64,000 nt of DNA from an uncultured Verrucomicrobiota bacterium (GTDB lineage Bacteria > Verrucomicrobiota > Kiritimatiellia > CAIVKH01). Position numbers and translations under genes: made by a program. Below, piece after piece: positions 1 through 64,000 of this stretch. Numbering within the stretch: position 1 is the first letter of the stretch; each line of letters starts with the position of its first letter. The stretch is taken from the NCBI GenBank assembly GCA_964470065.1, contig CAYYAR010000004.1, positions 26,329 through 90,328 on the forward strand, read 5' to 3'. The notes under the pieces were generated by a model. It had not been told where the DNA came from, did no database searches, and was given only the letters and a program-made list of their open reading frames with translations.

Positions 1-83
1 ACAACCGAAATACGAGTGTTCATGAGTTGCGGCAGTCTAGGTGAGCAGATGATCGGGGTCAATCACCCATCGCGGATCAAGAT

Positions 84-160
<77 letters not shown>

Positions 161-202
161 ATGCAAAAGGAGAGGGGACAGTAAGAAACGATCTGTGTTT
201 TG

Positions 203-1384
203 TCAATCAGGGCGGGATGTTCGATTTACCAGTGCGAATCCGGCGACGGAAATACACAGCGCAGCGATCAGGATGGCGGCTTTCGCGCCCGCGGTGGATC
301 CGGTTACGTAACCGCCGGCGGCGCCCACGAGGGGGCCGGTGAGCATGCCGAGTCCTATGATCGACTCGTGCCACGCGCCCTGCTCGCCTTTCCGGTCGCT
401 GGCGTCGAGCGAATAATAAATGGACATGTAGTAACTCAACCCGAAGGAAAACCCGAGCAATAGGCATCCGGCAAGGGCGAGAACAACATGCCCGGAGAAG
501 AAAACGACGGCCAGCCAAACCGGTGCCGACCAAAGCGCATACAAACCCCAGCCGCGGTGATAATGCCATCCCTTCCACTGCGCGAGCACAAGAAATCCGG
601 TGGCGCGCGACACCAGTAGCGACGCGCCGAGCCAAATGGTCCATGGCTGGTTGAGGCCAAGGCGTTCGCCGAGATGCGGCGTGAGGGCGGCGAATCCGCT
701 GCCCAGAAAATAGGCAAATCCATTGGAAAGCCATGATAGCCGGGCCAAGCGGCGTTTCTCCCCCGCCTGCACCTCATGGCCGGCGTGTGCATAGTGCATG
801 GCCGTCTCGCCATCGATGCGGTGGCGACCGCGCTGGTGGCATATCCAGCCGAGCTGCAGGGCATGAATGCCGGCGGGAATCCAGAAAATCGAGTGGATGT
901 TCCACTGAAACACAAAGCCGCTCAACAGAAAGCCGGCCGCACCGGCAAATGACCATACCAGGTTGTAAATCCCGAGGCGCTGCGGCATGTTGAGTCGGCC
1001 GGGAATATGCATGCAGCCGGCCTCGAGCACTGGCCAGGTGGTGGCGATGAAAACGGCATAGAGGCAGGAAACCACCATCGGCATCCATCGCGCTTCCGGC
1101 AACCAGCCGAAGGCGCTTGTCAACCATGCGCCGGAAATGCCGGTGATGAGGATCCGGTTGTAACCGGCGCGATCACCGAGGCGCCCGCCGATTTGCGAGG
1201 CCAGCATGTGCGCGATACCTTGCACGGCCCCGAGAGCGAGATTTTCGATGTGACTATATCCGAATCGCGCTTGAGCCCAGAAAAATATGCTCAGCAAGAA
1301 GAGGGTTACGGCAAAGGCGTTGGCGCCTTCCACCAGATAGTAGTCGATCAGCCGTAGCGAAGGCGCGCGTTGTTCAGTACGCAT
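203..1384 (-). CDS. MFS family transporter (12-TM)
   Basis: ORF 203..1462; the start is trimmed to the ATG at 1384 (MRTEQ...), which overlaps the stop of the upstream gene. Hydrophobic multi-TM protein with Gly-rich loops typical of the major facilitator superfamily. Confidence 0.65.
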   Translation of the reverse strand: MRTEQRAPSLRLIDYYLVEGANAFAVTLFLLSIFFWAQARFGYSHIENLALGAVQGIAHMLASQIGGRLGDRAGYNRILITGISGAWLTSAFGWLPEARWMPMVVSCLYAVFIATTWPVLEAGCMHIPGRLNMPQRLGIYNLVWSFAGAAGFLLSGFVFQWNIHSIFWIPAGIHALQLGWICHQRGRHRIDGETAMHYAHAGHEVQAGEKRRLARLSWLSNGFAYFLGSGFAALTPHLGERLGLNQPWTIWLGASLLVSRATGFLVLAQWKGWHYHRGWGLYALWSAPVWLAVVFFSGHVVLALAGCLLLGFSFGLSYYMSIYYSLDASDRKGEQGAWHESIIGLGMLTGPLVGAAGGYVTGSTAGAKAAILIAALCISVAGFALVNRTSRPD

Positions 1385-2783
1385 TGGATCGCGCGAAGAA
1401 CGTGCGGGCGATGATCTTGAAGTCGAGAGCCAACGACCAGTTCTCGAGATAATACAAATCATAATTGATGCGCTCGTGAATGCTGGTGTTGCCGCGCAGA
1501 CCGTTAACCTGTGCCCATCCGGTTAGTCCGGGCCGGTAAAAATGTCGCCACATGTAGCGACTGATGTCTTCCTTGAATTGTTCGACGAAGTGCGGACGCT
1601 CGGGACGCGGACCGACCAGACTCATATCGCCTTTAAGCACATTCCAGAACTGGGGAAGCTCGTCGATGTTGCACTCGCGCATGAAACTGCCAATGACTGT
1701 TCGGCGGTCATCGCCTTCTTCTGCCCACACTGGTCCCGTTTTTTTCTCGGCATCCATCCGCATGGAGCGGAGTTTATAAATGGTGAACGACCGGCCTTTT
1801 TCCCCGCAACGCTCTTGCGAGTAGAACGCCGGGCCGGGCGAGGTGACTTTCACAAGGACGGCAAAGATGGCGATGATGGGCGCAGACAAGATCAAGCCTA
1901 TGGCGCTGCCGATAATATCTTCGAGGCGCTTGGCCAGTCGATTCCAGAAGAGATCAAGCGGCCACTTGGCGGTGCCGAGAATGGGAACCCCGTCGACGCT
2001 CTGGATCTCCATGTTGATGGTGAGCAGGCGGAATAAATCCGGCACAAAATTGAAGGAGATCATCGCCTTCTCGCAGTCGAGAATAATGGCGGCCATGCGG
2101 GCGTGAGGAAGGTTGCCGGGCGAGGACAAGATCACTTGCGACACTCCGCCAGTTTCCAGCAAGCTATGCAAGTCATCGACGGAGCCCTTGATCAAGTCGG
2201 TCGGGATGGAGGGATCCGGCGGTTCATGCCCCACGCGGAGAAAAGCAACCACCGCGGTGCGGAGGCGGGGCTCATGCTCCAGCGCATTGCGCAATCGGCC
2301 GGCCACCGGATCGGTTCCGATAATTACCACGCGATTGGAGACTCGTTTGCCGCGGGCAAGCAGAATTTCGATCCGGAACAAAACAAAACGGAAAACGACC
2401 ACGAACACGGAAATAGTGATGAAGGAAATGCCGATCGTCAGACGGGATAGGGGCGGGTTGAGTTGGAATACGTAAGCCAGCACGACACCGAGAAGAATGC
2501 CGATCCCGATTCCCCGGATCAGCCGGGGAATCCGTTCGCTGAAGGTCCCGAGTTGGGGTCGCGCGTAAAGGCCAAGCGCCTGGAAAATGAAACAAAAAAG
2601 CAGGGGACCCACGATGCTGGCATTAAAGTAGTGTTCGGTCGGAGGAAGCACATCCGGCGTGGCGAATATTCCACCCTGAAAACGAATCCACACCGCGAGC
2701 TTGAATCCCAAAAAAAAGGCCAGCGCATCCCCGGCGACGCCGAGCAACCCGCACATGACATCAAAAGTATCGCGACGTTTCAT
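1374..2783 (-). CDS. Polyprenyl-phosphate sugar-1-phosphate transferase (bacterial sugar transferase, WbaP/EpsB-like)
   Basis: 469 aa with N-terminal TM segments and the conserved C-terminal sugar-transferase block: KLRSM...DELPQFWNVLKGDMSLVGPRPE...NYDLYYLENWSLALDFKII. Confidence 0.85.
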   Translation of the reverse strand: MKRRDTFDVMCGLLGVAGDALAFFLGFKLAVWIRFQGGIFATPDVLPPTEHYFNASIVGPLLFCFIFQALGLYARPQLGTFSERIPRLIRGIGIGILLGVVLAYVFQLNPPLSRLTIGISFITISVFVVVFRFVLFRIEILLARGKRVSNRVVIIGTDPVAGRLRNALEHEPRLRTAVVAFLRVGHEPPDPSIPTDLIKGSVDDLHSLLETGGVSQVILSSPGNLPHARMAAIILDCEKAMISFNFVPDLFRLLTINMEIQSVDGVPILGTAKWPLDLFWNRLAKRLEDIIGSAIGLILSAPIIAIFAVLVKVTSPGPAFYSQERCGEKGRSFTIYKLRSMRMDAEKKTGPVWAEEGDDRRTVIGSFMRECNIDELPQFWNVLKGDMSLVGPRPERPHFVEQFKEDISRYMWRHFYRPGLTGWAQVNGLRGNTSIHERINYDLYYLENWSLALDFKIIARTFFARSNAY

Positions 2784-2913
2784 CTTTAAGGGACAATGTC
2801 GAAAGAGTAGCGCGGAAATCGTCCGACGACAAGCGCCCGGTGCCGGCTGTATGGGGCCGGGGCAGTTGTCTAATCCATAATCAGGCTTATCTTGTCACAA
2901 GGAGAATTAGATT

Positions 2914-3306
2914 ATGAAGGAATTCTGGAGCGAGTTGGGTGTGTTTGGTTTGCGCGTATCGTCCGGGTTGATGATGGCGACGCATGGTTATGCCAAGATC
3001 TTCGGGGGGCGGATGGAAAAGTTCACCGAAGGCGTGGATGCCATGGGATTTCCTTTTCCGGCATTTTTCGCCTGGGCAGCTGCCTTGTCCGAATTGATCG
3101 GCGGGGTGACGCTGGCTCTTGGTCTGGGCACGCGCGTGAGCGCGCTTTTGATTTATATGACCATGCTGGTCGCGGCATTTATCCGCCATGGTCAGGATCC
3201 ATTCGCCAAAAAGGAGCTCGCGCTGCTTTACCTTGCCATTATGTTTTTCTTTCTCTTGTATGGCGGCGGCAAGTGGGCGATCGACCGGTGCCGGCGCCGC
3301 GGATGA
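2914..3306 (+). CDS. DoxX family membrane protein
   Basis: 130 aa, 4-TM, DoxX-like (..ATHGYAKIFGG...LSELIGGVTLALGL..). Confidence 0.7.
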   Translation: MKEFWSELGVFGLRVSSGLMMATHGYAKIFGGRMEKFTEGVDAMGFPFPAFFAWAAALSELIGGVTLALGLGTRVSALLIYMTMLVAAFIRHGQDPFAKKELALLYLAIMFFFLLYGGGKWAIDRCRRRG

Positions 3307-3948
3307 TCAGGCCATGGGCAGATTGAGATGGTACAGGTTTGGTTGTTGCGGATCCTCCTCGAACCCCATTTTTGTGATGTAGCGGATATGTTTAGGCACG
3401 GAGCTGGATATTCTCAGTCGACGAATACCCCGGCGACGAAAATCCTCGTCCAGCGCCTCGCGGATAAGATAGCGGGTATTTTTGAGGTCCCGGTAGGGCG
3501 GGGTGGTGTAGTCGATATCGATCACCGCGCAATCCGCCTCGATGTGATATGAAAAAACGCCGACGGTCACGGCGTTGCGAATAATCAGCGTGTATTGCTG
3601 ATCGGGTGAAAGTTTTTCCGGAAAAAAGCGCGGGAAATGATAACCGATGTCGCGGGTGTAATAGCGGAAAAAATACTGCAGGTAAGGACTTTCCTTGTAC
3701 GTAACGGTGAGATAGTGGAAGTAATCCACCCGCTGGAGCATTTGGGCGATAAAAAACAAATCGATGCCGGCGATGACTCCGTTCAACACCGCCACCGGCG
3801 GGGAGCCGATCATCATGCCATATGCGGAAAATGCCACCGCGCCGACCAGGTTGACCCAGCGAAAATACCACAGGTTGGTGATCAGCAACGAAAGAGCAAT
3901 GATGCCGGAAGCTGCGTAGCCGAGCCATTCGGCGGGGGTAATGTTCAT
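3307..3948 (-). CDS. Hypothetical membrane protein (3-TM N-terminus plus soluble C-terminal domain)
   Basis: 213 aa; the N-terminal ~70 aa form three TM helices (YgjV/LAB_N-like), followed by an uncharacterised ~140 aa domain. Confidence 0.45.
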   Translation of the reverse strand: MNITPAEWLGYAASGIIALSLLITNLWYFRWVNLVGAVAFSAYGMMIGSPPVAVLNGVIAGIDLFFIAQMLQRVDYFHYLTVTYKESPYLQYFFRYYTRDIGYHFPRFFPEKLSPDQQYTLIIRNAVTVGVFSYHIEADCAVIDIDYTTPPYRDLKNTRYLIREALDEDFRRRGIRRLRISSSVPKHIRYITKMGFEEDPQQPNLYHLNLPMA

Positions 3949-4364
3949 AGTTATCCAATCTACGGTTGCGATTGATCACATTCAATCATCATTCCCATCC
4001 CAAGTTCCGCCTCGCCGATGGGGACATAGATGATGCAGCCGGAATGTGCTGCGGTTTATGAACCGCGATCGTGAGGTTTTCCCCGAGTGCGGCGGGAGGT
4101 GGCCCGGAGTACAAATTTTCGCCGTAGATGAAGAAGCGGTGGCCAAAAAAGACCATCCGCAAGGTGTTTGTAATCATTATGTTATAACTGTTACCCCCAT
4201 AAAAAGGTTTTTCCGGGTTGCCAACAACGAATCATTTCGTAGCCTGTTCTGATGTCCGGGAAGCGTGGGGCTTCTGGCGGACAAATTAGATCACGCGTTC
4301 AGCAAAACGATTCGTCAGCGTAACCCGTCGAAACGCTTTACTGAGGGGGAGAAAGGGTTGATCA

Positions 4365-5054
4365 ATGCAGTCGAGAATTAGTGAGTTCAAATTATGGGTG
4401 GTGATCATGTTGATTGGATCGATCGTCCTTTCGACCGAGATCGTCGTCAAGGCGCGCCGTCCTGCGACCGATGTTTGGCGCGAGATGCCAGCCGGTTTAC
4501 CCTCGGCGCCGGCGGTGGTTCCCGAGCTGGAAACCGTTGGCAACAGCGAGGAGCCGGCCGAGCCAACCGAGGAATTGATTACCAGTCTTCTCGTGGAATC
4601 GATCATCCAGATCGAGTCCGCAGGCAAGCCCGGCCTGGTCGGCGCCAAGGGCGAGCGAGGCCTGATGCAGATCATGGCCGGCACCTGGCGAGATACCACC
4701 CGGGACTTGTATGGCAAAACGCTTTCTTTTCACCGCGCCTTCGAGCCGGCGTTGAACCGGGAGGTGGGAACGGCGTATCTCGCCCGGCTCCATCATTTCC
4801 TTCAGCAGAACCGGAGCGAGTGGCGGGCCGATGAACGATCCTTGCTGCTTGCCTGCTACAATGCCGGTCCGCAGCGCGTCGCGCAGGCGAACTTCACGCT
4901 CAAGCATCTGCCGGTTGCGACGCGCGACTACATCGCCCGCGCCTCGGCGTTGCACGATCATTACCTGCAAGAACACGCGCTGCGATTGGCGCCGGCCGAT
5001 CGGTTCGCCATGGAAATCATCCAGGCCGATACGAGCCTCGCCCGCGATTCGTAA
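4365..5054 (+). CDS. Lytic transglycosylase (SLT domain), secreted
   Basis: Signal peptide, then the SLT catalytic block ESIIQIESAGKP...GLMQIMAGTW...AYLARL...CYNAGPQRV. Confidence 0.8.
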   Translation: MQSRISEFKLWVVIMLIGSIVLSTEIVVKARRPATDVWREMPAGLPSAPAVVPELETVGNSEEPAEPTEELITSLLVESIIQIESAGKPGLVGAKGERGLMQIMAGTWRDTTRDLYGKTLSFHRAFEPALNREVGTAYLARLHHFLQQNRSEWRADERSLLLACYNAGPQRVAQANFTLKHLPVATRDYIARASALHDHYLQEHALRLAPADRFAMEIIQADTSLARDS

Positions 5055-5137
5055 TTTTTTCCCTGGAACCGGCTTCCGTTCGCTCACCGAAAATCCTGTA
5101 GACGCGGGCGCCGGCCGCGTCCAATAATCCACCTCGT

Positions 5138-6436
5138 ATGAACGACACCGTCGTTTCCTGTCTGCGCGGCCTGCTGGGTATCGGTGCATTGATCGGCATC
5201 AGCTTCGCCCTTTCCACCAACCGGCGCGCCGTCGACCGGCGCCTGGTCATCACCGGGGTCTTGTTGCAAATCACCATTGCGGTGGCGCTGCTGAAAGTGG
5301 CTTTCCTGCGGGCGGGGTTCGAAAGCGTCTCCCGCTTCTTCATCCGGCTCATGGAGTTTTCCCGTAGCGGCGCGGAATTTCTGTTCGGCGGCCTGATGAA
5401 TCCCGACACCTTCGGATTCATCTTCGCCTTTCAGGTCCTGCCGACCATTGTGTTTTTCTCGGCGCTCACCTCGGCGCTGTATTACCTGAACATACTGCAA
5501 TACATCGTCTATGCCCTCGCGTGGCTTATGCACCGGACCATGCGACTCTCCGGCGCGGAAAGCCTCGCCGCCGCCGCCAACATCTTTATCGGCCAGACCG
5601 AAGCGCCCTTGGTGGTGAAGCCGTATCTGGCAAAAATGACCGCCTCGGAAATGCTCGCACTGATGACCGGCGGCATGGCGACAATTGCCGGCGCCGTGCT
5701 GGTGGCGTATGTCGCGATTCTCGGTGGCGGCGATCCCGGTCGCATGCAGTATTTCGCCACGCATCTGCTCGTCGCCTCGATCATTTCCGCCCCGGCCGCG
5801 CTCCTGACCGCCAAGATCATGTTGCCGCAAACGGAAGAGACCGATCGCGAGTTGTTTGTTCCCCGGCACCGTATGGGCACCAATCTGGTGGACGCCTTGA
5901 CCAGTGGCACCACCGAGGGCGTCAAGCTGGCGGTGAATGTGGCCGCGATGTTGCTGGTCTTCACGGCGATGATTTCGCTGGTCAATTATATCCTGCAGGA
6001 TGGCTTGGGCGCATGGACCGGATTGAACGAGCGAATCCGCTCCTTCGGCGATGGCCGCTATGCGGGATTGACGCTTCAGTTCATTCTTGGCGTCGTGATG
6101 GCGCCCGTGGCATGGGTGATAGGTGTTCCGGCGGGGGATTTGATGGTGGCCGGCCAGCTCATCGGCGAGAAAACCGTGCTGAACGAGTTTTATGCCTATG
6201 TTTCGTTTGGACAATTGAAGGATGCCGGCGTAATCGCGCATGAAAAAACCATCATCATTCTCACGTATGCGCTGTGCGGCTTTGCTAATTTCGCCTCGAT
6301 CGGCATCCAGGTTGGCGGCATCAGCGCCATCGCTCCTGGACAGCGAACCCTGCTGGCCCGGCTAGGCGCGAAGTCCATGATCGCCGGTACGATCGCCGCG
6401 TTGATGACCGCCTGCGTGGCGGGCATGTTGGAGTGA
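5138..6436 (+). CDS. nupC: Concentrative nucleoside transporter (NupC/CNT family)
   Basis: 432 aa; CNT signature FAFQVLPTIVFFSALTSALYYL...SGAESLAAAANIFIGQTEAPLVVKPYL...MTGGMATIAGAVL. Confidence 0.85.
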   Translation: MNDTVVSCLRGLLGIGALIGISFALSTNRRAVDRRLVITGVLLQITIAVALLKVAFLRAGFESVSRFFIRLMEFSRSGAEFLFGGLMNPDTFGFIFAFQVLPTIVFFSALTSALYYLNILQYIVYALAWLMHRTMRLSGAESLAAAANIFIGQTEAPLVVKPYLAKMTASEMLALMTGGMATIAGAVLVAYVAILGGGDPGRMQYFATHLLVASIISAPAALLTAKIMLPQTEETDRELFVPRHRMGTNLVDALTSGTTEGVKLAVNVAAMLLVFTAMISLVNYILQDGLGAWTGLNERIRSFGDGRYAGLTLQFILGVVMAPVAWVIGVPAGDLMVAGQLIGEKTVLNEFYAYVSFGQLKDAGVIAHEKTIIILTYALCGFANFASIGIQVGGISAIAPGQRTLLARLGAKSMIAGTIAALMTACVAGMLE

Positions 6437-6659
6437 GGTTTCCATGGGCGTTTACGATCGCGATTACATGCTCGAAAAAAAGCCGGAGAAGTTGACGCCG
6501 GCATCCACCAGTACTCCGCCGCGTCAACCCCCATCGCGCGCGCCGCTCTGGGCGCGAATCAAGTTCCGGTTGTGGTTATGGGTCAAGGGGCGCGGATAAA
6601 TTCCCCATTTGAAAATACCCCGGCTTCCGATAATCTTTTTCGCCTAAGGAATCACGTTT

Positions 6660-8321
6660 ATGTCCGATGAGCCAACTACCGCCGGGAAACCTTCGCACTT
6701 CATCCGCGATATTATTGCTGCCGATGTGGCCGCCGGCAATCAGGGCGCGCCAATGGTGGTGACGCGGTTTCCCCCTGAACCGAATGGTTACCTCCACATC
6801 GGTCACGCCAAGGCGATCTGCCTCGACTTCGGCATGGCCGCGGAGTTTGGCGGGCGCTGTCATTTACGCATGGACGATACCAACCCGGCCAAGGAGTCGA
6901 TGGAGTACGTCGAGTCCATCATGGAGGACGTGCGCTGGCTCGGCTTTGATTGGGGCGATCACTTTTATTTTTCCGCCGATTATTTCGAGCGGATGTTTGC
7001 GGTGGCCGAGGATTTGATCCGGCGCGGCAAGGCGTATGTGTGTGAACTGACCAGTGACCAGTGGAAGGAATACCGCGGCGTGCCGACGCGGCCGGGCCGT
7101 GAGAGTCCGTTCCGTCACCGCGCGCCGGAGGAGAACCTCGCGCTGTTTCATCGCATGCGTCACGGGGAGTTTCCTGACGGCTCGCTTTGTTTGCGGGCCA
7201 AGATCGATATGGCTTCGCCAAACTTGCATCTGCGCGATCCCGTGTTGTACCGCATCATGCGCGAGGCGCACTACCGCACCGGGGATGCATGGTGCATCTA
7301 TCCGATGTACGATTTTGCCCACCCGCTCGAGGATGCCTTCGAGGGTGTCACGCATTCGCTCTGCACGCTCGAATTCGAGGTGCATCGGCCCTTGTATGAT
7401 TGGGTGGTTGAACAGTTGGATCTGCCTTACCGCCCGCATCAGAACGAATTCGCGCGCTTGAATCTCACCTATACGGTGATGAGCAAGCGCAAGTTGCTCC
7501 AGTTGGTGCAGGAGAACCGGGTGTCGGGCTGGGACGATCCGCGCATGCCCACGATTTGCGGCTTGCGCCGGCGCGGCTATCCGCCGGCGGCGATCCGCGC
7601 GTTTGCCGCGATCATCGGCATCACCAAGTATGAGAGCCTCACTGACGTGGCCTTGCTTGAGCATTGCGTGCGCGATGAATTGAACAAAATCGCCGGACGC
7701 CGGATGGCCGTATTCAAGCCGTTGCGCGTCGTGATCGAGAATGCCTCCGATGTGCCGGCCACCGTGTCCGCGGTGAACAATCCCGAGGATCCTGCCTCCG
7801 GTACCCGCGAAATACCTTTCGGTCCGGAAATCCTGATCGAGCAGGACGACTTCATGCTGGAACCGCCGCCGAAATATTTCCGGTTGGCCCCCGGCCGATC
7901 GGTCCGCATCCGCTACGCGGGATTTCTGACCTGCATCGATGTGGTTCGTGGCGCAGACGGTTCGGTCGATGCACTGCGTTGCCAGTGGTCGCCTCCGGAT
8001 GCGGATCTCAAGGTCAAGGGGACGATTCATTGGGTGCCGGCCTCGGCGCCGGAAGCGCTGGTGCTTTTGTATGACCGTCTTTTTACCGTGCCCGAACCGG
8101 ATGCGGATGGCGAGAAGCCCTTTACGGAATACTTGAATCCGCATTCGCTGGAGGAAACGCAGGTGCGTATCGAGCCGTCGCTGCTGCAGGCCAAGGCCGG
8201 AGATCATTTTCAGTTTGAGCGTATTGGTTACTTCGTTGCCGACGGCAAGGAATTTGCCCCGGAGCGACCGGTCTTTAATCGCACTGTCACGCTGAAAGAC
8301 ACCTGGTCCAGGCAAAAGTGA
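6660..8321 (+). CDS. glnS: Glutaminyl-tRNA synthetase
   Basis: Class I HIGH motif (PEPNGYLHIGHAKA) and KMSKS motif (VMSKR), with GlnRS-like overall architecture (553 aa). Confidence 0.95.
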   Translation: MSDEPTTAGKPSHFIRDIIAADVAAGNQGAPMVVTRFPPEPNGYLHIGHAKAICLDFGMAAEFGGRCHLRMDDTNPAKESMEYVESIMEDVRWLGFDWGDHFYFSADYFERMFAVAEDLIRRGKAYVCELTSDQWKEYRGVPTRPGRESPFRHRAPEENLALFHRMRHGEFPDGSLCLRAKIDMASPNLHLRDPVLYRIMREAHYRTGDAWCIYPMYDFAHPLEDAFEGVTHSLCTLEFEVHRPLYDWVVEQLDLPYRPHQNEFARLNLTYTVMSKRKLLQLVQENRVSGWDDPRMPTICGLRRRGYPPAAIRAFAAIIGITKYESLTDVALLEHCVRDELNKIAGRRMAVFKPLRVVIENASDVPATVSAVNNPEDPASGTREIPFGPEILIEQDDFMLEPPPKYFRLAPGRSVRIRYAGFLTCIDVVRGADGSVDALRCQWSPPDADLKVKGTIHWVPASAPEALVLLYDRLFTVPEPDADGEKPFTEYLNPHSLEETQVRIEPSLLQAKAGDHFQFERIGYFVADGKEFAPERPVFNRTVTLKDTWSRQK

Positions 8322-9769
8322 ACCTGGACACATCCGCCGCGCACCCGCGCGCTCATGCTCCCGGCAGCTACCGGGAGGTCTTTGGTATCGCCTGGCCCCT
8401 GGTGGTCAGCATGGGCAGTTTCACGCTCATGCAGTTTATCGACCGCATGTTTCTCGCCTGGTACAGCCCGGTCTCGATCCAGGCCGCGCTGCCCGCCGGT
8501 ATTTTATCCTTCACGTTTGTATGCACCTTCATGGCGTTGTGTGGCTACGCCAATACATTTGTCGCGCAATACCATGGCGCCGGCGACCCCGCGGGGTGCA
8601 GTCGCTCGACGATGCAGGCGGTGTGGTTATCGGTCATGATCTGGCCGTTTTTGATTGTTTCCATTCCGCTGGGCTGGTGGTTTCTCGAATTGAGTCGTCA
8701 TGCGCCGGAGGTTCTCGCCGAGGAAATCGTTTATTTCACCTGGCTCACGGCGGGCGGGGTGCTGGTGCCGCTGGGCGCGGCGATCAGCAGCTTCTTCACC
8801 GGGCGCGGAGAGACGCGCACGAACATGATCGCATCGATGGCGGGCAATGTCGTGAATCTGGTGCTCGACTACATGTTGATTTTCGGCAAGTGGGGCGCGC
8901 CGGAAATGGGGATTCGCGGCGCGGCGATCGCCACGCTGATCGCCGGACTAGTGGCGCCGGCGATTTTGTTCACGCTGTATTTCTCCCGCCGTTATCATCT
9001 TATGTATCGCACCCGCGAACACCTCCGCATCGAATGGTCGCTCATGATGCGGCTGGTGCGATTTGGTCTGCCGTCCGGGCTTAATTTGTTGATCGATATT
9101 TCCTCGTTCAGTTTATTTATTTTAATTTCCGGCCGCATCGGCGAGCTTGCCCTGGCCGTGAGCAACATGGCGCTGAGCATCAACACGCTCGCCTTTTTGC
9201 CGCTGGTGGGATTGGGCATTGCCGCGGCGACGCTGGTTGGCCAATACCAGGGTCGCGGCGACTCCGCCACTGCGGCGCTGGCCGCGCGCCGGTCGGTAAC
9301 GATTGGATTGATCTACGTGATTGCGATTGGCGTCACCTACATTCTTTTTCCGCGATTGTATTTCTCCTTCTTTACCATGCGGGCGGAAAGCGGCTATTCC
9401 ATCGATGAGCTCATGGTGAGCGGGCGATGGATGCTCGTGATCATGGCGATTTGGGGTGTATTCGATGCGGTGAATATCATTCTCGCCGGCGCCTTGAAGG
9501 GGGCGGGTGATACGCGGTTTGTCTTGATCTATTCCACGCTGGTTTCGTGGGTATTCTGGGTCCCCGGTGTGCTGGTGATTGTGCTCGTGATGAAACTGGG
9601 GCTGCTGACCATGTGGCTGCATGCCGTAGCTTTTGTGGTGATTCTGGCCGCGGGATATGAGATCCGCTTCCGCCGCGGACGCTGGAAATCGATTCAAGTC
9701 ATCGAAACGCCGCCGCCACCCTCGGCGTCGCGCACCGGGGCCGAGGCGATGGCCGTGTCGGGCGATTGA
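8318..9769 (+). CDS. MATE family efflux transporter
   Basis: 483 aa, 12-TM, MATE/NorM-like. GTG start overlapping the glnS stop; stop TGA at 9767-9769. Confidence 0.85.
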   Translation: MNLDTSAAHPRAHAPGSYREVFGIAWPLVVSMGSFTLMQFIDRMFLAWYSPVSIQAALPAGILSFTFVCTFMALCGYANTFVAQYHGAGDPAGCSRSTMQAVWLSVMIWPFLIVSIPLGWWFLELSRHAPEVLAEEIVYFTWLTAGGVLVPLGAAISSFFTGRGETRTNMIASMAGNVVNLVLDYMLIFGKWGAPEMGIRGAAIATLIAGLVAPAILFTLYFSRRYHLMYRTREHLRIEWSLMMRLVRFGLPSGLNLLIDISSFSLFILISGRIGELALAVSNMALSINTLAFLPLVGLGIAAATLVGQYQGRGDSATAALAARRSVTIGLIYVIAIGVTYILFPRLYFSFFTMRAESGYSIDELMVSGRWMLVIMAIWGVFDAVNIILAGALKGAGDTRFVLIYSTLVSWVFWVPGVLVIVLVMKLGLLTMWLHAVAFVVILAAGYEIRFRRGRWKSIQVIETPPPPSASRTGAEAMAVSGD

Positions 9770-9802
9770 ATTTCGCCCCGGTCAGCGGCCGCGGCCACTG
9801 CC
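9692..9802. repeat. Direct repeat copy 1 (111 bp): the last ~25 codons plus stop of the MATE gene and 33 bp downstream
   Basis: Identical, apart from one mismatch (T/C), to 10246..10356. Confidence 0.9.
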
Positions 9803-10245
9803 TTGAGTTCAACATGTCAAACGCCTGCTATTGCAAGTCATTGAATGGCAAGGGTTGAGTTTTTGATCGGGGTCATTTCGGGTGTCTCATGCTATGTGGC
9901 TTGGTATGGCGACCAGTTGATCTGTGGCATCGTCCGTTGGCGCAGGTGATGGCTCGCGGCATCCGGCCGCATCGCGGCGGCCCATTTTGGGCGCTTTCGG
10001 TGTTGGGCTCTCGGTCGCGGACATGAGTCCAGCGACCGTTCGCCCGCCGTGAAATCGCCGCAAACTGGGCCTACCGCGATGCTCATTTCGCGTGCCGCGA
10101 AATGACCGGATGCCACTCGCGCTCACGCATCTATCCGCCGCCGACGGCGGATAGATAAAGAAAGCATCAACAACCGGATTCTCCGCAAGCTGATTCCCGT
10201 AGGCGTATGCTTGTACGTCAGGGTGTCCCATTGTTGAAGTCAGGA
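9803..10245. other. 443-bp non-coding insert between the 111-bp direct repeats; contains a perfect 12-bp-stem palindrome (10129..10156)
   Basis: No convincing ORF. Imperfect ~12-bp terminal inverted sequences (GAGTTCAACATG at the left end; reverse complement GACTTCAACAATG at the right). Palindrome ATCTATCCGCCG-CCGA-CGGCGGATAGAT. Confidence 0.5.
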
Positions 10246-10356
10246 ATTCAAGTCATCGAAACGCCGCCGCCACCCTCGGCGTCGCGCACCGGGGCCGAGG
10301 CGATGGCCGCGTCGGGCGATTGAATTTCGCCCCGGTCAGCGGCCGCGGCCACTGCC
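10246..10356. repeat. Direct repeat copy 2 (111 bp), a duplicate of the MATE 3' end
   Basis: See copy 1. Includes a second copy of the gene's last ~25 codons plus stop, with no upstream coding frame. Confidence 0.9.
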
Positions 10357-10466
10357 AAGGCCTCGTGCATATCCAACGCATCCGGTAGTCCCAACGATCC
10401 GGAGAGGCCCGGCTTCCCGGGCCGGGAGCCTCGCCCTCCCGCACATAAATTCCGGGCCGCTCGAAT

Positions 10467-13400
10467 CTACGGCAATTTGACGCCGGTGCGGTAGTAGCGC
10501 AAATCGGCGCTGTTGGTGATGCTGAAGCTCAGACTGCCACCGTTACCCGGAACATCGTTCCCGATCGCGTTGGTCCAGTCGAGCTCGCCCCCGAGTTGAT
10601 GCACCCAGAAGACATTATAAAGACGGGCGGTAGAGCTTGGATTAATCAAAATAGTGGCCGTGTTGTTCGTGATTTGATTCAAAGCCGCGCGATTAAAGCC
10701 GGCCGGAAGATTGGTCGGATTCACATCAAAGATAAAGGCCTGGCCGTAGGTGATTTCACCTCCCGGCACGAGCGAGCCAGCCTCGTTGGTCGGGCTCACG
10801 CCGGGGTACTTGTTGAACCAGTCATCGGGTATGCCATCGCTGTTGCTGTCGGAGACGGCACTGGAATTACGGGTGACGGTGATGTTGGTGGAGGTGGTCT
10901 GAGTGCCCGTGGTCGTGATGATGTGCGACATTTCACCGATATAGACGTTGCGCGCGGTGTCGGGGCCGGCGTTGTTGTTGTAAAACTCCAGCCAGGTGAT
11001 GGGTCCGCCGGCGCCCAGCGTGCCGATGATTGTCCCTGAGCCGGTGCTCAATGAATATGCGTTATTTGTGCCGAGGGTCAGATTCAGATTTAGTCCGCTG
11101 TCGGTATGTGCGATAGTCGTTACTCGGCCTGTAGGTATATCGGTAATACGATAAAATAATTCGCTGCCAACGAAATAGAATCTGAAACGAACAGAGCCAT
11201 TGCTGTCTCGCATTTCAAAGCCTACTTGTCCGCCATTATCAATCGTATTGTTATCGAAGCGCACGGCGAAGCTGTCACCGGTGCTCATGGGGGTGACGAA
11301 CGAACGCGTCACCGCCGCGCGGCCACCGTTGTTGGCCCACAAGCCGAATCCCTTGGTGGCGCCGACATGCATGTTGGCGGGTGCATCGGCCAGAAACTGG
11401 CCGGCATTGCTGGCGCTGTGATTCATATACCACTCGTTAAATCCGGCGCCTTGTTTTGAACCATTGGTCCATGCGGTGTACAGCATGGCGGAGTCGGAGT
11501 TGGTGATGGCGCCGGCCACATTCGCGATGCCGGTGAAATCAACCTGATTGGTGCCATTATCCAGGTTCAGGTTGGCGTTCCACGCCCAACCATCGATCGA
11601 GGCGTCCAGGGGCCGGTTCAGTATGCCGGTTTGACCCGTCATGCGATTGGACCAGATTACGCTGGAGAAGTTATAGGCGGCGCGACCGCTGAAGGAGGCG
11701 AGGCTGTTGGTGGTGGAGGTGCCGCTTGAAGGGTTGAGCACTTGAATCGTGCCGCTGCTGATCGCGGCAAACGGGGTGGTTACGCTGACTGCGACGGAAG
11801 TAGCCGACAGGCCAATCGCGTTGGTGGCGCGCAGGTGATAGAGGTATGTGGTTTCCGGCTGCAGGTTGTTGTCGGTGTAACTCGTGCTTTGCGGCGAGGC
11901 AATCAGGGCGCCGTCACGATATACCTGGTATGCGGTGGCGAGCGAGGCGGCGTTCCAAATCAATGAGACCGATGAGCTGTCGAGATCTTGCACGCTCAGT
12001 CCGGTCGGCGCGGCGGGAGCATTGGTCACGGGCAAATTGGTTACGTCAATATTCCAGTTGCCGCCGCCGTTGTTGTCCCACACGTTCGCATTGTTGTTGA
12101 ACACGTAGCGGACAATGGTGGCGTTGGAGGGCACGGTGTAGGTGTAGGTCCAGATGCTGCCGGATTTGGTCATCGGCACGCCCGGTACGGGCGTCCAGTT
12201 GGCGGTGACGTTCTCGTTGTAACCATAATGAATGTTCATCGTGGTGGCGGAGGCGAGCGCGCGGCCGGCCGGATTATAGTTCACCGTCACGGATTGACCG
12301 GCCACCGGCGTGAATGGAACCGTCCATACCGGGCCGGAGGGCGCGTCGCAGTCGATGATGGTGGTGGTCCAGTTTTGTCCGCTCCGGCTGTCGATGTTCG
12401 TGCCGCTTTGGAACCAAACGATGGCGGATGGCGCATTGTCGGGCGCCGAGATGGTGTAGCTCCAGACATTCGGGGATGTGTTGGTCATGGCATATGGCGA
12501 CCAGGCGGAGCCATTGTTGAAGCTGATTTGCATGGTCACCGGGCTTAAACCCTCCAGTGGGCCATTGGCCGCCGAATAGGTGACCGTGATGGGCTCGCAG
12601 TCGCGGGGACTGGGAGAGAAGGTGACACTCGATGACGGGGTAAGGCCGTCGTTGGCAACCCAGACGTGTTGAATTTCGGATTTATGCACATTGCCGAGGC
12701 TGTCCGTGGCTTCGATATAATAGTCGATCAACTTGTCGCGGAAGTTCGGCAGCGAGGCGTCATCGATTTTTGCAAAATAGTAATCGGCGATTACCGGGTT
12801 GGCCCAGAAGGCGGGATCGAATACGAAATAGTCGATCTGGCCGTTGGCCGCCGCGGTATTGAGGGCGGTACGGGTTTTCGGCAACACGCGCTTGGTCATG
12901 TTGATGCTGACCCAGGCCCCGACTTCACTTCCGCCGGCATAGGTCTCGTTCTGATTGGAGTTGAGCGGATTGGTGCCGTCGTTGTCGATGCGGACTTTGA
13001 CTTGAATATTGGTGATGCCGTTGATGTCGTAGGCATGCGTCCAGATGTAGAACCACGAGGGCATCTTTTTGAGGAAGTTGTTATTGTTAATGTGGGGTTC
13101 GTTGTTGAACCAGCCGAACGTGTACCAGCCGGGATTGTAGGGGAACCGCTGCGGCTTCAATACGGTGGGCCCGACTTTGTCTTTGGCCTTGCGGGCCGGG
13201 GTCATGAAGCCTTGGAGTTTTTCGATCGCGTTTTTGGTGGCGAGCGCGGGTTTGACTTCGTCGTCATTGCCGAGACCGCCGTAGTAATTGAAACCGGAAT
13301 CGAGGCCTTTCAGGTAGATGTGCCAGGCGAGCTCGACATCGTTGGGATTGGTCCAGGTTCCGTCCCAGTCATACGGCGAGGCGATCTTCCATTCGTTCAC

Positions 13401-14876
13401 CATGTCGTTGCCGCCATTCTCCTCGCGCAGCACCTGCTCGGCGGTTTCCAGCCAGTTCGCGCCAGCCATGAGCGGAGCGTAGCTGAAGAATTTTAGCGCG
13501 AAGCCCGGCGTTTCCATGTCGACTTGCGTGCCGGGATGCGTGGTGATGCCGCGGTTCGCCACGGTGGCGACCGGCGGTTCGATCCACTTGAGGAAGTTCG
13601 GTGAGCCATAACACATTTCCGGGAAGATCCACGCGCCGTCCTCGATGTGTGAGTCGGTGGTGACGCCGGCCTTGGCGGCATTCACGAAATCCTGTGGCGC
13701 CGAGGGAGTATAACCGGCGCTTGCGGAGGAGCCGAACAATTGAGGTGTGGCCTCGTTCCATGAACTACTGCCGCCGCCCCAGGCGTTGTCGCCGTCGGTG
13801 GAGGGAATCACGATGACCGGCACATTGGCGTGCGGGGCAATATGGTCGCCGATTTTCTGGATGCCCTCGTTGGCATACCCGTAGCGGTAGGACAGCACAT
13901 CATCCGAGGGAACCGCATACATCTTTTTCTCTGCGCCGGTTTCCGGATTAACATATTTCACGCGGTGCAGTTGATAAGCGAACGGGGCAATGTTCCACGC
14001 GGCGTTGCCGGGGTTCGGCATGCCGTACCACCACTGATTTATATTGTCGAATCGCGGCGAGATTTGATCGGCCTTGTTGGGCGGGCTGGAATAGATGCCG
14101 AAGCTGCCCTCGGGATTGGCGCGATCGTTGTAGCTCGGACTGGTGCGGCTGATGTGATGACTGGCGACCAGGGTCCACTCATAACCTTCATCCACCAGCA
14201 CATCGACAAGGTGACGCGAGTAGCCCATCTCGGTCGGGAAGAAACCTTTGGAGTGATCGGACAGGTCGCTGTTGCCGCCCCATGCCTTCCACCAGGCTTG
14301 TTTGAATGCCTGGATCTCTTTGCGGAAAACCGATTTGGGAAGCAGCGGGCCGAGCGAGTGATGGTAGGTAAAGCCAAGCATGTCCATGCGGGTGGAGCCG
14401 GCGGGCGTTGTCCAGCCGCGGGCTTCGCGGTAGCCGGCATTCCAGTTGCCGCCGTACCCGAGATGACCGCCACCGCCGAGTTGGCGGACATTATCGATCA
14501 GTGAGCCGGAATAACTGACACCGAAACCGCCCCGGCTGTCAACGCTGGCCAGGGAGTTGCGCGGACCCTGTTGGTACGCGCTCTTGCGGTCATCGAGGCC
14601 AAAGATGTCGGTAAGATTGTTTTCCGGATGCTGGGAAGGACTGATCCCGCCATAGTTTTGACCGGGCTTGAGAACAATGGAGTCCCACGCGTACTGTCCG
14701 CGCTGGTTTTGCGGTCCGTTGCTGTTCCACTCCGGCCAGTAGAGCGGTTGGTGGTTATGCCAGAATCGGGAGACATACACGTTGTTGTTCGCCGGGGACT
14801 GAGCGTTAGCTTCAGCGCTCAACAGTAAAACCAGCAAACCGCTTCCAACTCGCAACGCCATCGAACTCGACTTCAT
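10467..14876 (-). CDS. Large secreted multidomain glycoside hydrolase, GH57-like catalytic N-terminus with an FN3 domain
   Basis: 1469 aa with a signal peptide (MKSSSMALRVGSGLLVLLLSAEANA). N-terminal blocks resemble GH57 conserved regions: FWHNHQP (region I), GFFPTEMGY (Glu nucleophile region), STDGDNAWGG (HDDGEKFG-like acid/base region). A clear fibronectin type III domain (PAAPTGLSVQDLDSSSVSLIWNA...YQVYRDG...TTYLYHLRATN). Asn/Thr/Ser/Gly-rich beta-rich C-terminal domains. Confidence 0.7.
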   Translation of the reverse strand: MKSSSMALRVGSGLLVLLLSAEANAQSPANNNVYVSRFWHNHQPLYWPEWNSNGPQNQRGQYAWDSIVLKPGQNYGGISPSQHPENNLTDIFGLDDRKSAYQQGPRNSLASVDSRGGFGVSYSGSLIDNVRQLGGGGHLGYGGNWNAGYREARGWTTPAGSTRMDMLGFTYHHSLGPLLPKSVFRKEIQAFKQAWWKAWGGNSDLSDHSKGFFPTEMGYSRHLVDVLVDEGYEWTLVASHHISRTSPSYNDRANPEGSFGIYSSPPNKADQISPRFDNINQWWYGMPNPGNAAWNIAPFAYQLHRVKYVNPETGAEKKMYAVPSDDVLSYRYGYANEGIQKIGDHIAPHANVPVIVIPSTDGDNAWGGGSSSWNEATPQLFGSSASAGYTPSAPQDFVNAAKAGVTTDSHIEDGAWIFPEMCYGSPNFLKWIEPPVATVANRGITTHPGTQVDMETPGFALKFFSYAPLMAGANWLETAEQVLREENGGNDMVNEWKIASPYDWDGTWTNPNDVELAWHIYLKGLDSGFNYYGGLGNDDEVKPALATKNAIEKLQGFMTPARKAKDKVGPTVLKPQRFPYNPGWYTFGWFNNEPHINNNNFLKKMPSWFYIWTHAYDINGITNIQVKVRIDNDGTNPLNSNQNETYAGGSEVGAWVSINMTKRVLPKTRTALNTAAANGQIDYFVFDPAFWANPVIADYYFAKIDDASLPNFRDKLIDYYIEATDSLGNVHKSEIQHVWVANDGLTPSSSVTFSPSPRDCEPITVTYSAANGPLEGLSPVTMQISFNNGSAWSPYAMTNTSPNVWSYTISAPDNAPSAIVWFQSGTNIDSRSGQNWTTTIIDCDAPSGPVWTVPFTPVAGQSVTVNYNPAGRALASATTMNIHYGYNENVTANWTPVPGVPMTKSGSIWTYTYTVPSNATIVRYVFNNNANVWDNNGGGNWNIDVTNLPVTNAPAAPTGLSVQDLDSSSVSLIWNAASLATAYQVYRDGALIASPQSTSYTDNNLQPETTYLYHLRATNAIGLSATSVAVSVTTPFAAISSGTIQVLNPSSGTSTTNSLASFSGRAAYNFSSVIWSNRMTGQTGILNRPLDASIDGWAWNANLNLDNGTNQVDFTGIANVAGAITNSDSAMLYTAWTNGSKQGAGFNEWYMNHSASNAGQFLADAPANMHVGATKGFGLWANNGGRAAVTRSFVTPMSTGDSFAVRFDNNTIDNGGQVGFEMRDSNGSVRFRFYFVGSELFYRITDIPTGRVTTIAHTDSGLNLNLTLGTNNAYSLSTGSGTIIGTLGAGGPITWLEFYNNNAGPDTARNVYIGEMSHIITTTGTQTTSTNITVTRNSSAVSDSNSDGIPDDWFNKYPGVSPTNEAGSLVPGGEITYGQAFIFDVNPTNLPAGFNRAALNQITNNTATILINPSSTARLYNVFWVHQLGGELDWTNAIGNDVPGNGGSLSFSITNSADLRYYRTGVKLP

Positions 14877-15045
14877 ATCGCACCTCTAGTTATGGCCAGA
14901 AATTGCCACGCGCAATCAGCCACTAGTCAAACGTTACACCGGACAGATCTTTTGTTAAGGAAGAAAGAGATAAAAGTTAGAAAAAGTTTCAGGAGCAACG
15001 ACGAGTGAAGTTGTAACGCGTTACGGGGTGGTTACTTGTGACGAC

Positions 15046-15933
15046 TTACAAGCCGAGAATCAGTGCGGTGGCCATTCCGTATAAACCGATGGTGACGAGG
15101 AGTGGCCGGTCGGTGAGCAGTACCTGCTCCGGTCGCTCTCCGAGTTGGTGGTGATACACCAGTGAGATGTAGCGGAAGAGCCCGAACATGACAAACGGCA
15201 GAGTAAATCCGAGTCGATGACTTCCAAATTTACTCACGGTGTCCGGCCACTGGGTGTACAGCGCATAGGCTACCAGCGTGGCTGCACCCGTCATGGCGAT
15301 CAGTTGATCGAGCATCTTTTCGTTGTAACCCATGAGCGACGGGCGAGTATCCGGGGCGCGGTCGTTGATGAGCAGGAGTTCCTGGCGTCGTTTGCACAAC
15401 GCCAGAAACATGGCGAGCAACAGGGTGACCAACAAGAGCCACGATGAGATCGGCACGGCAATGGTCACCGCACCGGCGAGCGCGCGCAGCACAAAGCCAA
15501 TGGAAATGACAAATAAATCAACCAGCGTGATGCGCTTGAGCACAAATACATAGGCCAATTGAAGAACAAGATAACCGCCAATGACATAGGCCAGTTTTGG
15601 AGCGACCAGCCAGGCCCCGCCGAGCGAAACACACAACAGCAGCCCCGCCGCCATCAACGCGGAGGAAACCGCGAGCTGACCCGAAGCGATGGGGCGAAAC
15701 TTTTTCTCCGGATGAGCGCGGTCAAGCTCCGCATCTTTGATGTCGTTGAGCAAATAAATCGCGCTGGAGGCGAGGCAGAAAAACAGCACGGCGGCAAGGG
15801 CCGGGAGGATGAGCGAAAAAATATCCAAATGCTGGGAGCGATCACCGGCCGCAAAAACCAACGCGGCAAGCACGACGACGTTTTTCGTCCACTGCTTGGG
15901 CCGCATGGCCTTTAACAACATGACGGGACTCAT
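15046..15933 (-). CDS. UbiA-family prenyltransferase, decaprenyl-phosphate phosphoribosyltransferase (DPPR synthase)-like
   Basis: Start MSPVMLLKAMRPKQWTKN (the RPxQWxKN N-terminus typical of the DPPR-synthase family). UbiA Asp-rich motif NDIKDAELDRAHPEKKFRPIASGQ. 8-9 TM. Its ATG overlaps the stop of the upstream GT2 gene (ATGA). Confidence 0.8.
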   Translation of the reverse strand: MSPVMLLKAMRPKQWTKNVVVLAALVFAAGDRSQHLDIFSLILPALAAVLFFCLASSAIYLLNDIKDAELDRAHPEKKFRPIASGQLAVSSALMAAGLLLCVSLGGAWLVAPKLAYVIGGYLVLQLAYVFVLKRITLVDLFVISIGFVLRALAGAVTIAVPISSWLLLVTLLLAMFLALCKRRQELLLINDRAPDTRPSLMGYNEKMLDQLIAMTGAATLVAYALYTQWPDTVSKFGSHRLGFTLPFVMFGLFRYISLVYHHQLGERPEQVLLTDRPLLVTIGLYGMATALILGL

Positions 15934-16727
15934 GACGCCGCCTTGCCGGCAGGCGCGCCCACACTGCGTGGATTCAGTTTGGCCGGACCGCGTCGCTTCA
16001 TCCCGCAACCGAGCCAGAGCTTCCACACCATCCACAAAGCCTCGCGGATGATCGCCGTGCTCATTTTCGAGGCGCCGGAGCGGCGCTCTTCGAATGTAAT
16101 GGGCACCTCATCGATGATAAATCCCTTCATCCAGGCCTTGTGGCTGAGTTCGATCTGAAAGGAGTAGCCGTTGGAAGTGATCTTGTCCAAATCGATCGAT
16201 TCCAGCACGGCCCGCCGGAAGCACTTGAAGCCGCCGGTGGGATCGCTGACCGGCAGGCCGGTAATCATATGCACGTAAATGGCCGCGCCTTTGCTCAGGA
16301 TCAAGCGCGCCAGCGGCCAGTTAATAACGCGAATGCCACCCTTGTAACGTGTGCCGAGGCATAAATCGGCATTGCGCGCCGCTTCGCGAAAATCGGGTAA
16401 GGCATCCGGATCGTGGGAAAAGTCGGCATCCATTTCGAAGATGAATTCATAATGGCGGGCCAACGCCCAGGTGAATCCGGCGATGTAAGCCCGTCCGAGG
16501 CCGTTCTTTTCCTTGCGATGCAGGACATGGATCCGGGGTTCGCGTTCCCGCATGCGGTCGATCAGTTGGCCGGTTCCGTCGGGCGAGTTGTCGTCGACAA
16601 ACAGCACGTCGGCATGGGGCAAAGCCGCCAACACGGCGTCAGCTATGGGCTGGACGTTGTCGATTTCGTTATAGGTCGGTATGACTACCAGGGTGTCGTT
16701 CATGTTCGCTTTTATCGGACCAGCCAT
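15930..16727 (-). CDS. GT2 polyprenol-phosphate glycosyltransferase (Dpm1/ArnC/GtrB-like)
   Basis: VVIPTYNE...LFVDDNSPDGT...EMDADFSHDP...GGFKCFRR is a classic polyprenol-P sugar synthase GT2 pattern. The long ORF (to 17219) is trimmed to MAGPIK (16727) because the upstream part overlaps def on the other strand. MNDTLVV (16703) is an alternative start. Confidence 0.85.
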   Translation of the reverse strand: MAGPIKANMNDTLVVIPTYNEIDNVQPIADAVLAALPHADVLFVDDNSPDGTGQLIDRMREREPRIHVLHRKEKNGLGRAYIAGFTWALARHYEFIFEMDADFSHDPDALPDFREAARNADLCLGTRYKGGIRVINWPLARLILSKGAAIYVHMITGLPVSDPTGGFKCFRRAVLESIDLDKITSNGYSFQIELSHKAWMKGFIIDEVPITFEERRSGASKMSTAIIREALWMVWKLWLGCGMKRRGPAKLNPRSVGAPAGKAAS

Positions 16728-16769
16728 CCGTGTATAGTGTTCACAGTATAGGAGGCGAGCGCTGCGATT

Positions 16770-17315
16770 GTGAATCATGAAATTAGAATATTCGGCGACC
16801 CGGTGCTTCGGGCCAAAGCCGAGCCGGTGGCCCATGTCGACGACGAATTGCGGGCCCTCGGCCGGGAAATGCTCGAGATCATGCGCAAGTCGGACGGGGT
16901 GGGCCTGGCGGCTCAGCAAATCGGCGAGACCAGGGCGATTTGCGTGATCGAGGTGCCGGAGGAATACGACCATGACGATGACGGGCAGCGATTGAATCCC
17001 GGTTTGCCGATGCCGATGATTCTGATCAACCCCGTGCTCAGTCAGCCTTCCAAAAAAGAGGATTCCCGCGAGGAGGGCTGTTTGAGTTTTCCCGGAATTC
17101 GCGGCGCGATCAGTCGCCCGCGGAGCATCCTGCTCACGTGCCTGAATGAGCATGGCGAGAAAATTGAAACGGAAGTCCGGGGGTTCACTGCCCGGGTGAT
17201 TCAGCATGAGGTTGACCATCTCAACGGTGTGCTGTTTATCGACCGCATGACGGCGGCCAAACGTCTGATGCTGAAGCCCAAGTTGAAGCGCATGCGCGAA
17301 GAGGAACCGTCCTGA
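16770..17315 (+). CDS. def: Peptide deformylase
   Basis: Motifs GVGLAAQQIG, EGCLSFPG, HEVDHLNG. Confidence 0.9.
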   Translation: MNHEIRIFGDPVLRAKAEPVAHVDDELRALGREMLEIMRKSDGVGLAAQQIGETRAICVIEVPEEYDHDDDGQRLNPGLPMPMILINPVLSQPSKKEDSREEGCLSFPGIRGAISRPRSILLTCLNEHGEKIETEVRGFTARVIQHEVDHLNGVLFIDRMTAAKRLMLKPKLKRMREEEPS

Positions 17316-17328
17316 TGCCCGGCCGGGG

Positions 17329-18300
17329 ATGCAGTCGACGATGATGGCCGCGCCGGATCAGGAGGCGATTGATCGTTTTGCCCGGTGGCTGCCCGGCCTG
17401 GGTGAGGTGACCGCGTTTGATTTTTGCCGCGGCGGCGAGGGCGTGCGGTTTCCAAGAGTGGATCAGCCGGGGGCGCTCGCATCGTTCTTTTTCGGCGCGG
17501 CGCATCAGTTTGGTTTTTGGTATCTCGAAGGTGAGCGGTATGCCCGGCCAATGATTGCCCCGGCCGGTGGCGTGCCGCGCAAGGGCTCCGATTTTGTCGC
17601 CTTCTGTGTGCAGCGGGCGCTGAACCGCGATGCGGATTTTTTTCAACCAGCTCATCTTGCCGCGCTTGATGACCGTGCCTGCGCGGAAATTTTTCATGAC
17701 GATCATGGTGTGAATCCGTTGCCGATGTGGCCGGATCATCTCGCCATCATCCGCGCTTACGCGCAATGGTTTCTCACCCATCGCACCAGCCCGGAGGAGG
17801 TGCTGGAGGTCGCGAACAGCAATCTCAAGCCGCTGCGTGCCCTGCTTGCCCAATTGCATATCATTCCCGGGTATGCCGGCGATCCGCTGCAAAAAAAGTC
17901 CATGTTGCTCGCGACGATGCTGGAGAACCGGCCGGAAAAATTCCTGCGCGTGACCGATCCTGCATCGGCCACGCCTATTGTCGATTATCACATTCAACGA
18001 ACGGCGTTGCGCACCGGCCTGGTGCATGTTGCCGATGATGCTTTGCGAAGCAAGCTGGAGACGCGGATGCTTCTGGCGGCGGGCGAGGAGGAAGTGGTGC
18101 GACAAGCCACCTACGAGGCGGTGGGCCGGTTGATCGCGGCCTCGGGCTTGCCGGCGGCGGCGATCGATTACTTCTTTTTCACTAATCGCACGCGCTGCCC
18201 GGAGATGACCGAGCCGGAGTGCGCGGCATGTCCGGTGCAGGAAATCTGTGCACGGCGGACCCGGTTGTTCCAGCCGGTATTTCGCACGACCGCCTATTAG
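17329..18300 (+). CDS. Hypothetical protein with a C-terminal C-x7-C-x2-C-x5-C cluster (Endo III/MutY-like [4Fe-4S] loop)
   Basis: 323 aa and coding-like. The C-terminus CPEMTEPECAACPVQEIC matches the spacing of the FeS-cluster loop of HhH-GPD glycosylases, except the first spacer is 7 rather than 6 residues. No HhH motif recognised by eye. Confidence 0.55.
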   Translation: MQSTMMAAPDQEAIDRFARWLPGLGEVTAFDFCRGGEGVRFPRVDQPGALASFFFGAAHQFGFWYLEGERYARPMIAPAGGVPRKGSDFVAFCVQRALNRDADFFQPAHLAALDDRACAEIFHDDHGVNPLPMWPDHLAIIRAYAQWFLTHRTSPEEVLEVANSNLKPLRALLAQLHIIPGYAGDPLQKKSMLLATMLENRPEKFLRVTDPASATPIVDYHIQRTALRTGLVHVADDALRSKLETRMLLAAGEEEVVRQATYEAVGRLIAASGLPAAAIDYFFFTNRTRCPEMTEPECAACPVQEICARRTRLFQPVFRTTAY

Positions 18301-18320
18301 AAAACCTTCTCGCTGGTGAA

Positions 18321-19172
18321 CTATTCAGCCGCCGGTTCGGGAGCCGAAGGCGGCGCCTCTTCGCTCTGTTCGATGGTCCCGGGCGGAATTTCGGCTTCGT
18401 CCGGAGCCGCCTCGATGCTGATGACGGGTTCTTCCGGTGCGGGAGTTTCTTGGGGGGGAGGCGCTTCGACCAAGGTGGCCGACATGGCGGTGAGCCGGTC
18501 GATGGTTTGCTGGATCAACGCTTTTTGCTCTTCCTTGGATCGTTTGGCCGCTTCGGCGATGGCCTCGCGCTCGGCGGCGAGCGCCAATTCCTTCCCGGTG
18601 ATTTCCCGGGTTTTTTCCTCCAGCACATGGCGCACCTCGCCGCGCACCTGATCGCGCTCTTCACGCACCGCACCGAGTTGTTCATCTACCTTCTTCAGTA
18701 GTCCGGCTTGTGACTCGCGCGAGGAAAGGATTTCGGCTTCCAGCCCGGCCAAGCCTTCGGCCTGGCGTCTGGTTTCGGCGGCGATGGTTTGATTGGCGTC
18801 GCTCACGCTTTTTTCCACCATCAGCAGCGTGTTCGCGGCGATATCGGTCTTCCGGCCCGCATCGTGCACTATGTAGCCCAATCCAATGACAAGCACCAGG
18901 GCGAACGAGCTGGTCAGGATCACGTAACGACTAAGTATGCCCTGGCGTTTAATCGCTTTTTGCATCTGCGCGATGGCCCGTTCCTGGCGCTCCGCTTCGC
19001 GCTGACGGATTTCGGTAAGCTTGCGCAACTGGATCAAGGCATCGTTGAGCATCTCGGCGGAGACTTCCACCCGGGCGGCCTCGGGCTTGATGATCTCGGC
19101 TTCGGGAGCATGGGTATCATTGTTTGCATCGTTCACGGTATGTTCTCCCACGGGGTTTATGTTCTCGGTCAA
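18321..19172 (-). CDS. Hypothetical coiled-coil membrane protein with an acidic Pro/Glu-rich C-terminal tail
   Basis: 283 aa. One TM (YVILTSSFALVLVIGLGYIV), long heptad-like charged stretches, and a tail PPPQETPAPEEPV...EAPPSAPEPAAE. Confidence 0.5.
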   Translation of the reverse strand: MTENINPVGEHTVNDANNDTHAPEAEIIKPEAARVEVSAEMLNDALIQLRKLTEIRQREAERQERAIAQMQKAIKRQGILSRYVILTSSFALVLVIGLGYIVHDAGRKTDIAANTLLMVEKSVSDANQTIAAETRRQAEGLAGLEAEILSSRESQAGLLKKVDEQLGAVREERDQVRGEVRHVLEEKTREITGKELALAAEREAIAEAAKRSKEEQKALIQQTIDRLTAMSATLVEAPPPQETPAPEEPVISIEAAPDEAEIPPGTIEQSEEAPPSAPEPAAE

Positions 19173-19262
19173 TTTTAGGAGCGGGGCGGGACGGGAACAA
19201 GGTGAAAGTCGAGCGTGAGAATCACGCCGGCGAAATGTACAGTTGTTGCTGCCGGCGCCGCA

Positions 19263-19676
19263 TCAGTTGATCGCGATCAAGCCATGCTTGATGGAGATTT
19301 GCCGCCCGGCATGATCGAAGGTGCGCACCCGGACGTTCAGCCGGGAGGGAGCCTCGCATCGGTAGAAGAGGTCATAAAAGTCGCCGCACTCCAAGAGGGT
19401 GGACTCCCCGTCCATCGCGCGCCAGGTGAAGTCGAGGTCGCGACCGAGCTCATCCAATTGCACCAGAATGTCCATCGCAAACAAATCCTCCGCCGCCGGA
19501 TCCATCATCAGCGGTTCGATGGCGAAGGGAATGTGTTGTTCGAGAAGCGCCCGGATGTCGTCATCCAGCGGCGGCCCGGCCGGGACGGCGAATCGCTGAA
19601 GGCGCGCACCCCCGGCCATGATGCCGGCGAACAGCAGGGCCAGGCCGGTCACAATAAATTTGCTCTTAATACTCAT
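19263..19676 (-). CDS. Hypothetical small secreted protein or lipoprotein
   Basis: Start MSIKSKFIVTGLALLFAGIMAGG (signal peptide); ~137 aa, no recognisable domain. Confidence 0.4.
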   Translation of the reverse strand: MSIKSKFIVTGLALLFAGIMAGGARLQRFAVPAGPPLDDDIRALLEQHIPFAIEPLMMDPAAEDLFAMDILVQLDELGRDLDFTWRAMDGESTLLECGDFYDLFYRCEAPSRLNVRVRTFDHAGRQISIKHGLIAIN

Positions 19677-19811
19677 GGCGTGATCCTTTCGTGATTTAAC
19701 TGCCGCCACACTAGCAAGAGACCTATAGCAACTAATGCTATAGGTTAAGAATTAAAAAAATTATTTCTCTTGGTGCCGGTTTCCGTCCTGATTCATAGTT
19801 GGGCCCGTGAC

Positions 19812-20945
19812 ATGAGCACGCCGCCGTTCAATAGCCGTCAGGCATGTATCGCGCTGAATATGCTGGATCAAATCGGTCCGGTGCGAACGCGCAAGATGGT
19901 CGAAGCGCTCGGTTCTCCGGAGGCGATCTTCCAGGCGAGCGAGGACGAGCTCGCCCGCATTCCCGGCGTCGGGCGCGAGGCGGTGCGATCGATCATTGCG
20001 GACGGATCCGGGATCGATCCCGTTGCCGAGGAGAGAAAAGCGGGCAAGCAAGGTATCCGCATCGTGACCTGGATGGAGGCGGAATATCCGGATGCCTTGA
20101 AGGAAATCCACGACCCGCCATTGGCGCTCTATATACAAGGACAGATCCTCCCGGCCGACCGGCATGCGTTGGCGATCGTCGGAACGCGCCATGCCACGCA
20201 TTATGGTTCATCGGTCGCGGACCGGCTGGCCTACGGGCTGGCCAAAGCCGGCTTTACCATCGTCAGCGGTCTGGCCCGGGGGATCGATACCGTGGCTCAT
20301 GAAGCCGCCTTGAAGGCGGGCGGGCGCACCCTCGGGGTGCTCGGCAGCGCGATCGATCAGTTTTATCCGCGGGAAAATCTCGAACTGGGCAAGAAGATGG
20401 CCTCGCAGGGCGCCGTGATCAGCGAGTATCCACTCGGCCGCCCGCCGGACCGGCAAACCTTTCCGTACCGCAACCGCATCGTGGCCGGGATGACCATGGG
20501 GATCATCGTGGTGGAGGCGGGGGAAAAGAGCGGAGCAGTCATCACCGCGAACGCCGCGCTCGAGCAGGGGCGTCACGTGTTTGCCGTGCCGGGACGCATC
20601 GATAACCCGGCCGCACGCGGTTGCCATGGCCTTATAAAATCGGGGGCAAAATTGATTGAAACCATCGACGATATCGTCGATGACCTGCAGATGCTGATAC
20701 CGAAAAAGATTGACCAGCAGGCCACTAATTTGAAAAAGACCCCTGACGTCATGCTCTCGGCCGACGAGGCGGCGATCGTGAAGGCCCTCGGTGGCGGCGG
20801 TCGTCAGGTGGATGAATTGGCCCGCGCCTGCGGGTTGTCGGCCGCCCGGTTGAACAGCCTTTTGCTCGGCCTGGAGATGAAGAAAGTAGTGCGCACGCTG
20901 CCGGGACGCCTGGTGGAGATGCGCGAAATCATGCAAGTGGGATAG
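19812..20945 (+). CDS. dprA: DNA processing protein DprA (Smf)
   Basis: DprA Rossmann-like core IVSGLARGIDTVAHEAALKAGGRTLGVLGSAID...AVPGRID, plus a C-terminal winged-helix region. The ORF begins at 19770; ATG 19812 (MSTPPF) is preferred. Confidence 0.85.
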   Translation: MSTPPFNSRQACIALNMLDQIGPVRTRKMVEALGSPEAIFQASEDELARIPGVGREAVRSIIADGSGIDPVAEERKAGKQGIRIVTWMEAEYPDALKEIHDPPLALYIQGQILPADRHALAIVGTRHATHYGSSVADRLAYGLAKAGFTIVSGLARGIDTVAHEAALKAGGRTLGVLGSAIDQFYPRENLELGKKMASQGAVISEYPLGRPPDRQTFPYRNRIVAGMTMGIIVVEAGEKSGAVITANAALEQGRHVFAVPGRIDNPAARGCHGLIKSGAKLIETIDDIVDDLQMLIPKKIDQQATNLKKTPDVMLSADEAAIVKALGGGGRQVDELARACGLSAARLNSLLLGLEMKKVVRTLPGRLVEMREIMQVG

Positions 20946-20954
20946 CGAAGTATC

Positions 20955-23504
20955 ATGGCAAAAAATCTCGTCATCGTAGAGTCGCCGGCCAAGGCGAAGA
21001 CCATCAACAAAATACTCGGCAAGGATTACGTGGTGAAGGCCTCGATGGGCCATGTCCGTGATCTCCCGGAAAAGGAAATCGGCGTCGACCTCGAGAAGAA
21101 TTTCAAGCCAAAGTACGTCAATATCAAGACCCGCGACAAGGTGGTGAAGGAATTGAAGTCCGCCGCCGACGGGGTGGAAACGATCATTCTCGCGCCCGAT
21201 CCCGACCGCGAGGGAGAGGCCATCGCCTGGCACCTTATGGCCGCGCTGAAGGGCACGGTGCCTCCGGAAAATTTCCAGCGCGTGACCTACAACGAAATTA
21301 CCGCCCCGGCCATCCGGGAAGCTTTCGCCCGCCCCCGGAAAATCAATCAGCACAAAGTCGACGCCCAGCAGGCCCGGCGCGTGTTGGACCGGATTGTCGG
21401 CTACCAGGTCAGTCCGCTCTTGTGGCGGCGCATCCGCGGCGCATCGAGCGCGGGACGGGTGCAGTCGGTGGCGTTGCGCATTGTGTGCGACCGGGAAAAG
21501 GAAATCATGAACTTCAAGCCCGAGGCCTACTGGCTGATGGGCGCCCGCGTGAAGAAACAGACGCCGCCGGTGGAGCCGTTTGCCATCAAACTCGCCCGCA
21601 TGGACGGCGAGAAGGCCGACATCAAATCCGCCGAACAAGCCGAAGCCATCCGGCGCGATCTGGAGGGCCGCACGATCCGGGTCAGCGCGTTGGCCTCGCG
21701 GGAAATCTCCAAACGGCCGCAACCCGCCTACATCACCAGTTCATTGCAGCAGGCCGGCAACCGGTTTTATGGTTTCCCTCCCACCCGCACCATGCGCATT
21801 GCGCAGAAGCTCTATGAAGGTGTCGATGTCGGTCAGGGCGTGGTTGGTTTGATTACCTACATGCGTACCGACTCGGTCAACATTTCGCCCCTGGCGCAAC
21901 AGGCCGCGAGGGAATTTATTCATCGCGAATTCGGTACGGAGTTTCTACCCGACCGCCCGCCCGTCTACAAAAGCAAGGACAACGCTCAGGAGGCCCACGA
22001 GGCCATCCGCCCGACCGACGTGAACCTCACGCCCGAGAAGGTGGCCCACGCGCTCGATCCCGAGGCGCTGAAGCTGTACCGCATCATCTGGCAGCGGTTT
22101 GTGGCCAGTCAGATGGCGCCAGCCAAAATTGCCCAGCGCACCGCGGAGTTTGAAGCGATCGCCGGCGATCGCCCGGGCACGCACAGCTATCTGTTCCGCG
22201 CCTCCGCCTCGGATGTGGTTTTTCCCGGCTATATGAAGGTAACCGGAATCGAGAAGGAAAAGAAAAGCGAAGCCGAGGATGTCGAAGGCGAGGAAGAGGA
22301 CATAGCACTTCCGCCCCTGACCGAGGGCGAGCCACTCGACCACGTGGAGTGGCTCGAGGAGCGCAAAGAGACCCAGCCACCGCCGCGCTATACCGAATCA
22401 TCGCTGGTGAAGGCGCTCGAAGACAACGGGGTGGGCCGTCCCAGCACCTATGCACAGACCGTGTCGACGATCGTCGATCGCGACTATGTCTCGAAAGACA
22501 AGCGCACGCTCAAGCCGACCTCGCGCGGCATGCAGGTGAATGACTTTCTTGCCCGCTATCTGCCCGACCTGTTCGATATCGGTTTCACCGCCGGCATGGA
22601 AAAGGAACTCGATGAAATCGAAGAGGGCAAGGTGGTGTGGACCGACATGCTGGGCCGGTTCTACGGATCCTTCCTGGGCTGGGTCGATAAAGCCAAATCG
22701 CCACCGGCCGATCTCAAGGTGGTCGACGGACTGATCGAGTTGTTGTCGGGCGTCAAGGAGTGGGCGCCCGCTACCAAGCGTGGCAAGAAAACCTACAGCG
22801 ACGAGAAATTTGTCCAGTCCGTCCACGAGCAAAAGGTGAGCAACGATCCGCCGCTTACCGATCGCCAGCAGGAAGCGCTGGTGAAAATGGCGATGCGATA
22901 CAAGGAGCAGTTGCCCTCGCTGGAGGCGAGATTCCATGATCTGGGACTGACCGAGGAACTGGTCAAGTATCACGAATCCACCCTGCCGCCGCGCCCTGAA
23001 AGTATTCTGAAGCTGGCGTTGTTGCGCGGGGTCGACTGCGATCCGCCGCGGCAGGTTGGCAAGAAGACCTATAGCGACAAGGAGTTCATCGCCTCGCTCG
23101 ACCAGCAAGTCACGGGCGGCAAGCGGCTCAGTGAAAACCAACTCAAGTACCTCGACCGTTTGGTGCTGAAGTATGCGCATCAGATTCCTGATTTCGAGAG
23201 CCGCAAGGCCGAGTTGAAAATCGAGGAAGGTCCGCCGGTCGAGACCGATCCGCAGGCCGGGGAGATCCTCGAATTGATCGGCAAAATCACCGAGTGGAAA
23301 GAACCGGTGAAACGCGGCAAGCGCGTCTGGGACGACAAGGAATTTTACCAGTCGCTCGACCGCCAGTTCCGCCAGAAAAAAAGCCTTTCGCCGCGCCAGG
23401 TCGCGGCCATGCGCAAAATGGCCGCCCGCTACGCCGGCGCGATTCCGGGTTACGCGGATCACGCCGAGCGGTTGAATCTGAAGGCGGGCAAGGCTAGGGA
23501 GTAG
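20955..23504 (+). CDS. topA: DNA topoisomerase I with three C-terminal ~80-aa repeats instead of zinc ribbons
   Basis: Toprim N-terminus MAKNLVIVESPAKAKTINKILG and a type IA core. The C-terminus contains three repeats (KRGKKTYSDEKFVQSV..., GKKTYSDKEFIASL..., KRGKRVWDDKEFYQSL...) typical of the topoisomerase C-terminal repeat family. Confidence 0.95.
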   Translation: MAKNLVIVESPAKAKTINKILGKDYVVKASMGHVRDLPEKEIGVDLEKNFKPKYVNIKTRDKVVKELKSAADGVETIILAPDPDREGEAIAWHLMAALKGTVPPENFQRVTYNEITAPAIREAFARPRKINQHKVDAQQARRVLDRIVGYQVSPLLWRRIRGASSAGRVQSVALRIVCDREKEIMNFKPEAYWLMGARVKKQTPPVEPFAIKLARMDGEKADIKSAEQAEAIRRDLEGRTIRVSALASREISKRPQPAYITSSLQQAGNRFYGFPPTRTMRIAQKLYEGVDVGQGVVGLITYMRTDSVNISPLAQQAAREFIHREFGTEFLPDRPPVYKSKDNAQEAHEAIRPTDVNLTPEKVAHALDPEALKLYRIIWQRFVASQMAPAKIAQRTAEFEAIAGDRPGTHSYLFRASASDVVFPGYMKVTGIEKEKKSEAEDVEGEEEDIALPPLTEGEPLDHVEWLEERKETQPPPRYTESSLVKALEDNGVGRPSTYAQTVSTIVDRDYVSKDKRTLKPTSRGMQVNDFLARYLPDLFDIGFTAGMEKELDEIEEGKVVWTDMLGRFYGSFLGWVDKAKSPPADLKVVDGLIELLSGVKEWAPATKRGKKTYSDEKFVQSVHEQKVSNDPPLTDRQQEALVKMAMRYKEQLPSLEARFHDLGLTEELVKYHESTLPPRPESILKLALLRGVDCDPPRQVGKKTYSDKEFIASLDQQVTGGKRLSENQLKYLDRLVLKYAHQIPDFESRKAELKIEEGPPVETDPQAGEILELIGKITEWKEPVKRGKRVWDDKEFYQSLDRQFRQKKSLSPRQVAAMRKMAARYAGAIPGYADHAERLNLKAGKARE

Positions 23505-23553
23505 ACTCCCCGGGGAGTTTGACGACCTGCGGTATTTAGGCTAGATTGCCCAT

Positions 23554-23799
23554 ATGAAAACAACCATTGATATTGCTAGCAATATTATGGAGCGGGCCAA
23601 GGGTGTGGCGCATGCGGATGGCGTAACCTTTCGTGAGTTGGTGGAAGAGGGACTTCTTCTCGCGGTTCGACAACGGGAAGTCAGGGCCAACAAGCCCATC
23701 AAGCCTGTCACCGTGAAGGGTAAAGGGTTGCACGAAGCTTTTCGCCACGGAGGCTGGGAGCAAATTAGAAATGCCGCGTATCAGGGACGCGGTGCATGA
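23554..23799 (+). CDS. Type II antitoxin (VapB-like)
   Basis: 81 aa; its stop overlaps the start of the downstream PIN toxin (ATGA). Confidence 0.65.
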   Translation: MKTTIDIASNIMERAKGVAHADGVTFRELVEEGLLLAVRQREVRANKPIKPVTVKGKGLHEAFRHGGWEQIRNAAYQGRGA

Positions 23800-24233
23800 T
23801 CGCCGTCGACACGAATCTTCTCGTGTATGCGCATCGCGAGGATTCGGACTTTCATAAATCCGCACTCTCTGCCTTGTTGGGTTTGGCTGAGGGTAGTCGA
23901 GCTTGGGGCATCCCGTGGCCTTGCGTGCACGAATTCATCGCGATAGTGACCCATCCATCGATTTACAGCCCGCCTACCGATCCAGCAACCGCTCTGGCGG
24001 CGATACGGGTTTGGATCAAATCGCCGCTGTGCCGGATGATCGGCGAAGGGCCCGGCTACCTAGACCGCCTGGAAAAACTGACGCTTCATGCCAAGGTGCG
24101 CGGCCCGATGATTCACGATGCGCGTGTGGCGGCGATTTGTCTTCACAACGGCGTGACGGAACTGTGGTCGGCCGATCGGGACTTCTCTCGCTTCGGATCG
24201 CTCAAGGTTGTGAATCCGCTTATTGGGCGATAA
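23796..24233 (+). CDS. vapC: PIN-domain toxin VapC
   Basis: MIAVDTNLLVYA...D...HD signature acidic residues of PIN domains; 145 aa. Confidence 0.8.
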   Translation: MIAVDTNLLVYAHREDSDFHKSALSALLGLAEGSRAWGIPWPCVHEFIAIVTHPSIYSPPTDPATALAAIRVWIKSPLCRMIGEGPGYLDRLEKLTLHAKVRGPMIHDARVAAICLHNGVTELWSADRDFSRFGSLKVVNPLIGR

Positions 24234-24312
24234 AAAATGCCCCGCGCCCTCTTGGGTCAGGTCATACGCATTCTGCCGGCGCGACTAATCTGCGTCCTCA
24301 TACAGTAATCAA

Positions 24313-24345
24313 AGGCTTCGCGGCGGCTGGGCCGCGAAGCCTTTT
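24313..24345 (+). terminator. Rho-independent terminator after vapBC
   Basis: GGCTTCGCGGC-GGCTGG-GCCGCGAAGCC (11-bp stem) followed by TTTTT. Confidence 0.6.
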
Positions 24346-24478
24346 TCATGGCCGCATTTGACGGTATTCCGGCTAGTCGATAGTCTGGACGCATGAAACT
24401 AGCCAATCGTGGCACCTCGGCCGCGAATTCAATCCGCTTCACGGTCCCCGGCCGTCATGCTGCAGGGGTGCCGATAGC

Positions 24479-25429
24479 ATGACCCCGGACCCTGCCATGG
24501 AGGCGTTTGTCGCTTATTTGCGCGCCGAGCGCGATGCGAGTGAGCACACGATTGCGAATTACCTGATGGATATTCGCCAATTCATCGCGATCACCTGGGG
24601 CGAGAACGCCGCGCCACCGTTTGCCTGGAAGCGGGTGGATCGATTTGCCGCGCGTGGATTTCTGGTGCACCAGCAGAAGGCGGAAAAAACGCCGACCACG
24701 GCGCGCCGCAAATTGTCCAGCCTCCGGTCGTTCTTCAAGTTCATGATGCGCGAGGATCTCGTGACGCTGAATCCGTTCAGTGGACTGGTCATGCCCAAGC
24801 TGGCCCGCCGTCTGCCGAAGGTCCTGAGTATCGACGAAATAGGTCGTTTGTTGAATGCCCCGTTTCTTGACCGGGTCGAGCACGCCGAGCCGAAAAACAA
24901 GACATGGGATACGTATGCCCGCGATCGCGATGTGGCGATTCTCGAGTTGTTGTACTCGACCGGTGCGCGCTTGAGTGAAATTGCCGGACTCAAAGAAACG
25001 CAGCTCGATCTTCTCTCCGGGGTTCTAACCGTGCGCGGCAAAGGTAAAAAAGAGCGCATGTGTCCGTTGGGTAATCCGGCCGTCAAGGCGCTTCGACGGG
25101 CTCTCGATGCCCGCGAGGCGGTCTGGATAACCTTGGGCAAAACCGCCCGCCCGCCCGCCCTGTTTCTGAATAAATTCGGTGGCCGGCTCACCCCGCGCTC
25201 GATCGAACGCATGATGAAAAAATATTTAATCTCGTCCGGGTTGAATCCGGACTTGTCGCCGCACGCTTTGCGGCATAGCTTTGCCACCCATCTGCTCGAT
25301 GCCGGGGCGGATTTACGTAGTGTGCAGGAGCTGCTCGGCCATGCCAACCTCTCGACCACGCAAATCTATACCCACATCACGGTGGAACGTCTGCGCGAGG
25401 TGTACGACAAGGCGCACCCGAGGGCGTGA
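24479..25429 (+). CDS. xerC: Tyrosine site-specific recombinase XerC/XerD
   Basis: N-terminal SAM-like domain plus C-terminal catalytic RHSFATHLL...LGHANLSTTQIYTH (R..H..R..Y motifs). Lies in the conserved dprA-topA-xerC neighbourhood. Confidence 0.9.
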   Translation: MTPDPAMEAFVAYLRAERDASEHTIANYLMDIRQFIAITWGENAAPPFAWKRVDRFAARGFLVHQQKAEKTPTTARRKLSSLRSFFKFMMREDLVTLNPFSGLVMPKLARRLPKVLSIDEIGRLLNAPFLDRVEHAEPKNKTWDTYARDRDVAILELLYSTGARLSEIAGLKETQLDLLSGVLTVRGKGKKERMCPLGNPAVKALRRALDAREAVWITLGKTARPPALFLNKFGGRLTPRSIERMMKKYLISSGLNPDLSPHALRHSFATHLLDAGADLRSVQELLGHANLSTTQIYTHITVERLREVYDKAHPRA

Positions 25430-25434
25430 TACAT

Positions 25435-26745
25435 ATGATTTGGAAAATTTATAACATTTTATTTGCCCTCGTTTTTCCGCTGATGTTGCCGCGCTTTTTT
25501 TTGCGCATGCTCAAGCGAGGCGGCTACGGGAGGGATTTCGGGCAACGGATCGGCTGGTTCAGTCCGTCCGTGCTGGCACAATTGGGCGGATTGCCGCGGG
25601 TGTGGGTGCATGCCGTCAGCGTGGGCGAATTGTATGTGGCGCTGGAGCTGATGAAGGCGTGGCGCGCCCGCGAGCCGGACGTGCGTTTTGCCCTTACCAC
25701 CACCACGTCCACGGCCTATGCCCTGGCCCGCCGGGCCATGAGCGCTCCGGATGTGGTTCTGTATTTCCCGGTCGACTTCCCGCCGGTGATGCAACGCGTT
25801 TTTCGCGCGATCAATCCCCGCATGCTGGTCCTGGTCGAGGTCGAGTTGTGGCCCAACCTGATCCGCATGGCGCGCGCCCGCTTTCTACCGGTGTTTCTCG
25901 TCAACGCGCGCATGAGCGACCGCTCGTTTACCCGCTACCGGAAAGTCGGCTTCCTGACGCGAAAATTGCTGCCGGAGTTTGACCTGATCGCCGCGCAATC
26001 GGCCGAGGACGTCCGGCGTTTTGTCGCACTGGGCGCAAACCCTGCGTTGACCATCAACCTCGGTAGCGCAAAGTATGACGTGGCCTTGGCGACACCGGCC
26101 GGCGAAAGCGCGAAGGCGCTTGCCGTCATGCGCGCGGCCGGCATCACGCCGGAACATCGCGTGATTCTTGGCGGATCCACCTGGCCCGGCGAGGAGGATG
26201 CGTTGGTGGATGTGTATCGCGGCCTGAAAACGCGCTACCGCAATCTGGTGCTGGTGATCGCGCCGCGGCACGTCGAGCGCACCCCGGACATCGTCAGCGC
26301 GCTGAAGGCCCGGGTCGGCAAGCTGGTGTTGCGATCCAGCGTGCCGGACAAACCGTCCCCTGCAGCATCCCCGCCGCCCGATGTGTTGTTGATCGACACC
26401 ACCGGCGAGTTGAAACATTTTTACGCCTGTGCCGATGTGATTTTCGTCGGCAAGAGCCTGACCCGGCATGGCGGTCAGAACATCATCGAGCCGGCGCTCT
26501 ACGGCAAGCCCGTCCTCGTCGGGCCCCACATGGAAAATTTCCCGGCCATCATGGATGATTTTCTCGCCGCCGGCGCAATCATGCAGGTGAAGGATCTACA
26601 AGGTTTGCGGCGCGCCGCGGATGATTTGATATGCTCGCCGGAGAAACGGGCGGAAATGGGCGCCGCCGCCCGCAAGGTCGTCGAGGACAAGAGCGGTTCG
26701 TTGCATTTGTTTCTCGATCGGTTGCTCAAGGCGGTTGCTCCGTGA
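25435..26745 (+). CDS. waaA: 3-deoxy-D-manno-octulosonic acid (Kdo) transferase
   Basis: HAVSVGE motif near the N-terminus and a GT30 C-terminal domain. GTG at 25426 overlapping the xerC stop is an alternative start. Confidence 0.85.
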   Translation: MIWKIYNILFALVFPLMLPRFFLRMLKRGGYGRDFGQRIGWFSPSVLAQLGGLPRVWVHAVSVGELYVALELMKAWRAREPDVRFALTTTTSTAYALARRAMSAPDVVLYFPVDFPPVMQRVFRAINPRMLVLVEVELWPNLIRMARARFLPVFLVNARMSDRSFTRYRKVGFLTRKLLPEFDLIAAQSAEDVRRFVALGANPALTINLGSAKYDVALATPAGESAKALAVMRAAGITPEHRVILGGSTWPGEEDALVDVYRGLKTRYRNLVLVIAPRHVERTPDIVSALKARVGKLVLRSSVPDKPSPAASPPPDVLLIDTTGELKHFYACADVIFVGKSLTRHGGQNIIEPALYGKPVLVGPHMENFPAIMDDFLAAGAIMQVKDLQGLRRAADDLICSPEKRAEMGAAARKVVEDKSGSLHLFLDRLLKAVAP

Positions 26746-26951
26746 AAACCGTCGCCTCGGTCAACTGGATTCATCAGGCGGACCGCATCCGCATGTTTCT
26801 TGAGGCCCACGGCATCGAGGCGTTCATTCCCGACGAGGGCATGGCCACGGCCAATCCCTTGATGGGCACCGCCATCGGTGGTATTAGGGTACAGGTACCG
26901 GATGAGTCGTTCGACGAGGCCATTCAATTACTAAAGGCTTTTCAATCATGA
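26742..26951 (+). CDS. DUF2007-family small protein (putative signal-transducing protein)
   Basis: GTG start overlapping the waaA stop (GTGA). 69 aa, VKTVASVNWIHQADRIRMFLEAHGIEAFIPDE...IRVQVPDESFDEAIQLL. The stop overlaps the next start (ATGA). Confidence 0.55.
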   Translation: MKTVASVNWIHQADRIRMFLEAHGIEAFIPDEGMATANPLMGTAIGGIRVQVPDESFDEAIQLLKAFQS

Positions 26952-27481
26952 GTATTACAACCAAAGTAGGCGATCGCGGAACCACATTTCTGTTTTCCGG
27001 CGAAGAAGTTTCCAAGGATTGTGCCCGCACCAATGCCTACGGCGATGTGGACGAACTGGTAAGCGTGCTGGGCGTGGCCCGGGCCCAATCCGCCAAGGTC
27101 GACATTCGCGAGACGATTTTCTGGATTCAGTGTGAATTATTCGTCGTGGCCGCTGAGCTCGCTACGGAGACTGATGCCATCAACCTGATCAAGGAGCGCA
27201 TCGATGAGACGCGTCTTGGCCAGCTGGATCAGCGACGCGATGCGCTGGAGCTGAAAATCAAGATGCCCACCGGTTTCATCATTCCCGGTGGCACGCCGGT
27301 GGCGGCGATGATCGATCATGCCCGCACCGTGGCCCGGCGCTGTGAACGCCGCGCCGTCGGACTGCATAACGAAGGCTTGATTCACAATGCGCACCTGCTG
27401 GTCTGGCTCAACCGGTTGTCCGATTTTCTCTGGCTGCTTGCCCGTTACGAAGAGGGCAACGCCACTGTCCTCAAGCCATGA
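26948..27481 (+). CDS. ATP:cob(I)alamin adenosyltransferase, PduO/MMAB type
   Basis: MSITTKVGDRGTTFLFSGEEVSKDCARTNAYGDVDEL is the typical PduO-type N-terminus; 177 aa. Confidence 0.8.
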   Translation: MSITTKVGDRGTTFLFSGEEVSKDCARTNAYGDVDELVSVLGVARAQSAKVDIRETIFWIQCELFVVAAELATETDAINLIKERIDETRLGQLDQRRDALELKIKMPTGFIIPGGTPVAAMIDHARTVARRCERRAVGLHNEGLIHNAHLLVWLNRLSDFLWLLARYEEGNATVLKP

Positions 27482-28398
27482 CCTTGGCCGACGAGCTGGC
27501 CGGACGCGGCGTCCGCACGATTACCGGCGCCCGGCTTGCCGACTTCACCACCTTCCGGCTCGGCGGCGCCTGCCCGGTGCTGGTCGATTGTGACTCGGAA
27601 CATTCCTTCAGCTCGGTGTGGCCACTTTTGGGTCCATCAGAGGCAATATTGTTGGGCGGGGGATCCAATCTGCTGGTGAGCGACGCGGGTTTAACCAGCC
27701 CGGTGGTGCGGTACGTTTCCACCCGGCCGGAAATATATTTCGATGGCACGGCTGTTCGCGTAAGCGCCGGCACACTGCTCGATGATCTGGCTCGCATCAC
27801 GGCGGAGCGCGGACTCGACGGCATGGTCATGTGTTCGGGCATTCCAGGAACCGTGGGAGGCGCCGTGGCCGGAAATGCCGGAGCATTCGGCGAACAGATC
27901 GGGGATCGCGTGGTGGTCGTGCAGACGATGGATCGTCGCGGACACAAGCGCGAGCGGGTGCCGTCCGGACTGGCGTTTGCTTACCGCCGGTCGGCGCTGG
28001 CCGGCCTGGATGAGGTCATCGTGTCGGTGCGGTTGCAACTCGATGCCGGCGACCGGGAAAAACTGTTGGCGCGCCGCGCCGGGATTCTTGCCTTGCGCGC
28101 ATCGAAACATCCGGACTGGCGCGTGGTGCCGACGGCCGGGAGTTTTTTCAAGAATATCGAACCGACCTCGAAGGCGGATCGGCGTCAGGCCGCCGGGTGG
28201 TTTCTCGAACAGGCGGGTGCCTTGCGCATGAGCGTCGGGAGCGCCCGGACGTTTGAGCGACACGCCAATATCATTGTGTCCGGTCCGGGCGGCCGGTCAA
28301 GGGATGTGGCCCGGTTGTCGGAGATGATGGCCGGTGCGGTGGAAGAAAAGTTTGGATTGCGCCTCGAGCGCGAAGTGAAAATGCTGGGAGCGTTCTGA
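27478..28398 (+). CDS. murB: UDP-N-acetylenolpyruvoylglucosamine reductase
   Basis: FAD-binding domain LGGGSNLLVSD... and a MurB C-terminal domain; start overlaps the previous stop (ATGA). Confidence 0.85.
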   Translation: MTLADELAGRGVRTITGARLADFTTFRLGGACPVLVDCDSEHSFSSVWPLLGPSEAILLGGGSNLLVSDAGLTSPVVRYVSTRPEIYFDGTAVRVSAGTLLDDLARITAERGLDGMVMCSGIPGTVGGAVAGNAGAFGEQIGDRVVVVQTMDRRGHKRERVPSGLAFAYRRSALAGLDEVIVSVRLQLDAGDREKLLARRAGILALRASKHPDWRVVPTAGSFFKNIEPTSKADRRQAAGWFLEQAGALRMSVGSARTFERHANIIVSGPGGRSRDVARLSEMMAGAVEEKFGLRLEREVKMLGAF

Positions 28399-29084
28399 TG
28401 TTGGCAGGTGAATTCAAAGAAGTGATGAAGGTGCGGGACCTTCGCTGGTTCGGGCAGGATGTGTTTGAATTATCCCTCGAGCGCGAGGGTCTTGACTTCA
28501 CGCCGGGTGATTGCCTCGCGCTGTTTGCCGCAGATGGCCGGGTGTCGCGCCCCTACAGCATCGCGTCGGGTAACCGGGAAGATGCCATCCGTTTTATCAT
28601 TCGACTCATGCCGGGCGGCGAGGTGACGCCCTTTCTGGCTTCGCGCCGTCCGGGCGACGCGGTCCGGGTGAGTCCGCCGTTCGGCTGGTTTCGTCCCGGC
28701 GAGCACGCGGCGGAGCGGCCGTGTGTCTTTATCGCCACGGGAACCGGCATAGCCCCCTTTCGCTCCGTCTTGCGCAGCCAGCCGTCGCTTAAGCCGGCCG
28801 CGCTTCTCTATGGCGTGCGCAAGAAGGAGGACCTTGTCGATCCGGAGTGGCTGGTCGAGCGGGCCGGGGCGATGTTGGCGGTCTCGCGCGAGCAGGTGCC
28901 CGGTTGTTTCCACGGGCGCGTAACCCAGTTGCTCGACAGTCTCGGCGAACTCGGCGAGGCGGATTATTATCTTTGCGGTCTCGATACGATGATCGACGAA
29001 GTAACGAATTGGCTGGAAGCTCGCGGCACCGGAATCGTCCGCATTCATCGCGAATGTTTTTTTAACGCGTCGTATTACACCTAA
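28398..29084 (+). CDS. Ferredoxin-NADP reductase-like FAD/NAD(P)-binding oxidoreductase
   Basis: RPYSIAS FAD-binding motif and the GTGIAPF NAD(P)-binding motif. Confidence 0.75.
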   Translation: MLAGEFKEVMKVRDLRWFGQDVFELSLEREGLDFTPGDCLALFAADGRVSRPYSIASGNREDAIRFIIRLMPGGEVTPFLASRRPGDAVRVSPPFGWFRPGEHAAERPCVFIATGTGIAPFRSVLRSQPSLKPAALLYGVRKKEDLVDPEWLVERAGAMLAVSREQVPGCFHGRVTQLLDSLGELGEADYYLCGLDTMIDEVTNWLEARGTGIVRIHRECFFNASYYT

Positions 29085-29098
29085 CGGGGCCCGGTTGA

Positions 29099-30070
29099 TC
29101 AGGGCGCGGCGGGTCCGAGGTTCTCGATAACCTCGGCATCCGCGGCCCGGGAGTTGGCGCGCACGATGCGAATGCGCACGCGGTCATCGACCTTTGATTC
29201 CGGAACAAACACAATGTAATTGTTGATGCGGGCCACACCGTTGACCGCGGGATTCCGGCGGTCCACTTCGGAGATGACGACTTCGTACTCCTCGCCGGGT
29301 TGCACCGGGATATACGGTTGGGCACCATCCGCGCTGGTAGCCTCTTCGCGCTTTTGCTCCGTCGCCACGGCGGATGCGCCGGTAGTTAATTCACCGCGGG
29401 CAAATCGTCCGACGTCCTCCACGATGCGGAATTCCACCTGCTCGCCCAGGGAGGCGCCGGCCACGAAGACCACCTTGCCGTCGACTTTGGCGATGCCATC
29501 ACCCTCGCGTCCGATGGCTTCGATGGTGGCCTGGTGCACTTGACCAACCATGCCATCGATGCGGGAATCCGCTTCATCCGCTGATTCGACTCCGGCGCGG
29601 CCGGGCACCGGGCGACCGGTTTCGAGCGTCTCAATCAACGAGGACTCGGCTGTGCTGCGCTTCAGTCGCGTGACTTCTATGATGGCCACATCGCCGGGGC
29701 GGGAGTCGGGGACAAACGTCAGCAGGCCGCCAATCCGGGTCACTCCGGCATTCCCCTCCCGGCGGGATTCATCCATCACCAGCACCTTGTAGCGCTGACC
29801 CTCAACCGCGGCAGCGTCCGGATTCTCGATAGCGTCAATAATCTCCTCCGCGGAACTTTCTTCTACCACGGGAGGAGGCGCTGTTTCCTCGACCGCAGGG
29901 GCACGTTCGATGGCGGGGGCGGGGGGCAACGAGGCGGGGGCTGTCACCTCCCGGGTTTTTTCCTCTTGGCCGGTCACCAGATAAATCACGGCGCCGGCGC
30001 CGGTGAGTGTGATCAACAACAGCGCGATAATTACAGTACGTGTTCCGGTGTCCGGCTTGGATGATGTCAT
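29099..30070 (-). CDS. Membrane-anchored protein with three tandem TRAM domains
   Basis: Start MTSSKPDTG, preceded by GAGGGGGAG (Shine-Dalgarno-like). One TM (VIIALLLITLTGAGAVIYLV), a Pro/Ala/Glu-rich linker, then three TRAM-like repeats (GQRYKVLVMD...GVTRIGGLLTFVP..., GQVHQATIEA...GIAKVDGKVVFVAG..., GEEYEVVISEV...GVARINNYIVFVPE...). Confidence 0.65.
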   Translation of the reverse strand: MTSSKPDTGTRTVIIALLLITLTGAGAVIYLVTGQEEKTREVTAPASLPPAPAIERAPAVEETAPPPVVEESSAEEIIDAIENPDAAAVEGQRYKVLVMDESRREGNAGVTRIGGLLTFVPDSRPGDVAIIEVTRLKRSTAESSLIETLETGRPVPGRAGVESADEADSRIDGMVGQVHQATIEAIGREGDGIAKVDGKVVFVAGASLGEQVEFRIVEDVGRFARGELTTGASAVATEQKREEATSADGAQPYIPVQPGEEYEVVISEVDRRNPAVNGVARINNYIVFVPESKVDDRVRIRIVRANSRAADAEVIENLGPAAP

Positions 30071-30234
30071 GGTTTTTCTCCCCCTCGGGCTAAAAGGATT
30101 CATGAAAGATCCGGCGCCGGCAATAAAAATTCGGAGCTGGTTGGGCGCGTGACATGCCCCGGAGCGCGCCATCGTCCCGGCCGCAAATTAAACGCTATTG
30201 TCAGGATCGCGGCACAAACGTATCTTTCCGCGCC

Positions 30235-31701
30235 ATGGCCACCAAAACCAAATCAGCGGCTCCACCGCCGGTAATCAGCTTGATCAGTCTTGGCTGTGCG
30301 AAAAACGAGGTCGATTCCGAACGCATCCTCGGCAAGCTTGCCACGGCAGGATTTCTCATCGCGGAAGATCCCGCCGAGGCCGATGTGTGCCTGGTCAACA
30401 CGTGTGGTTTTATCACGGACTCGCGCGAGGAGTCGGCGGGCGTATTGAACGAGTTGCAGCGGCTGAAGTCGCAGGGCCGCGTCAAATCGGTGGTGGCTCT
30501 GGGTTGTCTGGTCGAGCGGGCGGCCGGTGCTCCCGAAACGAATCACTACCTCGGCGGTGCGGATGCGCTGGTCGGCTTTCAGGATTATCCCAAACTGGAG
30601 GAAATCTGCCGCACGCTGGCGAACAGTGAAGCAAAGACCAAGTCGCCACGCCAGAACGATGGCATTCCAGTCACGATCGGCGACAAGCGCTTCTCCGGCC
30701 TCGCCGCCCAAGCGCAATCATTTGCGGCCAGCTACAATAAATTTCTTGCCGCTCCCCGCCTGCGCGTGGGTTCGCCCCACATCGCCCATCTCAAAATCAG
30801 CGAGGGCTGCTCGAATTTTTGCAAGTTCTGCTCCATTCCCTACATCCGCGGCGTGCAGGTCAGTCGCCCGGTCGAGCATATCGTCACGGAGGCGCGCCAG
30901 CTTATCGACACCGGCGCGAAGGAGATCAGCCTCATCGCCCAGGACACCACCAGCTACGGACGCGACCTGTACGGCGATTACCGTTTGTCGGCGTTGCTGA
31001 AATCCCTTTTCGCCATCGAAGCCGGTGATATCTGGTTTCGTCTGATGTATGCGTTCCCGCGCTTCCTGACCGATGACATGCTGGCCACGTTGGCTTCCGA
31101 TCCGCGGATGTGTCCATACATCGACATGCCGCTCCAGCATATTGCCGACAAGATGCTGAGCGACATGGGACGCGGCATGCTGAAAAAGGAGACCATCGCG
31201 CTGCTCGATCGCATTCATACCGTGTGGCCGCAAGGCGCCATTCGCACCACCTTCATTGTCGGTTATCCCGGCGAGACGGACGCGCATTTTGAAGAGTTGT
31301 TGTCGTTTGTCCGGGAGGGACGTTTCTCCCATGTCGGCGTATTCATGTATTCGCACGAGCCGAAGACGCCCTCGGCGAAATTGCCTGATCAGATTCCGTT
31401 GGTCGAAAAAAAGCGCCGGCGCGATGCAATCATGTCCGCGCAGTTGGCGGTGTCGAGGCGCCGGCTGAAGGCCATGGTGGGCGGACAACGGCGCGTGATG
31501 GTTGATGGCCCGCCCGGGCCGGGCATGGCGATTCCCCGGGGCGTGCATGCCATGGGTCGAAGCCAGCTCGAGGCGAGCGATGTCGACGGCGTGATTTTTC
31601 TCAAGGGCCGGGCCGCCGCCCGGTTGGAACCGGGCACCATGGTCGATACGCGCATCGAACAGAGCCTGGATTACGATCTCGTCGCGCGCATGGTGGAGTA
31701 G
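30235..31701 (+). CDS. rimO: Ribosomal protein S12 methylthiotransferase RimO (radical SAM MTTase)
   Basis: MTTase N-terminal domain ISLISLGCAKNEVDSE...VNTCGFI, radical SAM CxxxCxxC (CSNFCKFC), and a C-terminal TRAM. Long N-terminal Ala/Pro-rich extension plus an internal insertion. Confidence 0.85.
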   Translation: MATKTKSAAPPPVISLISLGCAKNEVDSERILGKLATAGFLIAEDPAEADVCLVNTCGFITDSREESAGVLNELQRLKSQGRVKSVVALGCLVERAAGAPETNHYLGGADALVGFQDYPKLEEICRTLANSEAKTKSPRQNDGIPVTIGDKRFSGLAAQAQSFAASYNKFLAAPRLRVGSPHIAHLKISEGCSNFCKFCSIPYIRGVQVSRPVEHIVTEARQLIDTGAKEISLIAQDTTSYGRDLYGDYRLSALLKSLFAIEAGDIWFRLMYAFPRFLTDDMLATLASDPRMCPYIDMPLQHIADKMLSDMGRGMLKKETIALLDRIHTVWPQGAIRTTFIVGYPGETDAHFEELLSFVREGRFSHVGVFMYSHEPKTPSAKLPDQIPLVEKKRRRDAIMSAQLAVSRRRLKAMVGGQRRVMVDGPPGPGMAIPRGVHAMGRSQLEASDVDGVIFLKGRAAARLEPGTMVDTRIEQSLDYDLVARMVE

Positions 31702-31705
31702 GGAC

Positions 31706-32101
31706 ATGTCCGCGCGTCATCCCGCCGTGCTGAAGTGGGAGCAGGACTTGAAGCGCATCTTCGACGGCATTGATCACGAATTGGAAGAGCGTTATGGCGC
31801 CGATTACGCGTTGCGACCCAATCGTCCCGAACGCGGCGCCACGGCGAATCCGGAAGATGACGGACTCTTTAATGTCGGCGCCTCGTTTTCCGCCGGCTAC
31901 GGATCCAAACGCGGACGCGGCTATATTATCAGCGTACGGATGGCGACCATAAACCGGATACCGCCGCCGGTGCAGGATCACATGGAAGAGGAAGTGGCGG
32001 CCATGCTTCGCGCGCGGCTGCCGGAGGCTTTTCCGGGCCGGGACTTGCGCGTCGAGCGCGACGGCCATGTGTTCAAGATCACCGGTGACTTGCGTTTGTG
32101 A
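31706..32101 (+). CDS. Hypothetical protein
   Basis: 131 aa immediately downstream of rimO in the same orientation; no recognisable domain. Confidence 0.4.
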   Translation: MSARHPAVLKWEQDLKRIFDGIDHELEERYGADYALRPNRPERGATANPEDDGLFNVGASFSAGYGSKRGRGYIISVRMATINRIPPPVQDHMEEEVAAMLRARLPEAFPGRDLRVERDGHVFKITGDLRL

Positions 32102-32141
32102 TCGCGTGGAACAATGGAGGCCACGTTGCTCCGGGCAAACG

Positions 32142-33194
32142 CTATGCCACCGCCACTGGCCGGCCGCCCGGTGCGCCCTCGCGACCGGACAAGCAGCAAT
32201 TCACCGGACACACGTCATGCTTGGGCGGACGATTTCCGATCACGCGCTTCGGCTTGGCGGGATCCATGCGTTCCTCGATCAAATCGGCAATCATGGAAAC
32301 AAACAGCGGGTGCGTGCCGGGTGTGGCGGCGCGATGCATCGTGATGCCAAGCTCGTGGCAAAGATCGATTGCTTCATGGTCGAGGTCATACATGACTTCC
32401 ATGTGGTCGGAAATAAATCCGACCGGATGCACGATGATCTCCCTCACGCCCCGGCCGTGCAGCTCGCGAATGTGATCACAGATATCCGGCCCCAACCACG
32501 GTTGATGCGGCGGTCCGCTCCGGCTCTGATACACCAGTTTCCAGTTTGTGATCCCCGCCATTTCTGCGGCAAGCTCGCAGGTGTTTTCCAGTTGCACCGC
32601 ATAATCGCACTTGTCCGCCATCGTTTGCGGAATGCTGTGCGCCGTGAACGCCGTGTGAATATGTTCGCGGCGGGCGGCCGGAAAGCGATCGCGGGCCTGC
32701 TCCCAATGATCGGCGCAAACCCGGATGAAGTCGGGATGGTTGTAATAGACGCGAATCTTGTCAAACGATGGCCCGCCTTCCCCGAGCGCCTCGCAGGCGC
32801 GCATCATGTCTTCCCGGTATTGACGGCAACCGGAATAACAACTGAATCCCGAGGTCACGAACGCGAGAAACTTCTTCACGCCGGTATCGCGCATCTCGCG
32901 CACGACATCGCCGACAAATGGTTTCCAGTTGCGATTGCCAAGATACACCGGCGTCGTGATGCCGCGCCGGCAAAGCTCCGCGACCAGTGCCTCCCGGAGC
33001 GCGCTGTTTTGCCGGTTGATCGGGCTGACCCCGCCGAACATTTCATAGTGATGCGCCACTTCGCGTTTGCGCTCTTCGGGCACGCCGCGCCCGCGCAAGA
33101 CATTGTCGAGAAAGGGCATCACATCGTTCATGCCTTCCGGGCCGCCGAAAGACATCATTAAAATCGCATCATAGGGGTTGGGATTCATATCCAT
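32142..33194 (-). CDS. hemH: Ferrochelatase
   Basis: N-terminus ILMMSFGGPEG and conserved ferrochelatase blocks; 350 aa. Confidence 0.9.
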   Translation of the reverse strand: MDMNPNPYDAILMMSFGGPEGMNDVMPFLDNVLRGRGVPEERKREVAHHYEMFGGVSPINRQNSALREALVAELCRRGITTPVYLGNRNWKPFVGDVVREMRDTGVKKFLAFVTSGFSCYSGCRQYREDMMRACEALGEGGPSFDKIRVYYNHPDFIRVCADHWEQARDRFPAARREHIHTAFTAHSIPQTMADKCDYAVQLENTCELAAEMAGITNWKLVYQSRSGPPHQPWLGPDICDHIRELHGRGVREIIVHPVGFISDHMEVMYDLDHEAIDLCHELGITMHRAATPGTHPLFVSMIADLIEERMDPAKPKRVIGNRPPKHDVCPVNCCLSGREGAPGGRPVAVA

Positions 33195-33281
33195 ACTATG
33201 GACCAGGGTGGAGCTCTTTTCAACCGTCCGGGGAGATGACGCACGCGGCGCGTGCGAGCCTCCATCAGCATCGGTGCTGTT

Positions 33282-34271
33282 TCACTCCGGTTTCGGTGGA
33301 CGGCCCATCAGCGCTTGCACCGCCTCCCGCGGGTCTTTGCCCTCGTAGAGCACGGCGTGCACTTCGCTGGTAATGGGCAGGTCGATCCCTAACTCGGCGG
33401 CGAGTAACTTCGCCGCCTTGGCCGTCCACACACCCTCCGCCACTTGCACCATACCGCCGAGAATGCTGGCTATGCTTTCGCCCTTGCCGATGCGTTCGCC
33501 CACGCCGCGATTGCGGCTGTGCCGGCTCATTCCTGTCACCATCAAATCGCCGATCCCGCTCAATCCGCTGAACGTCTGGGCCTGCGCACCCATGCGCGCG
33601 CCGAGCCGGGCAATCTCGGCAATGCCGCGGGTCATCAGCGCGGCCTTGGTGTTGTCGCCAAAGCCGAGCCCGTCGCAAATCCCCGCCGCCAATGCGATCA
33701 CATTTTTCAACGCGCCGCCTACCTCGACACCGATGATGTCGTCCGACGTGTAGACGCGAAACGTGCGGTTGTTAAAGGCCTCCTGCCAGAACAGCGCCTC
33801 GGCGGCTTGCTCGCTCGCCACCGTCACCACCGTCGGCACGCCGCGCGCCGATTCTTCGGCATGGCTCGGGCCGGACAACGCGGCCACACCGGGATGGTTC
33901 CACACCCCGGCAGCCAGTGCGCTCAACCGTTGATGGGATTCCGGATCAAACCCCTTGGATACGCTGACGGCGTGAAAGCGGGCGGGGAGATGGGGCAGGA
34001 AGCGGCGCAAGGTGGCTTTGTAAAAGCGTGACGGTATCGCCAGTACAATCGCCTCCGCGCCCGCCATGGCTTCCGCCTCGCTGGCGGTCCACCGCAGGCC
34101 GGAGGGGAGCTTCACCCCGGAAAGAAATTTTTTGTTCTCGCCGGTCCGGGCCACGTCGTCAAGGTAGGCGGCATCCGGGCCCCAAATGGTTACCTGATGG
34201 CCGTTGCCATGAAGGATGATGCCAAGCGCGCTGCCCCAGCCGCCGTCGCCGATGATGGCTATTCGACTCAT
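33282..34271 (-). CDS. gpsA: NAD(P)H-dependent glycerol-3-phosphate dehydrogenase
   Basis: MSRIAIIGDGGWGSALG Rossmann N-terminus and a GpsA C-terminal domain. Confidence 0.9.
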   Translation of the reverse strand: MSRIAIIGDGGWGSALGIILHGNGHQVTIWGPDAAYLDDVARTGENKKFLSGVKLPSGLRWTASEAEAMAGAEAIVLAIPSRFYKATLRRFLPHLPARFHAVSVSKGFDPESHQRLSALAAGVWNHPGVAALSGPSHAEESARGVPTVVTVASEQAAEALFWQEAFNNRTFRVYTSDDIIGVEVGGALKNVIALAAGICDGLGFGDNTKAALMTRGIAEIARLGARMGAQAQTFSGLSGIGDLMVTGMSRHSRNRGVGERIGKGESIASILGGMVQVAEGVWTAKAAKLLAAELGIDLPITSEVHAVLYEGKDPREAVQALMGRPPKPE

Positions 34272-34933
34272 GACACACCCTCTCCCGGCGATCTGTTTTT
34301 GTTCCGGTCAAACCTGCTTTCGCGCCCGCCGAGCAGCCGGAGAATGTTGGAGCGGTGGCGGATGATCACCAGAAAAACCAGGAGGGACAGAACCGAGGGC
34401 AAGAGCAGCGTATCTTGCGCGTAGCGCCACCATCCGACGCCGGCGACGACCAGCGCGGCAATAATCGAGGCGAGCGAGACATAGCGTGTGAGCTTGAAGG
34501 CAATTCCCCAACTTGCCAGTCCGAAGATCGCGGCGAAAGGCGCCATCCCGATCAAGGCGCCGGCGCTGGTGGCTACACCCTTGCCGCCCTTGAAGCGAAG
34601 ATACACCGGAAAGCTGTGCCCGATCACCGCGGCCACGCCGCAAAAAATCCCCAGTGCCACCGGATCCAGGTTGGTCATGGGCAATCGATTTGCGATCGGC
34701 GGCAATACATCCACCGGCAGCCATCCCTTCAGCGCATCCAGCGCGAAGGTGGCCAACCCGGCCTTTTTGCCCAGGATGCGCATGACGTTGGTCGCCCCGA
34801 TGTTGCCGCTGCCAAATTGGCGGATATCGATGCCGTGATACCGGGCGATGAATAATCCAAATGGTATGGCGCCAATCAGGTAGGCGAGCACAATCATAAT
34901 CACGTCCACGAGATGGGGCATGGCAATGTTCAT
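34268..34933 (-). CDS. plsY: Glycerol-3-phosphate acyltransferase PlsY
   Basis: IGAIPFG...QFGSGNIGATN motifs; the start is trimmed to MNIAMPHL. Confidence 0.9.
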   Translation of the reverse strand: MNIAMPHLVDVIMIVLAYLIGAIPFGLFIARYHGIDIRQFGSGNIGATNVMRILGKKAGLATFALDALKGWLPVDVLPPIANRLPMTNLDPVALGIFCGVAAVIGHSFPVYLRFKGGKGVATSAGALIGMAPFAAIFGLASWGIAFKLTRYVSLASIIAALVVAGVGWWRYAQDTLLLPSVLSLLVFLVIIRHRSNILRLLGGRESRFDRNKNRSPGEGVS

Positions 34934-35631
34934 GGTTTTCCTGTTTCCACCCAACGCACGGCTTCGCGCAACATTTGCGCGGCGTCTTCGCAGCCGAGTT
35001 TCTTTTTGATGTTTGCGCGATGCACCTCCACGGTGCGTTCGCTCAAGTTGAATTTCTCGGCGATCTTCCGGGTCGAAAGCCCGTCGCCGACACACTCGAA
35101 AATTTCCCGCTCGCGCTCGGTGAGCGACGCCACGCCGGCGGCGCCGGATTTTTCACCGGAGGAAAGCTGGCGAATCAGGCGGCTCGACATCGCGGGGCTC
35201 ACATACAGTTCACCGGAAAGCACGTGGCGGATGGCGCTCACGATCACCTCGTCGGCATCCTCTTTCATCACATAGCCGCGCGCGCCGGCGCGAAGAGCCC
35301 GGTCCGCATATTCCGCTTCATCGTGCATCGAGAGCACCAGCGCGCGCACGTCCGGAACGCGGGTGCGCATTTCGCGGATGAGCTCAAGGCCGTTGCGGTC
35401 CTTGAGGGTGATGTCGACGACGGCGACGTCCGGTTGTTCCGCGGCGGCCAGCGCGAGGGCTTCGTCGTAGGTCCCCGCCTCACCGCAGACCGACATGTCC
35501 TGTTCCTTGTTTAAGAGCATGGCCAGGCCGTGCCGGACGATGGAATGATCATCGATGACGATGATGCGATGCGGAGTTGTCGGATGGTTGACCACAATCT
35601 GAAGTATGGCGAGCGGCAGGGGGTGGAGCAA
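34930..35631 (-). CDS. Two-component response regulator, NarL/LuxR family (REC + LuxR HTH)
   Basis: REC domain (IVIDDHSIVRHGL...DVAVVDITLKDRNGLEL) and a LuxR-type HTH (LTEREREIFECVGDGLSTRKIAEKFNLSERTVEVHRANI). Confidence 0.9.
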   Translation of the reverse strand: MLHPLPLAILQIVVNHPTTPHRIIVIDDHSIVRHGLAMLLNKEQDMSVCGEAGTYDEALALAAAEQPDVAVVDITLKDRNGLELIREMRTRVPDVRALVLSMHDEAEYADRALRAGARGYVMKEDADEVIVSAIRHVLSGELYVSPAMSSRLIRQLSSGEKSGAAGVASLTEREREIFECVGDGLSTRKIAEKFNLSERTVEVHRANIKKKLGCEDAAQMLREAVRWVETGKP

Positions 35632-35748
35632 TTAGGATTTTACTTTAAACGCAGCGAGTGCACAGAAGCGTGGTGATTTTTTGTGGAATCTCAGACCGCT
35701 CGTTTGTTTTATGCATTCCGCAGCCTGAGTCCATGGCCGGCAAGCGCG

Positions 35749-37407
35749 TCAATACTGGCATTCGACCCGCACTCCGCCGTCCCGGCGCCGCTCGAACTCC
35801 ACGCGCCCCCCGAACATGCTCGCGCGAAATTGCATGATGCGCAGGCCCATGCCTCCGGACTGGGTGGCGTTCGGGTCCAGGCCCTTGCCGTTGTCTTCAA
35901 TCGTCAACTCGCCTTTGTCGCCGCGCCGCGACCATTCGATGATGACCTCGGTGGCCTGACCATGACGTACCGCATTGGTTACCGCCTCCATCGCGATGGC
36001 ATAGAGATGGTGGGCCACTTTATTTGCCGGCGCCGGCGCCTCCTCGTGCGGATGAAATACACAGGTGATTCCGTATACCGAGGAGGTTTCCTCCGCCAGT
36101 CGTCCGAGCGCACCGGCAAGACCCTCCTGGCCCAGTTCCACCGGTGACAGCCCCCGCGCCATGCGTCGCACCTGCGCTACCGACTCCTTTAGGATTTCGT
36201 TGATGCGCATGGACTGTCGACGGACTTCCTCGTCGGCGTGGCCGGGGTGATCGCTCAAGGCCCGGCTCAAAAAAACCGCGCCGGTGAGTTTCTGGCCCAA
36301 CGAGTCGTGCAGGTCCTGGCCGACCTGTTGCTTTTCCCGGTCGCTGATTTCCAAAATGTCCCGCTCCAGGCGCATGCGTTCTTTCATGGATGCTTCGAGT
36401 TCACGCGTGCGCTCCTGCACCGCAGCCTCGATGCGCACCGTTCGTCCGGCCAGCGTCCAGATCACCATCGACAACAGCAGGGTGCTGACGCTGCCGGAAA
36501 GTAAAATCAGGTGTGGCATCATGGTTGGTCGCGCGGCGAGGTATTCCGGCGCGGCGCGCGTTTCGAAGGTCCATTCGCGATCCGCCACCGTGATGGGAGC
36601 GGTGTGGGCCACCTCCTGCGTGGACGGGGCGTCGCCCGGCCAGGTCTCGTCGAAGAACCGGACCAGGATGTCGTTGGGCGCCACATCGGCAAGGGCGCGT
36701 TCGAGGATGATCTGCGGCCATAGAATCGACACCGTGAAGCCGGACAATCTGGCTTCGACTATGCCCGGCGAATCAAACAACGGCGAGAAGACGAAGTAGC
36801 CATCCTGATCTTGCGGGTCTTTGATGCGCAACGAGCGGGCGATTGAAGGTCCGCGCCGGCTTTCCATGGTGAAAATCGCTTCCGCGGCGCCGGGCAACGC
36901 CGCCATGTCTATCCCGTTGGGAAAACTCAACGCGCCTTCCGGTTGCTGGGAAACGAGGGGAAAGTATTCCGGCCGGGCGCCGGCGATGATCATCCGGCCA
37001 TCCGGGCCCGGCTCGGTGATGTCGGCAAAAAAACCGCCGCCCGCCTTCATTTCCTCGCGCAGGGCGTGAGGTAAGCGTTGCACGAAACCATACGCGTTTA
37101 GCAGCCGGCGCTGGAATTGCATGCCCTTCGCGGCGAACTCCTCGAAGTCCTCCATGCTGATGCGGTCCGACAACTCGCGCAGGGCGCCGATCGAATTCAG
37201 CACGTCAAAGAAAAGCGCCAGTTGGCGCGCCACCGACTGCCGCATAGCTTCGGACTCCGCCGTGAACACGCGCATCACTTCCCGCTCGTGGCGCTTTTCA
37301 GCGATGCGGGCGGCGAGGAGGGTTGCGCCAATACCGGCGAGCAGCACGGAAAGCGCGAAAATGCGGGCGAAGCGCGACGTGCTGCGTTGGGATGACGGTG
37401 AGACCAT
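35749..37407 (-). CDS. Sensor histidine kinase (HisKA_3 type, NarX/DegS-like) with a periplasmic sensor domain
   Basis: HDSLGQKLTG H-box and an HATPase_c C-terminus. The start is trimmed to MVSPSS (the ORF begins at 37560). Same operon as the LuxR-family regulator. Confidence 0.8.
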   Translation of the reverse strand: MVSPSSQRSTSRFARIFALSVLLAGIGATLLAARIAEKRHEREVMRVFTAESEAMRQSVARQLALFFDVLNSIGALRELSDRISMEDFEEFAAKGMQFQRRLLNAYGFVQRLPHALREEMKAGGGFFADITEPGPDGRMIIAGARPEYFPLVSQQPEGALSFPNGIDMAALPGAAEAIFTMESRRGPSIARSLRIKDPQDQDGYFVFSPLFDSPGIVEARLSGFTVSILWPQIILERALADVAPNDILVRFFDETWPGDAPSTQEVAHTAPITVADREWTFETRAAPEYLAARPTMMPHLILLSGSVSTLLLSMVIWTLAGRTVRIEAAVQERTRELEASMKERMRLERDILEISDREKQQVGQDLHDSLGQKLTGAVFLSRALSDHPGHADEEVRRQSMRINEILKESVAQVRRMARGLSPVELGQEGLAGALGRLAEETSSVYGITCVFHPHEEAPAPANKVAHHLYAIAMEAVTNAVRHGQATEVIIEWSRRGDKGELTIEDNGKGLDPNATQSGGMGLRIMQFRASMFGGRVEFERRRDGGVRVECQY

Positions 37408-37599
37408 GGATGGCAGTATAGCGGCCAGGCGGGGGCCATGGGATGTTTTTTTAATCACCCCGGCGTCCTTTCCAGGTCCAAACCATCTTGCTTCGTCCGG
37501 TAAACAGCGGCCGGCTCCCGGGCGACCTGCGGTTTCTGCTTGATGCTTTCGACGTCCCAAGGTTTTTGAATGCGCGACCCGCCGAGAAAAAAACAGACA

Positions 37600-38250
37600 T
37601 CCCGCAAATCGCTGACCTGCTGGAGTCGCTTTGAAATCGCCTTGGGCGACATGTCAACCGCTGACATTTGGCTCACCACTCAATTTTTCTACATAGTCAC
37701 GATCCAAGCCAGATCCTTGGCGCGTCCGGTGACACGTTTGTTTTTGGTGTAAGCGGTTTTCTCGATGAAGTGAACGGGAACATCCCCATAGTGCCCGTTT
37801 TCCTTGCCGGCCACCGCCACCTCCCGGGTTATTCCGGTAAGCGAGGTAATAATGTATTAACGAACCGGAGGCACGCCCAACTGAACAACCTGCTCCGGCG
37901 TTTGAAAATCACCCGCGGTCAGGCCCAGCGACCCAAAGCCAAAATCGTTCAGCGCCTGAAGCACGTGCGCGGCGTTTTCCGGGGTTGCGCGCACCAGCAG
38001 GTAGATGTCACCGGTAAAACGGGGCGCGCCGTGAAAGGCGAGGGCGTAGACGCCCATGACCAGATACTCAACCTCGCGAGCGTTATACAACGCGAGCACT
38101 ACTTTGAAGTCGGGCTGTGTTTCAATGAAATTGACGCCTTAAACGTTCAACCGCGTCGAGTCGTTGGGCCGGCGATTGTGCAAGCCAAAACGCGAGACTC
38201 ACGCGCACATCACCCTCGGAGCACAAGGGCACTCGTTTGATCACCGGCTC
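37600..38250 (-). pseudogene. Decayed type II TA module (MntA-like nucleotidyltransferase plus HepT/HEPN-like remnants)
   Basis: Minus-strand frames broken by stops. ...AQRLDAVERLRRQFH* then ...LAFHGAPRFTGDIYLLVRATPENAAHVLQALNDF (minimal-nucleotidyltransferase-like GS/ARG...DIDLLV pattern) then ...KENGHYGDVPVHFIEKT (HEPN R/KxxxxHxY-like). Lower GC than the surrounding DNA. Confidence 0.35.
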
Positions 38251-38513
38251 TATCACGCACGCAGCTTATCCGGCTAAAACAATCAGGAAAGGCGCAAAAC
38301 CCGGAAAGAATGGCCGCCGCGAATCGGCTGATCTCTCCTGACTTCAACAATGGGATTCCCCGACGTACATGTATTCGGGAATCAGCTTGCGGAGAATCCG
38401 GGTGTTGATTTTTTCCTCATCTATCCGCCACCTGCGGCGGAAAAAATTTAAACTGTTCTCCCTCAACATCTTGTGCAACAGATAAAAAATATCAAAAAAT
38501 CCTGAACTACGTA

Positions 38514-38542
38514 TTGACACGTAGAGGCGCTAAGGGTTATCA
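38514..38542 (+). promoter_or_regulatory. Candidate sigma-70-like promoter (TTGACA-N17-TTATCA) upstream of the island's first gene
   Basis: A -35 hexamer TTGACA with 17-bp spacing to TTATCA, ~90 bp upstream of the start at 38632, in an AT-rich region. Confidence 0.3.
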
Positions 38543-38631
38543 ATTACAAGCATGCGAGCACGTAAAGTCTTTGCATAATTTCATGGACGAAACGAAACGA
38601 ACAGTATTAAATGCGTAACGTTGGAGAAAAA

Positions 38632-39315
38632 ATGAAAAAAATAACCGCTACACTATTGGGCACGCTGATTGCAAGTTCAGCCGCGCTCGCTCAGACCAAC
38701 CAGGTTTTGAGCCGAAATGCCGTGGGGTATGTGAAAATCAATGTGCCAGCCAGCAACAGCTTGGCTCTTGTCAGCAATCCGTTTGTAGCGTTGGACGAAG
38801 GAAGTGCTCGTATAACAAACGTATTTGCAAGTTTGGTGAACAACAGCACAGTTTCTGTATGGAACGAAGCCAGTCAAAGTTACCTTAATTACGCGAAAAA
38901 CAGTCGCGGTGGTTGGGTTGGTACAGGCGTTACAACTGTGCAGTTTGCCAGAGCTGACGCAGCATTCATCAGGTCTGCAGGAACTTCAACAGTGTTCTTC
39001 ATGGGCGAAGTCCCTGATTCAACTACTGCACCCACGACCACTCAATCGAGAGCTGCCGGGATCACAATGCTTGGAAATCCCTATCCGGTTGAGGTAGCAG
39101 TCACAAATTCATCAATCGGGTTGAGTCTGCCCGCCGGTGGTACAATTAGTATTTGGAATAGCGTTAGTAATAAATACGACAACTTTGCCAAAAACTCCCG
39201 CGGTGCTTGGGTCGGTACGATCACGGCGACAATAAAACCTGGAGACGGACTTGTTATTCGTGCAACCAATGCTACTGCGAACTTTTCAACGACAAAACCC
39301 TACAATTGGCCATAG
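38632..39315 (+). CDS. Secreted protein with two tandem ~95-aa repeats (unknown family)
   Basis: GGAG Shine-Dalgarno 6 nt upstream; signal peptide MKKITATLLGTLIASSAALA. Internal duplication (SNPFVALDEG...SVWNEASQSYLNYAKNSRGGWVGTGVTT versus GNPYPVEVAV...SIWNSVSNKYDNFAKNSRGAWVGTITAT). Lower GC. Confidence 0.65.
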   Translation: MKKITATLLGTLIASSAALAQTNQVLSRNAVGYVKINVPASNSLALVSNPFVALDEGSARITNVFASLVNNSTVSVWNEASQSYLNYAKNSRGGWVGTGVTTVQFARADAAFIRSAGTSTVFFMGEVPDSTTAPTTTQSRAAGITMLGNPYPVEVAVTNSSIGLSLPAGGTISIWNSVSNKYDNFAKNSRGAWVGTITATIKPGDGLVIRATNATANFSTTKPYNWP

Positions 39316-39333
39316 AATCATGGAGGAAAAAAT

Positions 39334-39942
39334 ATGAAAAAAACATCACTAATCATTGCGCTTCTTACAACTCTGTCGTTAAACGCCCAAGCTGGAATCA
39401 ATGTTCTGGTTTCTGGTCTTACGGGATTTTATCGTTCTGATGACACCACGGGTTTGTTGCAAGCGCCCGGCGGCCTTAATGGCTGGATACAATTTATTTA
39501 CTCCACAACAGGAGTAGTTGCCGGACCTGCTGGAATCGGAGGCACTGTAGACGGGAGCGAGTCCATTCTCGATCAGTTTGGTCTAACAAACGCCGGTAAC
39601 TCAGACGATTACGGAACTTTTGTTTACGGTTTAGTTGCTCCGCAGACAACCGGTTTTTGGTACGCTCGGTTATTCGAAGGCGGAAGTTCCACTACCGGAG
39701 CATCAGCCGATAATATCACCGCAGGTACATGGTACTATGAAAGCGCTGTTTATGCTGTGATTAACAACACAGACCCCGCTTCACCAGACGCCCAGTCAAT
39801 TCAAGGAAATAATCCTACCATTCTTCAAACTGCATTCGGTGGCGACTTCGTGAACTACCAAGTCGTTCCTGAGCCTTCCGTCCTTGCCTTCTTAGGCCTT
39901 GGAGGTTTGGCTTTGGCGGCTCGCCGTCGCTTCATCGCTTAA
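39334..39942 (+). CDS. PEP-CTERM sorting-signal secreted protein
   Basis: Signal peptide MKKTSLIIALLTTLSLNAQA; the C-terminus VVPEPSVLAFLGLGGLALAARRRFIA has the VPEP motif, a hydrophobic stretch and basic residues (exosortase signal). Lower GC. Confidence 0.8.
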   Translation: MKKTSLIIALLTTLSLNAQAGINVLVSGLTGFYRSDDTTGLLQAPGGLNGWIQFIYSTTGVVAGPAGIGGTVDGSESILDQFGLTNAGNSDDYGTFVYGLVAPQTTGFWYARLFEGGSSTTGASADNITAGTWYYESAVYAVINNTDPASPDAQSIQGNNPTILQTAFGGDFVNYQVVPEPSVLAFLGLGGLALAARRRFIA

Positions 39943-39970
39943 TCAGCGATTTTGTTTATGGCCATTTGAA

Positions 39971-39998
39971 AGCGCCCTCTCCGGAGGGCGCTTTTTTG
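39971..39998 (+). terminator. Rho-independent terminator after the PEP-CTERM gene
   Basis: AGCGCCCTC-TCCG-GAGGGCGCT followed by TTTTTT. Confidence 0.7.
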
Positions 39999-40035
39999 TT
40001 TTCCAACCGCGTCTCCCGCATTAACCTCATCGACT

Positions 40036-42984
40036 ATGTTTTGGATATCCATCGTCTTCTTTTTATCCGGCCTCTCCGCGCTGGTGTACCAACTGCTCTG
40101 GATGCGCCACCTCGGATTCATCTTTGGCAATACCATCTATGCCAGCGCGACCGTGTTAACCGCGTTCATGGGTGGCTTGGCGATTGGTTCGCATCTATTT
40201 GGTCGTTGGGCGGAGCGGCTTAAGGATCCGCTGAAAGCATTTGCCATTCTCGAGTGGGTCGTGGCCGCTTATGCCGTTCTGCTTCCGTTCCTCTTTTATG
40301 GCCTACAGCTTGTCTACCGGATGGCCTATCAATCGATTTCCCAGGAACTGATTTTTCTTACGCCACTACGTTTCATTCTTGCTGTCATCATTCTTTTGAT
40401 TCCGACCATCGCGATGGGTGGCACCTTGCCGGTATTGATTCGCGGGCTGGCGCATGACGAACCGAACTTTGGTTCGCGTCTCGGCTGGCTTTACGGCGTG
40501 AATACACTGGGCGCGGTGGCCGGTGTTTTCCTGAGCGGATTTTACCTTATCCCGGCGATCGGGCTGACCAACACCAATCTGCTCGCCGCCGCGACGGATT
40601 TAATTGCCGGCATTGGCGCGTGGCTCATCGCTTCGCGGCACCGCGTGCCTCATACCGATTATCAGGAACCCAAGCGTGCCTCGTACCCGTGGCGAAGCAT
40701 GACGTTCAACTCGCGCTATGCGGTCGTGGTGGCGACGTTTTGCGGATTCATCTCGCTGGCGCTCGAAGTTATCTGGTTCCGCGCGCTGATCCTCGTTTTC
40801 GGTTCCACCACATATTCTTTCACGGTGATGTTGGGCGTGTTCCTGCTCGGCATCGCGCTGGGTTCACTGTTGATCGCTCCTTTTCTTGACCGGATGAAAT
40901 TGCTGGTTCCCGCGCTCGCCGCGACACTCGTTCTCATCGGTGGTTACACGCTCTGGTCGATGTATCGCTTTGATGGCGGACCGGAATTTTTGTTGAATTA
41001 TCTAAATCAGCGCTCGTTCACGTGGTCGGCCATGAATCAGGCGCGGTTTATAATCGCGGTTTCTCATCTGGCCGTTCCCGCGTTGCTTTTCGGAATTAGC
41101 TTCACCATCGCAACTCGCATCGTGCGTCGCGATGAATCAAGCTCATCTGCTGCGGTCGGCATGGTTTACGCGCTCAATACCATCGGTGCGGTTGCGGGTT
41201 CATTCGCAGGCGGATTCCTCATGCTGCCGAATCTCGGGATGGAGGGCTCTCTGCTTGTTATTGCCGGTGCGGCATCGTTATCCGGCTTTGTTTCGCTGAT
41301 CCTTTGGGGTGGTGCCATCCCGATGCGTCTGGCCGCCGGCGCTGGTACCCTAGCATTAGCTTTGTATGTTATCTTTTTTCCACCGGTTTGGAACAAGACG
41401 GTGCTTTCCGCGGGCGCTTTCTTCGGGGCGTTTAACTTTGTTTCCGAAGGCAAAATCATTTTCCGCGAAAAGGTTCTTGCTGATCGTTTGCTTCATTACC
41501 GGGAGTCGATAGCCTCGACCGTTTCCGTGCACATCAGTGAGGATGAGCAGAAGTATTTTTGCGTGGATGGAAAAACCGAAGCCGACCAAGGCACCCGCGG
41601 CATGGTTGTTCAACGGATGATCGGTCACCTGCCGATGTTGTTTCATCCGAACGCAAAGAAAGCCATGAATCTTGGACTTGGTGCCGGAGTGAGCTTTGGC
41701 GCCTTGGGGTGCCATCCTCTCGATCATCTCGAAGTCGTCGAAATTGAGCCCGCAGTATCGATAGCCGCCAAGGTTTGGGGAGATTTGAATCACAACATTC
41801 TCGATAATCCCAAGGCAATAGTCACCGTGAATGACGGACGCAATCATCTTTTTTGCACCACAAATTACTACGATGTCATTACGTCCGACCCGTTTGAGCC
41901 AGTTGTCGGAGGGGCTGGCCATCTTTTCACCGTGAACCATTTCAAGAATGCCAAACAGCGCCTGAACGATGGCGGCATCATGTGCCAGTGGATCCCGATG
42001 TATGAGATGACCTCCGAGGATTATCTGACGATTGTGCGGTCGTTTGTGTCGGTATTTCCTCAGACGACACTTTTCTATACGGGTTTTGACACGCTGCTTC
42101 TCGGGTTCAAAGATGAGATGCGGCTGGACCCGGAAGTTTTGCGGCGTAATTTTGAGATACCGGCCGTGAAAGCCTCGCTGGCGGATGTAGGATTTACGTC
42201 GCCCGAAATGATTTTGGGGATGTTCGTAGCGGACTTGAGCAAAATGCCGGAGTTTACCGGTTCTGGACCGGTGAACACCGATGACAAACCGATTATTGAG
42301 TTTTCCACACCCAAGAGCCAGCTACGTTACACGACCGACGAAAATCAGGCCGCGCTGCTAGCTCATTTCACGCCGATTCCTGATGTTTGGCTTGATGGCC
42401 TCGACGACGCCACGTCTCAGCAATTAAAGCAGGAGCATGAGGCGGTTCGTCTTATGCTGGAATCGGGAGTTTTGCGGGCGAGGGGAGACACTGAGAAAGC
42501 CTTTATGCAGCTCGCGAAGGCGAATGAGATTTCACCGGCCAATCCGGTAGTTAAAAATGAGATGGTGGCGATGCTGACGGTTTCGGCTCAGACGTTGCGC
42601 AAGAGCGGGGAGCGGGATGAGGCGGCGCGACAATTCCAGACGGCGTTGCAGTTGGATCCGGGTGATTTTTGGTCGCTGTATTATCTGGTCGAACTGGGAA
42701 TGCAGGCGGGGCAGGTGGAGTTTGCCGGGAAGATGCTGGAGGAGGCGGTGGCGCGTTATCCGGAGTCGCCGCTGGTAAAGGGGTTGAAGGCGAAATATTT
42801 GTTCACGCAGGGCGATCAGGCCAGTGCGTTTGAGTTCTTCAAGCAGGCCGTGATTGAACAGCCCGGAAGCCGGATGTTGTGGAATGATTTCATGCGGGTG
42901 GCAATGGCGGCGGGTGACCAAGTCCTCACCGCGTATGCGCAACAGAATCTCGACCGGTTGAATGCGTATATCGAGGGGAAATAA
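40036..42984 (+). CDS. Fused polytopic membrane (MFS-like) / spermidine-synthase-like / TPR protein
   Basis: 982 aa. ~13 TM N-terminal domain (MFWISIVFFLSGLSALVYQLLWMRHLGF...). The central domain resembles aminopropyltransferases, retaining the DVITSDPFEPVVGGAGHLFT block (compare E. coli SpeE DSTDPIGPGESLFT), but the Gly-rich dcSAM motif is changed to NLGLGAGVSFGALG. C-terminal TPR-like helical repeats. Confidence 0.85.
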   Translation: MFWISIVFFLSGLSALVYQLLWMRHLGFIFGNTIYASATVLTAFMGGLAIGSHLFGRWAERLKDPLKAFAILEWVVAAYAVLLPFLFYGLQLVYRMAYQSISQELIFLTPLRFILAVIILLIPTIAMGGTLPVLIRGLAHDEPNFGSRLGWLYGVNTLGAVAGVFLSGFYLIPAIGLTNTNLLAAATDLIAGIGAWLIASRHRVPHTDYQEPKRASYPWRSMTFNSRYAVVVATFCGFISLALEVIWFRALILVFGSTTYSFTVMLGVFLLGIALGSLLIAPFLDRMKLLVPALAATLVLIGGYTLWSMYRFDGGPEFLLNYLNQRSFTWSAMNQARFIIAVSHLAVPALLFGISFTIATRIVRRDESSSSAAVGMVYALNTIGAVAGSFAGGFLMLPNLGMEGSLLVIAGAASLSGFVSLILWGGAIPMRLAAGAGTLALALYVIFFPPVWNKTVLSAGAFFGAFNFVSEGKIIFREKVLADRLLHYRESIASTVSVHISEDEQKYFCVDGKTEADQGTRGMVVQRMIGHLPMLFHPNAKKAMNLGLGAGVSFGALGCHPLDHLEVVEIEPAVSIAAKVWGDLNHNILDNPKAIVTVNDGRNHLFCTTNYYDVITSDPFEPVVGGAGHLFTVNHFKNAKQRLNDGGIMCQWIPMYEMTSEDYLTIVRSFVSVFPQTTLFYTGFDTLLLGFKDEMRLDPEVLRRNFEIPAVKASLADVGFTSPEMILGMFVADLSKMPEFTGSGPVNTDDKPIIEFSTPKSQLRYTTDENQAALLAHFTPIPDVWLDGLDDATSQQLKQEHEAVRLMLESGVLRARGDTEKAFMQLAKANEISPANPVVKNEMVAMLTVSAQTLRKSGERDEAARQFQTALQLDPGDFWSLYYLVELGMQAGQVEFAGKMLEEAVARYPESPLVKGLKAKYLFTQGDQASAFEFFKQAVIEQPGSRMLWNDFMRVAMAAGDQVLTAYAQQNLDRLNAYIEGK

Positions 42985-43054
42985 ACCGGCGAGAGACAAA
43001 GGGGCCGCGTCGAGGATAAGATTTCCAGAGGTTGGAAAAATCACCTCCAAAAAT

Positions 43055-43075
43055 TTCCAATGATTGGAATTTTTT
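43055..43075 (+). terminator. Weak AT-rich hairpin plus T-run terminator after the fused gene
   Basis: TTCCAA-TGA-TTGGAA followed by TTTTTT. Confidence 0.4.
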
Positions 43076-43381
43076 GTAACCATCATCGTATGGCGCGAAA
43101 ATGGCTATTCGTCTTTACCCGTCCATCCCCCGAAAACCTTAGATAATAGCTCGATCCTGCTCCAACCGGTATGACGGCTGTTCCTGCTCCGGAGCAGGCG
43201 CGTTTCTGATCAGCGTAATTTTTCGAAGCGGGTTCCGCTTCCGGGTTTGATCCGAAGGTACCCGGCCCGGAAAGCCGGGCCGCTCCAACGTGGTCGTGCA
43301 TGCTACGCGCTTGGTCGCGACCCATGAGTAGCGAACGATGGTGTTTTGGTGTAATCCGCTCCGCCTAATCGCGATGCACCC

Positions 43382-45523
43382 TCAGCTACCTTGCTCCATC
43401 TCGAGGATGGTCCGTCGGGATTTGGTGCCATCGAGGACTTCGCGCACTTTGGCCGAGATGGTTCCGATCGAGAATGGTTTTTGCATGTAGTTGATATCCG
43501 AGTCCAGCACGCCGCGGCTGATGTTGGCGTTGGCGGTATAGCCGGACATGTACAAAACTTTCATGCCGGGCCGTGACGCGGATAGCGTGTCGAACAGCGC
43601 CCGCCCATTCATGCCCGGCATTACTACATCCGTGACCAGAATGTCGATCGGTTCGTCAAATTCCTCCGCCAGTTTAATGGCATCCTGGGGGTCCCCGGCG
43701 GCGAGCACTTTATATCCGGCGTCGCGCAGAGTTTCCTTGATCAGCTCGAGCACGAGCTTCTCGTCTTCGCACAGCAGGATGGTTTCCTTGCCGCTCACGG
43801 TCTTGGCCACGGGGCGATCAAACTTGTTGTCGGGCAGTTGTTCCAATGTCCGCGGCAGATAAATTAAAAACGTGGTGCCCTGACCCGGCTTGCTCTGCAC
43901 ATCGATGAATCCCTTGTTCTGCTTGATAACGCCATAAACCGAGGCGAGGCCCAATCCGGTGCCGCGCCCCACCTCTTTGGTGGTGTAAAACGGCTCGAAG
44001 ATATGGCGGAGTTGCTCCTGGGTCATGCCGGCGCCGGTGTCGGCGATGCTGATCATCACATATTCGCCGGACGCAACATCGGGATAGCGACCCGCCGTGT
44101 GGTCATCCACCTTGATGTTCGCCGTGGCGAGGGTGATTTTTCCCACATCGGGCATGGCATCGCGCGCGTTGAGGGCGAGATTGACCAGCACCCGGTCGAT
44201 TTGAGACGCATCCGTCATCACATTCCACAGCTCATTCCCGGGTCGCCACTCGACCTCGATATCCTCGCCGACCATGTTTTTGATCATCTTGAGCATGTGC
44301 GCGATGGTGTTGTTGAGGTTGAGCACCTCGGGCAACAATGTTTGTTTGCGGGCAAACGCCATGAGCTGCAAGGTGAGTTGCGCCGAGTGGCGCGCGGCTT
44401 TCCTGATCTCGCCGAGATAACCGCGCAAACGGGGACGGCCAATCGCCTCTTTCTCCGCCATTTCGGCAAATCCCAGCACTGCCTGCAGCTTGTTGTTGTA
44501 GTCGTGGGCGACGCCCCCGGCCAGCCAGCCCACGGCCTCCATTTTCTGGGCCTGCTGAAGCTGATCCTCCAGTCGCTTCTGATCGGTGATATCATGAACA
44601 AGGGCATACTGCAGATGACGCCCATCCAGCGTGATTTGATCGCTGTAGATTTCGACATCGCGCACTTGCCCATGCGCCAGATGGCGGGTCGTGACCGGTT
44701 CGCCCGCCCGCGCCGGCAAGATCAACTTCGGGGCGTCGCCGGATGATCCGTCGGCGGACGGCATCAGTTCAACCATCCGGCGCTTGCGCAATTCCTCGCG
44801 TGTTTGACCGTAAAACACGGCGGCGGCGTTGTTTGCCTCGACGATTTGTCCGTCCTGCGGATCAAGCAGCAGGATGATGGTGTGATTGTTCTCGAACAAG
44901 CTGCGATGCCTGGACTCGCTCTCGCGCACCAACCGGGCATCGCGCTCGCGTTGGAGGCGGAGGGCAAGCATGCGACAAAAAAACATGGTGATCAGGGGGT
45001 ACACCGCAATCACGGGAATCCAGGTTTTCATCAGCACGTCGATCGCCTCGTCGGCGGGCATCAGGTAAAACATGTTCAAGATCGTGGCGTGAACAACGAG
45101 ACCGAAGAGGTACAGCTCCGTCCAGGAAAGATCGGCGAGTCGTTTGGTAAGGAAACCACGCCAGACCATACCGATCAGTCCCGAGGCAAGGATGATGGCC
45201 GTGCCGGTGGGCGCGCCCGGTCCTCCCTGCAGCCAGGCGAAAATACCGGTCAGGGTCATGGCGATCACGGTCGGCACAACGCCCAGGTATAAACCCGATC
45301 CGGCGAGCAAAATGGAGCGGGAGTCGAACTTGATGCCGGCCTCCGGCTCGTACGACAGAAGCATGATGGATAACCCGATGGCGCCGACGACCAATCCCAT
45401 GAACATGCGCAGAAATGTCGAGGTGCGACCCTCTTCGTAGACGGAGATGAGGCTGTACGCGTACCCGAGGGTCATGAGCAGCGCGGCGTTGTTGATCAAG
45501 AGCAAGAAGACCGAATCAGACAT
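43382..45523 (-). CDS. Hybrid sensor histidine kinase/response regulator with an N-terminal 5TMR-LYT membrane sensor, PAS, HisKA, HATPase and REC domains
   Basis: N-terminal multi-TM module of LytS/YhcK 5TM-receptor type, a PAS region, H-box (GGVAHDYNN), HATPase_c (GTGLGL) and a C-terminal receiver (ILLCEDEKLV...DILVTDVVMPGMNG). Confidence 0.85.
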   Translation of the reverse strand: MSDSVFLLLINNAALLMTLGYAYSLISVYEEGRTSTFLRMFMGLVVGAIGLSIMLLSYEPEAGIKFDSRSILLAGSGLYLGVVPTVIAMTLTGIFAWLQGGPGAPTGTAIILASGLIGMVWRGFLTKRLADLSWTELYLFGLVVHATILNMFYLMPADEAIDVLMKTWIPVIAVYPLITMFFCRMLALRLQRERDARLVRESESRHRSLFENNHTIILLLDPQDGQIVEANNAAAVFYGQTREELRKRRMVELMPSADGSSGDAPKLILPARAGEPVTTRHLAHGQVRDVEIYSDQITLDGRHLQYALVHDITDQKRLEDQLQQAQKMEAVGWLAGGVAHDYNNKLQAVLGFAEMAEKEAIGRPRLRGYLGEIRKAARHSAQLTLQLMAFARKQTLLPEVLNLNNTIAHMLKMIKNMVGEDIEVEWRPGNELWNVMTDASQIDRVLVNLALNARDAMPDVGKITLATANIKVDDHTAGRYPDVASGEYVMISIADTGAGMTQEQLRHIFEPFYTTKEVGRGTGLGLASVYGVIKQNKGFIDVQSKPGQGTTFLIYLPRTLEQLPDNKFDRPVAKTVSGKETILLCEDEKLVLELIKETLRDAGYKVLAAGDPQDAIKLAEEFDEPIDILVTDVVMPGMNGRALFDTLSASRPGMKVLYMSGYTANANISRGVLDSDINYMQKPFSIGTISAKVREVLDGTKSRRTILEMEQGS

Positions 45524-45613
45524 GGCGGGTTTCCCGGGTTGCGCAATGCATGGTGCAATCTTGGCGCGGAATTGAAACCTCAACAAGGTAAATGTGAGGT
45601 GCTCGCCCTGGCG

Positions 45614-47383
45614 TCAGCGCTGCGGCCAACGCGGGCGGTCGGTGAGAAATATCTGATCGCGGCCGCTGATACGCAGCGCTTCGGTGAGCGGAAAGTCCGC
45701 CGGAATCATCTCGCGGAAGATGGGGTACCACGAGCTGTAAGGGCCGGTCATTAAACTGCTGACATAAGGCAAGTCGCGGGTAAGCGTGGTGAAGTAAAGG
45801 CCGCCGATCCGCTTTTGCATGTCGTTGATGCGGTAAAATTCCTCGATGGTGTTGGGGATGAGCAGGGAGCTGCGATCGCCATACCACGCGGTTGCCCAGG
45901 GCATATCGGTTCCCAGCAGTTCATCTGCGGTCATCATGTTGCAGACCATCGATACATAGGTCGGGTAGTAAGGCGGGTAGGGGTATCCGCTGCGGGGGGG
46001 CATCAGCTTCAAGATTAACGGCACCGCGGTAAGCAAGATCAGCAATCCGATCAGACCTGTTCGCAACACCGGAATGGCAATCTGCATGCGGTCGAGCAAC
46101 AGATAGAAAAAGGCGAGCCCGTACAAAATGATGAAGGGACGAAAGATCGCCATGGCCCGGAGGCTTGAGTTGTCAAACAGGCACGCGACAAGAAACAGGC
46201 CGATCATCGCGGCAAGCATGGCAAAGCGCAGAACATGCACCTGATTGCGGGCGAACCGGAAGAAGAACATCGCGATGAACAAGGCGGCGAGGATACCGTT
46301 GTTCGAGGACGAAAGCACCGTGTCGTAATGGCGGGCGATGTTACTCGTCCACTTTGTTTTGAGGGCATCGCCGGCGCCGGAGGGGAGGGGATTGCCGGTT
46401 CGTTCGAACGAATGGGTGATGGCCGGGCTGTCGATGTTGTGCACCAGTTGCGGCGTGAGGCCGAACGGTTTGCCGCAGACCTGGATATTGCGAATGATCC
46501 ATGGCGATACAAACAGCGCGGTTAACGCGAGAAATGCGAGGGCAATTTTCCATCCGCGTTGCGGAATCAAAAAGGTGATCAGCAAACCGCACGCCACCAG
46601 CATCCATCCGGCGGAGTAACGGGTCAGAAAGGCAAGTGCGCAGGCCAGGCTGGCGAGCGTGAAGGGCAGAATCCATCGCCAAGTCACGGCGCCGTCAGAG
46701 GTCCGCTCGATGGCGACAAGGGTGAGATAAACGGCCAGGGTGGTAAGGAGCGTGGCCAGCGAAACACTGAGGCCGGATATACCGTCCGCCCAAACCTGAT
46801 CGGAAACAAAAAACAGGGTGGTGGCGATAAGGGCCAGGCGCGGCTCGAAAAAGCGGCGACCAATCAAAAAGATCAGCAGCCCGGTCAGGATGGTCGCTAC
46901 ATTGCCCACCGGCACAATCGCCCATTGTTCGGGGGGATAAGCCCGAACCTTCTGGCCGGCGTCAAATGATCCGCCCACCCACAGATATGCCTTCGACAAG
47001 ATCCACGGATAAACCGGCGGATGCACGATATCCGGTTGTTGGAGCATGATGCCCGGGGATTCCAGGCCGTGCTGATCAAATACGCGCAACGCGGCCGGGC
47101 GAATAACCTTGGTCGAGAACGATCCATCGGTCATCAATTGGCGGGCAATTTGCGCCTGGTCCATCGCCTCGGCTTCCTTTAGCCCCCAGAACTCGGACAG
47201 CCAGTACAGCGACATCAGAGTGATGACGAAAAACACGTACAGGGCGAGTTTGATGAACTGGCTGCCGACGCCCTCGTCCACATTGTAAATCAGATCCTGA
47301 ACGCGGGACTCGAAGCTCTTGTGGACATTGACTGTCTCTGACTTCACGAGACGGACTTTATACGGCGGCGATGAGGTCGGCAA
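45614..47383 (-). CDS. GT-C fold membrane glycosyltransferase (ArnT/PMT-like, GT39/83-type)
   Basis: 589 aa, ~12 TM. The first periplasmic loop carries a DE motif (YNVDEGVG). Long loops and overall architecture of polyprenol-P-sugar-dependent GT-C enzymes. Confidence 0.65.
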   Translation of the reverse strand: MPTSSPPYKVRLVKSETVNVHKSFESRVQDLIYNVDEGVGSQFIKLALYVFFVITLMSLYWLSEFWGLKEAEAMDQAQIARQLMTDGSFSTKVIRPAALRVFDQHGLESPGIMLQQPDIVHPPVYPWILSKAYLWVGGSFDAGQKVRAYPPEQWAIVPVGNVATILTGLLIFLIGRRFFEPRLALIATTLFFVSDQVWADGISGLSVSLATLLTTLAVYLTLVAIERTSDGAVTWRWILPFTLASLACALAFLTRYSAGWMLVACGLLITFLIPQRGWKIALAFLALTALFVSPWIIRNIQVCGKPFGLTPQLVHNIDSPAITHSFERTGNPLPSGAGDALKTKWTSNIARHYDTVLSSSNNGILAALFIAMFFFRFARNQVHVLRFAMLAAMIGLFLVACLFDNSSLRAMAIFRPFIILYGLAFFYLLLDRMQIAIPVLRTGLIGLLILLTAVPLILKLMPPRSGYPYPPYYPTYVSMVCNMMTADELLGTDMPWATAWYGDRSSLLIPNTIEEFYRINDMQKRIGGLYFTTLTRDLPYVSSLMTGPYSSWYPIFREMIPADFPLTEALRISGRDQIFLTDRPRWPQR

Positions 47384-47462
47384 GTGAAAGCAATGCGCGA
47401 GGAACCCCGCGTGGATCGGGTGGCGAGTGCGGCCTTGTCAGGCCCGCGTGAACGAGATTGCG

Positions 47463-48836
47463 TCAGCCTTGATCATCTCCGCGCAATCCGTACTCGTTGA
47501 GTTTGCGGTGGAGGGTGCGCCGGCTGATGCCGAGTTGCTCGGCCGCCTTGGTCCGATTGTCGTTGCTGGCCTTCAGCGCTTTGATGATGAGGTTCTTTTC
47601 CGCCTGCTCCATGGAGAGCGGCAAGGCCCCGCCGTTTCCGCTCGAAGCTCCCGCTCCGGCGCGCTCGCGGATTTCCGGGGGAAGATCCCGCAAGGTGATG
47701 CGGCGATTGCGGGTAAGCACCACCATGCGCTCAACGGCGTTGCGCAGCTCGCGGACATTGCCCGGCCAGGGATAGGCCTGCAGGGCCTGGATCGCATCGG
47801 GCGTGATGGCCTCGATCTCGCGGTGATTGTCGCGGGTGCTTTGCTGGAGAAAATGATTCAGCAGGAGCGGAATATCGCCGGCGCGCTCGCGCAACGGCGG
47901 CAGCCGCAGCACCACCACGAACAGGCGATAGAATAAATCCTCGCGAAATTTGCCCTGATCCATCATCTCGCGAAGATTCCGGTTCGTCGCGGCAATCAGG
48001 CGCGTGTCGGTCTCGATGGTTTCCTGCCCGCCGACGCGTTCGAAGGCGCGCTCCTCAAGCACGCGCAAAATTTTCACCTGGATGGCGGCGTCGATCTCGC
48101 CGATTTCATCGAGAAACAAACTGCCGCCGTCGGCCATTTCGAAGCGGCCGCGCCGTCGCTCGGTGGCCCCGGTGAAGGCGCCTTTTTCATGACCAAACAA
48201 CTCGCTCTCGAGAAGGTTGGCGCTGAGGGCCGCACAATGCACCGCCACAAACGGGCCCTTCGTGCGTGTGCTCAGGCGATGGATCGCGTGGGCGACGAGT
48301 TCCTTGCCGGTGCCGCTCTCCCCTTCGATGAGGACGGTGGCTCGGGTGTCGGCCACTTGCTTGATGGTATCGAACACGTCCTGCATCGCGGAGGATTGAC
48401 CGATAATGCTTTCGAGGCCGTACTTGGAATTGAGTTGTTCGCGCAGCGAGCGATTTTCCTGTTCGACATCGCGTGTGCGCAGCGCCTGTTTCAGGGTAAT
48501 GTCGAGCTGATCGAGGTTGATTGGTTTGGTCATGAAATTATAGGCGCCGCGCCGCATGGCCTCCACCGCCATGTCGATTGATCCGTAGGCGGTCAGCATG
48601 ATGCAGACGGGCGGATGGGGCAGGGCGAGGACGCGTTGGAGCAAGACCAGACCATCCATGCCGGGCATGCGGACATCGCTGAGCATCGCATCGACTTTTT
48701 CTTTCTGGAGAATTTCGAGCGCGCGGTTTCCGTTTTCGGCGAGAAGGGTGGCGTAGCCCCGCTGCAAGGCGCGGGCGATCCCTTCGCGGGCGTTCTTTTC
48801 GTCGTCGACAATCAGGATGACTGGCTTGGCGCTCAT
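47463..48836 (-). CDS. Sigma-54-dependent response regulator (NtrC family)
   Basis: REC domain, AAA+ sigma-54 activator domain (GESGTGKE Walker A, GAFTGA motif) and a C-terminal Fis-type HTH. Confidence 0.9.
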   Translation of the reverse strand: MSAKPVILIVDDEKNAREGIARALQRGYATLLAENGNRALEILQKEKVDAMLSDVRMPGMDGLVLLQRVLALPHPPVCIMLTAYGSIDMAVEAMRRGAYNFMTKPINLDQLDITLKQALRTRDVEQENRSLREQLNSKYGLESIIGQSSAMQDVFDTIKQVADTRATVLIEGESGTGKELVAHAIHRLSTRTKGPFVAVHCAALSANLLESELFGHEKGAFTGATERRRGRFEMADGGSLFLDEIGEIDAAIQVKILRVLEERAFERVGGQETIETDTRLIAATNRNLREMMDQGKFREDLFYRLFVVVLRLPPLRERAGDIPLLLNHFLQQSTRDNHREIEAITPDAIQALQAYPWPGNVRELRNAVERMVVLTRNRRITLRDLPPEIRERAGAGASSGNGGALPLSMEQAEKNLIIKALKASNDNRTKAAEQLGISRRTLHRKLNEYGLRGDDQG

Positions 48837-50026
48837 GGTGCGTTCCCGGCAGAATGGTGATCGTTTTTGGGCGCCCGCAGCAGGCGGATACGCGCCTCTT
48901 CGCGGGGCAAATAAATAGTGAAGGTCGCGCCGGCCTTGGGTTCGCTGTGAATTTCCAATTCACCGCCGTGATCGCGCACGATGCGTTGTACGATCATCAA
49001 TCCGAGGCCCGAGCCTTCGCTCTTGGTGGTGAAGTAGGGTTCGAAGATGGCGCCGAGGTCGCCGGCGGGAATGCCGGGTCCGGTGTCGGTGAACGAGATG
49101 AAGACAAAGCGATCGTTGAAACCGAGGGTGATTTTCAGCAAGCCGCCGTTGGGCATGACCTGGATGGCATTGCGGATGATATTGAAGAAGGCTTGCTTCA
49201 TCTGGTTGGCGTCGATGCGGACGGTCGGGACGTCTTCGACCTCGTCCACTTCCACGAGCACATCGCGGTCCTTGATTTCCTGCTTCAGGAAGGCGAGCGT
49301 TTCGTTCAGCACATCGCCGAGTTGGCGCGGTTCGAGTTGGGGTTGGCTGGGGCGGAGGGCCCGCAGGAACTGGGTGATGATCTGGTCGAGGCGCTCAACT
49401 TCGCGTTGCGCCACTTCGACGAGTTCTTGCATCGGCGGGCGGTCGGCTTCGGCGAGGTGCTTCAGTTCGCGGTCGAGGAGTTGGAGGTGGATGGTAAGGG
49501 AGTTCAGCGGGTTGCCGATTTCGTGGGCCACGCCGGCGGCGAGGAGGGTGATGGCGTGGAGGCGTTCGGATTCGATGGTTTGGGTTTCCGCGTGGCGTTC
49601 GCGGGTGATGTCGCGGAGGATCATCACCGCGCCGCGCTCCTTGGCGTTCACGGCGGCGAGGGGGACCACGTAGAAGTCGACGAAACGATGCTTGGGGTAA
49701 TTAATTTCTATTTCGCGGCTGACCAGGCGCGACCATTCCTGTTCGTCTAATTTGAGCACCTGGCTCCATTCGATGTCGGGCAGAAAACGGGAAATGGTTG
49801 TGCCTTGCGCCGAGGACAGGCTGAAGCCTAGCATGTTTTCCGCCGCGCGGTTGGCGTAGGAAATATGTCCCTTGCCATCGAGGACGATGAGACCCTCTTG
49901 AATCGCGTGGAAAATGGTCTCGAGCAATCCCTTCTCGCCGGCCAAACGCAGGAATTGCGTCTGCAAACTCCCGGCATCCAATTTATCCAACCGCTCGATC
50001 AGCTTATCCAAAAACCCCGATTTCAT
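48833..50026 (-). CDS. Sensor histidine kinase (PAS + HisKA + HATPase, NtrB-like, cytoplasmic)
   Basis: H-box HEIGNPLNSL and N/G1/G2 boxes; no TM segments. The stop overlaps the start of the downstream sigma-54 regulator. Confidence 0.85.
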   Translation of the reverse strand: MKSGFLDKLIERLDKLDAGSLQTQFLRLAGEKGLLETIFHAIQEGLIVLDGKGHISYANRAAENMLGFSLSSAQGTTISRFLPDIEWSQVLKLDEQEWSRLVSREIEINYPKHRFVDFYVVPLAAVNAKERGAVMILRDITRERHAETQTIESERLHAITLLAAGVAHEIGNPLNSLTIHLQLLDRELKHLAEADRPPMQELVEVAQREVERLDQIITQFLRALRPSQPQLEPRQLGDVLNETLAFLKQEIKDRDVLVEVDEVEDVPTVRIDANQMKQAFFNIIRNAIQVMPNGGLLKITLGFNDRFVFISFTDTGPGIPAGDLGAIFEPYFTTKSEGSGLGLMIVQRIVRDHGGELEIHSEPKAGATFTIYLPREEARIRLLRAPKNDHHSAGNAP

Positions 50027-50082
50027 GGGCGCAAGCTACCACGGCTGCGCCAAATTGTCACTCGTTGGTGTTCGGAGTTCAA

Positions 50083-50122
50083 GGTTCGGGGTTCAGCAAC
50101 GTGGACCCCCGAACTCCGAACC
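50083..50122. repeat. Inverted repeat / hairpin (12-bp stem with one G.U wobble, 16-nt loop)
   Basis: GGTTCGGGGTTC ... GAACTCCGAACC, in the 5' leader region of the HK/sigma-54 operon. Confidence 0.5.
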
Positions 50123-50205
50123 CCAGAGGCACATAGGAACATACACTTTACCCCTCACAATCTTCCAGATGAAGAAGGCGTAGCTGAGTCGGTTGATGTG
50201 AGGTT

Positions 50206-50592
50206 CTACCAGATCCGTTTTAATGCGTAGCGCTCGAATATCGTATCCCGGCTGATAACCTGCCAGCCGCGCCGACGGGCTTGCACGACCATCAGGCGAT
50301 CAAATGGGTCGCCGTGATGGCGTTCCAAGGTTTGAATCATGGTTGTGTCTTCCCAGGTCAAGGGGAGCACTTGGAAACCATTTTCTTCAATCAGACGAGG
50401 GAGATCGCCGTCGAGGCGATAGGGCAATACAAGTTTTCCCAAGCCGATTTTTATGGCGGCCTCCCACACACCAATCAGCGGGATGAAGCATGAGAATGAT
50501 GATGTGCTCATGATTGACTTGGCGCTTTCACCGAAGTTCGCGTCGCCTTCGAAAAATCCAATCCAGGCATTGGTATCAACCAGATAATTCAC
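50206..50592 (-). CDS. vapC: PIN-domain toxin VapC
   Basis: MNYLVDTNAWIGFFEGD...; PIN acidic residues; 128 aa; its start overlaps the antitoxin stop. Confidence 0.8.
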   Translation of the reverse strand: MNYLVDTNAWIGFFEGDANFGESAKSIMSTSSFSCFIPLIGVWEAAIKIGLGKLVLPYRLDGDLPRLIEENGFQVLPLTWEDTTMIQTLERHHGDPFDRLMVVQARRRGWQVISRDTIFERYALKRIW

Positions 50593-50825
50593 TGGTATTC
50601 CTTGAAATCATCCAATGGAGCGTCAAAATCAGGCGCCATGTAGAACGTCTCACCCTTCGCGCATCCGAACTTGGCTGGTACCGCAAGGTTGGCCGGGCGC
50701 AACTCCGCCACCGGCTTGCCGTGGCGTGTGATGATAACACTCCCGCCCTTCTCGACCTCGTCCAACAGTCGGGACAAATGCGTTTTGGCTTCAAAAGCGC
50801 CAACTTCATGTCGTGTAGCAATCAT
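50589..50825 (-). CDS. Phd/YefM-family antitoxin
   Basis: 78 aa, AFEAKTHLSRLLDEVEKGGSVIITRHGKPVAEL (Phd/YefM fold signature). Confidence 0.75.
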   Translation of the reverse strand: MIATRHEVGAFEAKTHLSRLLDEVEKGGSVIITRHGKPVAELRPANLAVPAKFGCAKGETFYMAPDFDAPLDDFKEYQ

Positions 50826-51026
50826 GAAATTAAACTAGTTCAACTGGTTTAAATGTCAAGCATCGAGTCAACTTTTTTGGGGACATGTACGAGTTCAGCG
50901 TTGATGCCGGTTTGGCGAATGGGTACCAGTTCACTCATAGATCAATCTCGTGCGGTATCGACCAAATAAATACAGATTCGTCTTCCGGGGTGGGCGAGGT
51001 GGGCGCTTTCCGCAGCATAGCTGGCG

Positions 51027-51785
51027 GTGATCGCGATGACGGCGAGTCGCGGGGCGATGGCGGGCAGTGTCGTGGCGTTTATGGGGCTGTTGTTGTCGCG
51101 AAAAGGAATCCGTTCCGGGGGATGGGCTGCGGGTCTTGAGATGCTGATGTTTATTGGAACGCTCGTAATGGCGAATCCAACCACCCGCGGGCGACTGCAC
51201 GAGATCGTCGTGCTCGGCGCAGAGGCTCCGGCAATTGCCTCGCGCTTGTGGCTGCAGAAGGTTGCCTGTTCCATGTGGACTGAGCGCCCATGGACGGGTT
51301 GGGGGCCAGGTGCGTATGCCATTCAATACACGGAGCGGCTGGGCGATGTTTTGCCGGAAGAAAAAAACCATGCGATTCTGAAGAGCCTTGTGCATGCGCG
51401 TGAGCCGCATCATGACTTGCTGCAGTTCGGGGCCGAGTTTGGTCTCATTGGTGCTGCGTTGGCGGCGGATTTGCTGGCGCGCAGGATGGAATTGTGGCCG
51501 GAAAAAGATGCAGCGGCGCTTGGCCGGCTGGCCACGCTTTATCACCGGGCTGGGGAGTACGAAAAAGTTCTCTGGGCGGTCTACCGGTTGCGCCCGCGGA
51601 TGGATGTATATGTCGAAGAGCTCTATCCGGAAACCATGAATCTGGCCGGTGCGACGTTGATTCAACTCGGCCGGCCGGACGAAGCCGTCGTGTGGCTGGA
51701 GCGAGCGCTGGTCAAAAATCCTCAGCTCTTAAGTGCGCAGAAGAATTTGGAAAATTTACGTGGTGCGAGGGGCGAAGGTCCTTAA
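51027..51785 (+). pseudogene. O-antigen ligase (Wzy_C/WaaL)-like C-terminal fragment with a TPR tail; N-terminal TM region absent
   Basis: Contains the ligase periplasmic-loop motif (ERPWTGWGPGAY...HAREPHHDLLQFGAEFGLIGAALAA) but only 2 of the ~10 N-terminal TM helices. The ORF begins right after an in-frame stop. TPR-like C-terminus. Confidence 0.5.
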
Positions 51786-51819
51786 TAATGAAAGGTGATC
51801 AATAATTAAGGAGTGCATC

Positions 51820-52062
51820 ATGAGCGAGCCGGTTGTTGCCCAAAAGGCACCGTGTGCGGTGGAAGTAAAAAAGGGGGAGACGTATTACTGGTGCTCGTGC
51901 GGCAAAAGCGCCACGCAGCCGTTTTGCAATGGCTCGCACAAGGGTGGTCCGTTCCGGCCGTTGGCCTACACCGCCGAGGAAACCACAACCGTTTATTTCT
52001 GCGGCTGCAAGCATACCAAGGGTTCACCGCATTGCGACGGATCGCATAAAAACCTCCGCTAA
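51820..52062 (+). CDS. CDGSH iron-sulfur domain protein (two CDGSH motifs)
   Basis: 80 aa with C-x-C-x-S-x(5)-C-NGSHK and C-x-C-x(7)-C-DGSHK patterns. Confidence 0.85.
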   Translation: MSEPVVAQKAPCAVEVKKGETYYWCSCGKSATQPFCNGSHKGGPFRPLAYTAEETTTVYFCGCKHTKGSPHCDGSHKNLR

Positions 52063-52145
52063 GCGGCCGGTTTTTGCCGTTTGACATGAGCGGGGTGGAT
52101 CACTATATTCGCACCTTTGTTTTACGTGGGGAAAGAGAGCTGATT

Positions 52146-52388
52146 ATGAACGTTACCTATCTTGAAAAGGCCAAGGGCCGCATTTCGAACGTACCGCTGT
52201 TGATCAACATGGTCTCGCGACGGGTGCGTCAGCTCAACCGCGGCCAGCGTCCGCTGGTCAAGCCCGACCACAATCAGCAGGCCCATCTCGACATCGCGCT
52301 GAAGGAAATTGCCGAGGGCAAGTTGACGGCGGAGTTTACCGCCACCGCCTCGACTAATACCGCGCTCGATAATCTGATCGCGCTTTAA
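52146..52388 (+). CDS. rpoZ: DNA-directed RNA polymerase omega subunit-like
   Basis: ...LLINMVSRRVRQLNRGQRP resembles the RpoZ core (LVxLAAKRARQL); its position upstream of smpB is suggestive only. Confidence 0.5.
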   Translation: MNVTYLEKAKGRISNVPLLINMVSRRVRQLNRGQRPLVKPDHNQQAHLDIALKEIAEGKLTAEFTATASTNTALDNLIAL

Positions 52389-52414
52389 TCCGGGTTCAGC
52401 CCGGTGCCGCGCCC

Positions 52415-52900
52415 ATGACCGCCGGCTCATCCAAACACTCCGATGCCGGCGGCGTCCTGGCGACCAACCGCAAGGCATCGTTTTCGTACCATCTCCTCGA
52501 AAAATTCGAAGCGGGTATTGAACTGCGCGGCGCCGAAGTGAAGTCGATCCGCGAAGGGAAAGTCAGCCTGAACGAAAGTTTTGCCCGCCTGGAAGGACAA
52601 CAAGTCTACATCTACGGCATGCATGTGCTGCCGTACGTTCACAGTCGTCTGGAGACCCAGGACCCCGTGCGACCCCGCCGTTTGCTGTTGCATCGCAGCG
52701 AAATCAACAAGCTGACCGGGCAGGTGGCGGAAAAGGGACGCACACTGGTTCCGGTGAAGCTGTACCTGAAACGCGGATTCATCAAGCTGGAGATTGCGCT
52801 TGGCAAGGGCAAGGAGCTTGTCGACAAGCGTGAAACCATCAAGCGTCGCACGACCGAGCGCGAGACCGCGCGCGAAGTGGCGCGACATGCCCGCCGATAA
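52415..52900 (+). CDS. smpB: SsrA-binding protein
   Basis: NRKASFSYHLLEKFEAGIELRGAEVKS...VPVKLYLKRGFIKLEIALGKGK, a typical SmpB. Confidence 0.9.
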   Translation: MTAGSSKHSDAGGVLATNRKASFSYHLLEKFEAGIELRGAEVKSIREGKVSLNESFARLEGQQVYIYGMHVLPYVHSRLETQDPVRPRRLLLHRSEINKLTGQVAEKGRTLVPVKLYLKRGFIKLEIALGKGKELVDKRETIKRRTTERETAREVARHARR

Positions 52901-52917
52901 GCCCTCCGGCCGGCGCG

Positions 52918-54765
52918 TTACATTCTCAGCTGCTGCCCCTGAACCATCTCCCGGAAGAGGCCCTCCATCGCGACAAGTTCGTCGTAGGCGCCGTCCTGGA
53001 CGATTCGTCCCTGCTGCATGACCAGGATCCGGTCGCATGTTTTCACCGTGGCCAGGCGATGGGCAATAAACAGCGCCGTGCGTCCGGCGCTTTCCGCTTC
53101 GAGGCTGGCTTGAATGAGTTGCTCGCTGACGGTGTCGAGCGCGCTGGTGGCCTCGTCAAAGATGAGCACCGCGGGCGACTGGAGCAGCACGCGCGCAATG
53201 GCCAAACGTTGGCGCTGGCCGCCGCTCAAGGTGGAGCCGCCCTCGCCGACAAGTTCGTCTAGCTGTCCGGGCAGCTCGCGAATAAACTCCCACGCATGCG
53301 CCCGTTCGCACGCGCGCACGATTTCCGCATCGGTGGCATCCGGCCGCGCCACACGTACGTTATCACGTACGCTTGCGCGGAACAGGAAGGGGTCCTGCGG
53401 GACCACGCCGACCCGGCGGCGTATGGCCGCGCCCTCGCAATTCCGCAGGTCGATTCCGCCCATTGTCAATCGCCCCTGCTGGGGATCATACAACCGCAAA
53501 ACGAGTTGCATCATGGTGCTTTTCCCCGCGCCGGATGGACCGACCAGGGCTACGCGTTGACCTTGCGGCAACACTAAGTCGATGTCGTGCAACGCCGGTT
53601 CGCGGTTGTCTTCATACCGAAACGTCACATGCTCGTAGACCAGTTCGCCACCCGCCGGAGCCGTAACGCGATCCGCCGGCCGCGGATCCGGTGTGGTGCT
53701 CGCGGTTTTGAGGACATGGCCAATTCGCTCCAGCGATGCCTGCGCGCCGCCATACAGCGAGAACGAGGTGAAAAGTTGGGTCAGCGGACCGGTGATGCCG
53801 TTGAAGGCGTTGAGGTAGGCGGCAATGACGCCCGCATCGGCATGGCCGCTCATGTAGCGCACGCCGGCAACGATGATCAGTACAGCGTAGGCGATATAGG
53901 TCACCGTCTCCTGTTTCATGTATTCGATGTGACCCTTCACCGCGAGTTCGTAGCTTTTGTTTCCAATTCGGGTGGCTTCCGCCTCGAATTTATCCGCGAT
54001 GTGTTCCTCCATGGCATACAGTTTTACCGCGCGATTTCCCCGCAGAAGATCCGCGGTGTGACCGGCTACATCGCCCTCGGCCTGCTGGTAATCCTTGTTC
54101 AACTCGCGCATGCGCTTCCGCGCCTGGTTCATCACGATGACATTTCCAAGCGCGGTCAGGAAAAGCACCCCGGTCAGGACCGGATCCCATAGCCCAAGCA
54201 TGACGAGGGTCGCGAGCAGCGTGAACAGGGCTCCCGGTACGCCCATGGAACTATGCTGATAAAATTGAATCACCTGATTGAGGGGCGCGCCAAAAAGATA
54301 ATTGAACAATTCGCCGGATGAATGTTTGCCGTGAAAGCGCAGGCAGAGGTGATTGACGTGGCGGAAGAAATAACTCCGCATGACAAAAAGCACACGTTCG
54401 CGGACATGGGTAAAGAAGCGGTAACCGGTGTGCCAGGAAAGCATGCGGCCGAAGGTCGACACGATGAAATACACGCCGGCGAGAAGCAACAGGCGGGTGA
54501 TGCGCTCGCGCGGGCTCAGGCCGTCAAGCATGAGAATATCGCTGATCAGCCATTTCGGCGTGAGATTTTGAAATGCCACGGCCATGCCGTGCAGGGCGTT
54601 GAGCGCGATCGCGGCGAGAAGGTGGGGTATCCAGGGACGAAGCATCGGGCGAGCCAGTGACATCGCCGTGACGTGATCATGGGTGGCGATGGCCTGCTCC
54701 ATGAGCATTTCCGCGCTGCGGATTCTCGGGTTATCTCTCATGGGAAAAAGCGATCCTTGGTCCAC
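52918..54765 (-). CDS. ABC exporter, fused permease/ATPase (MsbA-like)
   Basis: 6-TM domain plus an NBD with Walker A GPSGAGKST, LSGGQRQR signature, and Walker B ILIFDEATSALD. Confidence 0.85.
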   Translation of the reverse strand: MDQGSLFPMRDNPRIRSAEMLMEQAIATHDHVTAMSLARPMLRPWIPHLLAAIALNALHGMAVAFQNLTPKWLISDILMLDGLSPRERITRLLLLAGVYFIVSTFGRMLSWHTGYRFFTHVRERVLFVMRSYFFRHVNHLCLRFHGKHSSGELFNYLFGAPLNQVIQFYQHSSMGVPGALFTLLATLVMLGLWDPVLTGVLFLTALGNVIVMNQARKRMRELNKDYQQAEGDVAGHTADLLRGNRAVKLYAMEEHIADKFEAEATRIGNKSYELAVKGHIEYMKQETVTYIAYAVLIIVAGVRYMSGHADAGVIAAYLNAFNGITGPLTQLFTSFSLYGGAQASLERIGHVLKTASTTPDPRPADRVTAPAGGELVYEHVTFRYEDNREPALHDIDLVLPQGQRVALVGPSGAGKSTMMQLVLRLYDPQQGRLTMGGIDLRNCEGAAIRRRVGVVPQDPFLFRASVRDNVRVARPDATDAEIVRACERAHAWEFIRELPGQLDELVGEGGSTLSGGQRQRLAIARVLLQSPAVLIFDEATSALDTVSEQLIQASLEAESAGRTALFIAHRLATVKTCDRILVMQQGRIVQDGAYDELVAMEGLFREMVQGQQLRM

Positions 54766-54805
54766 TCATTGCCGGGTTTGATGGAAGCTAACGCGCGCAT
54801 GCTTA

Positions 54806-55951
54806 TCACTCGTTTCGCAAGGCATCGGCCGGTGTCAACGAGGCGGCGGTGTGGGCGGGATACCACGAGAAGATCAAGCCGAGCAACATGGAGGCGATCA
54901 GCGGCACAACAAAAACCGGCCAGGTCCATGCCGCCGGCAACGCCATGGTTTCACGCGCGAGAAAGAGCAAACCAATCCCGGACAGCATGCCGACGGCGCC
55001 GGCGGCACATGTGGTGATTATTCCCTCGCACAGAAACAGCAGGAAAATATCCCGCCATGATCCGCCGATCGCCATACGCAAGCCGATTTCCGCCACGCGT
55101 TGCTGGATGCTTACCATCATCAGGCTGAACAAGGTCACGCCGCCGAGCGCCAGACAAAGTCCGGCCACGCTCCCGTAGACCATGCGGATGGTGCGCATCA
55201 TGTTGCGCGTGCTGGCAATCAGGGTTTCCGGTGTGACCACGGATAACGCGGCCCCGTGGCGCCGCTGATCGGACTCTAAGTCCCGCTGCAGCCTGGTCAC
55301 GACATAATCGATTTCCATCTCCGCTGGTTTCTTCACATACACCCGGTCGTAGGTGATCAGCGTCTGCGACTCGATATTCCACCAGGCCGGCGCGGTGACG
55401 GGAAGAAGCAGCAGCGCTTCGCGCACATTGCTGATGATGCCGATAACTTGCAGCGCGGTTTCGCGCACGATGAGCGGGTCACCGGGTTGGAGGTGCAGTC
55501 GTTCGGCGAGTCCGGCGCTGATTACGGCGTACGGGGCCCGTGCGGACAGGTCGCGAACATCCAGCCAGCGGCCAGTGGCCAGTCGCCAGCCCCGCACGGC
55601 GGGATGGTGTGCATCCGTGGCCAGCACGGTGACGGAACCGAGGAGCGCGTCCTCGTTGAGCGAGTACATCCGGACACCCGAAGCGAGGGCGCCCGGGGCA
55701 AGTTGCTCCAGCCGGATCAGCGATTCCGGGTTCAGCCAGCGGTCCGGTCCCGGCGGATGTTCGATCATGATCACATCCGCTCCGATCTCGGCAATTTGTG
55801 ATCGTGCGCGTTCCTGCAAACCGGCGAGAATCGCCAACAGCATGCAGAGCGCCAGCATGCCGATAGCCACCGACACAAACGTGAGCGCGGTCTTGAGCGG
55901 GCGGGTGAGGAGGCTTTCCTGCACATCCCGCCAGAACCAGGATCGATTCAT
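54806..55951 (-). CDS. ABC transporter permease, FtsX/MacB-type
   Basis: Start MNRSWFWRD (ATGA overlap with the ATPase stop). N-terminal TM, a large periplasmic domain and a C-terminal 3-TM FtsX domain. Confidence 0.8.
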   Translation of the reverse strand: MNRSWFWRDVQESLLTRPLKTALTFVSVAIGMLALCMLLAILAGLQERARSQIAEIGADVIMIEHPPGPDRWLNPESLIRLEQLAPGALASGVRMYSLNEDALLGSVTVLATDAHHPAVRGWRLATGRWLDVRDLSARAPYAVISAGLAERLHLQPGDPLIVRETALQVIGIISNVREALLLLPVTAPAWWNIESQTLITYDRVYVKKPAEMEIDYVVTRLQRDLESDQRRHGAALSVVTPETLIASTRNMMRTIRMVYGSVAGLCLALGGVTLFSLMMVSIQQRVAEIGLRMAIGGSWRDIFLLFLCEGIITTCAAGAVGMLSGIGLLFLARETMALPAAWTWPVFVVPLIASMLLGLIFSWYPAHTAASLTPADALRNE

Positions 55952-56625
55952 GCCACCGGCCACAAGGCGCCCTCCCGGCATTCGTAGTGCGTTCCCGCGT
56001 AGGCGAGCAGCGATGGATTGTGGGTGACCAGCAACACGGCGATGCCCTGCGCGTGGATGCCGGCCAGTGCGTTCATGACCGCGCTGGCCGCGGCGCGATC
56101 GAGATTGCCCGTGGGCTCGTCGGCCACCAGCAGCGCGGGCGGAATCAGCAGGGCCCGGGCGATGGCTACGCGTTGCATTTCGCCTCCGGACAGAAGACGC
56201 ACGGCGCGGTCCGCGATGCCGGAAAGGCCCAGTTGATCCATGATGCTCCGCGCGCGATCGGCCAGCGTCTCGTCCGGTTGCTCGATGTAGCGGGCGCGGA
56301 AAAGCACATTCTCCCATGCGGTGCGATGGGGCAGCAGACAGAATTTTTGAAAAATCATGCCGATCTTGTGTTTGCGTACCTCGATCCGTGCTTGCTCGTC
56401 CGCATGTTGCACCTCGCGGCCTTCGACATAAATTTCACCCCGGGTGGGTTGATCGAGAAGGCTGATCAGATTCAGCAAGGTGGTTTTGCCGGAACCGGAT
56501 GGCCCGGTGATGGCGCAGAATTCGCCCGCCCGCAACTGCCAGTTAACGCCGCGGAGTACCGGTACCGGTCCGCCGGGCGTCAGGTAGGTCTTGTGCAGGT
56601 CGCGAACCTCGATCACCGGGGTCAT
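55948..56625 (-). CDS. ABC transporter ATP-binding protein (MacB/LolD-like NBD)
   Basis: Walker A GPSGSGKTTLLN, signature LSGGEMQRVAIARAL, Walker B LLVADEPTGNLD. Confidence 0.9.
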   Translation of the reverse strand: MTPVIEVRDLHKTYLTPGGPVPVLRGVNWQLRAGEFCAITGPSGSGKTTLLNLISLLDQPTRGEIYVEGREVQHADEQARIEVRKHKIGMIFQKFCLLPHRTAWENVLFRARYIEQPDETLADRARSIMDQLGLSGIADRAVRLLSGGEMQRVAIARALLIPPALLVADEPTGNLDRAAASAVMNALAGIHAQGIAVLLVTHNPSLLAYAGTHYECREGALWPVA

Positions 56626-57875
56626 GGCGTTGGATCAGGCGTTTGCACCACATCGCCTTCATCGAGTCCAGTGCGCACGACAAAGTGTGTTTCGTTGCCG
56701 GGGCCGAGCTCAAGGGTGCGTCGTCCGGCTCGACCGGAAGCGCGGACGATACACCAGGGCTGGCCCCGCTCCCAGCCTACCATGGCGCGGGGCACGAGCA
56801 GCGCTTGCGCCTCGGCCTGCGACAGTATTTGCACTGTCACTGTCATGCTCGAACGCAAACGTTCGTCGGTTTCATCAAGTCGTATGACCACGTTGAAGAA
56901 TTTTTGCCACGCCGGTTTGCCGGCCACCGACACGGCTACGGACCCGACGGATTCCACGCGGCCACCGAGTTGCAGGCCGGGAAATGCAATGGGGGAAATC
57001 AGCGCTGGATTTCCCGGCGTTACCAGCGAGACGCTCGACTCCGGCACCTGACAATGCACCAGCAGCGAGCTCATGTCGGCGATCTGGGTGATCTTCTGGC
57101 TGCGGAAAAGCGTGTCGCCTTCGCGCACATTCCGGAACTCGCCGTCGATATGTACCGGCAAATGCACCACCATGCCGGAGATGGGCGCGGTCATGCGGGC
57201 GCCCTCCACTTGTTCACGCACCACGTGCAACTGGCGCTCGGTGGCTTCAATTTGCGCGCGTATTTTTGCTTCGCGGGCGGGGTGAGTGACATCACGCATG
57301 CTGGCGAGACGGCTTTCTTGAAAAGCGACCTTCATGGTCAGGTTGGTGAGCAACATCTGTTGGCTTTCCTCCTCGGATGCGGAGACCAGCCCTTCCGCCC
57401 GGAGTCGCCCGGTATTCTCCACAATCCGCCGCTGTTTTTGCTCGTCATAGCGCAGGGTGGCCAACTCATTTTCCGCCGAGGTTAACTCGCCGGGAATATC
57501 CGCGCGCAGCAGGGTTTGGAGTTCGCTTTTCGCCAGCGTATAATCCCGCTCGAGACCGGCGAGCGTTTGATCGAGCGAGGACCGGTCAAGCTCGGCGACC
57601 AGATCGCCGGTTTCAACCAGGCTCCCCTCGGGAGCAAGAAAAAGCACGGCCGAAGGCTGGCTGATTTTCGAGTACATCGGCGCGCGACGCTCCGCTTGCA
57701 CGCTGCCCTCGAACATGGACCATACGGTAAACTCGCCGCGCGTGATAACATGGGTTTGAATGCGGCCGGCCGCGGATGGCCGGCGGCAACGGATCACGCC
57801 GAGCGCCACCACTATGACCACCGCCATCCACGGCACCAAGCGACGGAAAAATTTATTTTTCAGGTTTGAGTTCAT
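56622..57875 (-). CDS. Efflux periplasmic adaptor (HlyD/MFP family)
   Basis: Start MNSNLKNKFF with an N-terminal TM, coiled-coil hairpin and beta-barrel regions typical of membrane fusion proteins. The ORF N-terminal extension is rejected. Confidence 0.8.
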   Translation of the reverse strand: MNSNLKNKFFRRLVPWMAVVIVVALGVIRCRRPSAAGRIQTHVITRGEFTVWSMFEGSVQAERRAPMYSKISQPSAVLFLAPEGSLVETGDLVAELDRSSLDQTLAGLERDYTLAKSELQTLLRADIPGELTSAENELATLRYDEQKQRRIVENTGRLRAEGLVSASEEESQQMLLTNLTMKVAFQESRLASMRDVTHPAREAKIRAQIEATERQLHVVREQVEGARMTAPISGMVVHLPVHIDGEFRNVREGDTLFRSQKITQIADMSSLLVHCQVPESSVSLVTPGNPALISPIAFPGLQLGGRVESVGSVAVSVAGKPAWQKFFNVVIRLDETDERLRSSMTVTVQILSQAEAQALLVPRAMVGWERGQPWCIVRASGRAGRRTLELGPGNETHFVVRTGLDEGDVVQTPDPTP

Positions 57876-59280
57876 CCGGTACGTCCAGCAGGGTACCAAG
57901 CGCATTAAGCAAGCGGTATCCCGAAAGCGAGGCCTCGGCGCGGGCGGCGAGTTCGGCGGATACCGCGGCGGCATGAGCCGCCTCGGCGTCGGTGACGCTG
58001 AAGTTGTCGCCCTGGCCCATGCGGAACATCGATTCGGCGAGCGACAGGCGCTTCCACGCCAATTCCGTGTTGCGGCTTGAAATGCGATAATCCGCGGCCG
58101 CGCGATGATAGGCGCGGATCTGCTGTTTGACATCGCGCTCGATGGTGTGATCGAGGTCGGCAAGGCTGATCAGGACTTGATCGCGTTGACTGCGGGCGCG
58201 GAGGAGTCCGGCGCGCTTTTCATAGCGGTTCAGATCCGGTTCGATGGTCAGGCCGGCGAACCAGGCTTCCTCGGTCAGATCGGTGGAGGAGCGGTCCTCC
58301 TCGCCGCCACGCATCCGGTAATTGCCAATCACGCTGACATCAGGCTGTAGCTCTTTTCCGGCGATGCGTATTTGCCGCTCCGCGGTGTCGAGCTGATCGA
58401 GTGCGCGCGCGTAATCGAGCCGGTTGGAAAAGGCGGTGGCCACGGCGGCGCGCGGATCCGGAATTTCCATGGCCAGCAGCGGCGCGGGCGTGAAAGCGAC
58501 ATCGGTGGATTGTGTCCAGCCAATCAACTGAAAAAAATCATCGCGTTCCAGGGCGAGCAACTCGCGACTGCCTTCCAGTGCGGTCTCCGCTTCGCCTCGT
58601 TGCAGCTCCACGCGTAGCGTGTCCAGCCGGCCGGCTCCGCCCGTCTCTTCGCGGGCGCGCGTCAAGGTGAGCAACTCGTTCAATCGCTCCAGCGCCTTGC
58701 CATCCACCTCCACTTGTCGCTCGTAGCGAAGCACCGACTCATAGCTGCGCACGACATCGATCACCATTTCCATGCGGCGAAGATGAAACGAGCGGCGCGC
58801 GTCGAGTTCCGACTGCTCGGCGCGGGTCACGGGCTCGCGGTTGATCAACGCGCCGGCCCGGCGCAGCAGGGGCTGGCGGACATCGATGCGCACATACGCC
58901 GTCTCATCGCCTTCGGTCGAGGTCATGCCTCCGCTGACACCCACCTCTCCGCCGGTCATGAACGACCGCCGGGCTTGAAGTCCATACGCGAGGATGTCTT
59001 CGTCCGCCGAGGTGGAAACCGATCCTTCCGGTCCCCAACGAACGGTAAATTCAGCAAGACTTTCGCGGACGCCGATGCCGGCCTCGGCAGCCGTGAGATC
59101 GGCCAGCATCACCTGACGATTGAATTGAAGCCCGTGATTGATGGCGTCGACCAGCGGGAGTTCAAAGGCATCGTTCGATGCGTTGGTCATGCCATGAACG
59201 GGCGCGGCGAGGCCCGCCAGCAGGAGTGGAAGATGACTCCACGAGAGGTTGTGACCGCGATGTTTCGCCATGCCCGCCAA
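57853..59280 (-). CDS. TolC-family outer membrane efflux protein
   Basis: Signal peptide and two repeated coiled-coil/beta segments typical of the outer membrane factor (OMF) family; first gene of the efflux operon. Confidence 0.8.
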   Translation of the reverse strand: MAGMAKHRGHNLSWSHLPLLLAGLAAPVHGMTNASNDAFELPLVDAINHGLQFNRQVMLADLTAAEAGIGVRESLAEFTVRWGPEGSVSTSADEDILAYGLQARRSFMTGGEVGVSGGMTSTEGDETAYVRIDVRQPLLRRAGALINREPVTRAEQSELDARRSFHLRRMEMVIDVVRSYESVLRYERQVEVDGKALERLNELLTLTRAREETGGAGRLDTLRVELQRGEAETALEGSRELLALERDDFFQLIGWTQSTDVAFTPAPLLAMEIPDPRAAVATAFSNRLDYARALDQLDTAERQIRIAGKELQPDVSVIGNYRMRGGEEDRSSTDLTEEAWFAGLTIEPDLNRYEKRAGLLRARSQRDQVLISLADLDHTIERDVKQQIRAYHRAAADYRISSRNTELAWKRLSLAESMFRMGQGDNFSVTDAEAAHAAAVSAELAARAEASLSGYRLLNALGTLLDVPDELKPEK

Positions 59281-59383
59281 AACTAGCGGATCAGGAGGGG
59301 CGGGTCAACGGCCGCGCCGGGAGGTTTTGATTGGCGCAGGCCGTTGATCTGCGATAGGGTGCCGGGGTCGAAAGGAGATCAGC

Positions 59384-60178
59384 ATGTTTCATCTTTTTCG
59401 CTTGTGGATTGTGCTCGCCATGGCGGGTTGGGTCACTGGTTGCGCGACGTCGCCCCCGTCGCCGGGCAAGCCGCCGCGCAAGGACGAGGTGGCGCCTCTT
59501 CGCGTGGGCGTGACGCCCAACTTTCCTCCGTTGGTTTTTAATCAGCAGGGCACGCTGGCCGGTGTCGAGGTGGATCTGATGCGCATCGTGGGGCGCGAGC
59601 TGGGCCGCCCGGTGAGCGCCGTCGTTTTGCCGTGGGAGGAAATTATCGATTCGCTTCTGAGTGGTCATATCGACGTCATCATGTCCGGTATCTCCGTGAC
59701 GCCGGCGCGGACCATGCGCGTGGCCTTTACCGATCCGTGGATGACCAGCGGACTGATGGCGGCGATGCGCCAGACGGACACGGGCAACATCAAAAGCATC
59801 GACGATGTGAAAAATTTTTACGGCCGGATCGGCGTGCTGTCCGGGACCACCGGCCACGACTTTGTGCGGCGCAACTGTCCGAATGCCAGGCTTGTGAAGA
59901 TTGCCTCCGCCGGGGATGCGGCGGTGCAATTGCAGCGCAATCAAGTGGATCTGTTTGTGGACGACATCCCATCGATTCTCTGGCAGGTCTCGGTATACGA
60001 GGCGGAGCTTGCGCCGCTGATGGAGCGATTAACCGAGGATCAGATTGCCTGGGCGGTTCGGCGTGACAATATGACGTTAATGCAGCAGCTCAACGACGTG
60101 ATCCGCAAGGGCAAGCAGGACGGCACCATTGACGCGGCCATCCTGAAGTGGATTCCGTATTACGAGAGCATCAAGTAG
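59384..60178 (+). CDS. ABC transporter substrate-binding lipoprotein (polar amino acid, SBP_bac_3 family)
   Basis: Lipobox LAMAGWVTGCA; typical type-2 periplasmic binding protein domain. Confidence 0.8.
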   Translation: MFHLFRLWIVLAMAGWVTGCATSPPSPGKPPRKDEVAPLRVGVTPNFPPLVFNQQGTLAGVEVDLMRIVGRELGRPVSAVVLPWEEIIDSLLSGHIDVIMSGISVTPARTMRVAFTDPWMTSGLMAAMRQTDTGNIKSIDDVKNFYGRIGVLSGTTGHDFVRRNCPNARLVKIASAGDAAVQLQRNQVDLFVDDIPSILWQVSVYEAELAPLMERLTEDQIAWAVRRDNMTLMQQLNDVIRKGKQDGTIDAAILKWIPYYESIK

Positions 60179-61118
60179 TCGCCGCGTTGCCGCCGAAGGC
60201 GGCGATATCCGGCGGCACCGGCGCCTCGAAGGTCATGGCCTCGCCGGTTTTGGGGTGGAGAATCGTCAGTTGCCAGGCATGCAATAATTGCCGGTTGACC
60301 GGATGTGGCAAAGCGGGAGGACGTTTGGGTCCATAGGTGGCATCTCCCACCACGGGATGTTTGATGTGGGCAAGATGAACGCGGATCTGATGTGTGCGGC
60401 CAGTCTCAATCAACAGCTCGAGTAGCGAAACCGGCGCCGCTTGTTTGCGCAGGCGATAATGGGTCACGGCCGGGCGGCCTCGTCCGGAGCGCACGCTCAT
60501 TTTCTTTCGGTGAACGGGATCGCGGCCGATGGCTGCGCGGATGGTTCCCGAGGCTGGCGATGGGGTGCCCCACACGACGGCGAGATATTTTTTTCGCGTC
60601 ACGCGCTCCTTGAATTGCCGGGCGAGCGCGAGCATGGCGCTTTCGCTTTTGGCGATAATCAGGACGCCGCTGGTGTCGCGATCCAGGCGGTGGACAATTC
60701 CGGGGCGCAATTCTCCGCCGATGCCGGCGAGGTCCGTGCAGTGATGCAAGAGCGCGTTGACGAGGGTTCCCGATGCATGCCCGGGCGCCGGGTGTACGAC
60801 GAGTCCGGGTGGCTTGTTGATCACGATGATGTCCGGATCTTCATGCAAAATCGACAGATCGATATCTTCCGCGACGAGTTCGGTTGATTGGGGCGGCGGA
60901 ATCATTGCCTGCGCGCGCAAACCTGCGCGCACCGCATCGTTTGGTTTGGGAACCACCCCTTCGACGGTCACCGCGCCGTCGCGAATCAGTTTTTGCCACC
61001 GCGCACGAGACAGGGCGGCGTGTCGCCGGGCCAGCCAGGCATCAAGACGAACCCCCGCCTCGTCCGGGGTGGCGGGACCGATGATCCATGGTTCGTTTGT
61101 GTGTTCTGGCACATTCAT
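60171..61118 (-). CDS. rluD: RluA-family 23S rRNA pseudouridine synthase (RluD-like)
   Basis: S4 domain N-terminus; catalytic HRLDRDTSGVLIIAKS motif. Confidence 0.9.
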   Translation of the reverse strand: MNVPEHTNEPWIIGPATPDEAGVRLDAWLARRHAALSRARWQKLIRDGAVTVEGVVPKPNDAVRAGLRAQAMIPPPQSTELVAEDIDLSILHEDPDIIVINKPPGLVVHPAPGHASGTLVNALLHHCTDLAGIGGELRPGIVHRLDRDTSGVLIIAKSESAMLALARQFKERVTRKKYLAVVWGTPSPASGTIRAAIGRDPVHRKKMSVRSGRGRPAVTHYRLRKQAAPVSLLELLIETGRTHQIRVHLAHIKHPVVGDATYGPKRPPALPHPVNRQLLHAWQLTILHPKTGEAMTFEAPVPPDIAAFGGNAATT

Positions 61119-61187
61119 GGTGATATCGATCGCGCAGTGACAACGGCAACAACCATCAAGCCGTGGTTCGGGCGCCGGGGCACACGA

Positions 61188-61979
61188 CTATGGAAGTTGG
61201 CGGAAGTCCTTCCGCTGGCGCAATTGCAACTCCCACAACTTCGCGTATTTCAAGAAGGCGCCATAACCGTTGGTAACGGCAATGATGAATCCGGGCATGC
61301 CGTCGAGAAAGCCGGCGCGAAAAATATAGCCTTTGACGAAGCGAAATACCGGGCGAAACAAAAGGTCAATCCACCGGAAGGATGAGTCTTTGACAAATTT
61401 TTGTTGCGCGGTGATGGTGGAAAATCGGTTCAGGGTCTCGTTCTGGTCGCGAATATCATCATAGGTGTAGTGAAAGATGGGGCCTTTCAGACGCTTCACC
61501 GGCCCGCGCACATACACCCGGTCGTGCGGTTCTTCACCCTCGGTGCGTCCAAAGTCTTTATGGAACAGGCGCAACTTCACATCCGGATACCATTCCCCGT
61601 GCTTGATCCACCGGCCGAGAAAAAACACCAACCGCGGAAACTCATAGCCGAGATGCTTGCGATCCGGCTTGGCGAACTCCGCCAGAATTTCGTCGCGCAG
61701 CTCGGGCGATACCTCCTCGTCGGAATCAAGATACAGGATCCACGAGTGCGAGGCTTTATCGCGGATCATGTTGCGCTGGCCGACATAGCCCAGCCACACA
61801 TGCTGGTAGACGTGGGGGGTGAATTCGCGCGCAATTTCAACGGTGCGGTCGGTGCTGAAGCTGTCCATCACGACGATTTCATCGCACCAGGTCACGCTTT
61901 GCAGGCAACGGCGAATCTTGTCCTCTTCGTTGAAGACAATAATACAGGCTGAAATTTTTTCGCGGACGACCGGGGGCAT
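61188..61979 (-). CDS. GT2 family glycosyltransferase (LPS core-type, WaaE/KdtX-like)
   Basis: ACIIVFNEEDKI...VVMDSFSTDRT...DSDEE signature; 263 aa. The start overlaps the stop of the FHA protein. Confidence 0.85.
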   Translation of the reverse strand: MPPVVREKISACIIVFNEEDKIRRCLQSVTWCDEIVVMDSFSTDRTVEIAREFTPHVYQHVWLGYVGQRNMIRDKASHSWILYLDSDEEVSPELRDEILAEFAKPDRKHLGYEFPRLVFFLGRWIKHGEWYPDVKLRLFHKDFGRTEGEEPHDRVYVRGPVKRLKGPIFHYTYDDIRDQNETLNRFSTITAQQKFVKDSSFRWIDLLFRPVFRFVKGYIFRAGFLDGMPGFIIAVTNGYGAFLKYAKLWELQLRQRKDFRQLP

Positions 61980-63445
61980 CAGAATGTTTGTCCGCTAGCC
62001 GGCTCGGACTGGTTGTTGGCGGTCTGGACGGCGAGGCCGGCGGACTGAAGGATGGCGGGATCCAGCAGGTTGGCCGGTCTCGCCTGTTCATCGATCAGGT
62101 TGTCGAAATAGTGAAGCCGGGCAATGAAACCATAATACCGTTGACGACTGGTGTTGAGGTCGCGCTGGTAATAACCCTTGGGTGCCACGTAATTGACCGC
62201 GCAGGAAAAAAGATTCTCGGCGGCCTGGGGGAGCGCGGAGAGGTTGGCCTCGGCATAAGGTTGCACCGAGCTAAGGGCAACGCGGCGCGTATCGATGTCC
62301 TGCTCAAAAAAGTAAACGAGCAGGCGGACGCCTTTTGGATCGATCGGACCGAGGTTCCGGTCATAGCTGAGCTGGATGTTGATGGTGCGCATCTCGTCGT
62401 GGTCGGCGGACTCCGGGAAGCGAACCGGGTCAACCGACTTGATGCGCACGGCTTCGTGGGCGCTCGGAAGCTGACGGCTTTCCACGCGGCTCAACCGCAA
62501 GCGCTCCATGGCGGCCCGCCGGTAGAGCTCGGACCCGGTGGAACGCTTCAGGATTGCGCTCCATTGTTCGAGGGCGCGATCAGGCATGTTCTGTTCCTCG
62601 AACACGCGGGCGCGCAACTCATAGGCTGGAAGATAGTCGGGATACTCGAGCTGGAGGTGCTCCAGAAAAACATCGGCGCCGGCAAAATCGGATGATTCCA
62701 GCGCTTGGCGTGCGGCGGTCATCGATACCTCGATATCATCCACATCATTCCGGCCGGAAGCGCTGACCGGTTCTGCAGGCGGGGTGCTTTCCTGACTGCT
62801 GAGAAGCGTGGCCGTGTTGTTCAGCTGCTGGATATGCTCCTGGATGGAGGAAAGATCCTCGCGAATTTTTTTGAGCTCATCATCGATGGCGGGCTTTTCA
62901 ACAATAACGATTTCTTCGACGGGCGGAATGGCCGCTGCCGCCGGCGGAATCTCTACTTCGGCGGGCTGAGGATCAATGGCCACGGCGACCACAAGTTCTT
63001 CCGCCGCCTGTTCTATTGTCGGTTCATCGCGGCCCATAATGGCAAAGGTCGCCCCGGCCAGCAGAAGCAACGACGCTGCGATGGCCAATAGGCGTTTGCG
63101 TCCGCGGTTGACGTGCACTTCGTGGATTTCGTTCGACGATTGAACTTCTGCCTGCACAATCGCCTCGACCAGCAACCGGGTCCGCCCCAGTTCGAAAATG
63201 TCGCCGTGTTTGAGCCGCGAATGTTGCACCTCGTGCTTGTTCAAGATGATCTTGTTCATCGAGCCGAGGTCGGAAATGAACAATTCGCTGCCGCGCTGTT
63301 CGATTCGGGCGTGATGAAGGGCAATTTCCTCGTCCGGAAGGCTGATGTCGCAATCGGTCTCGCGACCCAAGGTCATCGGATCGGGATCAATAGTGATCCG
63401 GGTGCCCTTGGCTGCGCCATTTAAAACTATGAGCCGGTAAATCAT
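61979..63445 (-). CDS. FHA-domain membrane protein
   Basis: Start MIYRLIVLNG. N-terminal FHA domain (GRETDCDISLPDEEIALHHARIE...LFISDLGSMNKIILN), one TM (LLAIAASLLLLAGATFAIM), and an uncharacterised periplasmic domain of ~330 aa. Confidence 0.75.
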   Translation of the reverse strand: MIYRLIVLNGAAKGTRITIDPDPMTLGRETDCDISLPDEEIALHHARIEQRGSELFISDLGSMNKIILNKHEVQHSRLKHGDIFELGRTRLLVEAIVQAEVQSSNEIHEVHVNRGRKRLLAIAASLLLLAGATFAIMGRDEPTIEQAAEELVVAVAIDPQPAEVEIPPAAAAIPPVEEIVIVEKPAIDDELKKIREDLSSIQEHIQQLNNTATLLSSQESTPPAEPVSASGRNDVDDIEVSMTAARQALESSDFAGADVFLEHLQLEYPDYLPAYELRARVFEEQNMPDRALEQWSAILKRSTGSELYRRAAMERLRLSRVESRQLPSAHEAVRIKSVDPVRFPESADHDEMRTINIQLSYDRNLGPIDPKGVRLLVYFFEQDIDTRRVALSSVQPYAEANLSALPQAAENLFSCAVNYVAPKGYYQRDLNTSRQRYYGFIARLHYFDNLIDEQARPANLLDPAILQSAGLAVQTANNQSEPASGQTF

Positions 63446-63512
63446 ATGGCTTGCGGATAGGAAAAACCTCCTGCACCGCCAAGTCAATCCTTAGAATGGC
63501 CAAAATAATAAA

Positions 63513-64000
63513 TTAACGCAATAGGCAGGTTTCGATGGAGCGGGCCATTCCGTCTATAAATGCTTGACCACCAAGTCGTTCCGCCTGTGCGCGTATTTGC
63601 TCCGGTGCCCATGACTGCTCCAGCGCCGACGCGATGCAGCGATTCAAGTCCGGCGCCGACTGGGTGTCAAAAAACCGGCCGGTGACCCCGTCAATTACGG
63701 TCTCCGTGACACCGCCCCGGCGATAGGCCAACACGGGCATTCCGCACGCCATGGCCTCAACCGGTACGATCCCGTAATCTTCCTCACCCGGAAAAACGAG
63801 GAAGCGGCAACGCCGGTAGTAATCCCGGATCACGTCGTCGGGTTGCCAACCGGTGAAACGGATATTCGGACCAGCCATCGCCCTCAGGCGGTTGAACCCG
63901 GTTCCCGTGCCAACGACGACCAGCGCGCGGCCATTTGCATTGTAGGCTTGGACTGCGATATCAATCTTTTTGTAGGGAACCAGAGCCGAGACGATTAAAT
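63513..64000 (-). CDS. GT4 (glycosyl transferases group 1) family protein, 5' end beyond the window
   Basis: C-terminal GT-B motif FPGEEDYGIVPVEAMACGMPVLAYRRGGVTETV. The in-frame minus-strand translation continues to the window edge (...ALVVVGTGTGFNRLRAMAGPNIRF...). Confidence 0.75.
   Translation of the reverse strand, partial: LIVSALVPYKKIDIAVQAYNANGRALVVVGTGTGFNRLRAMAGPNIRFTGWQPDDVIRDYYRRCRFLVFPGEEDYGIVPVEAMACGMPVLAYRRGGVTETVIDGVTGRFFDTQSAPDLNRCIASALEQSWAPEQIRAQAERLGGQAFIDGMARSIETCLLR

What the first reader, a model, noticed from the sequence alone, without database searches (positions are those of the whole stretch)
9692..10356. 111-bp direct duplication of the MATE gene 3' end flanking a 443-bp non-coding insert
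Positions 9692-9802 (the last ~25 codons plus stop of the MATE transporter and 33 bp beyond) recur at 10246-10356 with a single mismatch. The 443 bp between them has no credible ORF. It carries a perfect 12-bp-stem palindrome (10129-10156) and short imperfect terminal inverted sequences (GAGTTCAACATG at one end, reverse complement GACTTCAACAATG at the other). Duplicating a gene's 3' end so that the gene stays intact is the signature of site-specific integration into a gene terminus, or of a MITE-like or remnant element. The alternative is a slipped local duplication. Either way, this is a recent structural event, because the copies are 99% identical.
Basis: seen in the sequence. Interest (0 to 1): 0.55.

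Follow-up and report, generated by a model that had tools for sequence, protein, structure and literature searches.

The report
Small mobile element with long target duplication
The 443-bp insert after the MATE transporter gene is one copy of a small, non-coding, hairpin-rich mobile DNA element found in Kiritimatiellia-type bacteria, and the 111-bp repeat around it is host DNA duplicated when it inserted, which is unusually long for a bacterial transposable element.

Summary
Positions 9692-9802 and 10246-10356 are 110/111 identical and flank a 443-nt non-coding insert. The MATE gene stays intact.

The repeat is not an element-borne attachment site and not a slipped duplication. Two other assemblies carry homologous elements with the same termini (..TGAGTTCAACA … CCCATTGTTGAAGTCAGGA; imperfect ~13-nt inverted repeats) at unrelated sites. 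Each is flanked by a direct repeat of its own local host sequence, ~48 nt in L021 and 27 nt in L045. A fourth site is inferred from a spurious ORF (P0242). A truncated right end lies at window 38336-38441.

The closest MATE relative has a single 3' end, though its downstream gene differs, so it is not a clean empty site.

The family therefore inserts with long, variable target duplications of 27, ~48 and 111 bp. Its core is a ~60-bp hairpin plus two smaller hairpins, kept by 16-21 compensatory pairs.

It has no ORF, Rfam, Pfam, plasmid or phage match, and no transposase was found.

Best reading: a MITE-like non-autonomous element moved in trans. In behaviour it resembles IS1634/IS1549 (repeats of 8-514 bp), IS1630, and "insertion with long target duplication". 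The enzyme and the intermediate are unknown.

The parts
8318..9769 (+). MATE efflux transporter gene, the target gene; it is left intact by the insertion
   Evidence: ORF list; Pfam MatE on the identical Logan gene; 3655 homologs
9692..9802 (.). Left copy of the 111-nt target duplication: last 25 MATE codons, stop codon and 33 nt beyond. It ends 2 nt after the palindrome CAGCGGCCGCGGCCACTG.
   Evidence: It carries T at 9756, and the closest relative also has T at that codon position.
9803..10245 (+). The 443-nt non-coding mobile element. The + orientation is arbitrary; the folded strand may be the minus strand.
   Evidence: Homologs with the same ends in L045 (434 nt, ~90% identity) and L021 (533 nt, ~76% in the core); no coding signal; no Rfam family
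9803..9816 (+). Left terminal inverted repeat, TTGAGTTCAACATG
   Evidence: Conserved in all three full copies. It pairs with the right terminus in 10-11 invariant positions.
9880..9890 (+). Internal box GGGTGTCTCAT, a direct repeat of the box at the right terminus (10221-10231)
   Evidence: Conserved in L021 and L045
9946..10126 (.). Long imperfect central hairpin (about 60 bp of stem; tip GGACATGAGTCC invariant), with a side hairpin at 10083-10105
   Evidence: (I1). Cells paired 94-96% vs 32-44% with slid partners; compensatory pairs 16 (+) or 21 (-) vs 0-4. Coordinates.
10129..10156 (.). Small GC-rich hairpin with a perfect 12-bp stem
   Evidence: I15. It is conserved, with 2 compensatory pairs in L021, and is partly kept in the truncated copy.
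10134..10245 (+). Right-end module shared with the second, truncated copy. It contains the invariant blocks CCGGATTCTCCGCAAGCTGATTCC and TCCCATTGTTGAAGTCAGGA.
10221..10245 (+). Right terminus GGGTGTCCCATTGTTGAAGTCAGGA, including the right inverted repeat
   Evidence: Identical or nearly identical in L021, L045 and window copy 2. A 24-nt exact match also occurs in L015/L046.
10246..10356 (.). Right copy of the 111-nt target duplication: a non-functional copy of the MATE 3' end
38336..38441 (-). Truncated second copy of the element. Only the right-end ~106 nt are present, from inside the small hairpin to the terminus. It has no flanking duplication and abuts a low-GC stretch.

Best explanation
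The insert is one copy of a dispersed family of small (about 430-530 nt), non-coding mobile elements in Kiritimatiellia-type bacteria. The family has imperfect ~13-nt terminal inverted repeats and a conserved hairpin-rich core. The 111-nt repeat is the target-site duplication made when this copy inserted 33 nt downstream of the MATE stop codon.

Shown:
- The ends are the same at independent sites.
- The flanking repeats derive from the host and differ at each site.
- The repeat length varies (27, ~48, 111 nt).
- The element does not code for protein.
- The secondary structure is conserved.

Inferred mechanism: the element is non-autonomous (MITE-like) and is moved in trans by an enzyme that recognises both termini, most likely a DDE-type transposase. 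The two element ends are joined to the two target strands at positions tens to more than a hundred bases apart. Gap-filling repair then copies the interval onto both sides. This is the behaviour reported for IS1634, IS1549 and IS1630.

A long stagger that spans a gene's end leaves the gene whole, so such insertions survive selection. The role of the conserved hairpins is not known. They may bring the ends together, act in a single-stranded phase, or act on read-through transcripts.
For: Same element, different sites (junctions):
- Window: 9803-10245, repeat 111 nt.
- L021: minus strand 2229-2761, repeat 48/49 nt covering a bidirectional terminator.
- L045: minus strand 886-1319, repeat 27 nt.
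- P0242: 91% identical in the element part, with an unrelated 130-aa flank, which indicates a fourth site.
- Window 38336-38441: a truncated copy.

Other support:
- The terminal inverted repeats are conserved in all copies.
- The target is single-copy in the closest relative.
- The element is non-coding.
- The structure is conserved: 94-96% of cells paired vs 32-44% with slid partners, and 16-21 compensatory pairs vs 0-4.

Precedents for long, variable duplications by DDE elements:
- IS1549 and IS1634, 8-514 bp, with no mechanistic model proposed (PMC2266710).
- IS1630, 16-26 bp, which targets inverted repeats (PMC3317919 and its reference 47; PMC2853133).
- The termini CCTGAGTT/CCTGACTT fit the IS1634-family end consensus C-----YT at one register. 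This is weak evidence.
Against: - No transposase, or any other candidate mobilising gene, was found in the 64-kb window, in the 8 kb of L021, in L045 or in the 21 kb of L046.
- No full-length autonomous relative was found, so the DDE step is inference by analogy.
- Typical IS1634-family members make 5-6-bp duplications.
- A ~60-bp hairpin kept by compensatory changes is not needed by a classical DDE MITE. It hints at a single-stranded or RNA phase.
- The inverted repeats are short and imperfect.
- Only three sites have both junctions visible.
- The relative used as the 'empty site' has a different downstream gene, so it is not a clean empty site.
Confidence: 0.6

Rival explanations
1. Template-switch or target-primed insertion through a structured single-stranded intermediate (RNA copied by a reverse transcriptase, or ssDNA). 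A free 3'-OH in the target, for example at a stalled fork next to a hairpin, primes copying of the element from one defined end to the other. Synthesis then returns to the chromosome 27-111 nt upstream through microhomology, and so re-copies that interval. This would be a bacterial SINE-like element.
For: - The duplication length is variable.
- There are 0-3 nt of junction ambiguity or microhomology at the right junction, and 0-2 variable nucleotides at the left junction.
- One truncated copy keeps one terminus exactly.
- The fold is strongly conserved with compensatory changes. Three C.A mismatches on the + strand are G.U on the - strand.
- In all three reconstructed empty sites a hairpin ends 0-8 nt before the right edge of the duplicated segment.
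- No transposase was found.
Against: - No reverse transcriptase or HUH gene lies near any copy.
- There is no A-rich tail, promoter consensus or ribozyme, and no Rfam family.
- Terminal inverted repeats are the hallmark of a protein that binds both ends.
- The strand favoured by G.U pairs (minus) makes the truncated copy 3'-truncated, which is the opposite of classical 5' truncation.
- The hairpin and microhomology observations rest on n=3.
Confidence: 0.2
2. Capture of a free linear copy of the element at a staggered double-strand break by host end-joining or illegitimate recombination. This is the same unexplained route as the 'insertion with long target duplication' described for restriction-modification gene units.
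For: - The repeats are long, variable and host-derived, the insert carries no mobility gene, and here the repeat spans a stop codon. These features match those reported by Furuta et al. 2010 (PMC2853133).
- No transposase was found.
Against: - Those inserts are gene units without conserved repeated termini. Here the ends are the same to the base at independent sites and form inverted repeats. That requires an end-defining activity upstream of any capture step.
- The mechanism for restriction-modification units is itself unknown.
Confidence: 0.12
3. Remnant of a site-specific integrative element. An element carrying a copy of the MATE 3' end integrated by an integrase, and most of it was later deleted.
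For: Duplication of a gene's 3' end that keeps the gene intact is typical of integrase-mediated integration (established knowledge). There is a 111-nt direct repeat.
Against: - The same element has entirely different flanking repeats, of 27 and ~48 nt, at unrelated intergenic sites.
- No integrase is adjacent.
- The element size is similar (434-533 nt) at all three sites, which is not expected from independent deletions.
Confidence: 0.03
4. Local slipped or tandem duplication with filler DNA, or an assembly artefact.
For: The two copies are 99% identical and close together. The independent Logan contig breaks at the repeat, so the join was not independently spanned.
Against: - The 'filler' is a conserved element found with the same ends in two other assemblies made by other pipelines. 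There the repeats are short enough (27 and 48 nt) to be assembled through.
- The contig break at exactly 9802 is what a real repeat produces.
Confidence: 0.03

Closest known systems
IS1634 / IS1549 (IS1634 family, IS4-related DDE insertion sequences)
   Same: Both have short terminal inverted repeats and insert with long direct repeats of variable length from the target (8-514 bp reported; PMC2266710). The mechanism is unexplained. The end consensus C-----YT is matched at one register.
   Different: Those are 1.5-2 kb autonomous elements that encode a transposase. Most family members make 5-6-bp AT-rich duplications. Here the element is 430-530 nt and non-coding, carries a conserved long hairpin, and no partner transposase has been identified.
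IS1630 (IS30-type, Mycoplasma fermentans)
   Same: The target duplications are variable and unusually long, and the targets are inverted repeats or hairpins (title of Calcutt et al. 1999 as cited in PMC3317919; 16-26 bp). In L021 the duplicated segment contains a whole terminator hairpin.
   Different: IS1630 duplications are 16-26 bp and correspond to the inverted repeat itself. Here they reach 111 nt and do not coincide with one inverted repeat. IS1630 has 27-bp inverted repeats and a transposase gene.
'Insertion with long target duplication' of restriction-modification gene units (Nobusato et al. 2000; Furuta et al. 2010, PMC2853133)
   Same: Both show long (>30 bp), variable, host-derived direct repeats around an insert without mobility genes. 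The repeats often span a start or stop codon, so the target gene stays intact.
   Different: Those inserts are unique multi-kb gene units without conserved termini. Here a small repeated element has the same ends and inverted repeats at each site.
Prokaryotic MITEs (for example Correia, ERIC, RUP)
   Same: These are also small, non-coding, dispersed elements with terminal inverted repeats that can fold into a long hairpin.
   Different: Known MITEs make short duplications of fixed length (2-10 bp) set by their parent transposase. This family makes 27-111 bp.
Integrase-mediated elements and their deleted remnants (CIMEs), which duplicate a gene's 3' end
   Same: Both give a direct repeat of a gene's 3' end that leaves the gene intact.
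   Different: There the repeat is an element-borne att core, identical at every integration. Here it differs in sequence and length at every site.

Membership tests
Prokaryotic MITE (non-autonomous inverted-repeat element) | Small size and no coding capacity | tested here: met
   Size 434-533 nt. The longest ORF has low GC3, its frame is not conserved, and it hits no Pfam or NCBIfam family.
Prokaryotic MITE (non-autonomous inverted-repeat element) | Terminal inverted repeats | tested here: met
   (C)(C/T)TGAGTTCAACA at the left against TGTTGAA(G/T)TCAGG at the right. 10-11 invariant complementary positions in all three full copies.
Prokaryotic MITE (non-autonomous inverted-repeat element) | Host-derived target duplication that differs between copies | tested here: met
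   111, 48/49 and 27 nt, all unrelated sequences. The lengths are far outside the usual 2-10 bp.
Prokaryotic MITE (non-autonomous inverted-repeat element) | Multiple dispersed copies | tested here: met
   Three full copies with visible junctions in three assemblies, a fourth site through P0242, and one truncated copy in the window. Copy number per genome is unknown.
Prokaryotic MITE (non-autonomous inverted-repeat element) | A parent autonomous element with matching termini | not testable with these tools
   None is present in any held sequence.
IS1634 family | DDE transposase of the IS1634 clade, here acting in trans | not testable with these tools
   No transposase lies in the window or the loci. 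The source genome is not searchable.
IS1634 family | Long direct repeats of variable length, as for IS1634 and IS1549 | tested here: met
   27-111 nt against the 8-514 bp reported. Most family members give 5-6 bp.
IS1634 family | Terminal consensus C-----YT | tested here: inconclusive
   CCTGAGTT and CCTGACTT fit at one register. The chance expectation is about 1/32 per register, and the exact first base is ambiguous.
   Three sites have three unrelated repeats.
   The only recombinase is a XerC/D type at 24479-25429, beside dprA and topA.
Insertion with long target duplication (restriction-modification units) | Variable target duplication longer than 30 bp, with no mobility gene in the insert | tested here: met
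   111 and ~48 nt, with one site at 27 nt. The criteria come from PMC2853133.
Insertion with long target duplication (restriction-modification units) | The insert is a unique gene unit (R and M genes) | tested here: not met
   The insert is a non-coding repeated element with conserved termini.
Known RNA families (Rfam), including group II introns, retron-type RNAs and transposon guide RNAs | Match to a curated covariance model | tested here: not met
   No hit at gathering score. The permissive scans of all three copies gave only far sub-threshold hits; the best was isrG at 20.6 bits against a cut-off of 100.
Retron or diversity-generating retroelement | Adjacent reverse transcriptase. For a DGR, also adenine-specific differences between the repeats. 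| tested here: not met
   Pfam scans covered 20 of the window's ~53 ORFs of at least 90 aa and found no reverse transcriptase. The Logan annotation of the genes upstream of the insert lists none either. The single repeat difference is T vs C.

The most novel reading that the evidence does not exclude
The family may be a new class of bacterial non-autonomous element. In this reading it inserts through a structured single-stranded (RNA or ssDNA) intermediate, by priming from a chromosomal 3' end next to a hairpin and switching template back upstream. That would be a SINE-like, target-primed route not known in bacteria. It would also give a first tractable model, with defined ends, for the long-unexplained 'insertion with long target duplication'.
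Probability: 0.15. Interest if true: 0.85.

Novelty: new variant of a known kind. Interest (0 to 1): 0.58.

Why it matters
Long target duplications of variable length are rare in bacteria and remain unexplained. IS1634 and IS1549 have had no mechanistic model since 1998-99, and restriction-modification units inserted with long duplications have had none since 2000.

This element is small and non-coding, has exact conserved ends, and has a structured core kept by compensatory changes. It shows the same behaviour at several independent sites, which makes the phenomenon easy to survey computationally and to test experimentally.

It also shows how an insertion can land on a gene's end without inactivating the gene. 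Finally, it documents a mobile-element family in Kiritimatiellia, a phylum whose mobile DNA is hardly described.

Tried and rejected
RNA and tRNA scans:
- Rfam at gathering score on the whole window, and permissive scans on all three copies, gave nothing.
- No tRNA or tmRNA lies near the site.

Searches for more copies:
- The exact 22-mer of the internal block found 0 hits in representative genomes.
- The 18-mer of the terminus found 17 hits. Only L021 and L015 are real.
- The 19-mer metagenome scan gave 19 hits, none extending beyond the seed region.
- Four viral-contig scans gave only chance hits; L047 was checked by eye.
- Plasmid and phage blastn in distant mode gave no match.
- An nhmmer profile and a covariance model of the core, run over all held DNA, found no further copies.

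L015/L046 was followed up using the last large protein search. It shares only the terminal 24 nt, which sit inside a 60-aa ORF, with a weak left-end-like motif 22 nt upstream. No transposase is nearby, so the result is inconclusive.

Failed look-ups:
- Exact-protein look-ups found no record for the insert ORF, the GH57-like neighbour or P0242.
- The original IS1634 and IS1549 papers are not held, and the supplement showing the family's termini is images only.

Ideas considered and rejected:
- DGR template/variable repeat pair: no reverse transcriptase, and the single difference is T/C.
- TnpB/IscB-type guide RNA with the flank as guide: it would target the intact left junction of its own locus, and there is no Rfam match.
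- Integron attC: the ends loosely resemble the R''/R' cores, but the element is far too long, and tyrosine recombination makes no duplication.
- IS110 bridge-RNA element: it makes no long duplication, and near-identical cores sit at unrelated targets.
- Inversion between the two window copies as the cause of the kinase/GlnS separation: the geometry does not fit.
Full report
**Observation.** Positions 9692-9802 recur at 10246-10356 with 110/111 identity. The single difference is 9756 T vs 10310 C, and identity stops sharply on both sides. The MATE gene is 8318-9769 (Pfam MatE). The repeat therefore holds its last 25 codons, the stop codon and 33 nt beyond, and the gene is intact. An independent Logan assembly of the same sequence (L001) covers window 114-9802, so it stops at the last base of repeat copy 1. 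That is what a real repeat does to a short-read assembly.

- The right-hand 112 nt of the insert recur at 38336-38441 on the minus strand. Identity is 82%, there are two perfectly conserved blocks, and the 3' edge at ...GTCAGGA is sharp.
- The insert folds far better than shuffled controls on both strands (z = -7.3 and -6.9). The main reason is a ~180-nt imperfect hairpin at 9946-10126.

**Relatives of the locus.** The source is a Kiritimatiellia-type bacterium, judging by names. The closest MATE relative is 92% identical in protein and 82% in DNA across this region (L002, L003). It has one copy of the 3' end, followed directly by a serC-like gene. More distant relatives (L004-L008) also lack a duplication. 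The duplication and insert are therefore specific to this lineage. No exact empty site with the same downstream gene was available.

**The key result: the same element elsewhere.**
- A scan of representative genomes with the 18-nt terminus found L021, a Kiritimatiellia MAG.
- A protein search with the insert's spurious 114-aa ORF found P0121, and through it L045, a JGI metagenome contig.
- Both carry homologous elements with the same termini: 533 nt and 434 nt.
- Both are flanked by direct repeats of their own local host sequence. In L021 the repeat is 48/49 nt and covers a bidirectional terminator between convergent genes. In L045 it is 27 nt and lies between a hicBA cassette and a LivK-like gene.
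- Each repeat pair has 1-2 differences.
- The right junction shows 0, 3 and 1 nt of ambiguity. By inspection of the junction sequences in that call, 0-2 variable nucleotides precede the conserved TGAGTTC at the left junction.
- An exhaustive HMMER search with the same ORF found one more copy, P0242. It is 91% identical in the element part, and its 130-aa upstream flank matches nothing held, so it marks a fourth site.
- The flanking repeats are therefore target duplications of 27, ~48 and 111 nt. They are not att sites carried by the element.

**Anatomy of the family**.
- Left terminus: (C)(C/T)TGAGTTCAACA.
- An internal GGGTGTCyCAT box (window 9880).
- The long central hairpin (9946-10126) with an invariant tip GGACATGAGTCC, and a side hairpin (10083-10105).
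- The small GC hairpin (10129-10156).
- A segment that is unrelated between subfamilies: ~55 nt in the window and ~190 nt in L021.
- The terminal 25 nt GGGTGTCCCATTGTTGAAGTCAGGA.

On the three-copy alignment, 94.4% (+) or 96.4% (-) of cells form pairs, against 32-44% when partners are slid. There are 16 (+) or 21 (-) pairs with compensatory changes, against 0-4 when slid. Three C.A mismatches on the + strand are G.U on the - strand. This is a weak hint that the - strand is the folded one.

**No coding or known-RNA signal.** The element is non-coding. The ORF frame is broken by 1-nt indels in L021. No ORF matches a Pfam or NCBIfam family. No Rfam family matches any copy. The promoter and terminator scan found nothing inside the element.

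**What moves it.** Nothing nearby can. The only recombinase in the window is a XerC/D-type enzyme next to dprA and topA. No transposase, integrase or reverse transcriptase appears in L021, L045 or L046. Further copies were not found in held DNA with an nhmmer profile or a covariance model, in viral contigs, or in plasmid and phage records. L015/L046 share only the terminal 24 nt, which is unlikely by chance given an 18-nt seed, but show no other homology.

**Comparison with what is known.**
[quoted passage not shown] The family's end consensus is C-----YT, and typical members make 5-6-bp duplications (PMC2266710; PMC8024623).
[quoted passage not shown] The repeats often span start or stop codons, so the target gene is left intact (PMC2853133).

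The present element behaves like all three. It differs from each in being a small non-coding repeated element with exact conserved termini and a structured core.

**Mechanism.**
- Shown: this is a mobile element with defined ends, and each copy is flanked by a target duplication of variable length.
- Inferred, best supported (about 0.6 together with the identity claim): trans-mobilisation by an end-binding enzyme, probably a DDE transposase. Its two strand transfers land tens to more than a hundred bases apart, and repair synthesis then duplicates the interval.
- Rival 1 (0.2): a target-primed or template-switch route through a folded single-stranded intermediate. It is favoured by the conserved structure, the junction microhomology, the truncated copy, and a hairpin ending 0-8 nt before the right edge of the duplicated segment at all three sites (n=3). 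The inverted repeats and the absence of any reverse transcriptase count against it.
- Rival 2 (0.12): capture of a free linear copy at a staggered break.
- Site-specific integration, slipped duplication and assembly artefact are each about 0.03.

**Verdict.** The feature is a new variant of a known kind: a MITE-like element that makes long, variable target duplications. Interest is moderate to fairly high, because it offers a compact system with defined ends for an unexplained insertion mode. Its mobilising enzyme remains unidentified.

Noticed in passing
window 38336-40400: The truncated element copy abuts a low-GC stretch (40-50% GC vs 59% for the window). That stretch encodes a signal-peptide protein and a PEP-CTERM protein (38611-39315, 39334-39942). 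On its other side lie decayed gene fragments, for example an 80-aa ORF at 37857-38099 that has no Pfam hit and looks like a gene fragment. This may be a horizontally acquired island that disrupted the element.
   Followed up: partly
L045 1411-1560 and 2175-2324: A hicB-hicA toxin-antitoxin cassette is flanked by 150-nt direct repeats that are 91% identical and rich in internal hairpins. It lies right next to the element copy. This could be a second case of insertion with long target duplication, or a cassette-array repeat.
   Followed up: no
L046 ~12005-12052 (same region as L015 1-71): The 24-nt right terminus GGTGTCCCATTGTTGAAGTCAGGA sits inside a 60-aa ORF between nifU and a radical-SAM gene, in an unclassified 1.47-Mb MAG contig. 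A left-end-like CTTGAGTTAATAATGG lies 22 nt upstream. This may be a relic made of two inverted repeats and a spacer.
   Followed up: partly
window 35749-37560 vs L005 1359-3014: The CHASE/HisKA_3 sensor kinase is 66% identical over its full length to the kinase that lies directly upstream of GlnS-MATE in the more distant relatives L005-L008. In the window it is 27 kb from GlnS and next to element copy 2. The ancestral adjacency has been rearranged.
   Followed up: partly
window 84-160 (tRNA-Met, minus strand); L001 start = window 114: The independent Logan contig starts inside the tRNA-Met gene. This is another assembly break, and it may mark a repeated tRNA or an integration site.
   Followed up: no
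L002 and L003 ends: Contigs of the 92% relative come from two different samples, and both end at exactly the same base, 216 nt after the MATE stop and inside a serC-like gene. This suggests a shared branch point, either a repeat or a strain variant.
   Followed up: no
window 19770-25429: A dprA - topA - xerC/D-type recombinase cluster. It is ordinary housekeeping synteny and is not linked to the element.
   Followed up: yes

What the first reader, a model, noticed from the sequence alone, without database searches (positions are those of the whole stretch)
10467..14876. 1469-aa secreted GH57-like enzyme with FN3 and long Asn/Thr/Ser-rich beta domains
The N-terminal catalytic region shows GH57-like blocks (HNHQP, a Glu-containing FFPTEMG block, STDGDNAWGG). 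The remaining ~900 aa are an FN3 domain and low-complexity N/T/S/G-rich repeats, which probably form beta-sandwich carbohydrate-binding or surface-anchoring modules. The C-terminus (LRYYRTGVKLP) is not a PEP-CTERM or LPXTG signal. GH57 enzymes are usually intracellular or archaeal alpha-glucan enzymes of 500-900 aa, so a giant secreted version is atypical. The 12-bp perfect palindrome GTAACGCGTTAC ~137 bp upstream (15013-15024) may be its operator.
Basis: partly seen in the sequence, partly recalled or inferred. Interest (0 to 1): 0.5.

Follow-up and report, generated by a model that had tools for sequence, protein, structure and literature searches.

The report
Secreted GH119-like starch-degrading enzyme, Verrucomicrobia
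This gene encodes a large secreted starch/glycogen-cutting enzyme from a freshwater Verrucomicrobia-type bacterium; it belongs to the small GH119/GH57 amylase lineage, so it is a divergent, uncharacterised member of a known enzyme kind rather than a new kind.

Summary

By sequence it is not a core GH57. The Pfam match covers only 78 of 291 positions, and the family profile hits no solved GH57. It aligns end to end (30% identity, E 2e-73) with ~1290-aa Paenibacillus/Cohnella "alpha-amylases", which I infer to be GH119 proper. It sits in a separate clade specific to Verrucomicrobiota, Kiritimatiellia and Lentisphaerae.

The "low-complexity" tail is confidently folded (pLDDT 88). It holds two CBM25/53 starch-binding modules, FN3, an Ig-like domain, a concanavalin-A-like jelly roll and a small C-terminal sandwich. 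Large secreted modular forms are normal for this lineage.

The 12-bp palindrome exists but is unique in the window and not conserved. A different 15-mer, GGTGTAACGTTTTAC, is conserved upstream of orthologues.

Verdict: probable secreted alpha-amylase-type enzyme, a new member of a known kind, moderate-low interest.

The parts
10467..14876 (-). Whole gene: 1469-aa secreted multi-modular glycoside hydrolase (stop codon at 10467-10469)
   Evidence: A 100% identical protein, P0001, is already in NCBI on a 120-kb contig.
14802..14876 (-). Signal peptide, aa 1-25 (MKSSSMALRVGSGLLVLLLSAEANA), with predicted cleavage after A-N-A
   Evidence: The same layout is present in 33 of 36 homologues. This was read by eye and hydropathy; no SignalP run.
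13197..14789 (-). Catalytic module, aa ~30-560: GH57/GH119-type (beta/alpha)7 barrel plus helical bundle. CSR-1 is H40-N-H-Q-P44, CSR-2 is R163-M-D165-M-L-G, CSR-3 is F-P-T-E216-M-G, CSR-4 is S-T-D361-G-D-N-A-W-G-G, CSR-5 is L-D-S-G-F-N-Y-Y (aa 525-532).
14229..14231 (-). Codon of E216, the predicted catalytic nucleophile
   Evidence: Invariant in 90 of 90 superfamily sequences. It aligns via the paralogue profile with E123 of T. litoralis 4-alpha-glucanotransferase.
13794..13796 (-). Codon of D361, the predicted general acid/base
   Evidence: Invariant in 90 of 90. It corresponds to the Asp of HDD*GEKFG (D214 of 1k1w) through a weak second alignment stretch.
12642..13184 (-). Beta-sandwich 'domain C', aa ~565-745, fused to the catalytic module and ending in the conserved DYYIEAxDxxGNVxKSxIQHVWV
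   Evidence: Model secondary structure. It is conserved in all three clades at 33-47% identity.
12354..12632 (-). Starch-binding-type module 1, aa ~749-841 (weak CBM53/CBM25 similarity)
   Evidence: Pfam CBM53 E 0.0037 when scanned alone. 28% identical to module 2. pLDDT about 90.
12039..12332 (-). Starch-binding module 2, aa ~849-946, CBM25/CBM53
   Evidence: Pfam CBM53 32 bits, above its cut-off. PDB 2c3v (CBM25 of amylase G-6) E 1e-5 with the single sequence and 8e-11 with the profile; also 2laa.
11769..12011 (-). Fibronectin type III domain, aa ~956-1036
11499..11756 (-). Ig-like beta-sandwich, aa ~1041-1126, with no family match
10869..11498 (-). Concanavalin-A-like jelly-roll domain, aa ~1127-1336, a putative lectin-type module. 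It is 56% identical to the same module in the paralogue clade and was not found in the 116 GH119-type proteins retrieved.
10695..10868 (-). Linker, aa ~1337-1394, with a degenerate thrombospondin-type-3-like calcium-binding motif (DSNSDGIPDDW)
   Evidence: Homologues carry Pfam TSP3_bac here.
10470..10694 (-). Small C-terminal beta-sandwich, aa ~1395-1469, ending in the family-conserved (F/Y)YRxxxxxP. Function unknown.
14926..14940 (-). Conserved upstream 15-mer GGTGTAACGTTTGAC (family consensus GGTGTAACGTTTTAC), ending about 50 nt before the ATG. It overlaps a -10-like TAACGT and is a candidate promoter/operator.
   Evidence: All 19 matches in 2.13 Mb lie upstream of orthologous genes; shuffles give 0.7.
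14953..14958 (-). -35-like hexamer TTAACA, 16 nt upstream of TAACGT
   Evidence: This is inference; the tool's promoter scan found nothing at its thresholds.
15013..15024 (.). It is not conserved and probably not part of this gene's control.

Best explanation
The gene encodes a Sec-exported, extracellular or surface-associated retaining alpha-glucan endo-hydrolase, most likely an alpha-amylase (EC 3.2.1.1).

- **Catalytic part.** A (beta/alpha)7 barrel, helical bundle and beta-domain belonging to the GH119/GH57 lineage (CAZy clan GH-T).
- **Placement.** It sits in a clade found almost only in Verrucomicrobiota, Kiritimatiellia and Lentisphaerae. That clade is a sister to, but distinct from, the Paenibacillus/Cohnella-type alpha-amylases that I infer to be GH119 proper.
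- **Chemistry (inferred).** Double displacement, with E216 attacking C1 of an alpha-1,4-linked glucose to form a covalent intermediate and D361 acting as acid/base.
- **Targeting (inferred).** Two CBM25/53 modules dock the enzyme on starch granules or glycogen. FN3 and Ig-like domains act as spacers.
- **Tail (role unknown).** A concanavalin-A-like jelly roll, a calcium-binding-type linker and a small C-terminal sandwich form a lineage-specific tail. It may bind a second glycan or hold the enzyme at the cell surface.

Shown here: the fold, motif invariance, homology relationships and module identities. Inferred: substrate, endo action, localisation and the role of the tail.
For: - **Catalytic residues.** E216 and D361 equivalents are invariant in 90 of 90 full-length relatives spanning three clades. 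The paralogue-clade profile aligns its 'GFFPPECAF' with 'KGVWLTERVW' of 1k1w (the E123 region) and its 'HSDGDNFG' with 'HDDGEKFG' (the D214 region). The window protein aligns with the paralogue at exactly these motifs.
- **Family.** The catalytic region aligns end to end (aa 32-740) with Paenibacillus sp. 'alpha-amylase' P0523 at 30% identity, E 2e-73. Seven other Paenibacillus, Cohnella, Marinicrinis, Myxococcota, Agarivorans and Thalassomonas proteins give E 1e-57 to 1e-66. HMM scores of the window catalytic region are 669 bits against the rest of its own clade, 339 against the paralogue clade and 289 against the GH119-type clade.
- **Literature.** GH119 occurs in Archangiaceae with >60% identical homologues in Cohnella and Paenibacillus (PMC12093494). 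A GH119 gene was reported in an aquatic Spartobacteria (Verrucomicrobia) genome (PMC3663571). The only activity listed for GH119 among endo-acting enzymes on alpha-1,4-glucans is EC 3.2.1.1, retaining (PMC11701701).
- **Substrate targeting.** CBM53 and CBM25 matches.
- **Context in relatives.** The orthologue is often next to a ~1260-aa paralogue and/or a 2300-2570-aa protein with weak GH13 alpha-amylase Pfam matches.
- **Secretion.** The signal peptide is conserved.
Against: - No member of this clade has been characterised. The closest proteins carrying an alpha-amylase name are only 27-30% identical.
- The founding GH119 enzyme (IgtZ) could not be retrieved and no dbCAN/CAZy model was available. 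The GH119 label for the Paenibacillus/Cohnella clade rests on names and a literature statement.
- The catalytic model is only moderately confident (mean pLDDT 65.5, pTM 0.75). Residues 359-376 around D361 and 42-104 are below 50.
- This sub-clade has lost the His next to the catalytic Asp that every other sequence in the 90-sequence alignment keeps: S-T-D versus H-x-D or x-H-D. This could signal altered specificity.
- GH57 itself contains several other alpha-glucan specificities.
- The window holds no other alpha-glucan utilisation genes.
Confidence: 0.7

Rival explanations
1. It is simply a member of family GH57, i.e. CAZy would place this clade inside GH57 rather than GH119.
For: - The Pfam Glyco_hydro_57 hit is above the gathering score (33 against 21.2 bits).
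- JGI and RefSeq label relatives 'glycosyl hydrolase family 57'.
- The fold and catalytic motifs are GH57-like.
Against: - The Pfam match covers only 78 of 291 profile positions.
- A 36-sequence profile hits no solved GH57 at E<=10. Structure-based identity to GH57 structures is 8-17%.
- By contrast there is end-to-end similarity at E 1e-57 to 1e-73, including the extra beta-domain, to the Paenibacillus/Cohnella alpha-amylase clade. That clade itself mostly lacks any Pfam GH57 hit.
Confidence: 0.12
2. It has the same fold and machinery but a different alpha-glucan specificity. Candidates are amylopullulanase or debranching, maltogenic/exo-amylase, or 4-alpha-glucanotransferase. It would then complement the co-occurring paralogue and the GH13-like giant.
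For: - GH57 has many specificities (PMC6037648).
- In 10 of 86 loci the orthologue sits directly upstream of a paralogue that is only 26-29% identical in the catalytic part. This suggests the two are not redundant.
- The sub-clade has specific changes in CSR-4 (loss of His) and CSR-3 (FFPTEMG against WPPECAF).
Against: - The only activity recorded for GH119 is alpha-amylase (title of Vuillemin et al. 2024 as cited in PMC13163881; PMC11701701).
- The window protein shares the FFPTE(M/L)G and DSGFxYY motif styles with the GH119-type clade.
Confidence: 0.15
3. It is a non-catalytic surface adhesin or glycan-binding protein built on a dead GH scaffold.
For: - About half of the protein is binding or spacer modules.
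- The literature describes GH57 '-like' groups that lack catalytic residues.
Against: - Both catalytic residues and all five conserved regions are invariant across the clade.
- The catalytic region is the most conserved part of the protein, with hundreds of invariant positions in aa 140-740.
Confidence: 0.03

Closest known systems
GH119 alpha-amylases (founder IgtZ of Bacillus/Niallia circulans AM7; Paenibacillus and Cohnella ~1290-aa 'alpha-amylases', e.g. P0523, P0480, P0516)
   Same: - The ~710-aa catalytic region, including the C-terminal beta-domain, is colinear end to end.
- It shares the insertion after CSR-1 and the motif styles FFPTE(M/L)G, DGDN and DSGFxYY.
- The conserved blocks KDxxGP(T/S)VxxPQR(F/Y)PYNPG and DYYIEAxDxxGNVxKSxIQxVxV are shared.
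- Both have CBM25 and FN3 modules. A signal peptide was checked only in the window protein's own clade.
   Different: - Identity is only 27-30%.
- CSR-1 is HNHQP here against HNHMP there, and CSR-4 is S-T-D-G-D-N-A-W-G-G against A-H-D-G-D-N-S-S-G-R.
- The tail differs: an Ig-like domain, ConA-like jelly roll, TSP3-like linker and C-terminal sandwich here, against PKD, extra FN3 and other modules there.
- It lies in a separate clade with a different host range.
- IgtZ itself was not available for comparison.
GH57 enzymes with solved structures (T. maritima AmyC 2b5d, S. marinus amylopullulanase 7e1y, T. litoralis 4-alpha-glucanotransferase 1k1w)
   Same: - The (beta/alpha)7 barrel plus helical bundle fold.
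- A Glu nucleophile in CSR-3 and an Asp donor in CSR-4.
- A retaining mechanism is expected (PMC6037648).
   Different: - Structure-based identity is 8-17%, and there is no profile-to-sequence hit.
- The solved GH57 chains are about 480-630 aa. GH57 enzymes are mostly cytoplasmic and lack CBMs (established knowledge, not tested here).
- CSR-2 Glu is replaced by D165, and the CSR-4 His is absent.
Co-occurring paralogue clade ('type B': P0124, 1257 aa; Thiodictyon WP_100923212, annotated GH57; T9SS-tailed Bacteroidota and PEP-CTERM Planctomycetota members)
   Same: - The overall architecture is the same.
- In Verrucomicrobia/Kiritimatiellia it carries the same tail cassette: CBM 65%, FN3 52%, jelly roll 56% identical.
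- It is often encoded directly downstream of the orthologue.
   Different: - The catalytic domain is only 26-29% identical.
- It lacks the ~25-aa insertion after CSR-1.
- It keeps GH57-style motifs WHMHQP, WPPECAF, HSDGDNFG and ETSCHWYW.
CBM25 of Bacillus halodurans alpha-amylase G-6 (PDB 2c3v) and CBM53
   Same: Module 2 (aa ~849-946) matches at E 8e-11 with the family profile, including the FNNGxGxWDNNxG block.
   Different: Module 1 is very divergent (Pfam E 0.0037 only). Binding residues were not examined.

Membership tests
GH57 (CAZy; Pfam PF03065) | Catalytic (beta/alpha)7 barrel followed by a helical bundle | tested here: met
GH57 (CAZy; Pfam PF03065) | Glu nucleophile in CSR-3 and Asp proton donor in CSR-4, within five conserved sequence regions | tested here: met
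   E216 and D361 are invariant in 90 of 90 relatives. They are mapped to E123/D214 of 1k1w via the paralogue profile. The D214 stretch of that alignment is not significant by itself.
GH57 (CAZy; Pfam PF03065) | Significant sequence similarity to GH57 members over the whole catalytic module | tested here: not met
   Pfam gives 33 bits but only profile positions 98-175 of 291. The 36-sequence profile finds no GH57 chain in the PDB at E<=10.
GH119 (CAZy) | Sequence similarity over the whole catalytic module to GH119 members | tested here: inconclusive
   27-30% identity over aa 32-740, E 1e-57 to 2e-73, to Paenibacillus/Cohnella/Myxococcota 'alpha-amylase' proteins. I infer these to be GH119 from PMC12093494. 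IgtZ itself was not retrieved, and where CAZy draws the family border is unknown.
GH119 (CAZy) | Assignment by the CAZy/dbCAN family model | not testable with these tools
   No dbCAN library was available, and NCBIfam has no model for it. Indirect support: a GH119 gene was reported by others in an aquatic Spartobacteria genome.
GH119 (CAZy) | Alpha-amylase (EC 3.2.1.1) activity, retaining | not testable with these tools
   Requires an enzyme assay.
CBM25 / CBM53 starch-binding modules | Match to the family model or to a solved member | tested here: met
   Module 2: Pfam CBM53 32.1 bits (cut-off 27.6), 2c3v E 8e-11 and 2laa E 7e-6 with the profile. Module 1 only reaches E 0.0037.
Fibronectin type III | Match to Pfam fn3 and to solved FN3 domains | tested here: met
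Concanavalin-A-like lectin/glucanase fold (e.g. GH16) | Beta-jelly-roll fold; for GH16 also the catalytic ExDxxE strand | tested here: inconclusive
PEP-CTERM / LPXTG / T9SS C-terminal sorting signals | The characteristic C-terminal motif or domain | tested here: not met
   No such motif in the sequence and no Pfam or NCBIfam hit. Some distant relatives do carry Por_Secre_tail or PEP-CTERM.

The most novel reading that the evidence does not exclude
The clade could turn out to be more than a divergent GH119.

- The Verrucomicrobiota/Kiritimatiellia/Lentisphaerae clade to which this protein belongs is no more than 30% identical to any named enzyme, and its CSR-4 His is lost. It may be a distinct family or subfamily of clan GH-T with its own specificity on algal starch or cyanobacterial glycogen.
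- It may be transcribed under a dedicated regulator that recognises the conserved 15-mer GGTGTAACGTTTTAC.
- It may be displayed on the cell through a lineage-specific tail cassette (ConA-like lectin, Ca-binding linker, C-terminal sandwich). That cassette has been exchanged between two anciently diverged catalytic modules.
Probability: 0.2. Interest if true: 0.5.

Novelty: new member of a known kind. Interest (0 to 1): 0.3.

Why it matters
- **Ecology.** Verrucomicrobiota and Kiritimatiellia are abundant polysaccharide degraders in lakes and seas. At least 204 GTDB species genomes encode a relative of this enzyme, yet nearly all copies are labelled 'hypothetical' or 'carbohydrate-binding protein'. 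Recognising them as secreted GH119-type amylases gives these bacteria a plausible route to algal starch and cyanobacterial glycogen.
- **Enzymology.** GH119 is described in the literature as a 'very small' family. The data here place it within a superfamily of three deep clades.
- **Regulation.** The conserved upstream 15-mer gives a concrete handle on how this gene is controlled.
- **Limit.** None of this changes what kind of enzyme it is.

Tried and rejected
**Searches that gave nothing useful**
- NCBIfam scan of the protein: no family.
- Single-sequence and profile searches of PDB sequences for a GH57 or GH119 structure: only CBM25 and FN3 hits.
- The afdb50 fold library was not available.

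**Attempts to obtain a bona fide GH119 sequence**
- The Janecek & Kuchtova 2012, Janecek et al. 2014 and Vuillemin et al. 2024 papers are not held.
- Two cluster look-ups of 20 representatives returned only metagenomic 'hypothetical' proteins.
- Plasmid tblastn gave only a Thiodictyon 'GH57' protein.
- The last homologue search, seeded with a K-rich representative, finally reached named Paenibacillus/Cohnella alpha-amylases.

**Corrected assumption**
- I first took GSLIDN (aa 124-129) to be CSR-2. The 1k1w alignment shows that CSR-2 is R163-M-D165-M-L-G.

**Regulatory and RNA checks**
- Palindrome as operator: rejected.
- Sigma-70 and terminator scans around the gene: no promoter at the tool's thresholds, and terminator-like sites below expectation.
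- Rfam on the upstream region: nothing.

**Other ideas tested**
- A second catalytic (GH16-like) role for the jelly roll: no conserved ExDxxE motif.
- Other alpha-glucan genes in the window: none.
- Homology between the 114-aa ORF downstream and the ORF that follows an orthologue: none.

Full report
**Observation**

The ORF at 10467..14876 on the minus strand is 1469 aa and starts with ATG. A good Shine-Dalgarno-like GAGGTG lies upstream. An identical protein is already in NCBI on a 120-kb contig, unnamed.

The N-terminus MKSSSMALRVGSGLLVLLLSAEANA|Q has a charged start, a hydrophobic core and an A-x-A site. The same layout, ending A-x-A just before the conserved NGNV..FWHNHQP, is seen in 33 of 36 homologues. 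Secretion is therefore well supported, although no dedicated predictor could be run.

**Anatomy**

- Pfam finds a short Glyco_hydro_57 match (aa 159-241, 33 bits, profile positions 98-175 of 291), CBM53 (aa 863-920) and fn3 (aa 956-1032).
- PDB sequence searches add CBM25: 2c3v at E 1e-5 with the single sequence and 8e-11 with a family profile, plus 2laa.
N+T+S+G is 39-44% in the tail against 27-35% in the catalytic half.
- The AlphaFold model of aa 742-1469 has mean pLDDT 87.9 and is a string of discrete beta domains.

| Module | Residues |
|---|---|
| CBM-like module 1 | ~749-841 |
| CBM25/53 module 2 | ~849-946 |
| FN3 | ~956-1036 |
| Ig-like sandwich | ~1041-1126 |
| Concanavalin-A-like jelly roll | ~1127-1336 |
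| Linker with degenerate thrombospondin-type-3-like motif (DSNSDGIPDDW) | ~1337-1394 |
| Small beta-sandwich ending in the conserved (F/Y)YRxxxxxP | ~1395-1469 |

**Fold and catalytic machinery**

- The model of aa 1-745 is only moderately confident (pLDDT 65.5, pTM 0.75; loops 42-104 and 359-376 are poor).
- In an alignment of 90 full-length relatives from three deep clades, the residues matching E216 and D361 are invariant.
- A profile of the paralogue clade weakly hits T. litoralis 4-alpha-glucanotransferase (1k1w, E 0.045). It aligns 'RLDLVG' with CSR-2 'QLEIV', 'KGFFPPECAF' with 'KGVWLTERVW' (nucleophile E123), and, in a second non-significant stretch, 'HSDGDNFG' with 'HDDGEKFG' (donor D214).
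- The window protein aligns with the paralogue at exactly these blocks. So E216 is the predicted nucleophile, D361 the acid/base, and CSR-2 is R163-M-D165-M-L-G.
- One peculiarity: the immediate sub-clade reads S-T-D361, where all other sequences in that alignment keep a His one or two residues before the Asp.

**Which family**

By sequence this is not a core GH57. The Pfam hit is partial, and a 36-sequence profile finds no solved GH57 at E<=10.

An exhaustive phmmer search of 1.84 billion representatives with aa 1-745 found 484 representatives at E<=1e-3. Clustering the full-length ones gives three groups:

| Cluster | Conserved motifs | Notes |
|---|---|---|
| 1 | YHNHMPNFW / FFPTELGF / AHDGDNSSGRAG / DSGFGYYDE | |
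| 2 | xHQP or xQQP / HDGDNAWGG / DSGFxYYG | Includes the window protein's sub-clade: HNHQP / FFPTEMG / STDGDNAWGG |
| 3 | WHMHQP / FPPE(C/T/N)AF / H(H/S)DGDN(Y/F)G / ETSCxWYW | More GH57-like |

A homologue search seeded from cluster 1 returned Paenibacillus, Cohnella and Marinicrinis proteins, many of ~1260-1300 aa. They carry CBM25 and FN3, and several are named 'alpha-amylase' by NCBI or UniRef. It also returned a Myxococcota MAG protein and Agarivorans, Vibrio and Thalassomonas proteins. Almost none have a Pfam GH57 hit.

A 2025 paper states that GH119 occurs in all Archangiaceae and Corallococcus, with >60% identical homologues in Cohnella and Paenibacillus (PMC12093494). I therefore take cluster 1 to be GH119 in the strict sense. 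This is an inference, because IgtZ itself could not be retrieved. Nucleophile and donor positions in cluster 1 (E226-254, D371-397, mostly spaced 142-147) are compatible with the E231/D373 that I recall from Janecek & Kuchtova 2012. That recollection is from memory and was not verified here.

The window protein aligns with P0523 (Paenibacillus) over aa 32-740 at 30% identity, E 2e-73. The alignment includes the insertion after CSR-1 and the C-terminal beta-domain.

HMM scores of the window catalytic region are 669 bits against the rest of cluster 2, 339 against cluster 3 and 289 against cluster 1. It is thus a member of a third, intermediate clade of the GH119/GH57 (clan GH-T) lineage.

A GH119 gene was reported in 2013 in an aquatic Spartobacteria genome (PMC3663571). 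That is the class of the nearest relatives found here. This makes it likely, though not shown, that CAZy-type annotation already files such proteins under GH119.

**Distribution and context**

- A scan of GTDB species genomes found 204 species with a relative. The best 80 are all Verrucomicrobiota (Chthoniobacterales, Methylacidiphilales, Luteolibacter, Akkermansiaceae, Haloferula rosea KCTC 22201), Kiritimatiellia or Lentisphaerae, apart from one MAG labelled only 'bacterium'. The top hits, a Chthoniobacter sp. MAG and a Chthoniobacterales MAG, are 92% and 91% identical.
- In the window the gene stands alone. UbiA-family and GT2 genes lie upstream on the same strand. A convergent MATE transporter gene and a glutaminyl/glutamyl-tRNA synthetase gene lie downstream. 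There are no other alpha-glucan genes in the 64 kb.
- In relatives the orthologue is often directly followed by a ~1260-aa paralogue (10 of 86 loci). It is often adjacent to a 2300-2570-aa protein with weak GH13 alpha-amylase Pfam matches.
- The paralogue's catalytic domain is only 26-29% identical (cluster 3). Its accessory modules are far closer: CBM 65%, FN3 52%, jelly roll 56%. The tail cassette has therefore been exchanged or homogenised between two old catalytic lineages within these phyla.
- The jelly roll was not found in the GH119-type proteins retrieved.

**Upstream region**

- The palindrome GTAACGCGTTAC (15013-15024) is real and unique in the window, and near-matches are at chance level. 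It lies 22 nt after the UbiA-family gene's stop. It is absent from the loci available when it was searched, including the 82%-identical orthologue's upstream region. I find no support for an operator role.
- A different element is conserved. The 15-mer GGTGTAACGTTTTAC (window copy GGTGTAACGTTTGAC, 14926-14940, minus strand) occurs 19 times, allowing up to 2 mismatches, in 2.13 Mb of window plus loci.
- All 19 copies lie within 320 nt upstream of a window-type gene. Positions mapped with the 11-mer core are 37-116 nt before the estimated start codon. The hosts range from Verrucomicrobiota to Lentisphaerae. Shuffled sequences give 0.7 matches.
- The element overlaps a -10-like TAACGT, 16 nt downstream of a -35-like TTAACA. 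It is semi-palindromic. From memory, it resembles LacI-family operators.
- It is a good candidate promoter/operator. The binding factor is unknown. Rfam finds no RNA family there.

**Mechanism and rivals**

- The best reading (confidence about 0.7) is a secreted, starch- or glycogen-targeted retaining endo-alpha-1,4-glucanase. E216 is the nucleophile and D361 the acid/base, and the enzyme is docked to the substrate by the CBM25/53 pair.
- The main rival (about 0.15) is the same machinery with another alpha-glucan specificity. This is prompted by the co-occurring divergent paralogue and the altered CSR-4.
- Plain GH57 membership (about 0.12) depends on where CAZy draws its borders.
- A dead-enzyme adhesin is very unlikely, given the invariant catalytic residues.

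**Novelty**

- The protein is publicly deposited but unannotated. The enzyme kind (GH119/GH57 alpha-amylase lineage with CBM25 and FN3) is known.
- Its clade has no characterised member, and the closest named enzymes are no more than 30% identical.
- I rate it a new member of a known kind, interest about 0.3.
- The most interesting by-products are the three-clade structure of the lineage, the shared tail cassette and the conserved upstream 15-mer.

**Limits**

- There was no dbCAN model, no IgtZ sequence and no access to the two key GH119 papers.
- The catalytic model is of moderate confidence only.
- All functional statements are predictions.

Noticed in passing
window 14926-14940 (-), plus -35-like 14953-14958; also L002 7936-7946, L003 794-804, L004 141-151 and 13 further loci: The 15-mer GGTGTAACGTTTTAC (up to 2 mismatches) occurs 19 times in 2.13 Mb. 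Every copy lies within 320 nt upstream of an orthologue of this gene, in hosts from Verrucomicrobiota to Lentisphaerae; shuffles give 0.7. It is a candidate promoter/operator, semi-palindromic and LacI-operator-like.
   Followed up: partly
L001 234-7943 and 12461-16234; L005 1-5761; L006 10456-14247; 10 of 86 loci overall: In relatives the orthologue is flanked by a 2300-2570-aa protein with weak GH13 alpha-amylase Pfam matches and/or a ~1260-aa paralogue. The paralogue's catalytic domain is only 26-29% identical. The window lacks both neighbours.
   Followed up: partly
window 10869-12332 (-) compared with P0124 aa 651-1132: Accessory modules are much more similar between the two paralogue types (CBM 65%, FN3 52%, jelly roll 56%) than their catalytic domains (27%). 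This implies exchange or homogenisation of a lineage-specific tail cassette. The jelly roll was not found in the 116 GH119-type proteins retrieved.
   Followed up: partly
window 9692-9802 and 10246-10356: A 111-nt direct repeat, 99% identical, with 554-bp spacing, lies just downstream of the gene. The first copy overlaps the 3' end of the convergent MATE gene. The segment between holds a 114-aa ORF (9887-10231, minus strand) with no Pfam match. It could be a partial duplication, an insertion or an assembly artefact.
   Followed up: no
L087 (NZ_CP020372.1 321788-323911): A 707-aa protein on a Candidatus Thiodictyon syntrophicum plasmid, annotated 'glycosyl hydrolase family 57', belongs to the paralogue clade (40% identical to P0350). 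It shares the extra C-terminal beta-domain, so this label in RefSeq covers GH119-like proteins.
   Followed up: partly
window 38001-40000: G+C drops to 0.485 here against about 0.58-0.63 elsewhere. ORFs at 38611-39315 (+) and 39334-39942 (+) lie in the segment, which may be a foreign insert.
   Followed up: no
window 87-160 (-): A single tRNA gene is the only Rfam match in the window at gathering threshold.
   Followed up: no

What the first reader, a model, noticed from the sequence alone, without database searches (positions are those of the whole stretch)
15046..16727. Overlapping UbiA-family (DPPR-synthase-like) and GT2 polyprenol-P glycosyltransferase pair; a GT-C elsewhere in the window
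A UbiA-family protein with the RPxQWxKN N-terminus and NDxxDxxxD motif typical of decaprenyl-phosphate phosphoribosyltransferases is translationally coupled (ATGA) to a Dpm1/ArnC-like GT2. Together they would make polyprenyl-phosphate-linked sugars, the donor type used by periplasmic GT-C glycosyltransferases. Two GT-C candidates occur in the window: the ArnT/PMT-like gene (45614-47383) and the O-antigen-ligase-like fragment (51027-51785). In Actinobacteria this chemistry feeds arabinan synthesis, and in Pseudomonas it feeds pilin arabinosylation. No DprE1/E2 epimerase is present here, so the sugar is probably not arabinose. An uncharacterised lipid-linked glycosylation route (protein or glycan) is plausible.
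Basis: partly seen in the sequence, partly recalled or inferred. Interest (0 to 1): 0.5.

Follow-up and report, generated by a model that had tools for sequence, protein, structure and literature searches.

The report
Coupled lipid-linked mannose and phosphoribose synthases
Two overlapping genes in a Kiritimatiellia-type bacterium most likely make two lipid-carried sugar donors (mannose and ribose-phosphate) for glycosylation outside the cytoplasm. The enzymes are of known kinds, but their tight pairing, kept throughout this bacterial group, has not been studied.

Summary
A 295-aa UbiA-family gene (15046-15933, minus strand) and a Dpm1-like GT2 gene (15930-16703 or 16727, minus strand) overlap by ATGA.

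- **UbiA protein:** it passes two NCBIfam 'decaprenyl-phosphate phosphoribosyltransferase' cutoffs. It matches M. tuberculosis Rv3806c (8j8j) at E 4e-46 and keeps every PRPP, Mg and pyrophosphate contact residue. MenA/UbiA-type models score at noise level.
- **GT2 protein:** it is closest to dolichyl-phosphate mannose synthase (5mlz, E 5e-30) and keeps that enzyme's donor and acceptor-phosphate residues. It has no predicted membrane helix.
- **Pairing:** among the fetched loci (excluding duplicate copies and contigs identical to the window), all 15 whose UbiA is at least 51% identical carry this GT2 directly upstream, mostly with the same ATGA. These are Kiritimatiellia and Lentisphaerae. None of about 65 more distant homologues does, and the GT2-linked proteins form one clade.
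- **Partner:** in 5 of those 15 loci a roughly 1040-aa TMEM260-like GT-C with TPR repeats follows directly. It is absent from this window.
45614-47383 has a GT-C fold but no synteny link to the pair. 51027-51785 is a truncated Wzy_C remnant.

No phosphatase, flippase or DprE1/E2 is seen, so the final pentose and the glycosylated target are unknown. Verdict: a new variant of known lipid-linked periplasmic glycosylation systems, of moderate interest.

The parts
15046..15933 (-). UbiA-superfamily gene (295 aa) of the Rv3806c type: predicted polyprenyl-phosphate 5-phosphoribosyltransferase (PPPRS)
   Evidence: PF01040 at E 9e-22. NCBIfam NF008977 scores 265.7 bits (cutoff 234) and NF008978 scores 239.6 bits (cutoff 207). 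Match to 8j8j at E 3.8e-46 over residues 6-285. All Rv3806c substrate-contact residues are invariant in alignment A1. About 9-10 hydrophobic segments.
15930..16727 (-). Dpm1-type GT2 gene: predicted polyprenyl-phosphate mannose (hexose) synthase. It is 265 aa from the ATG at 16727; the more likely start is the ATG at 16703 (257 aa).
   Evidence: PF00535 at E 1.3e-27. Best solved relative is P. furiosus DPMS 5mlz at E 4.8e-30, against ArnC at about 1e-5. DPMS signature residues are conserved (alignment read against PMC5526996). Homologues are named polyprenol monophosphomannose synthase. No predicted TM helix. The identical protein is called at 257 aa.
15930..15933 (-). ATGA junction: the GT2 stop codon overlaps the UbiA start codon (translational coupling)
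   Evidence: Read directly. The same 4-nt overlap (ATGA, or GTGA in L027) is present in 12 of the 15 related loci and in all contigs identical to the window. The other three have an 8-nt overlap, a 1-nt overlap and a 4-nt gap (gene calls).
16745..16774 (-). Sigma-70-like promoter match (TTCACA-18-TATACT) in the short divergent spacer between def and the GT2 gene
   Evidence: One match was found against 1.1 expected by chance, so only its position is suggestive.
45614..47383 (-). GT-C-fold membrane glycosyltransferase (GT39/PMT_2-like). It is a possible consumer of a polyprenyl-P-sugar, but no link to the pair is shown.
   Evidence: PMT_2 at E 9e-4, below the cutoff. Most homologues carry PF13231, and some are named glycosyltransferase family 39 protein. 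AF2 model has pLDDT 79.6 and pTM 0.83. Foldseek top hits are AglB, ArnT, PglB, STT3, DPY19, AftA and AftB at probability 1.00. It sits in a conserved HK / sigma-54 RR / GT-C module. No homologue lies near the pair in other loci.

Best explanation
**The unit.** The two genes form a co-translated bicistron, transcribed divergently from def. It encodes two enzymes that each load a sugar onto the same membrane carrier, polyprenyl (probably undecaprenyl) phosphate, at the cytoplasmic face.

**Step 1 (inferred from homology and conserved residues).** The soluble or peripheral GT2 is a DPM1-type synthase. It transfers a hexose, most likely mannose from GDP-mannose, to polyprenyl phosphate to give polyprenyl-P-mannose.

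**Step 2 (inferred from homology and conserved residues).** The nine-helix UbiA-fold protein is a polyprenyl-phosphate 5-phosphoribosyltransferase. It transfers ribose-5-phosphate from PRPP to polyprenyl phosphate, as Rv3806c and Citrobacter ORF15 do.

**Step 3 (inferred from pathway knowledge; no gene identified here).** The phosphoribosyl lipid is dephosphorylated, possibly epimerised, and both lipids are flipped to the periplasm.

**Step 4 (inferred from synteny in relatives).** GT-C glycosyltransferases use these donors to glycosylate an envelope protein or glycan. In related Kiritimatiellia the enzyme encoded directly downstream is a roughly 1040-aa TMEM260-like GT-C with a TPR domain, which suggests a protein acceptor.

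**Not known.** The final pentose (ribofuranose, xylofuranose or arabinofuranose) and the target.
For: **UbiA protein**
- It exceeds the curated cutoffs of two decaprenyl-phosphate phosphoribosyltransferase equivalog models. All quinone, haem and chlorophyll prenyltransferase models score 39 bits or less against cutoffs of 180-390.
- It matches Rv3806c (8j8j) at E 3.8e-46, full length, about 38% identity.
- The residues that contact substrate in the Rv3806c structure (PMC10994848) are R22, K28, Y70, N73, D77, K87, R90, Q135, Y138 and K143. All are invariant in the window protein and six PVC homologues. Y157 is Phe, which the paper also reports in some mycobacteria. The paper states that the phosphoribose-binding residues are not shared with ordinary UbiA prenyltransferases.

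**GT2 protein**
- It matches P. furiosus DPMS at E 4.8e-30.
- It conserves Y10, E12, D39 (guanine contact), R63, G68, L69, the D89-A-D91 motif, H94, the acceptor-phosphate triad R117/R131/S135, and the A-loop residues R202/K208 (one search read).

**Coupling and clade specificity**
- GT2 lies directly upstream of UbiA in all 15 related loci with at least 51% UbiA identity, and in none of about 65 loci at 41-49%.
- The ATGA junction is conserved.
- The GT2-linked UbiAs form one clade.

**GT-C link**
- A TMEM260-like protein with TPR repeats lies immediately downstream in L001, L004, L010, L091 and L093. PF11028 scores 84-99 bits against a cutoff of 24. It matches human TMEM260 (9rql) at E 2e-10.

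**Precedent**
- PPPRS plus flippase plus GT-C systems add pentofuranoses in the periplasm (PMC11127046).
Against: - No enzyme activity has been measured for any member of this clade.
- Three components needed to turn the PPPRS product into a usable periplasmic donor are missing from the window and not conserved next to the pair in relatives: a 5'-phosphatase (PAP2 or HAD type), a flippase (GtrA/SMR or MATE), and any epimerase.
- The window has a MATE gene at 8318-9769, but it is on the other strand beyond a 4.4-kb gene and has no counterpart near the pair elsewhere.
- The syntenic GT-C is absent from the window and from 10 of the 15 related loci.
- Mannose as the hexose rests on similarity to DPMS only. 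PfDPMS itself has some activity with GDP-glucose.
- In Chloroflexota the homologous UbiA gene sits beside mevalonate-pathway genes. The wider family is therefore not always embedded in glycan loci.
Confidence: 0.6

Rival explanations
1. Arabinofuranose route, as in mycobacteria and Pseudomonas pilin glycosylation. The PPPRS product is dephosphorylated and epimerised by DprE1/DprE2 homologues encoded elsewhere in the genome, giving polyprenyl-P-arabinofuranose. Together with polyprenyl-P-mannose, this would build a lipoarabinomannan-like or arabinosylated glycoconjugate.
For: The enzyme family is the same as Rv3806c. A Pseudomonas homologue recovered in the same scan (L065) has GtrA, a DprE1-like FAD protein, a DprE2-like SDR and a large membrane protein adjacent. 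Only 64 kb of this genome is visible. To my knowledge, a Ppm1-type enzyme acting alongside a UbiA-type enzyme is the donor logic of mycobacterial LM/LAM.
Against: The window has no DprE1-like or DprE2-like sequence (tblastn E > 0.1; Pfam). None lies within 8-10 kb of the pair in any of the related loci whose genes were listed. Where an oxidoreductase is nearby, it is a GalE-like SDR epimerase (L092) or an adh_short protein (L001). That resembles the ORF13 route to xylofuranose more than DprE1/E2.
Confidence: 0.15
2. Physical complex rather than two independent enzymes. The GT2 has no membrane helix and would use the UbiA-fold protein as its membrane anchor or lipid-presenting partner. To my knowledge this is like M. 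smegmatis Ppm1 with the membrane protein Ppm2, or human DPM1 with DPM2/3. In a stronger form, the two act in sequence on one lipid, for example hexose-1-phosphate formation on the 5-phosphate of polyprenyl-P-ribose-5-P.
For: The GT2 has no predicted TM segment. The start/stop overlap is strictly conserved, which is consistent with co-translation of the two proteins. GT2 and UbiA are never found apart in this clade. No 5'-phosphatase is associated with the pair, which leaves the 5-phosphate unaccounted for.
Against: Four-nucleotide overlaps are common in operons and do not show an interaction. Every catalytic residue of both enzymes is intact, so neither is reduced to a scaffold. The conserved acceptor-phosphate site of DPMS (R117/R131/S135) fits a lipid phosphate. 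I know of no precedent for a sugar-1-P-5-ribosyl lipid. I could not run a complex prediction with these tools.
Confidence: 0.15
3. The UbiA protein is an ordinary aromatic or lipid prenyltransferase (MenA, UbiA, haem O synthase or DGGGP-synthase type), and its position next to the GT2 gene has no functional meaning.
For: It belongs to the UbiA superfamily (PF01040). Chloroflexota homologues lie next to isoprenoid (mevalonate) genes.
Against: All such NCBIfam models score 20-39 bits against cutoffs of 180-390, while the phosphoribosyltransferase models are passed. The phosphoribose-specific residues K28, Y70 and Q135 are conserved. The adjacency is conserved across two bacterial classes.
Confidence: 0.03

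Closest known systems
M. tuberculosis Rv3806c (DPPR synthase, PDB 8j8j) and the decaprenyl-phospho-arabinose pathway
   Same: Same fold and family: E 3.8e-46, about 38% identity, with NCBIfam equivalog cutoffs passed. All Mg, ribose, 5'-phosphate and pyrophosphate contact residues are conserved.
   Different: The host is Gram-negative PVC (a Kdo transferase gene is in the window). No Rv3807c-type phosphatase, DprE1/E2 or Rv3789-type flippase lies nearby. The gene is coupled to a Dpm1-like GT2, which to my knowledge is not the case in mycobacteria. In the tree it falls in a separate clade from Rv3806c.
Three-component pentofuranose glycosylation systems (Citrobacter youngae ORF15/ORF14/ORF12; Kelly et al. 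2024, PMC11127046)
   Same: A PPPRS of the same family makes a polyprenyl-P-pentofuranose donor for a periplasmic GT-C. Optional SDR epimerases change the pentose. In one related locus (L092) a GalE-like SDR follows the UbiA gene.
   Different: There is no fused HAD phosphoribose phosphatase, no adjacent MATE flippase and no GT136-type GT-C. A hexose-lipid synthase is fused into the operon, and in relatives the GT-C is TMEM260-like with TPR repeats. The context is conserved and housekeeping-like (next to def) and is not a variable O-antigen locus.
Dolichyl/polyprenyl-phosphate mannose synthases (P. furiosus DPMS 5mlz; human DPM1; mycobacterial Ppm1)
   Same: GT2 GT-A catalytic domain with the DAD motif, guanine-binding Asp, acceptor-phosphate triad and A-loop residues conserved. 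PGAP names homologues polyprenol monophosphomannose synthase.
   Different: It has no transmembrane or GtrA-like domain, unlike type III PfDPMS. Its stop codon overlaps the start of a PPPRS gene. The sugar specificity is untested.
Human TMEM260 and the TMTC O-mannosyltransferases (GT-C plus TPR)
   Same: The GT-C encoded after the pair in relatives matches PF11028 TMEM260-like well above cutoff and human TMEM260 9rql at E 2e-10. It carries C-terminal TPR repeats, like TMEM260 and the TMTCs, which use Dol-P-Man made by DPM1.
   Different: It is bacterial and about 1040-1080 aa, with acceptor and donor unknown. It is not present in this window.
Gtr-type (GtrA/GtrB/Gtr*) periplasmic glucosylation and ArnC/ArnT
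   Same: The logic is the same: a GT2 makes a polyprenyl-P-sugar that a GT-C consumes.
   Different: The GT2 is much closer to DPMS (E 5e-30) than to ArnC (E about 3e-5). No GtrA gene is present.

Membership tests
Polyprenyl-phosphate 5-phosphoribosyltransferase (Rv3806c / PPPRS; NCBIfam NF008977, NF008978) | Score above the curated equivalog cutoff | tested here: met
   NF008977 scores 265.7 against 234, and NF008978 scores 239.6 against 207. NF008976 (189.7 against 474) is not passed.
Polyprenyl-phosphate 5-phosphoribosyltransferase (Rv3806c / PPPRS; NCBIfam NF008977, NF008978) | UbiA fold with multiple TM helices and the NDxxDxxxD Mg-binding motif (N73, D77) | tested here: met
   PF01040. 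About 9-10 hydrophobic segments. N63 and D67 are invariant.
Polyprenyl-phosphate 5-phosphoribosyltransferase (Rv3806c / PPPRS; NCBIfam NF008977, NF008978) | Phosphoribose-specific contacts (K28, Y70, Q135, Y157) that ordinary UbiA prenyltransferases lack | tested here: met
   K17, Y60 and Q125 are invariant. Y157 is F147, a substitution also reported in some mycobacteria.
Polyprenyl-phosphate 5-phosphoribosyltransferase (Rv3806c / PPPRS; NCBIfam NF008977, NF008978) | Pyrophosphate-binding K/R cluster plus Tyr (R22, K87, R90, K143, Y138) | tested here: met
   R11, K77, R80, K133 and Y128 are invariant.
Polyprenyl-phosphate 5-phosphoribosyltransferase (Rv3806c / PPPRS; NCBIfam NF008977, NF008978) | PRPP-dependent transfer of ribose-5-P to polyprenyl phosphate | not testable with these tools
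   Needs a membrane assay with PRPP and farnesyl-P or undecaprenyl-P.
DPM1-type polyprenyl-phosphate mannose synthase (GT2) | GT-A GT2 domain with the DAD metal and diphosphate motif | tested here: met
   PF00535 at E 1e-27. MDADFSH aligns to PfDPMS 89-DADLQH-94, with Q93 replaced by Ser.
DPM1-type polyprenyl-phosphate mannose synthase (GT2) | Acceptor-phosphate triad (R117, R131, S135), said to be conserved in bona fide DPMSs | tested here: met
   All three align to identical residues (alignment; definition from PMC5526996).
DPM1-type polyprenyl-phosphate mannose synthase (GT2) | Guanine-binding Asp39 and A-loop residues R202/K208 | tested here: met
   Conserved in the alignment.
DPM1-type polyprenyl-phosphate mannose synthase (GT2) | Curated NCBIfam model passed | tested here: not met
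   No NCBIfam model reached its cutoff. The best were haloarchaeal dolichyl-P hexose transferase (41.6 against 375) and PpgS (41.5 against 370). The library may hold no model for this subfamily. The PGAP name seen on homologues comes from another rule.
DPM1-type polyprenyl-phosphate mannose synthase (GT2) | GDP-mannose specificity | not testable with these tools
   Sequence similarity only.
Three-component pentofuranose system (PPPRS + flippase + GT-C; Kelly 2024) | PPPRS with an associated 5'-phosphatase (a fused HAD PRP domain or a separate phosphatase) | tested here: not met
   The protein is 295 aa with no extra domain. NF006088 (the HAD-UbiA fusion model) scores 182 against 351. No phosphatase gene lies next to the pair in the window or in relatives.
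Three-component pentofuranose system (PPPRS + flippase + GT-C; Kelly 2024) | Adjacent MATE or GtrA/SMR flippase | tested here: not met
   No GtrA homologue in the window. The MATE gene at 8318-9769 is not syntenic with the pair elsewhere.
Three-component pentofuranose system (PPPRS + flippase + GT-C; Kelly 2024) | Adjacent GT-C that consumes the donor | tested here: inconclusive
   Not adjacent in the window. A TMEM260-like GT-C lies directly downstream in 5 of the 15 related loci. It is a different GT-C family from GT136.
Mycobacterial-type DPA (arabinofuranose) pathway | DprE1 and DprE2 epimerase pair | tested here: not met
   Absent from the 64-kb window and from the flanks of the related loci. 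The rest of the genome could not be searched.
GT-C glycosyltransferase (for 45614-47383) | GT-C fold | tested here: met
   AF2 model with pLDDT 79.6. Foldseek top 23 PDB hits are all GT-C at probability 1.00, with query-normalised TM-scores mostly 0.4-0.55. PMT_2 is annotated on most homologues.
GT-C glycosyltransferase (for 51027-51785) | Complete multi-TM GT-C or ligase domain | tested here: not met
   Only the C-terminal Wzy_C part plus TPR is present. The maximal ORF is 252 aa.

The most novel reading that the evidence does not exclude
The GT2 / PPPRS / TMEM260-like GT-C arrangement is an ancestral, housekeeping dual-donor glycosylation module of Kiritimatiellia and Lentisphaerae. It would be a bacterial counterpart of eukaryotic DPM1 plus TMEM260/TMTC protein O-mannosylation, with a PRPP-derived pentofuranose (or ribose-5-phosphate) added from a second lipid donor made by a protein co-translated with the mannose-lipid synthase and possibly complexed with it. 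On this reading the pair marks an uncharacterised class of envelope glycoconjugate in PVC bacteria, and a PPPRS route that needs no dedicated adjacent phosphatase or flippase.
Probability: 0.3. Interest if true: 0.6.

Novelty: new variant of a known kind. Interest (0 to 1): 0.4.

Why it matters
PRPP-derived pentofuranose donors on polyprenyl phosphate were long considered a speciality of mycobacteria, where they are a drug-target pathway. They were generalised to Gram-negative O-antigen side chains only in 2024.

This pair shows the same enzyme in a different setting. It is hard-wired to a mannose-lipid synthase, conserved across two classes of PVC bacteria, and sits next to housekeeping genes. 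In relatives it is followed by a bacterial homologue of the human O-mannosyltransferase TMEM260.

If the module works as proposed, it gives three things:
- a testable entry point to envelope or protein glycosylation in a poorly studied phylum;
- a bacterial model for TMEM260-type enzymes;
- a variant PPPRS system with different accessory components.

If not, the pair is simply two correctly annotated lipid-sugar synthases.

Tried and rejected
1. **TMEM260-like GT-C in the window.** tblastn with the L001, L004 and L093 proteins found nothing.
2. **GtrA, DprE1-like, DprE2-like and SDR epimerase homologues in the window.** Queries taken from Pseudomonas L065 and from L001, L091 and L092 gave nothing below E 0.1. 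A small 4-TM ORF at 2914-3306 that could have been GtrA is DoxX.
3. **Single-sequence AlphaFold of the 589-aa protein.** The model was unusable (pLDDT 42). I repeated it with an alignment.
4. **Sequence searches of the 589-aa protein against PDB.** phmmer and a 29-sequence profile found nothing. Only the fold search identified it.
5. **The second GT2 in the window (61188-61979) as a possible Dpm1 paralogue.** It is unrelated. Its nearest structures are GmaR and SunS.
6. **The window's MATE gene as the flippase by analogy with ORF14.** Rejected as unsupported: no synteny with the pair.
7. **Promoter and terminator scan.** It gave one well-placed but statistically unremarkable promoter match and no convincing terminator after the UbiA gene.
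8. **Literature searches.** Searches for this gene pair, DUF2723/TMEM260 in bacteria, and Kiritimatiellia mannosyltransferases found no study of this module.
9. **Prediction of a GT2-UbiA complex.** Not possible with the available tools.
10. **The rest of the source genome.** It could not be searched.
Full report
**1. What is in the sequence**

On the minus strand, a 295-aa ORF (15046-15933) and a 257/265-aa ORF (15930-16703 or 16727) overlap in the sequence ATGA. The TGA of the upstream gene shares three bases with the ATG of the downstream gene.

The pair is transcribed divergently from peptide deformylase (16770-17315, plus strand). A 170-bp gap follows, and then a 1469-aa secreted GH57/CBM53/fn3 protein on the same strand. 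A sigma-70-like hexamer pair lies just upstream of the GT2 gene, but one such match is expected by chance.

The rest of the window is ordinary chromosome. It carries GlnS, DprA, topoisomerase I, a XerC/D-like recombinase, Kdo transferase, MurB, ferrochelatase, PlsY/GpsA, several two-component systems, PEP-CTERM proteins and a MacAB-TolC-like exporter. The best-matching named homologues are from Kiritimatiellia MAGs, so the source is most likely a member of that PVC class.

**2. The downstream gene is an Rv3806c-type phosphoribosyltransferase**

- It matches Pfam UbiA and passes the curated cutoffs of two NCBIfam 'decaprenyl-phosphate phosphoribosyltransferase' equivalogs: 265.7 bits against 234, and 239.6 against 207.
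- Models for 4-hydroxybenzoate, menaquinone, haem O, chlorophyll and related prenyltransferases all score 39 bits or less against cutoffs of 180-390.
- The only solved relative by sequence is M. tuberculosis Rv3806c (8j8j), at E 3.8e-46 over the whole length.
- The cryo-EM paper on that enzyme lists the contacts: Mg via N73 and D77; ribose via N73 and Q135; the 5'-phosphate via K28, Y70 and Y157; pyrophosphate via R22, K87, R90, K143 and Y138. It notes that the phosphoribose contacts are not shared with ordinary UbiA enzymes (PMC10994848).
- In an alignment of the window protein, six PVC homologues and Rv3806c, all of these are invariant. The exception is Y157, which is Phe, a replacement the paper also reports in some mycobacteria.

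I conclude with fair confidence that the protein transfers ribose-5-phosphate from PRPP to a polyprenyl phosphate. The activity itself is inferred and not shown.

**3. The upstream gene is a DPM1-type synthase**

- Pfam gives only the general GT2 family, and no NCBIfam model is passed.
- The closest solved structure is Pyrococcus furiosus dolichyl-phosphate mannose synthase (5mlz, E 4.8e-30). ArnC is 25 orders of magnitude weaker.
- I read that alignment against the structural paper (PMC5526996). The following are conserved: the nucleotide contacts (Y10, E12, D39 to guanine, R63, G68, L69), the DAD motif and H94, the acceptor-phosphate triad R117/R131/S135 that the authors call diagnostic of bona fide DPMSs, and the gating A-loop residues R202/K208. 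Q93 is Ser, and F177/K178 are Tyr/Ser.
- The protein has no predicted membrane helix. It therefore lacks the GtrA-like membrane domain of the archaeal enzyme.
- Annotation pipelines name its homologues 'polyprenol monophosphomannose synthase' or 'dolichol-phosphate mannosyltransferase'.

Formation of a polyprenyl-P-hexose is well supported by homology. Mannose is likely but unproven.

**4. The pairing is conserved and clade-specific**

A scan of one genome per species returned 80 loci encoding relatives of the UbiA protein. Nine further loci came from looking up the contigs that encode individual UbiA homologues.

- Setting aside duplicate copies and contigs identical to the window, 15 related loci have a UbiA at least 51% identical: L001, L004, L007-L014, L027 and L091-L093. 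They come from Kiritimatiellia, Lentisphaerae and 'Verrucomicrobia' MAGs. All 15 carry the GT2 homologue immediately upstream.
- None of about 65 loci at 41-49% identity does. These include Chloroflexota, Acidobacteriota, Zixibacteria, WOR-3, Latescibacterota, Planctomycetota, Paenibacillus and Pseudomonas.
- The junction is the same 4-nt overlap (ATGA, or GTGA in L027) in 12 of the 15. The other three have an 8-nt overlap, a 1-nt overlap and a 4-nt gap (with gene calls).
- The GT2 is the better conserved partner, for example 84% against 78% and 66% against 57% identity.
- In a neighbour-joining tree the GT2-linked UbiA proteins form a single clade. Rv3806c and the Pseudomonas protein fall outside it.
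- Divergent def is also conserved from Kiritimatiellia to Lentisphaerae.

This is a stable, probably ancient bicistron. It is not a chance adjacency or a mobile O-antigen cassette.

**5. Who uses the products?**

In five related loci (L001, L004, L010, L091, L093) the next gene is a 1037-1081-aa protein. It matches Pfam TMEM260-like at 84-99 bits (cutoff 24) and PMT_2, carries C-terminal TPR repeats, and hits human TMEM260 (9rql) at E 2e-10. L093 has a second paralogue 6 kb away.

TMEM260 is a GT-C O-mannosyltransferase that uses Dol-P-Man and has a TPR-like luminal domain. Its bacterial homologues are mentioned in that paper but uncharacterised (PMC10214176). This gives direct synteny support to the idea that the pair feeds a periplasmic GT-C, possibly one with a protein acceptor.

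The gene is not in this window. Here the GH57 protein occupies the downstream position.

- **45614-47383.** By itself it barely touches PMT_2 (E 9e-4, below cutoff), and it finds nothing in PDB by sequence or profile. Most of its 263 homologues carry PMT_2, and some are named GT39. An AlphaFold model built on 29 sequences (pLDDT 79.6, pTM 0.83) retrieves only GT-C enzymes as its 23 best PDB matches, including AglB, ArnT, PglB, STT3, DPY19, AftA, ALG9, Pmt4, AftB and EmbB. It is a GT-C.
- **Its context.** It lies in its own module, a PAS histidine kinase, a sigma-54 response regulator and the GT-C, conserved from Kiritimatiellia to Lentisphaerae. It is never near the pair in other loci. The family occurs in the same two classes. 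In Lentisphaerae bacterium GWF2_57_35 both it and the pair are present (locus tags A2X46_02250 and A2X46_05405). It therefore remains a possible consumer, but that is all that can be said.
- **51027-51785.** This is the C-terminal part of a Wzy_C domain plus TPR, in an ORF that cannot be longer than 252 aa. It lies beside a toxin-antitoxin-like pair of small ORFs. It is a remnant, and it is not a plausible user of polyprenyl-monophosphate donors.

**6. What is missing**

Known PPPRS routes need three further components: a 5'-phosphatase (Rv3807c, or the HAD domain fused in Citrobacter ORF15), a flippase (GtrA/SMR or MATE), and optionally epimerases (DprE1/E2 for arabinofuranose, a GalE-like SDR for xylofuranose) (PMC11127046).

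None is in the window, and none is conserved beside the pair in relatives. The scan could have shown them: the Pseudomonas homologue L065 has GtrA, a DprE1-like FAD protein, a DprE2-like SDR and a 737-aa membrane protein adjacent.

Some relatives have an SDR nearby: a GalE-like epimerase directly after UbiA in L092, and an adh_short protein after the GT-C in L001. This is not consistent across loci. The window's MATE gene (8318-9769) is not syntenic with the pair. The final pentose, and how the donors reach the periplasm, therefore remain open.

**7. Most likely mechanism and rivals**

- **Best explanation (about 0.6).** Two co-translated enzymes load mannose (from GDP-Man) and ribose-5-phosphate (from PRPP) onto polyprenyl phosphate. 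After dephosphorylation, possible epimerisation and flipping by unlinked genes, GT-C enzymes use them outside the cytoplasm. Ancestrally the consumer was the TMEM260-like TPR protein.
- **Arabinose rival (about 0.15).** DprE1/E2 are encoded elsewhere, giving a mycobacterium-like arabinose route.
- **Complex rival (about 0.15).** The helix-less GT2 needs the UbiA-fold protein as a membrane partner, or the two act on one lipid. To my knowledge the precedents are Ppm1/Ppm2 and DPM1/DPM2-3. The conserved coupling and the missing phosphatase are compatible with this, but I could not test it.
- **Ordinary prenyltransferase with chance adjacency (about 0.03).** The evidence above contradicts this.

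**8. Comparison with known systems and novelty**

Each protein is a recognisable member of a characterised family, and public pipelines already name them. As a system, it resembles the Gtr/Arn logic and the 2024 three-component pentofuranose systems. It fails their membership tests on the phosphatase, the flippase and the GT-C family, and it adds a hard-wired hexose-lipid synthase.

Full-text searches found no paper on this module or on bacterial TMEM260 homologues. I rate it a new variant of a known kind, of moderate interest (0.4). It is a good lead for PVC envelope glycobiology, but nothing about the individual genes is surprising.

Noticed in passing
window 45614-50026 (minus strand); L094, L095: A three-gene module is conserved from Kiritimatiellia to Lentisphaerae: a PAS/HisKA histidine kinase, a sigma-54 response regulator and a 577-aa GT-C-fold (GT39/PMT_2-like) membrane protein. 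A glycosyltransferase directly behind an NtrBC-like regulator pair is unusual. In the window a further 5TM-LYT hybrid kinase (43382-45586) follows.
   Followed up: partly
window 50206-51785: A truncated Wzy_C plus TPR ORF (51027-51785, lacking its N-terminal membrane half) sits next to two overlapping small minus-strand ORFs (50206-50592 and 50589-50825) that look like a VapBC-type toxin-antitoxin pair. I judged this from their arrangement and sequences; no family search was run on them. The picture suggests an O-antigen-ligase/polymerase-like gene broken by an insertion.
   Followed up: partly
L021-L086 (Chloroflexota loci), e.g. L024:10858-12581, L038:8904-9887: In 28 Chloroflexota loci the Rv3806c-type UbiA gene is followed on the same strand by a GHMP kinase (mevalonate-kinase-like). 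In 17 of them an amino-acid-kinase-family gene (isopentenyl-phosphate-kinase-like) comes next. In three loci, including L038, a diphosphomevalonate-decarboxylase-like gene lies just upstream. This places the gene in a mevalonate-pathway neighbourhood, not a glycan one, and I have no explanation for it.
   Followed up: partly
window 10467-14876 (minus strand): A 1469-aa secreted protein with GH57, CBM53 and fn3 domains lies directly downstream of the UbiA gene on the same strand. Related loci have giant CBM48/CBM53 alpha-amylase-family proteins on the other side of def (L001, L004). Large starch/glycogen-type enzymes thus recur around this locus.
   Followed up: no
window 38000-42984: A low-GC stretch (0.485 against about 0.59) holds two small ORFs, one with a PEP-CTERM sorting signal (39334-39942). 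It is followed by a 982-aa protein with about 12 membrane helices, a spermidine-synthase-like domain and TPR repeats (40036-42984).
   Followed up: no
window 61188-63487 (minus strand): A second GT2 (263 aa) is unrelated to the Dpm1-like one. Its nearest solved structures are the protein glycosyltransferases GmaR and SunS. It lies directly downstream of an FHA-domain protein.
   Followed up: partly
window 8318-9769 (plus strand): A MATE-family transporter lies 5 kb from the pair. MATE proteins are the proposed flippases in the Citrobacter pentofuranose system, but this one shows no synteny with the pair in any related locus.
   Followed up: partly
L093:9017-12262 and 15243-16903; L091:12228-16433: One Kiritimatiellia relative has two TMEM260-like TPR GT-C paralogues near the pair. 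In another, the GT-C is followed by an SDR epimerase/dehydratase, a nucleotidyltransferase, a GHMP kinase, a SIS isomerase (together a heptose-nucleotide-like pathway) and another GT2.
   Followed up: no
L065 (Pseudomonas sp. L-22-4S-12) 5223-10840: This is a canonical arabinofuranose-type cluster: GtrA-like, DprE1-like FAD protein, DprE2-like SDR and a 737-aa membrane protein, divergent from the UbiA homologue. It served as a positive control, showing that these partners are detectable when they are present.
   Followed up: yes
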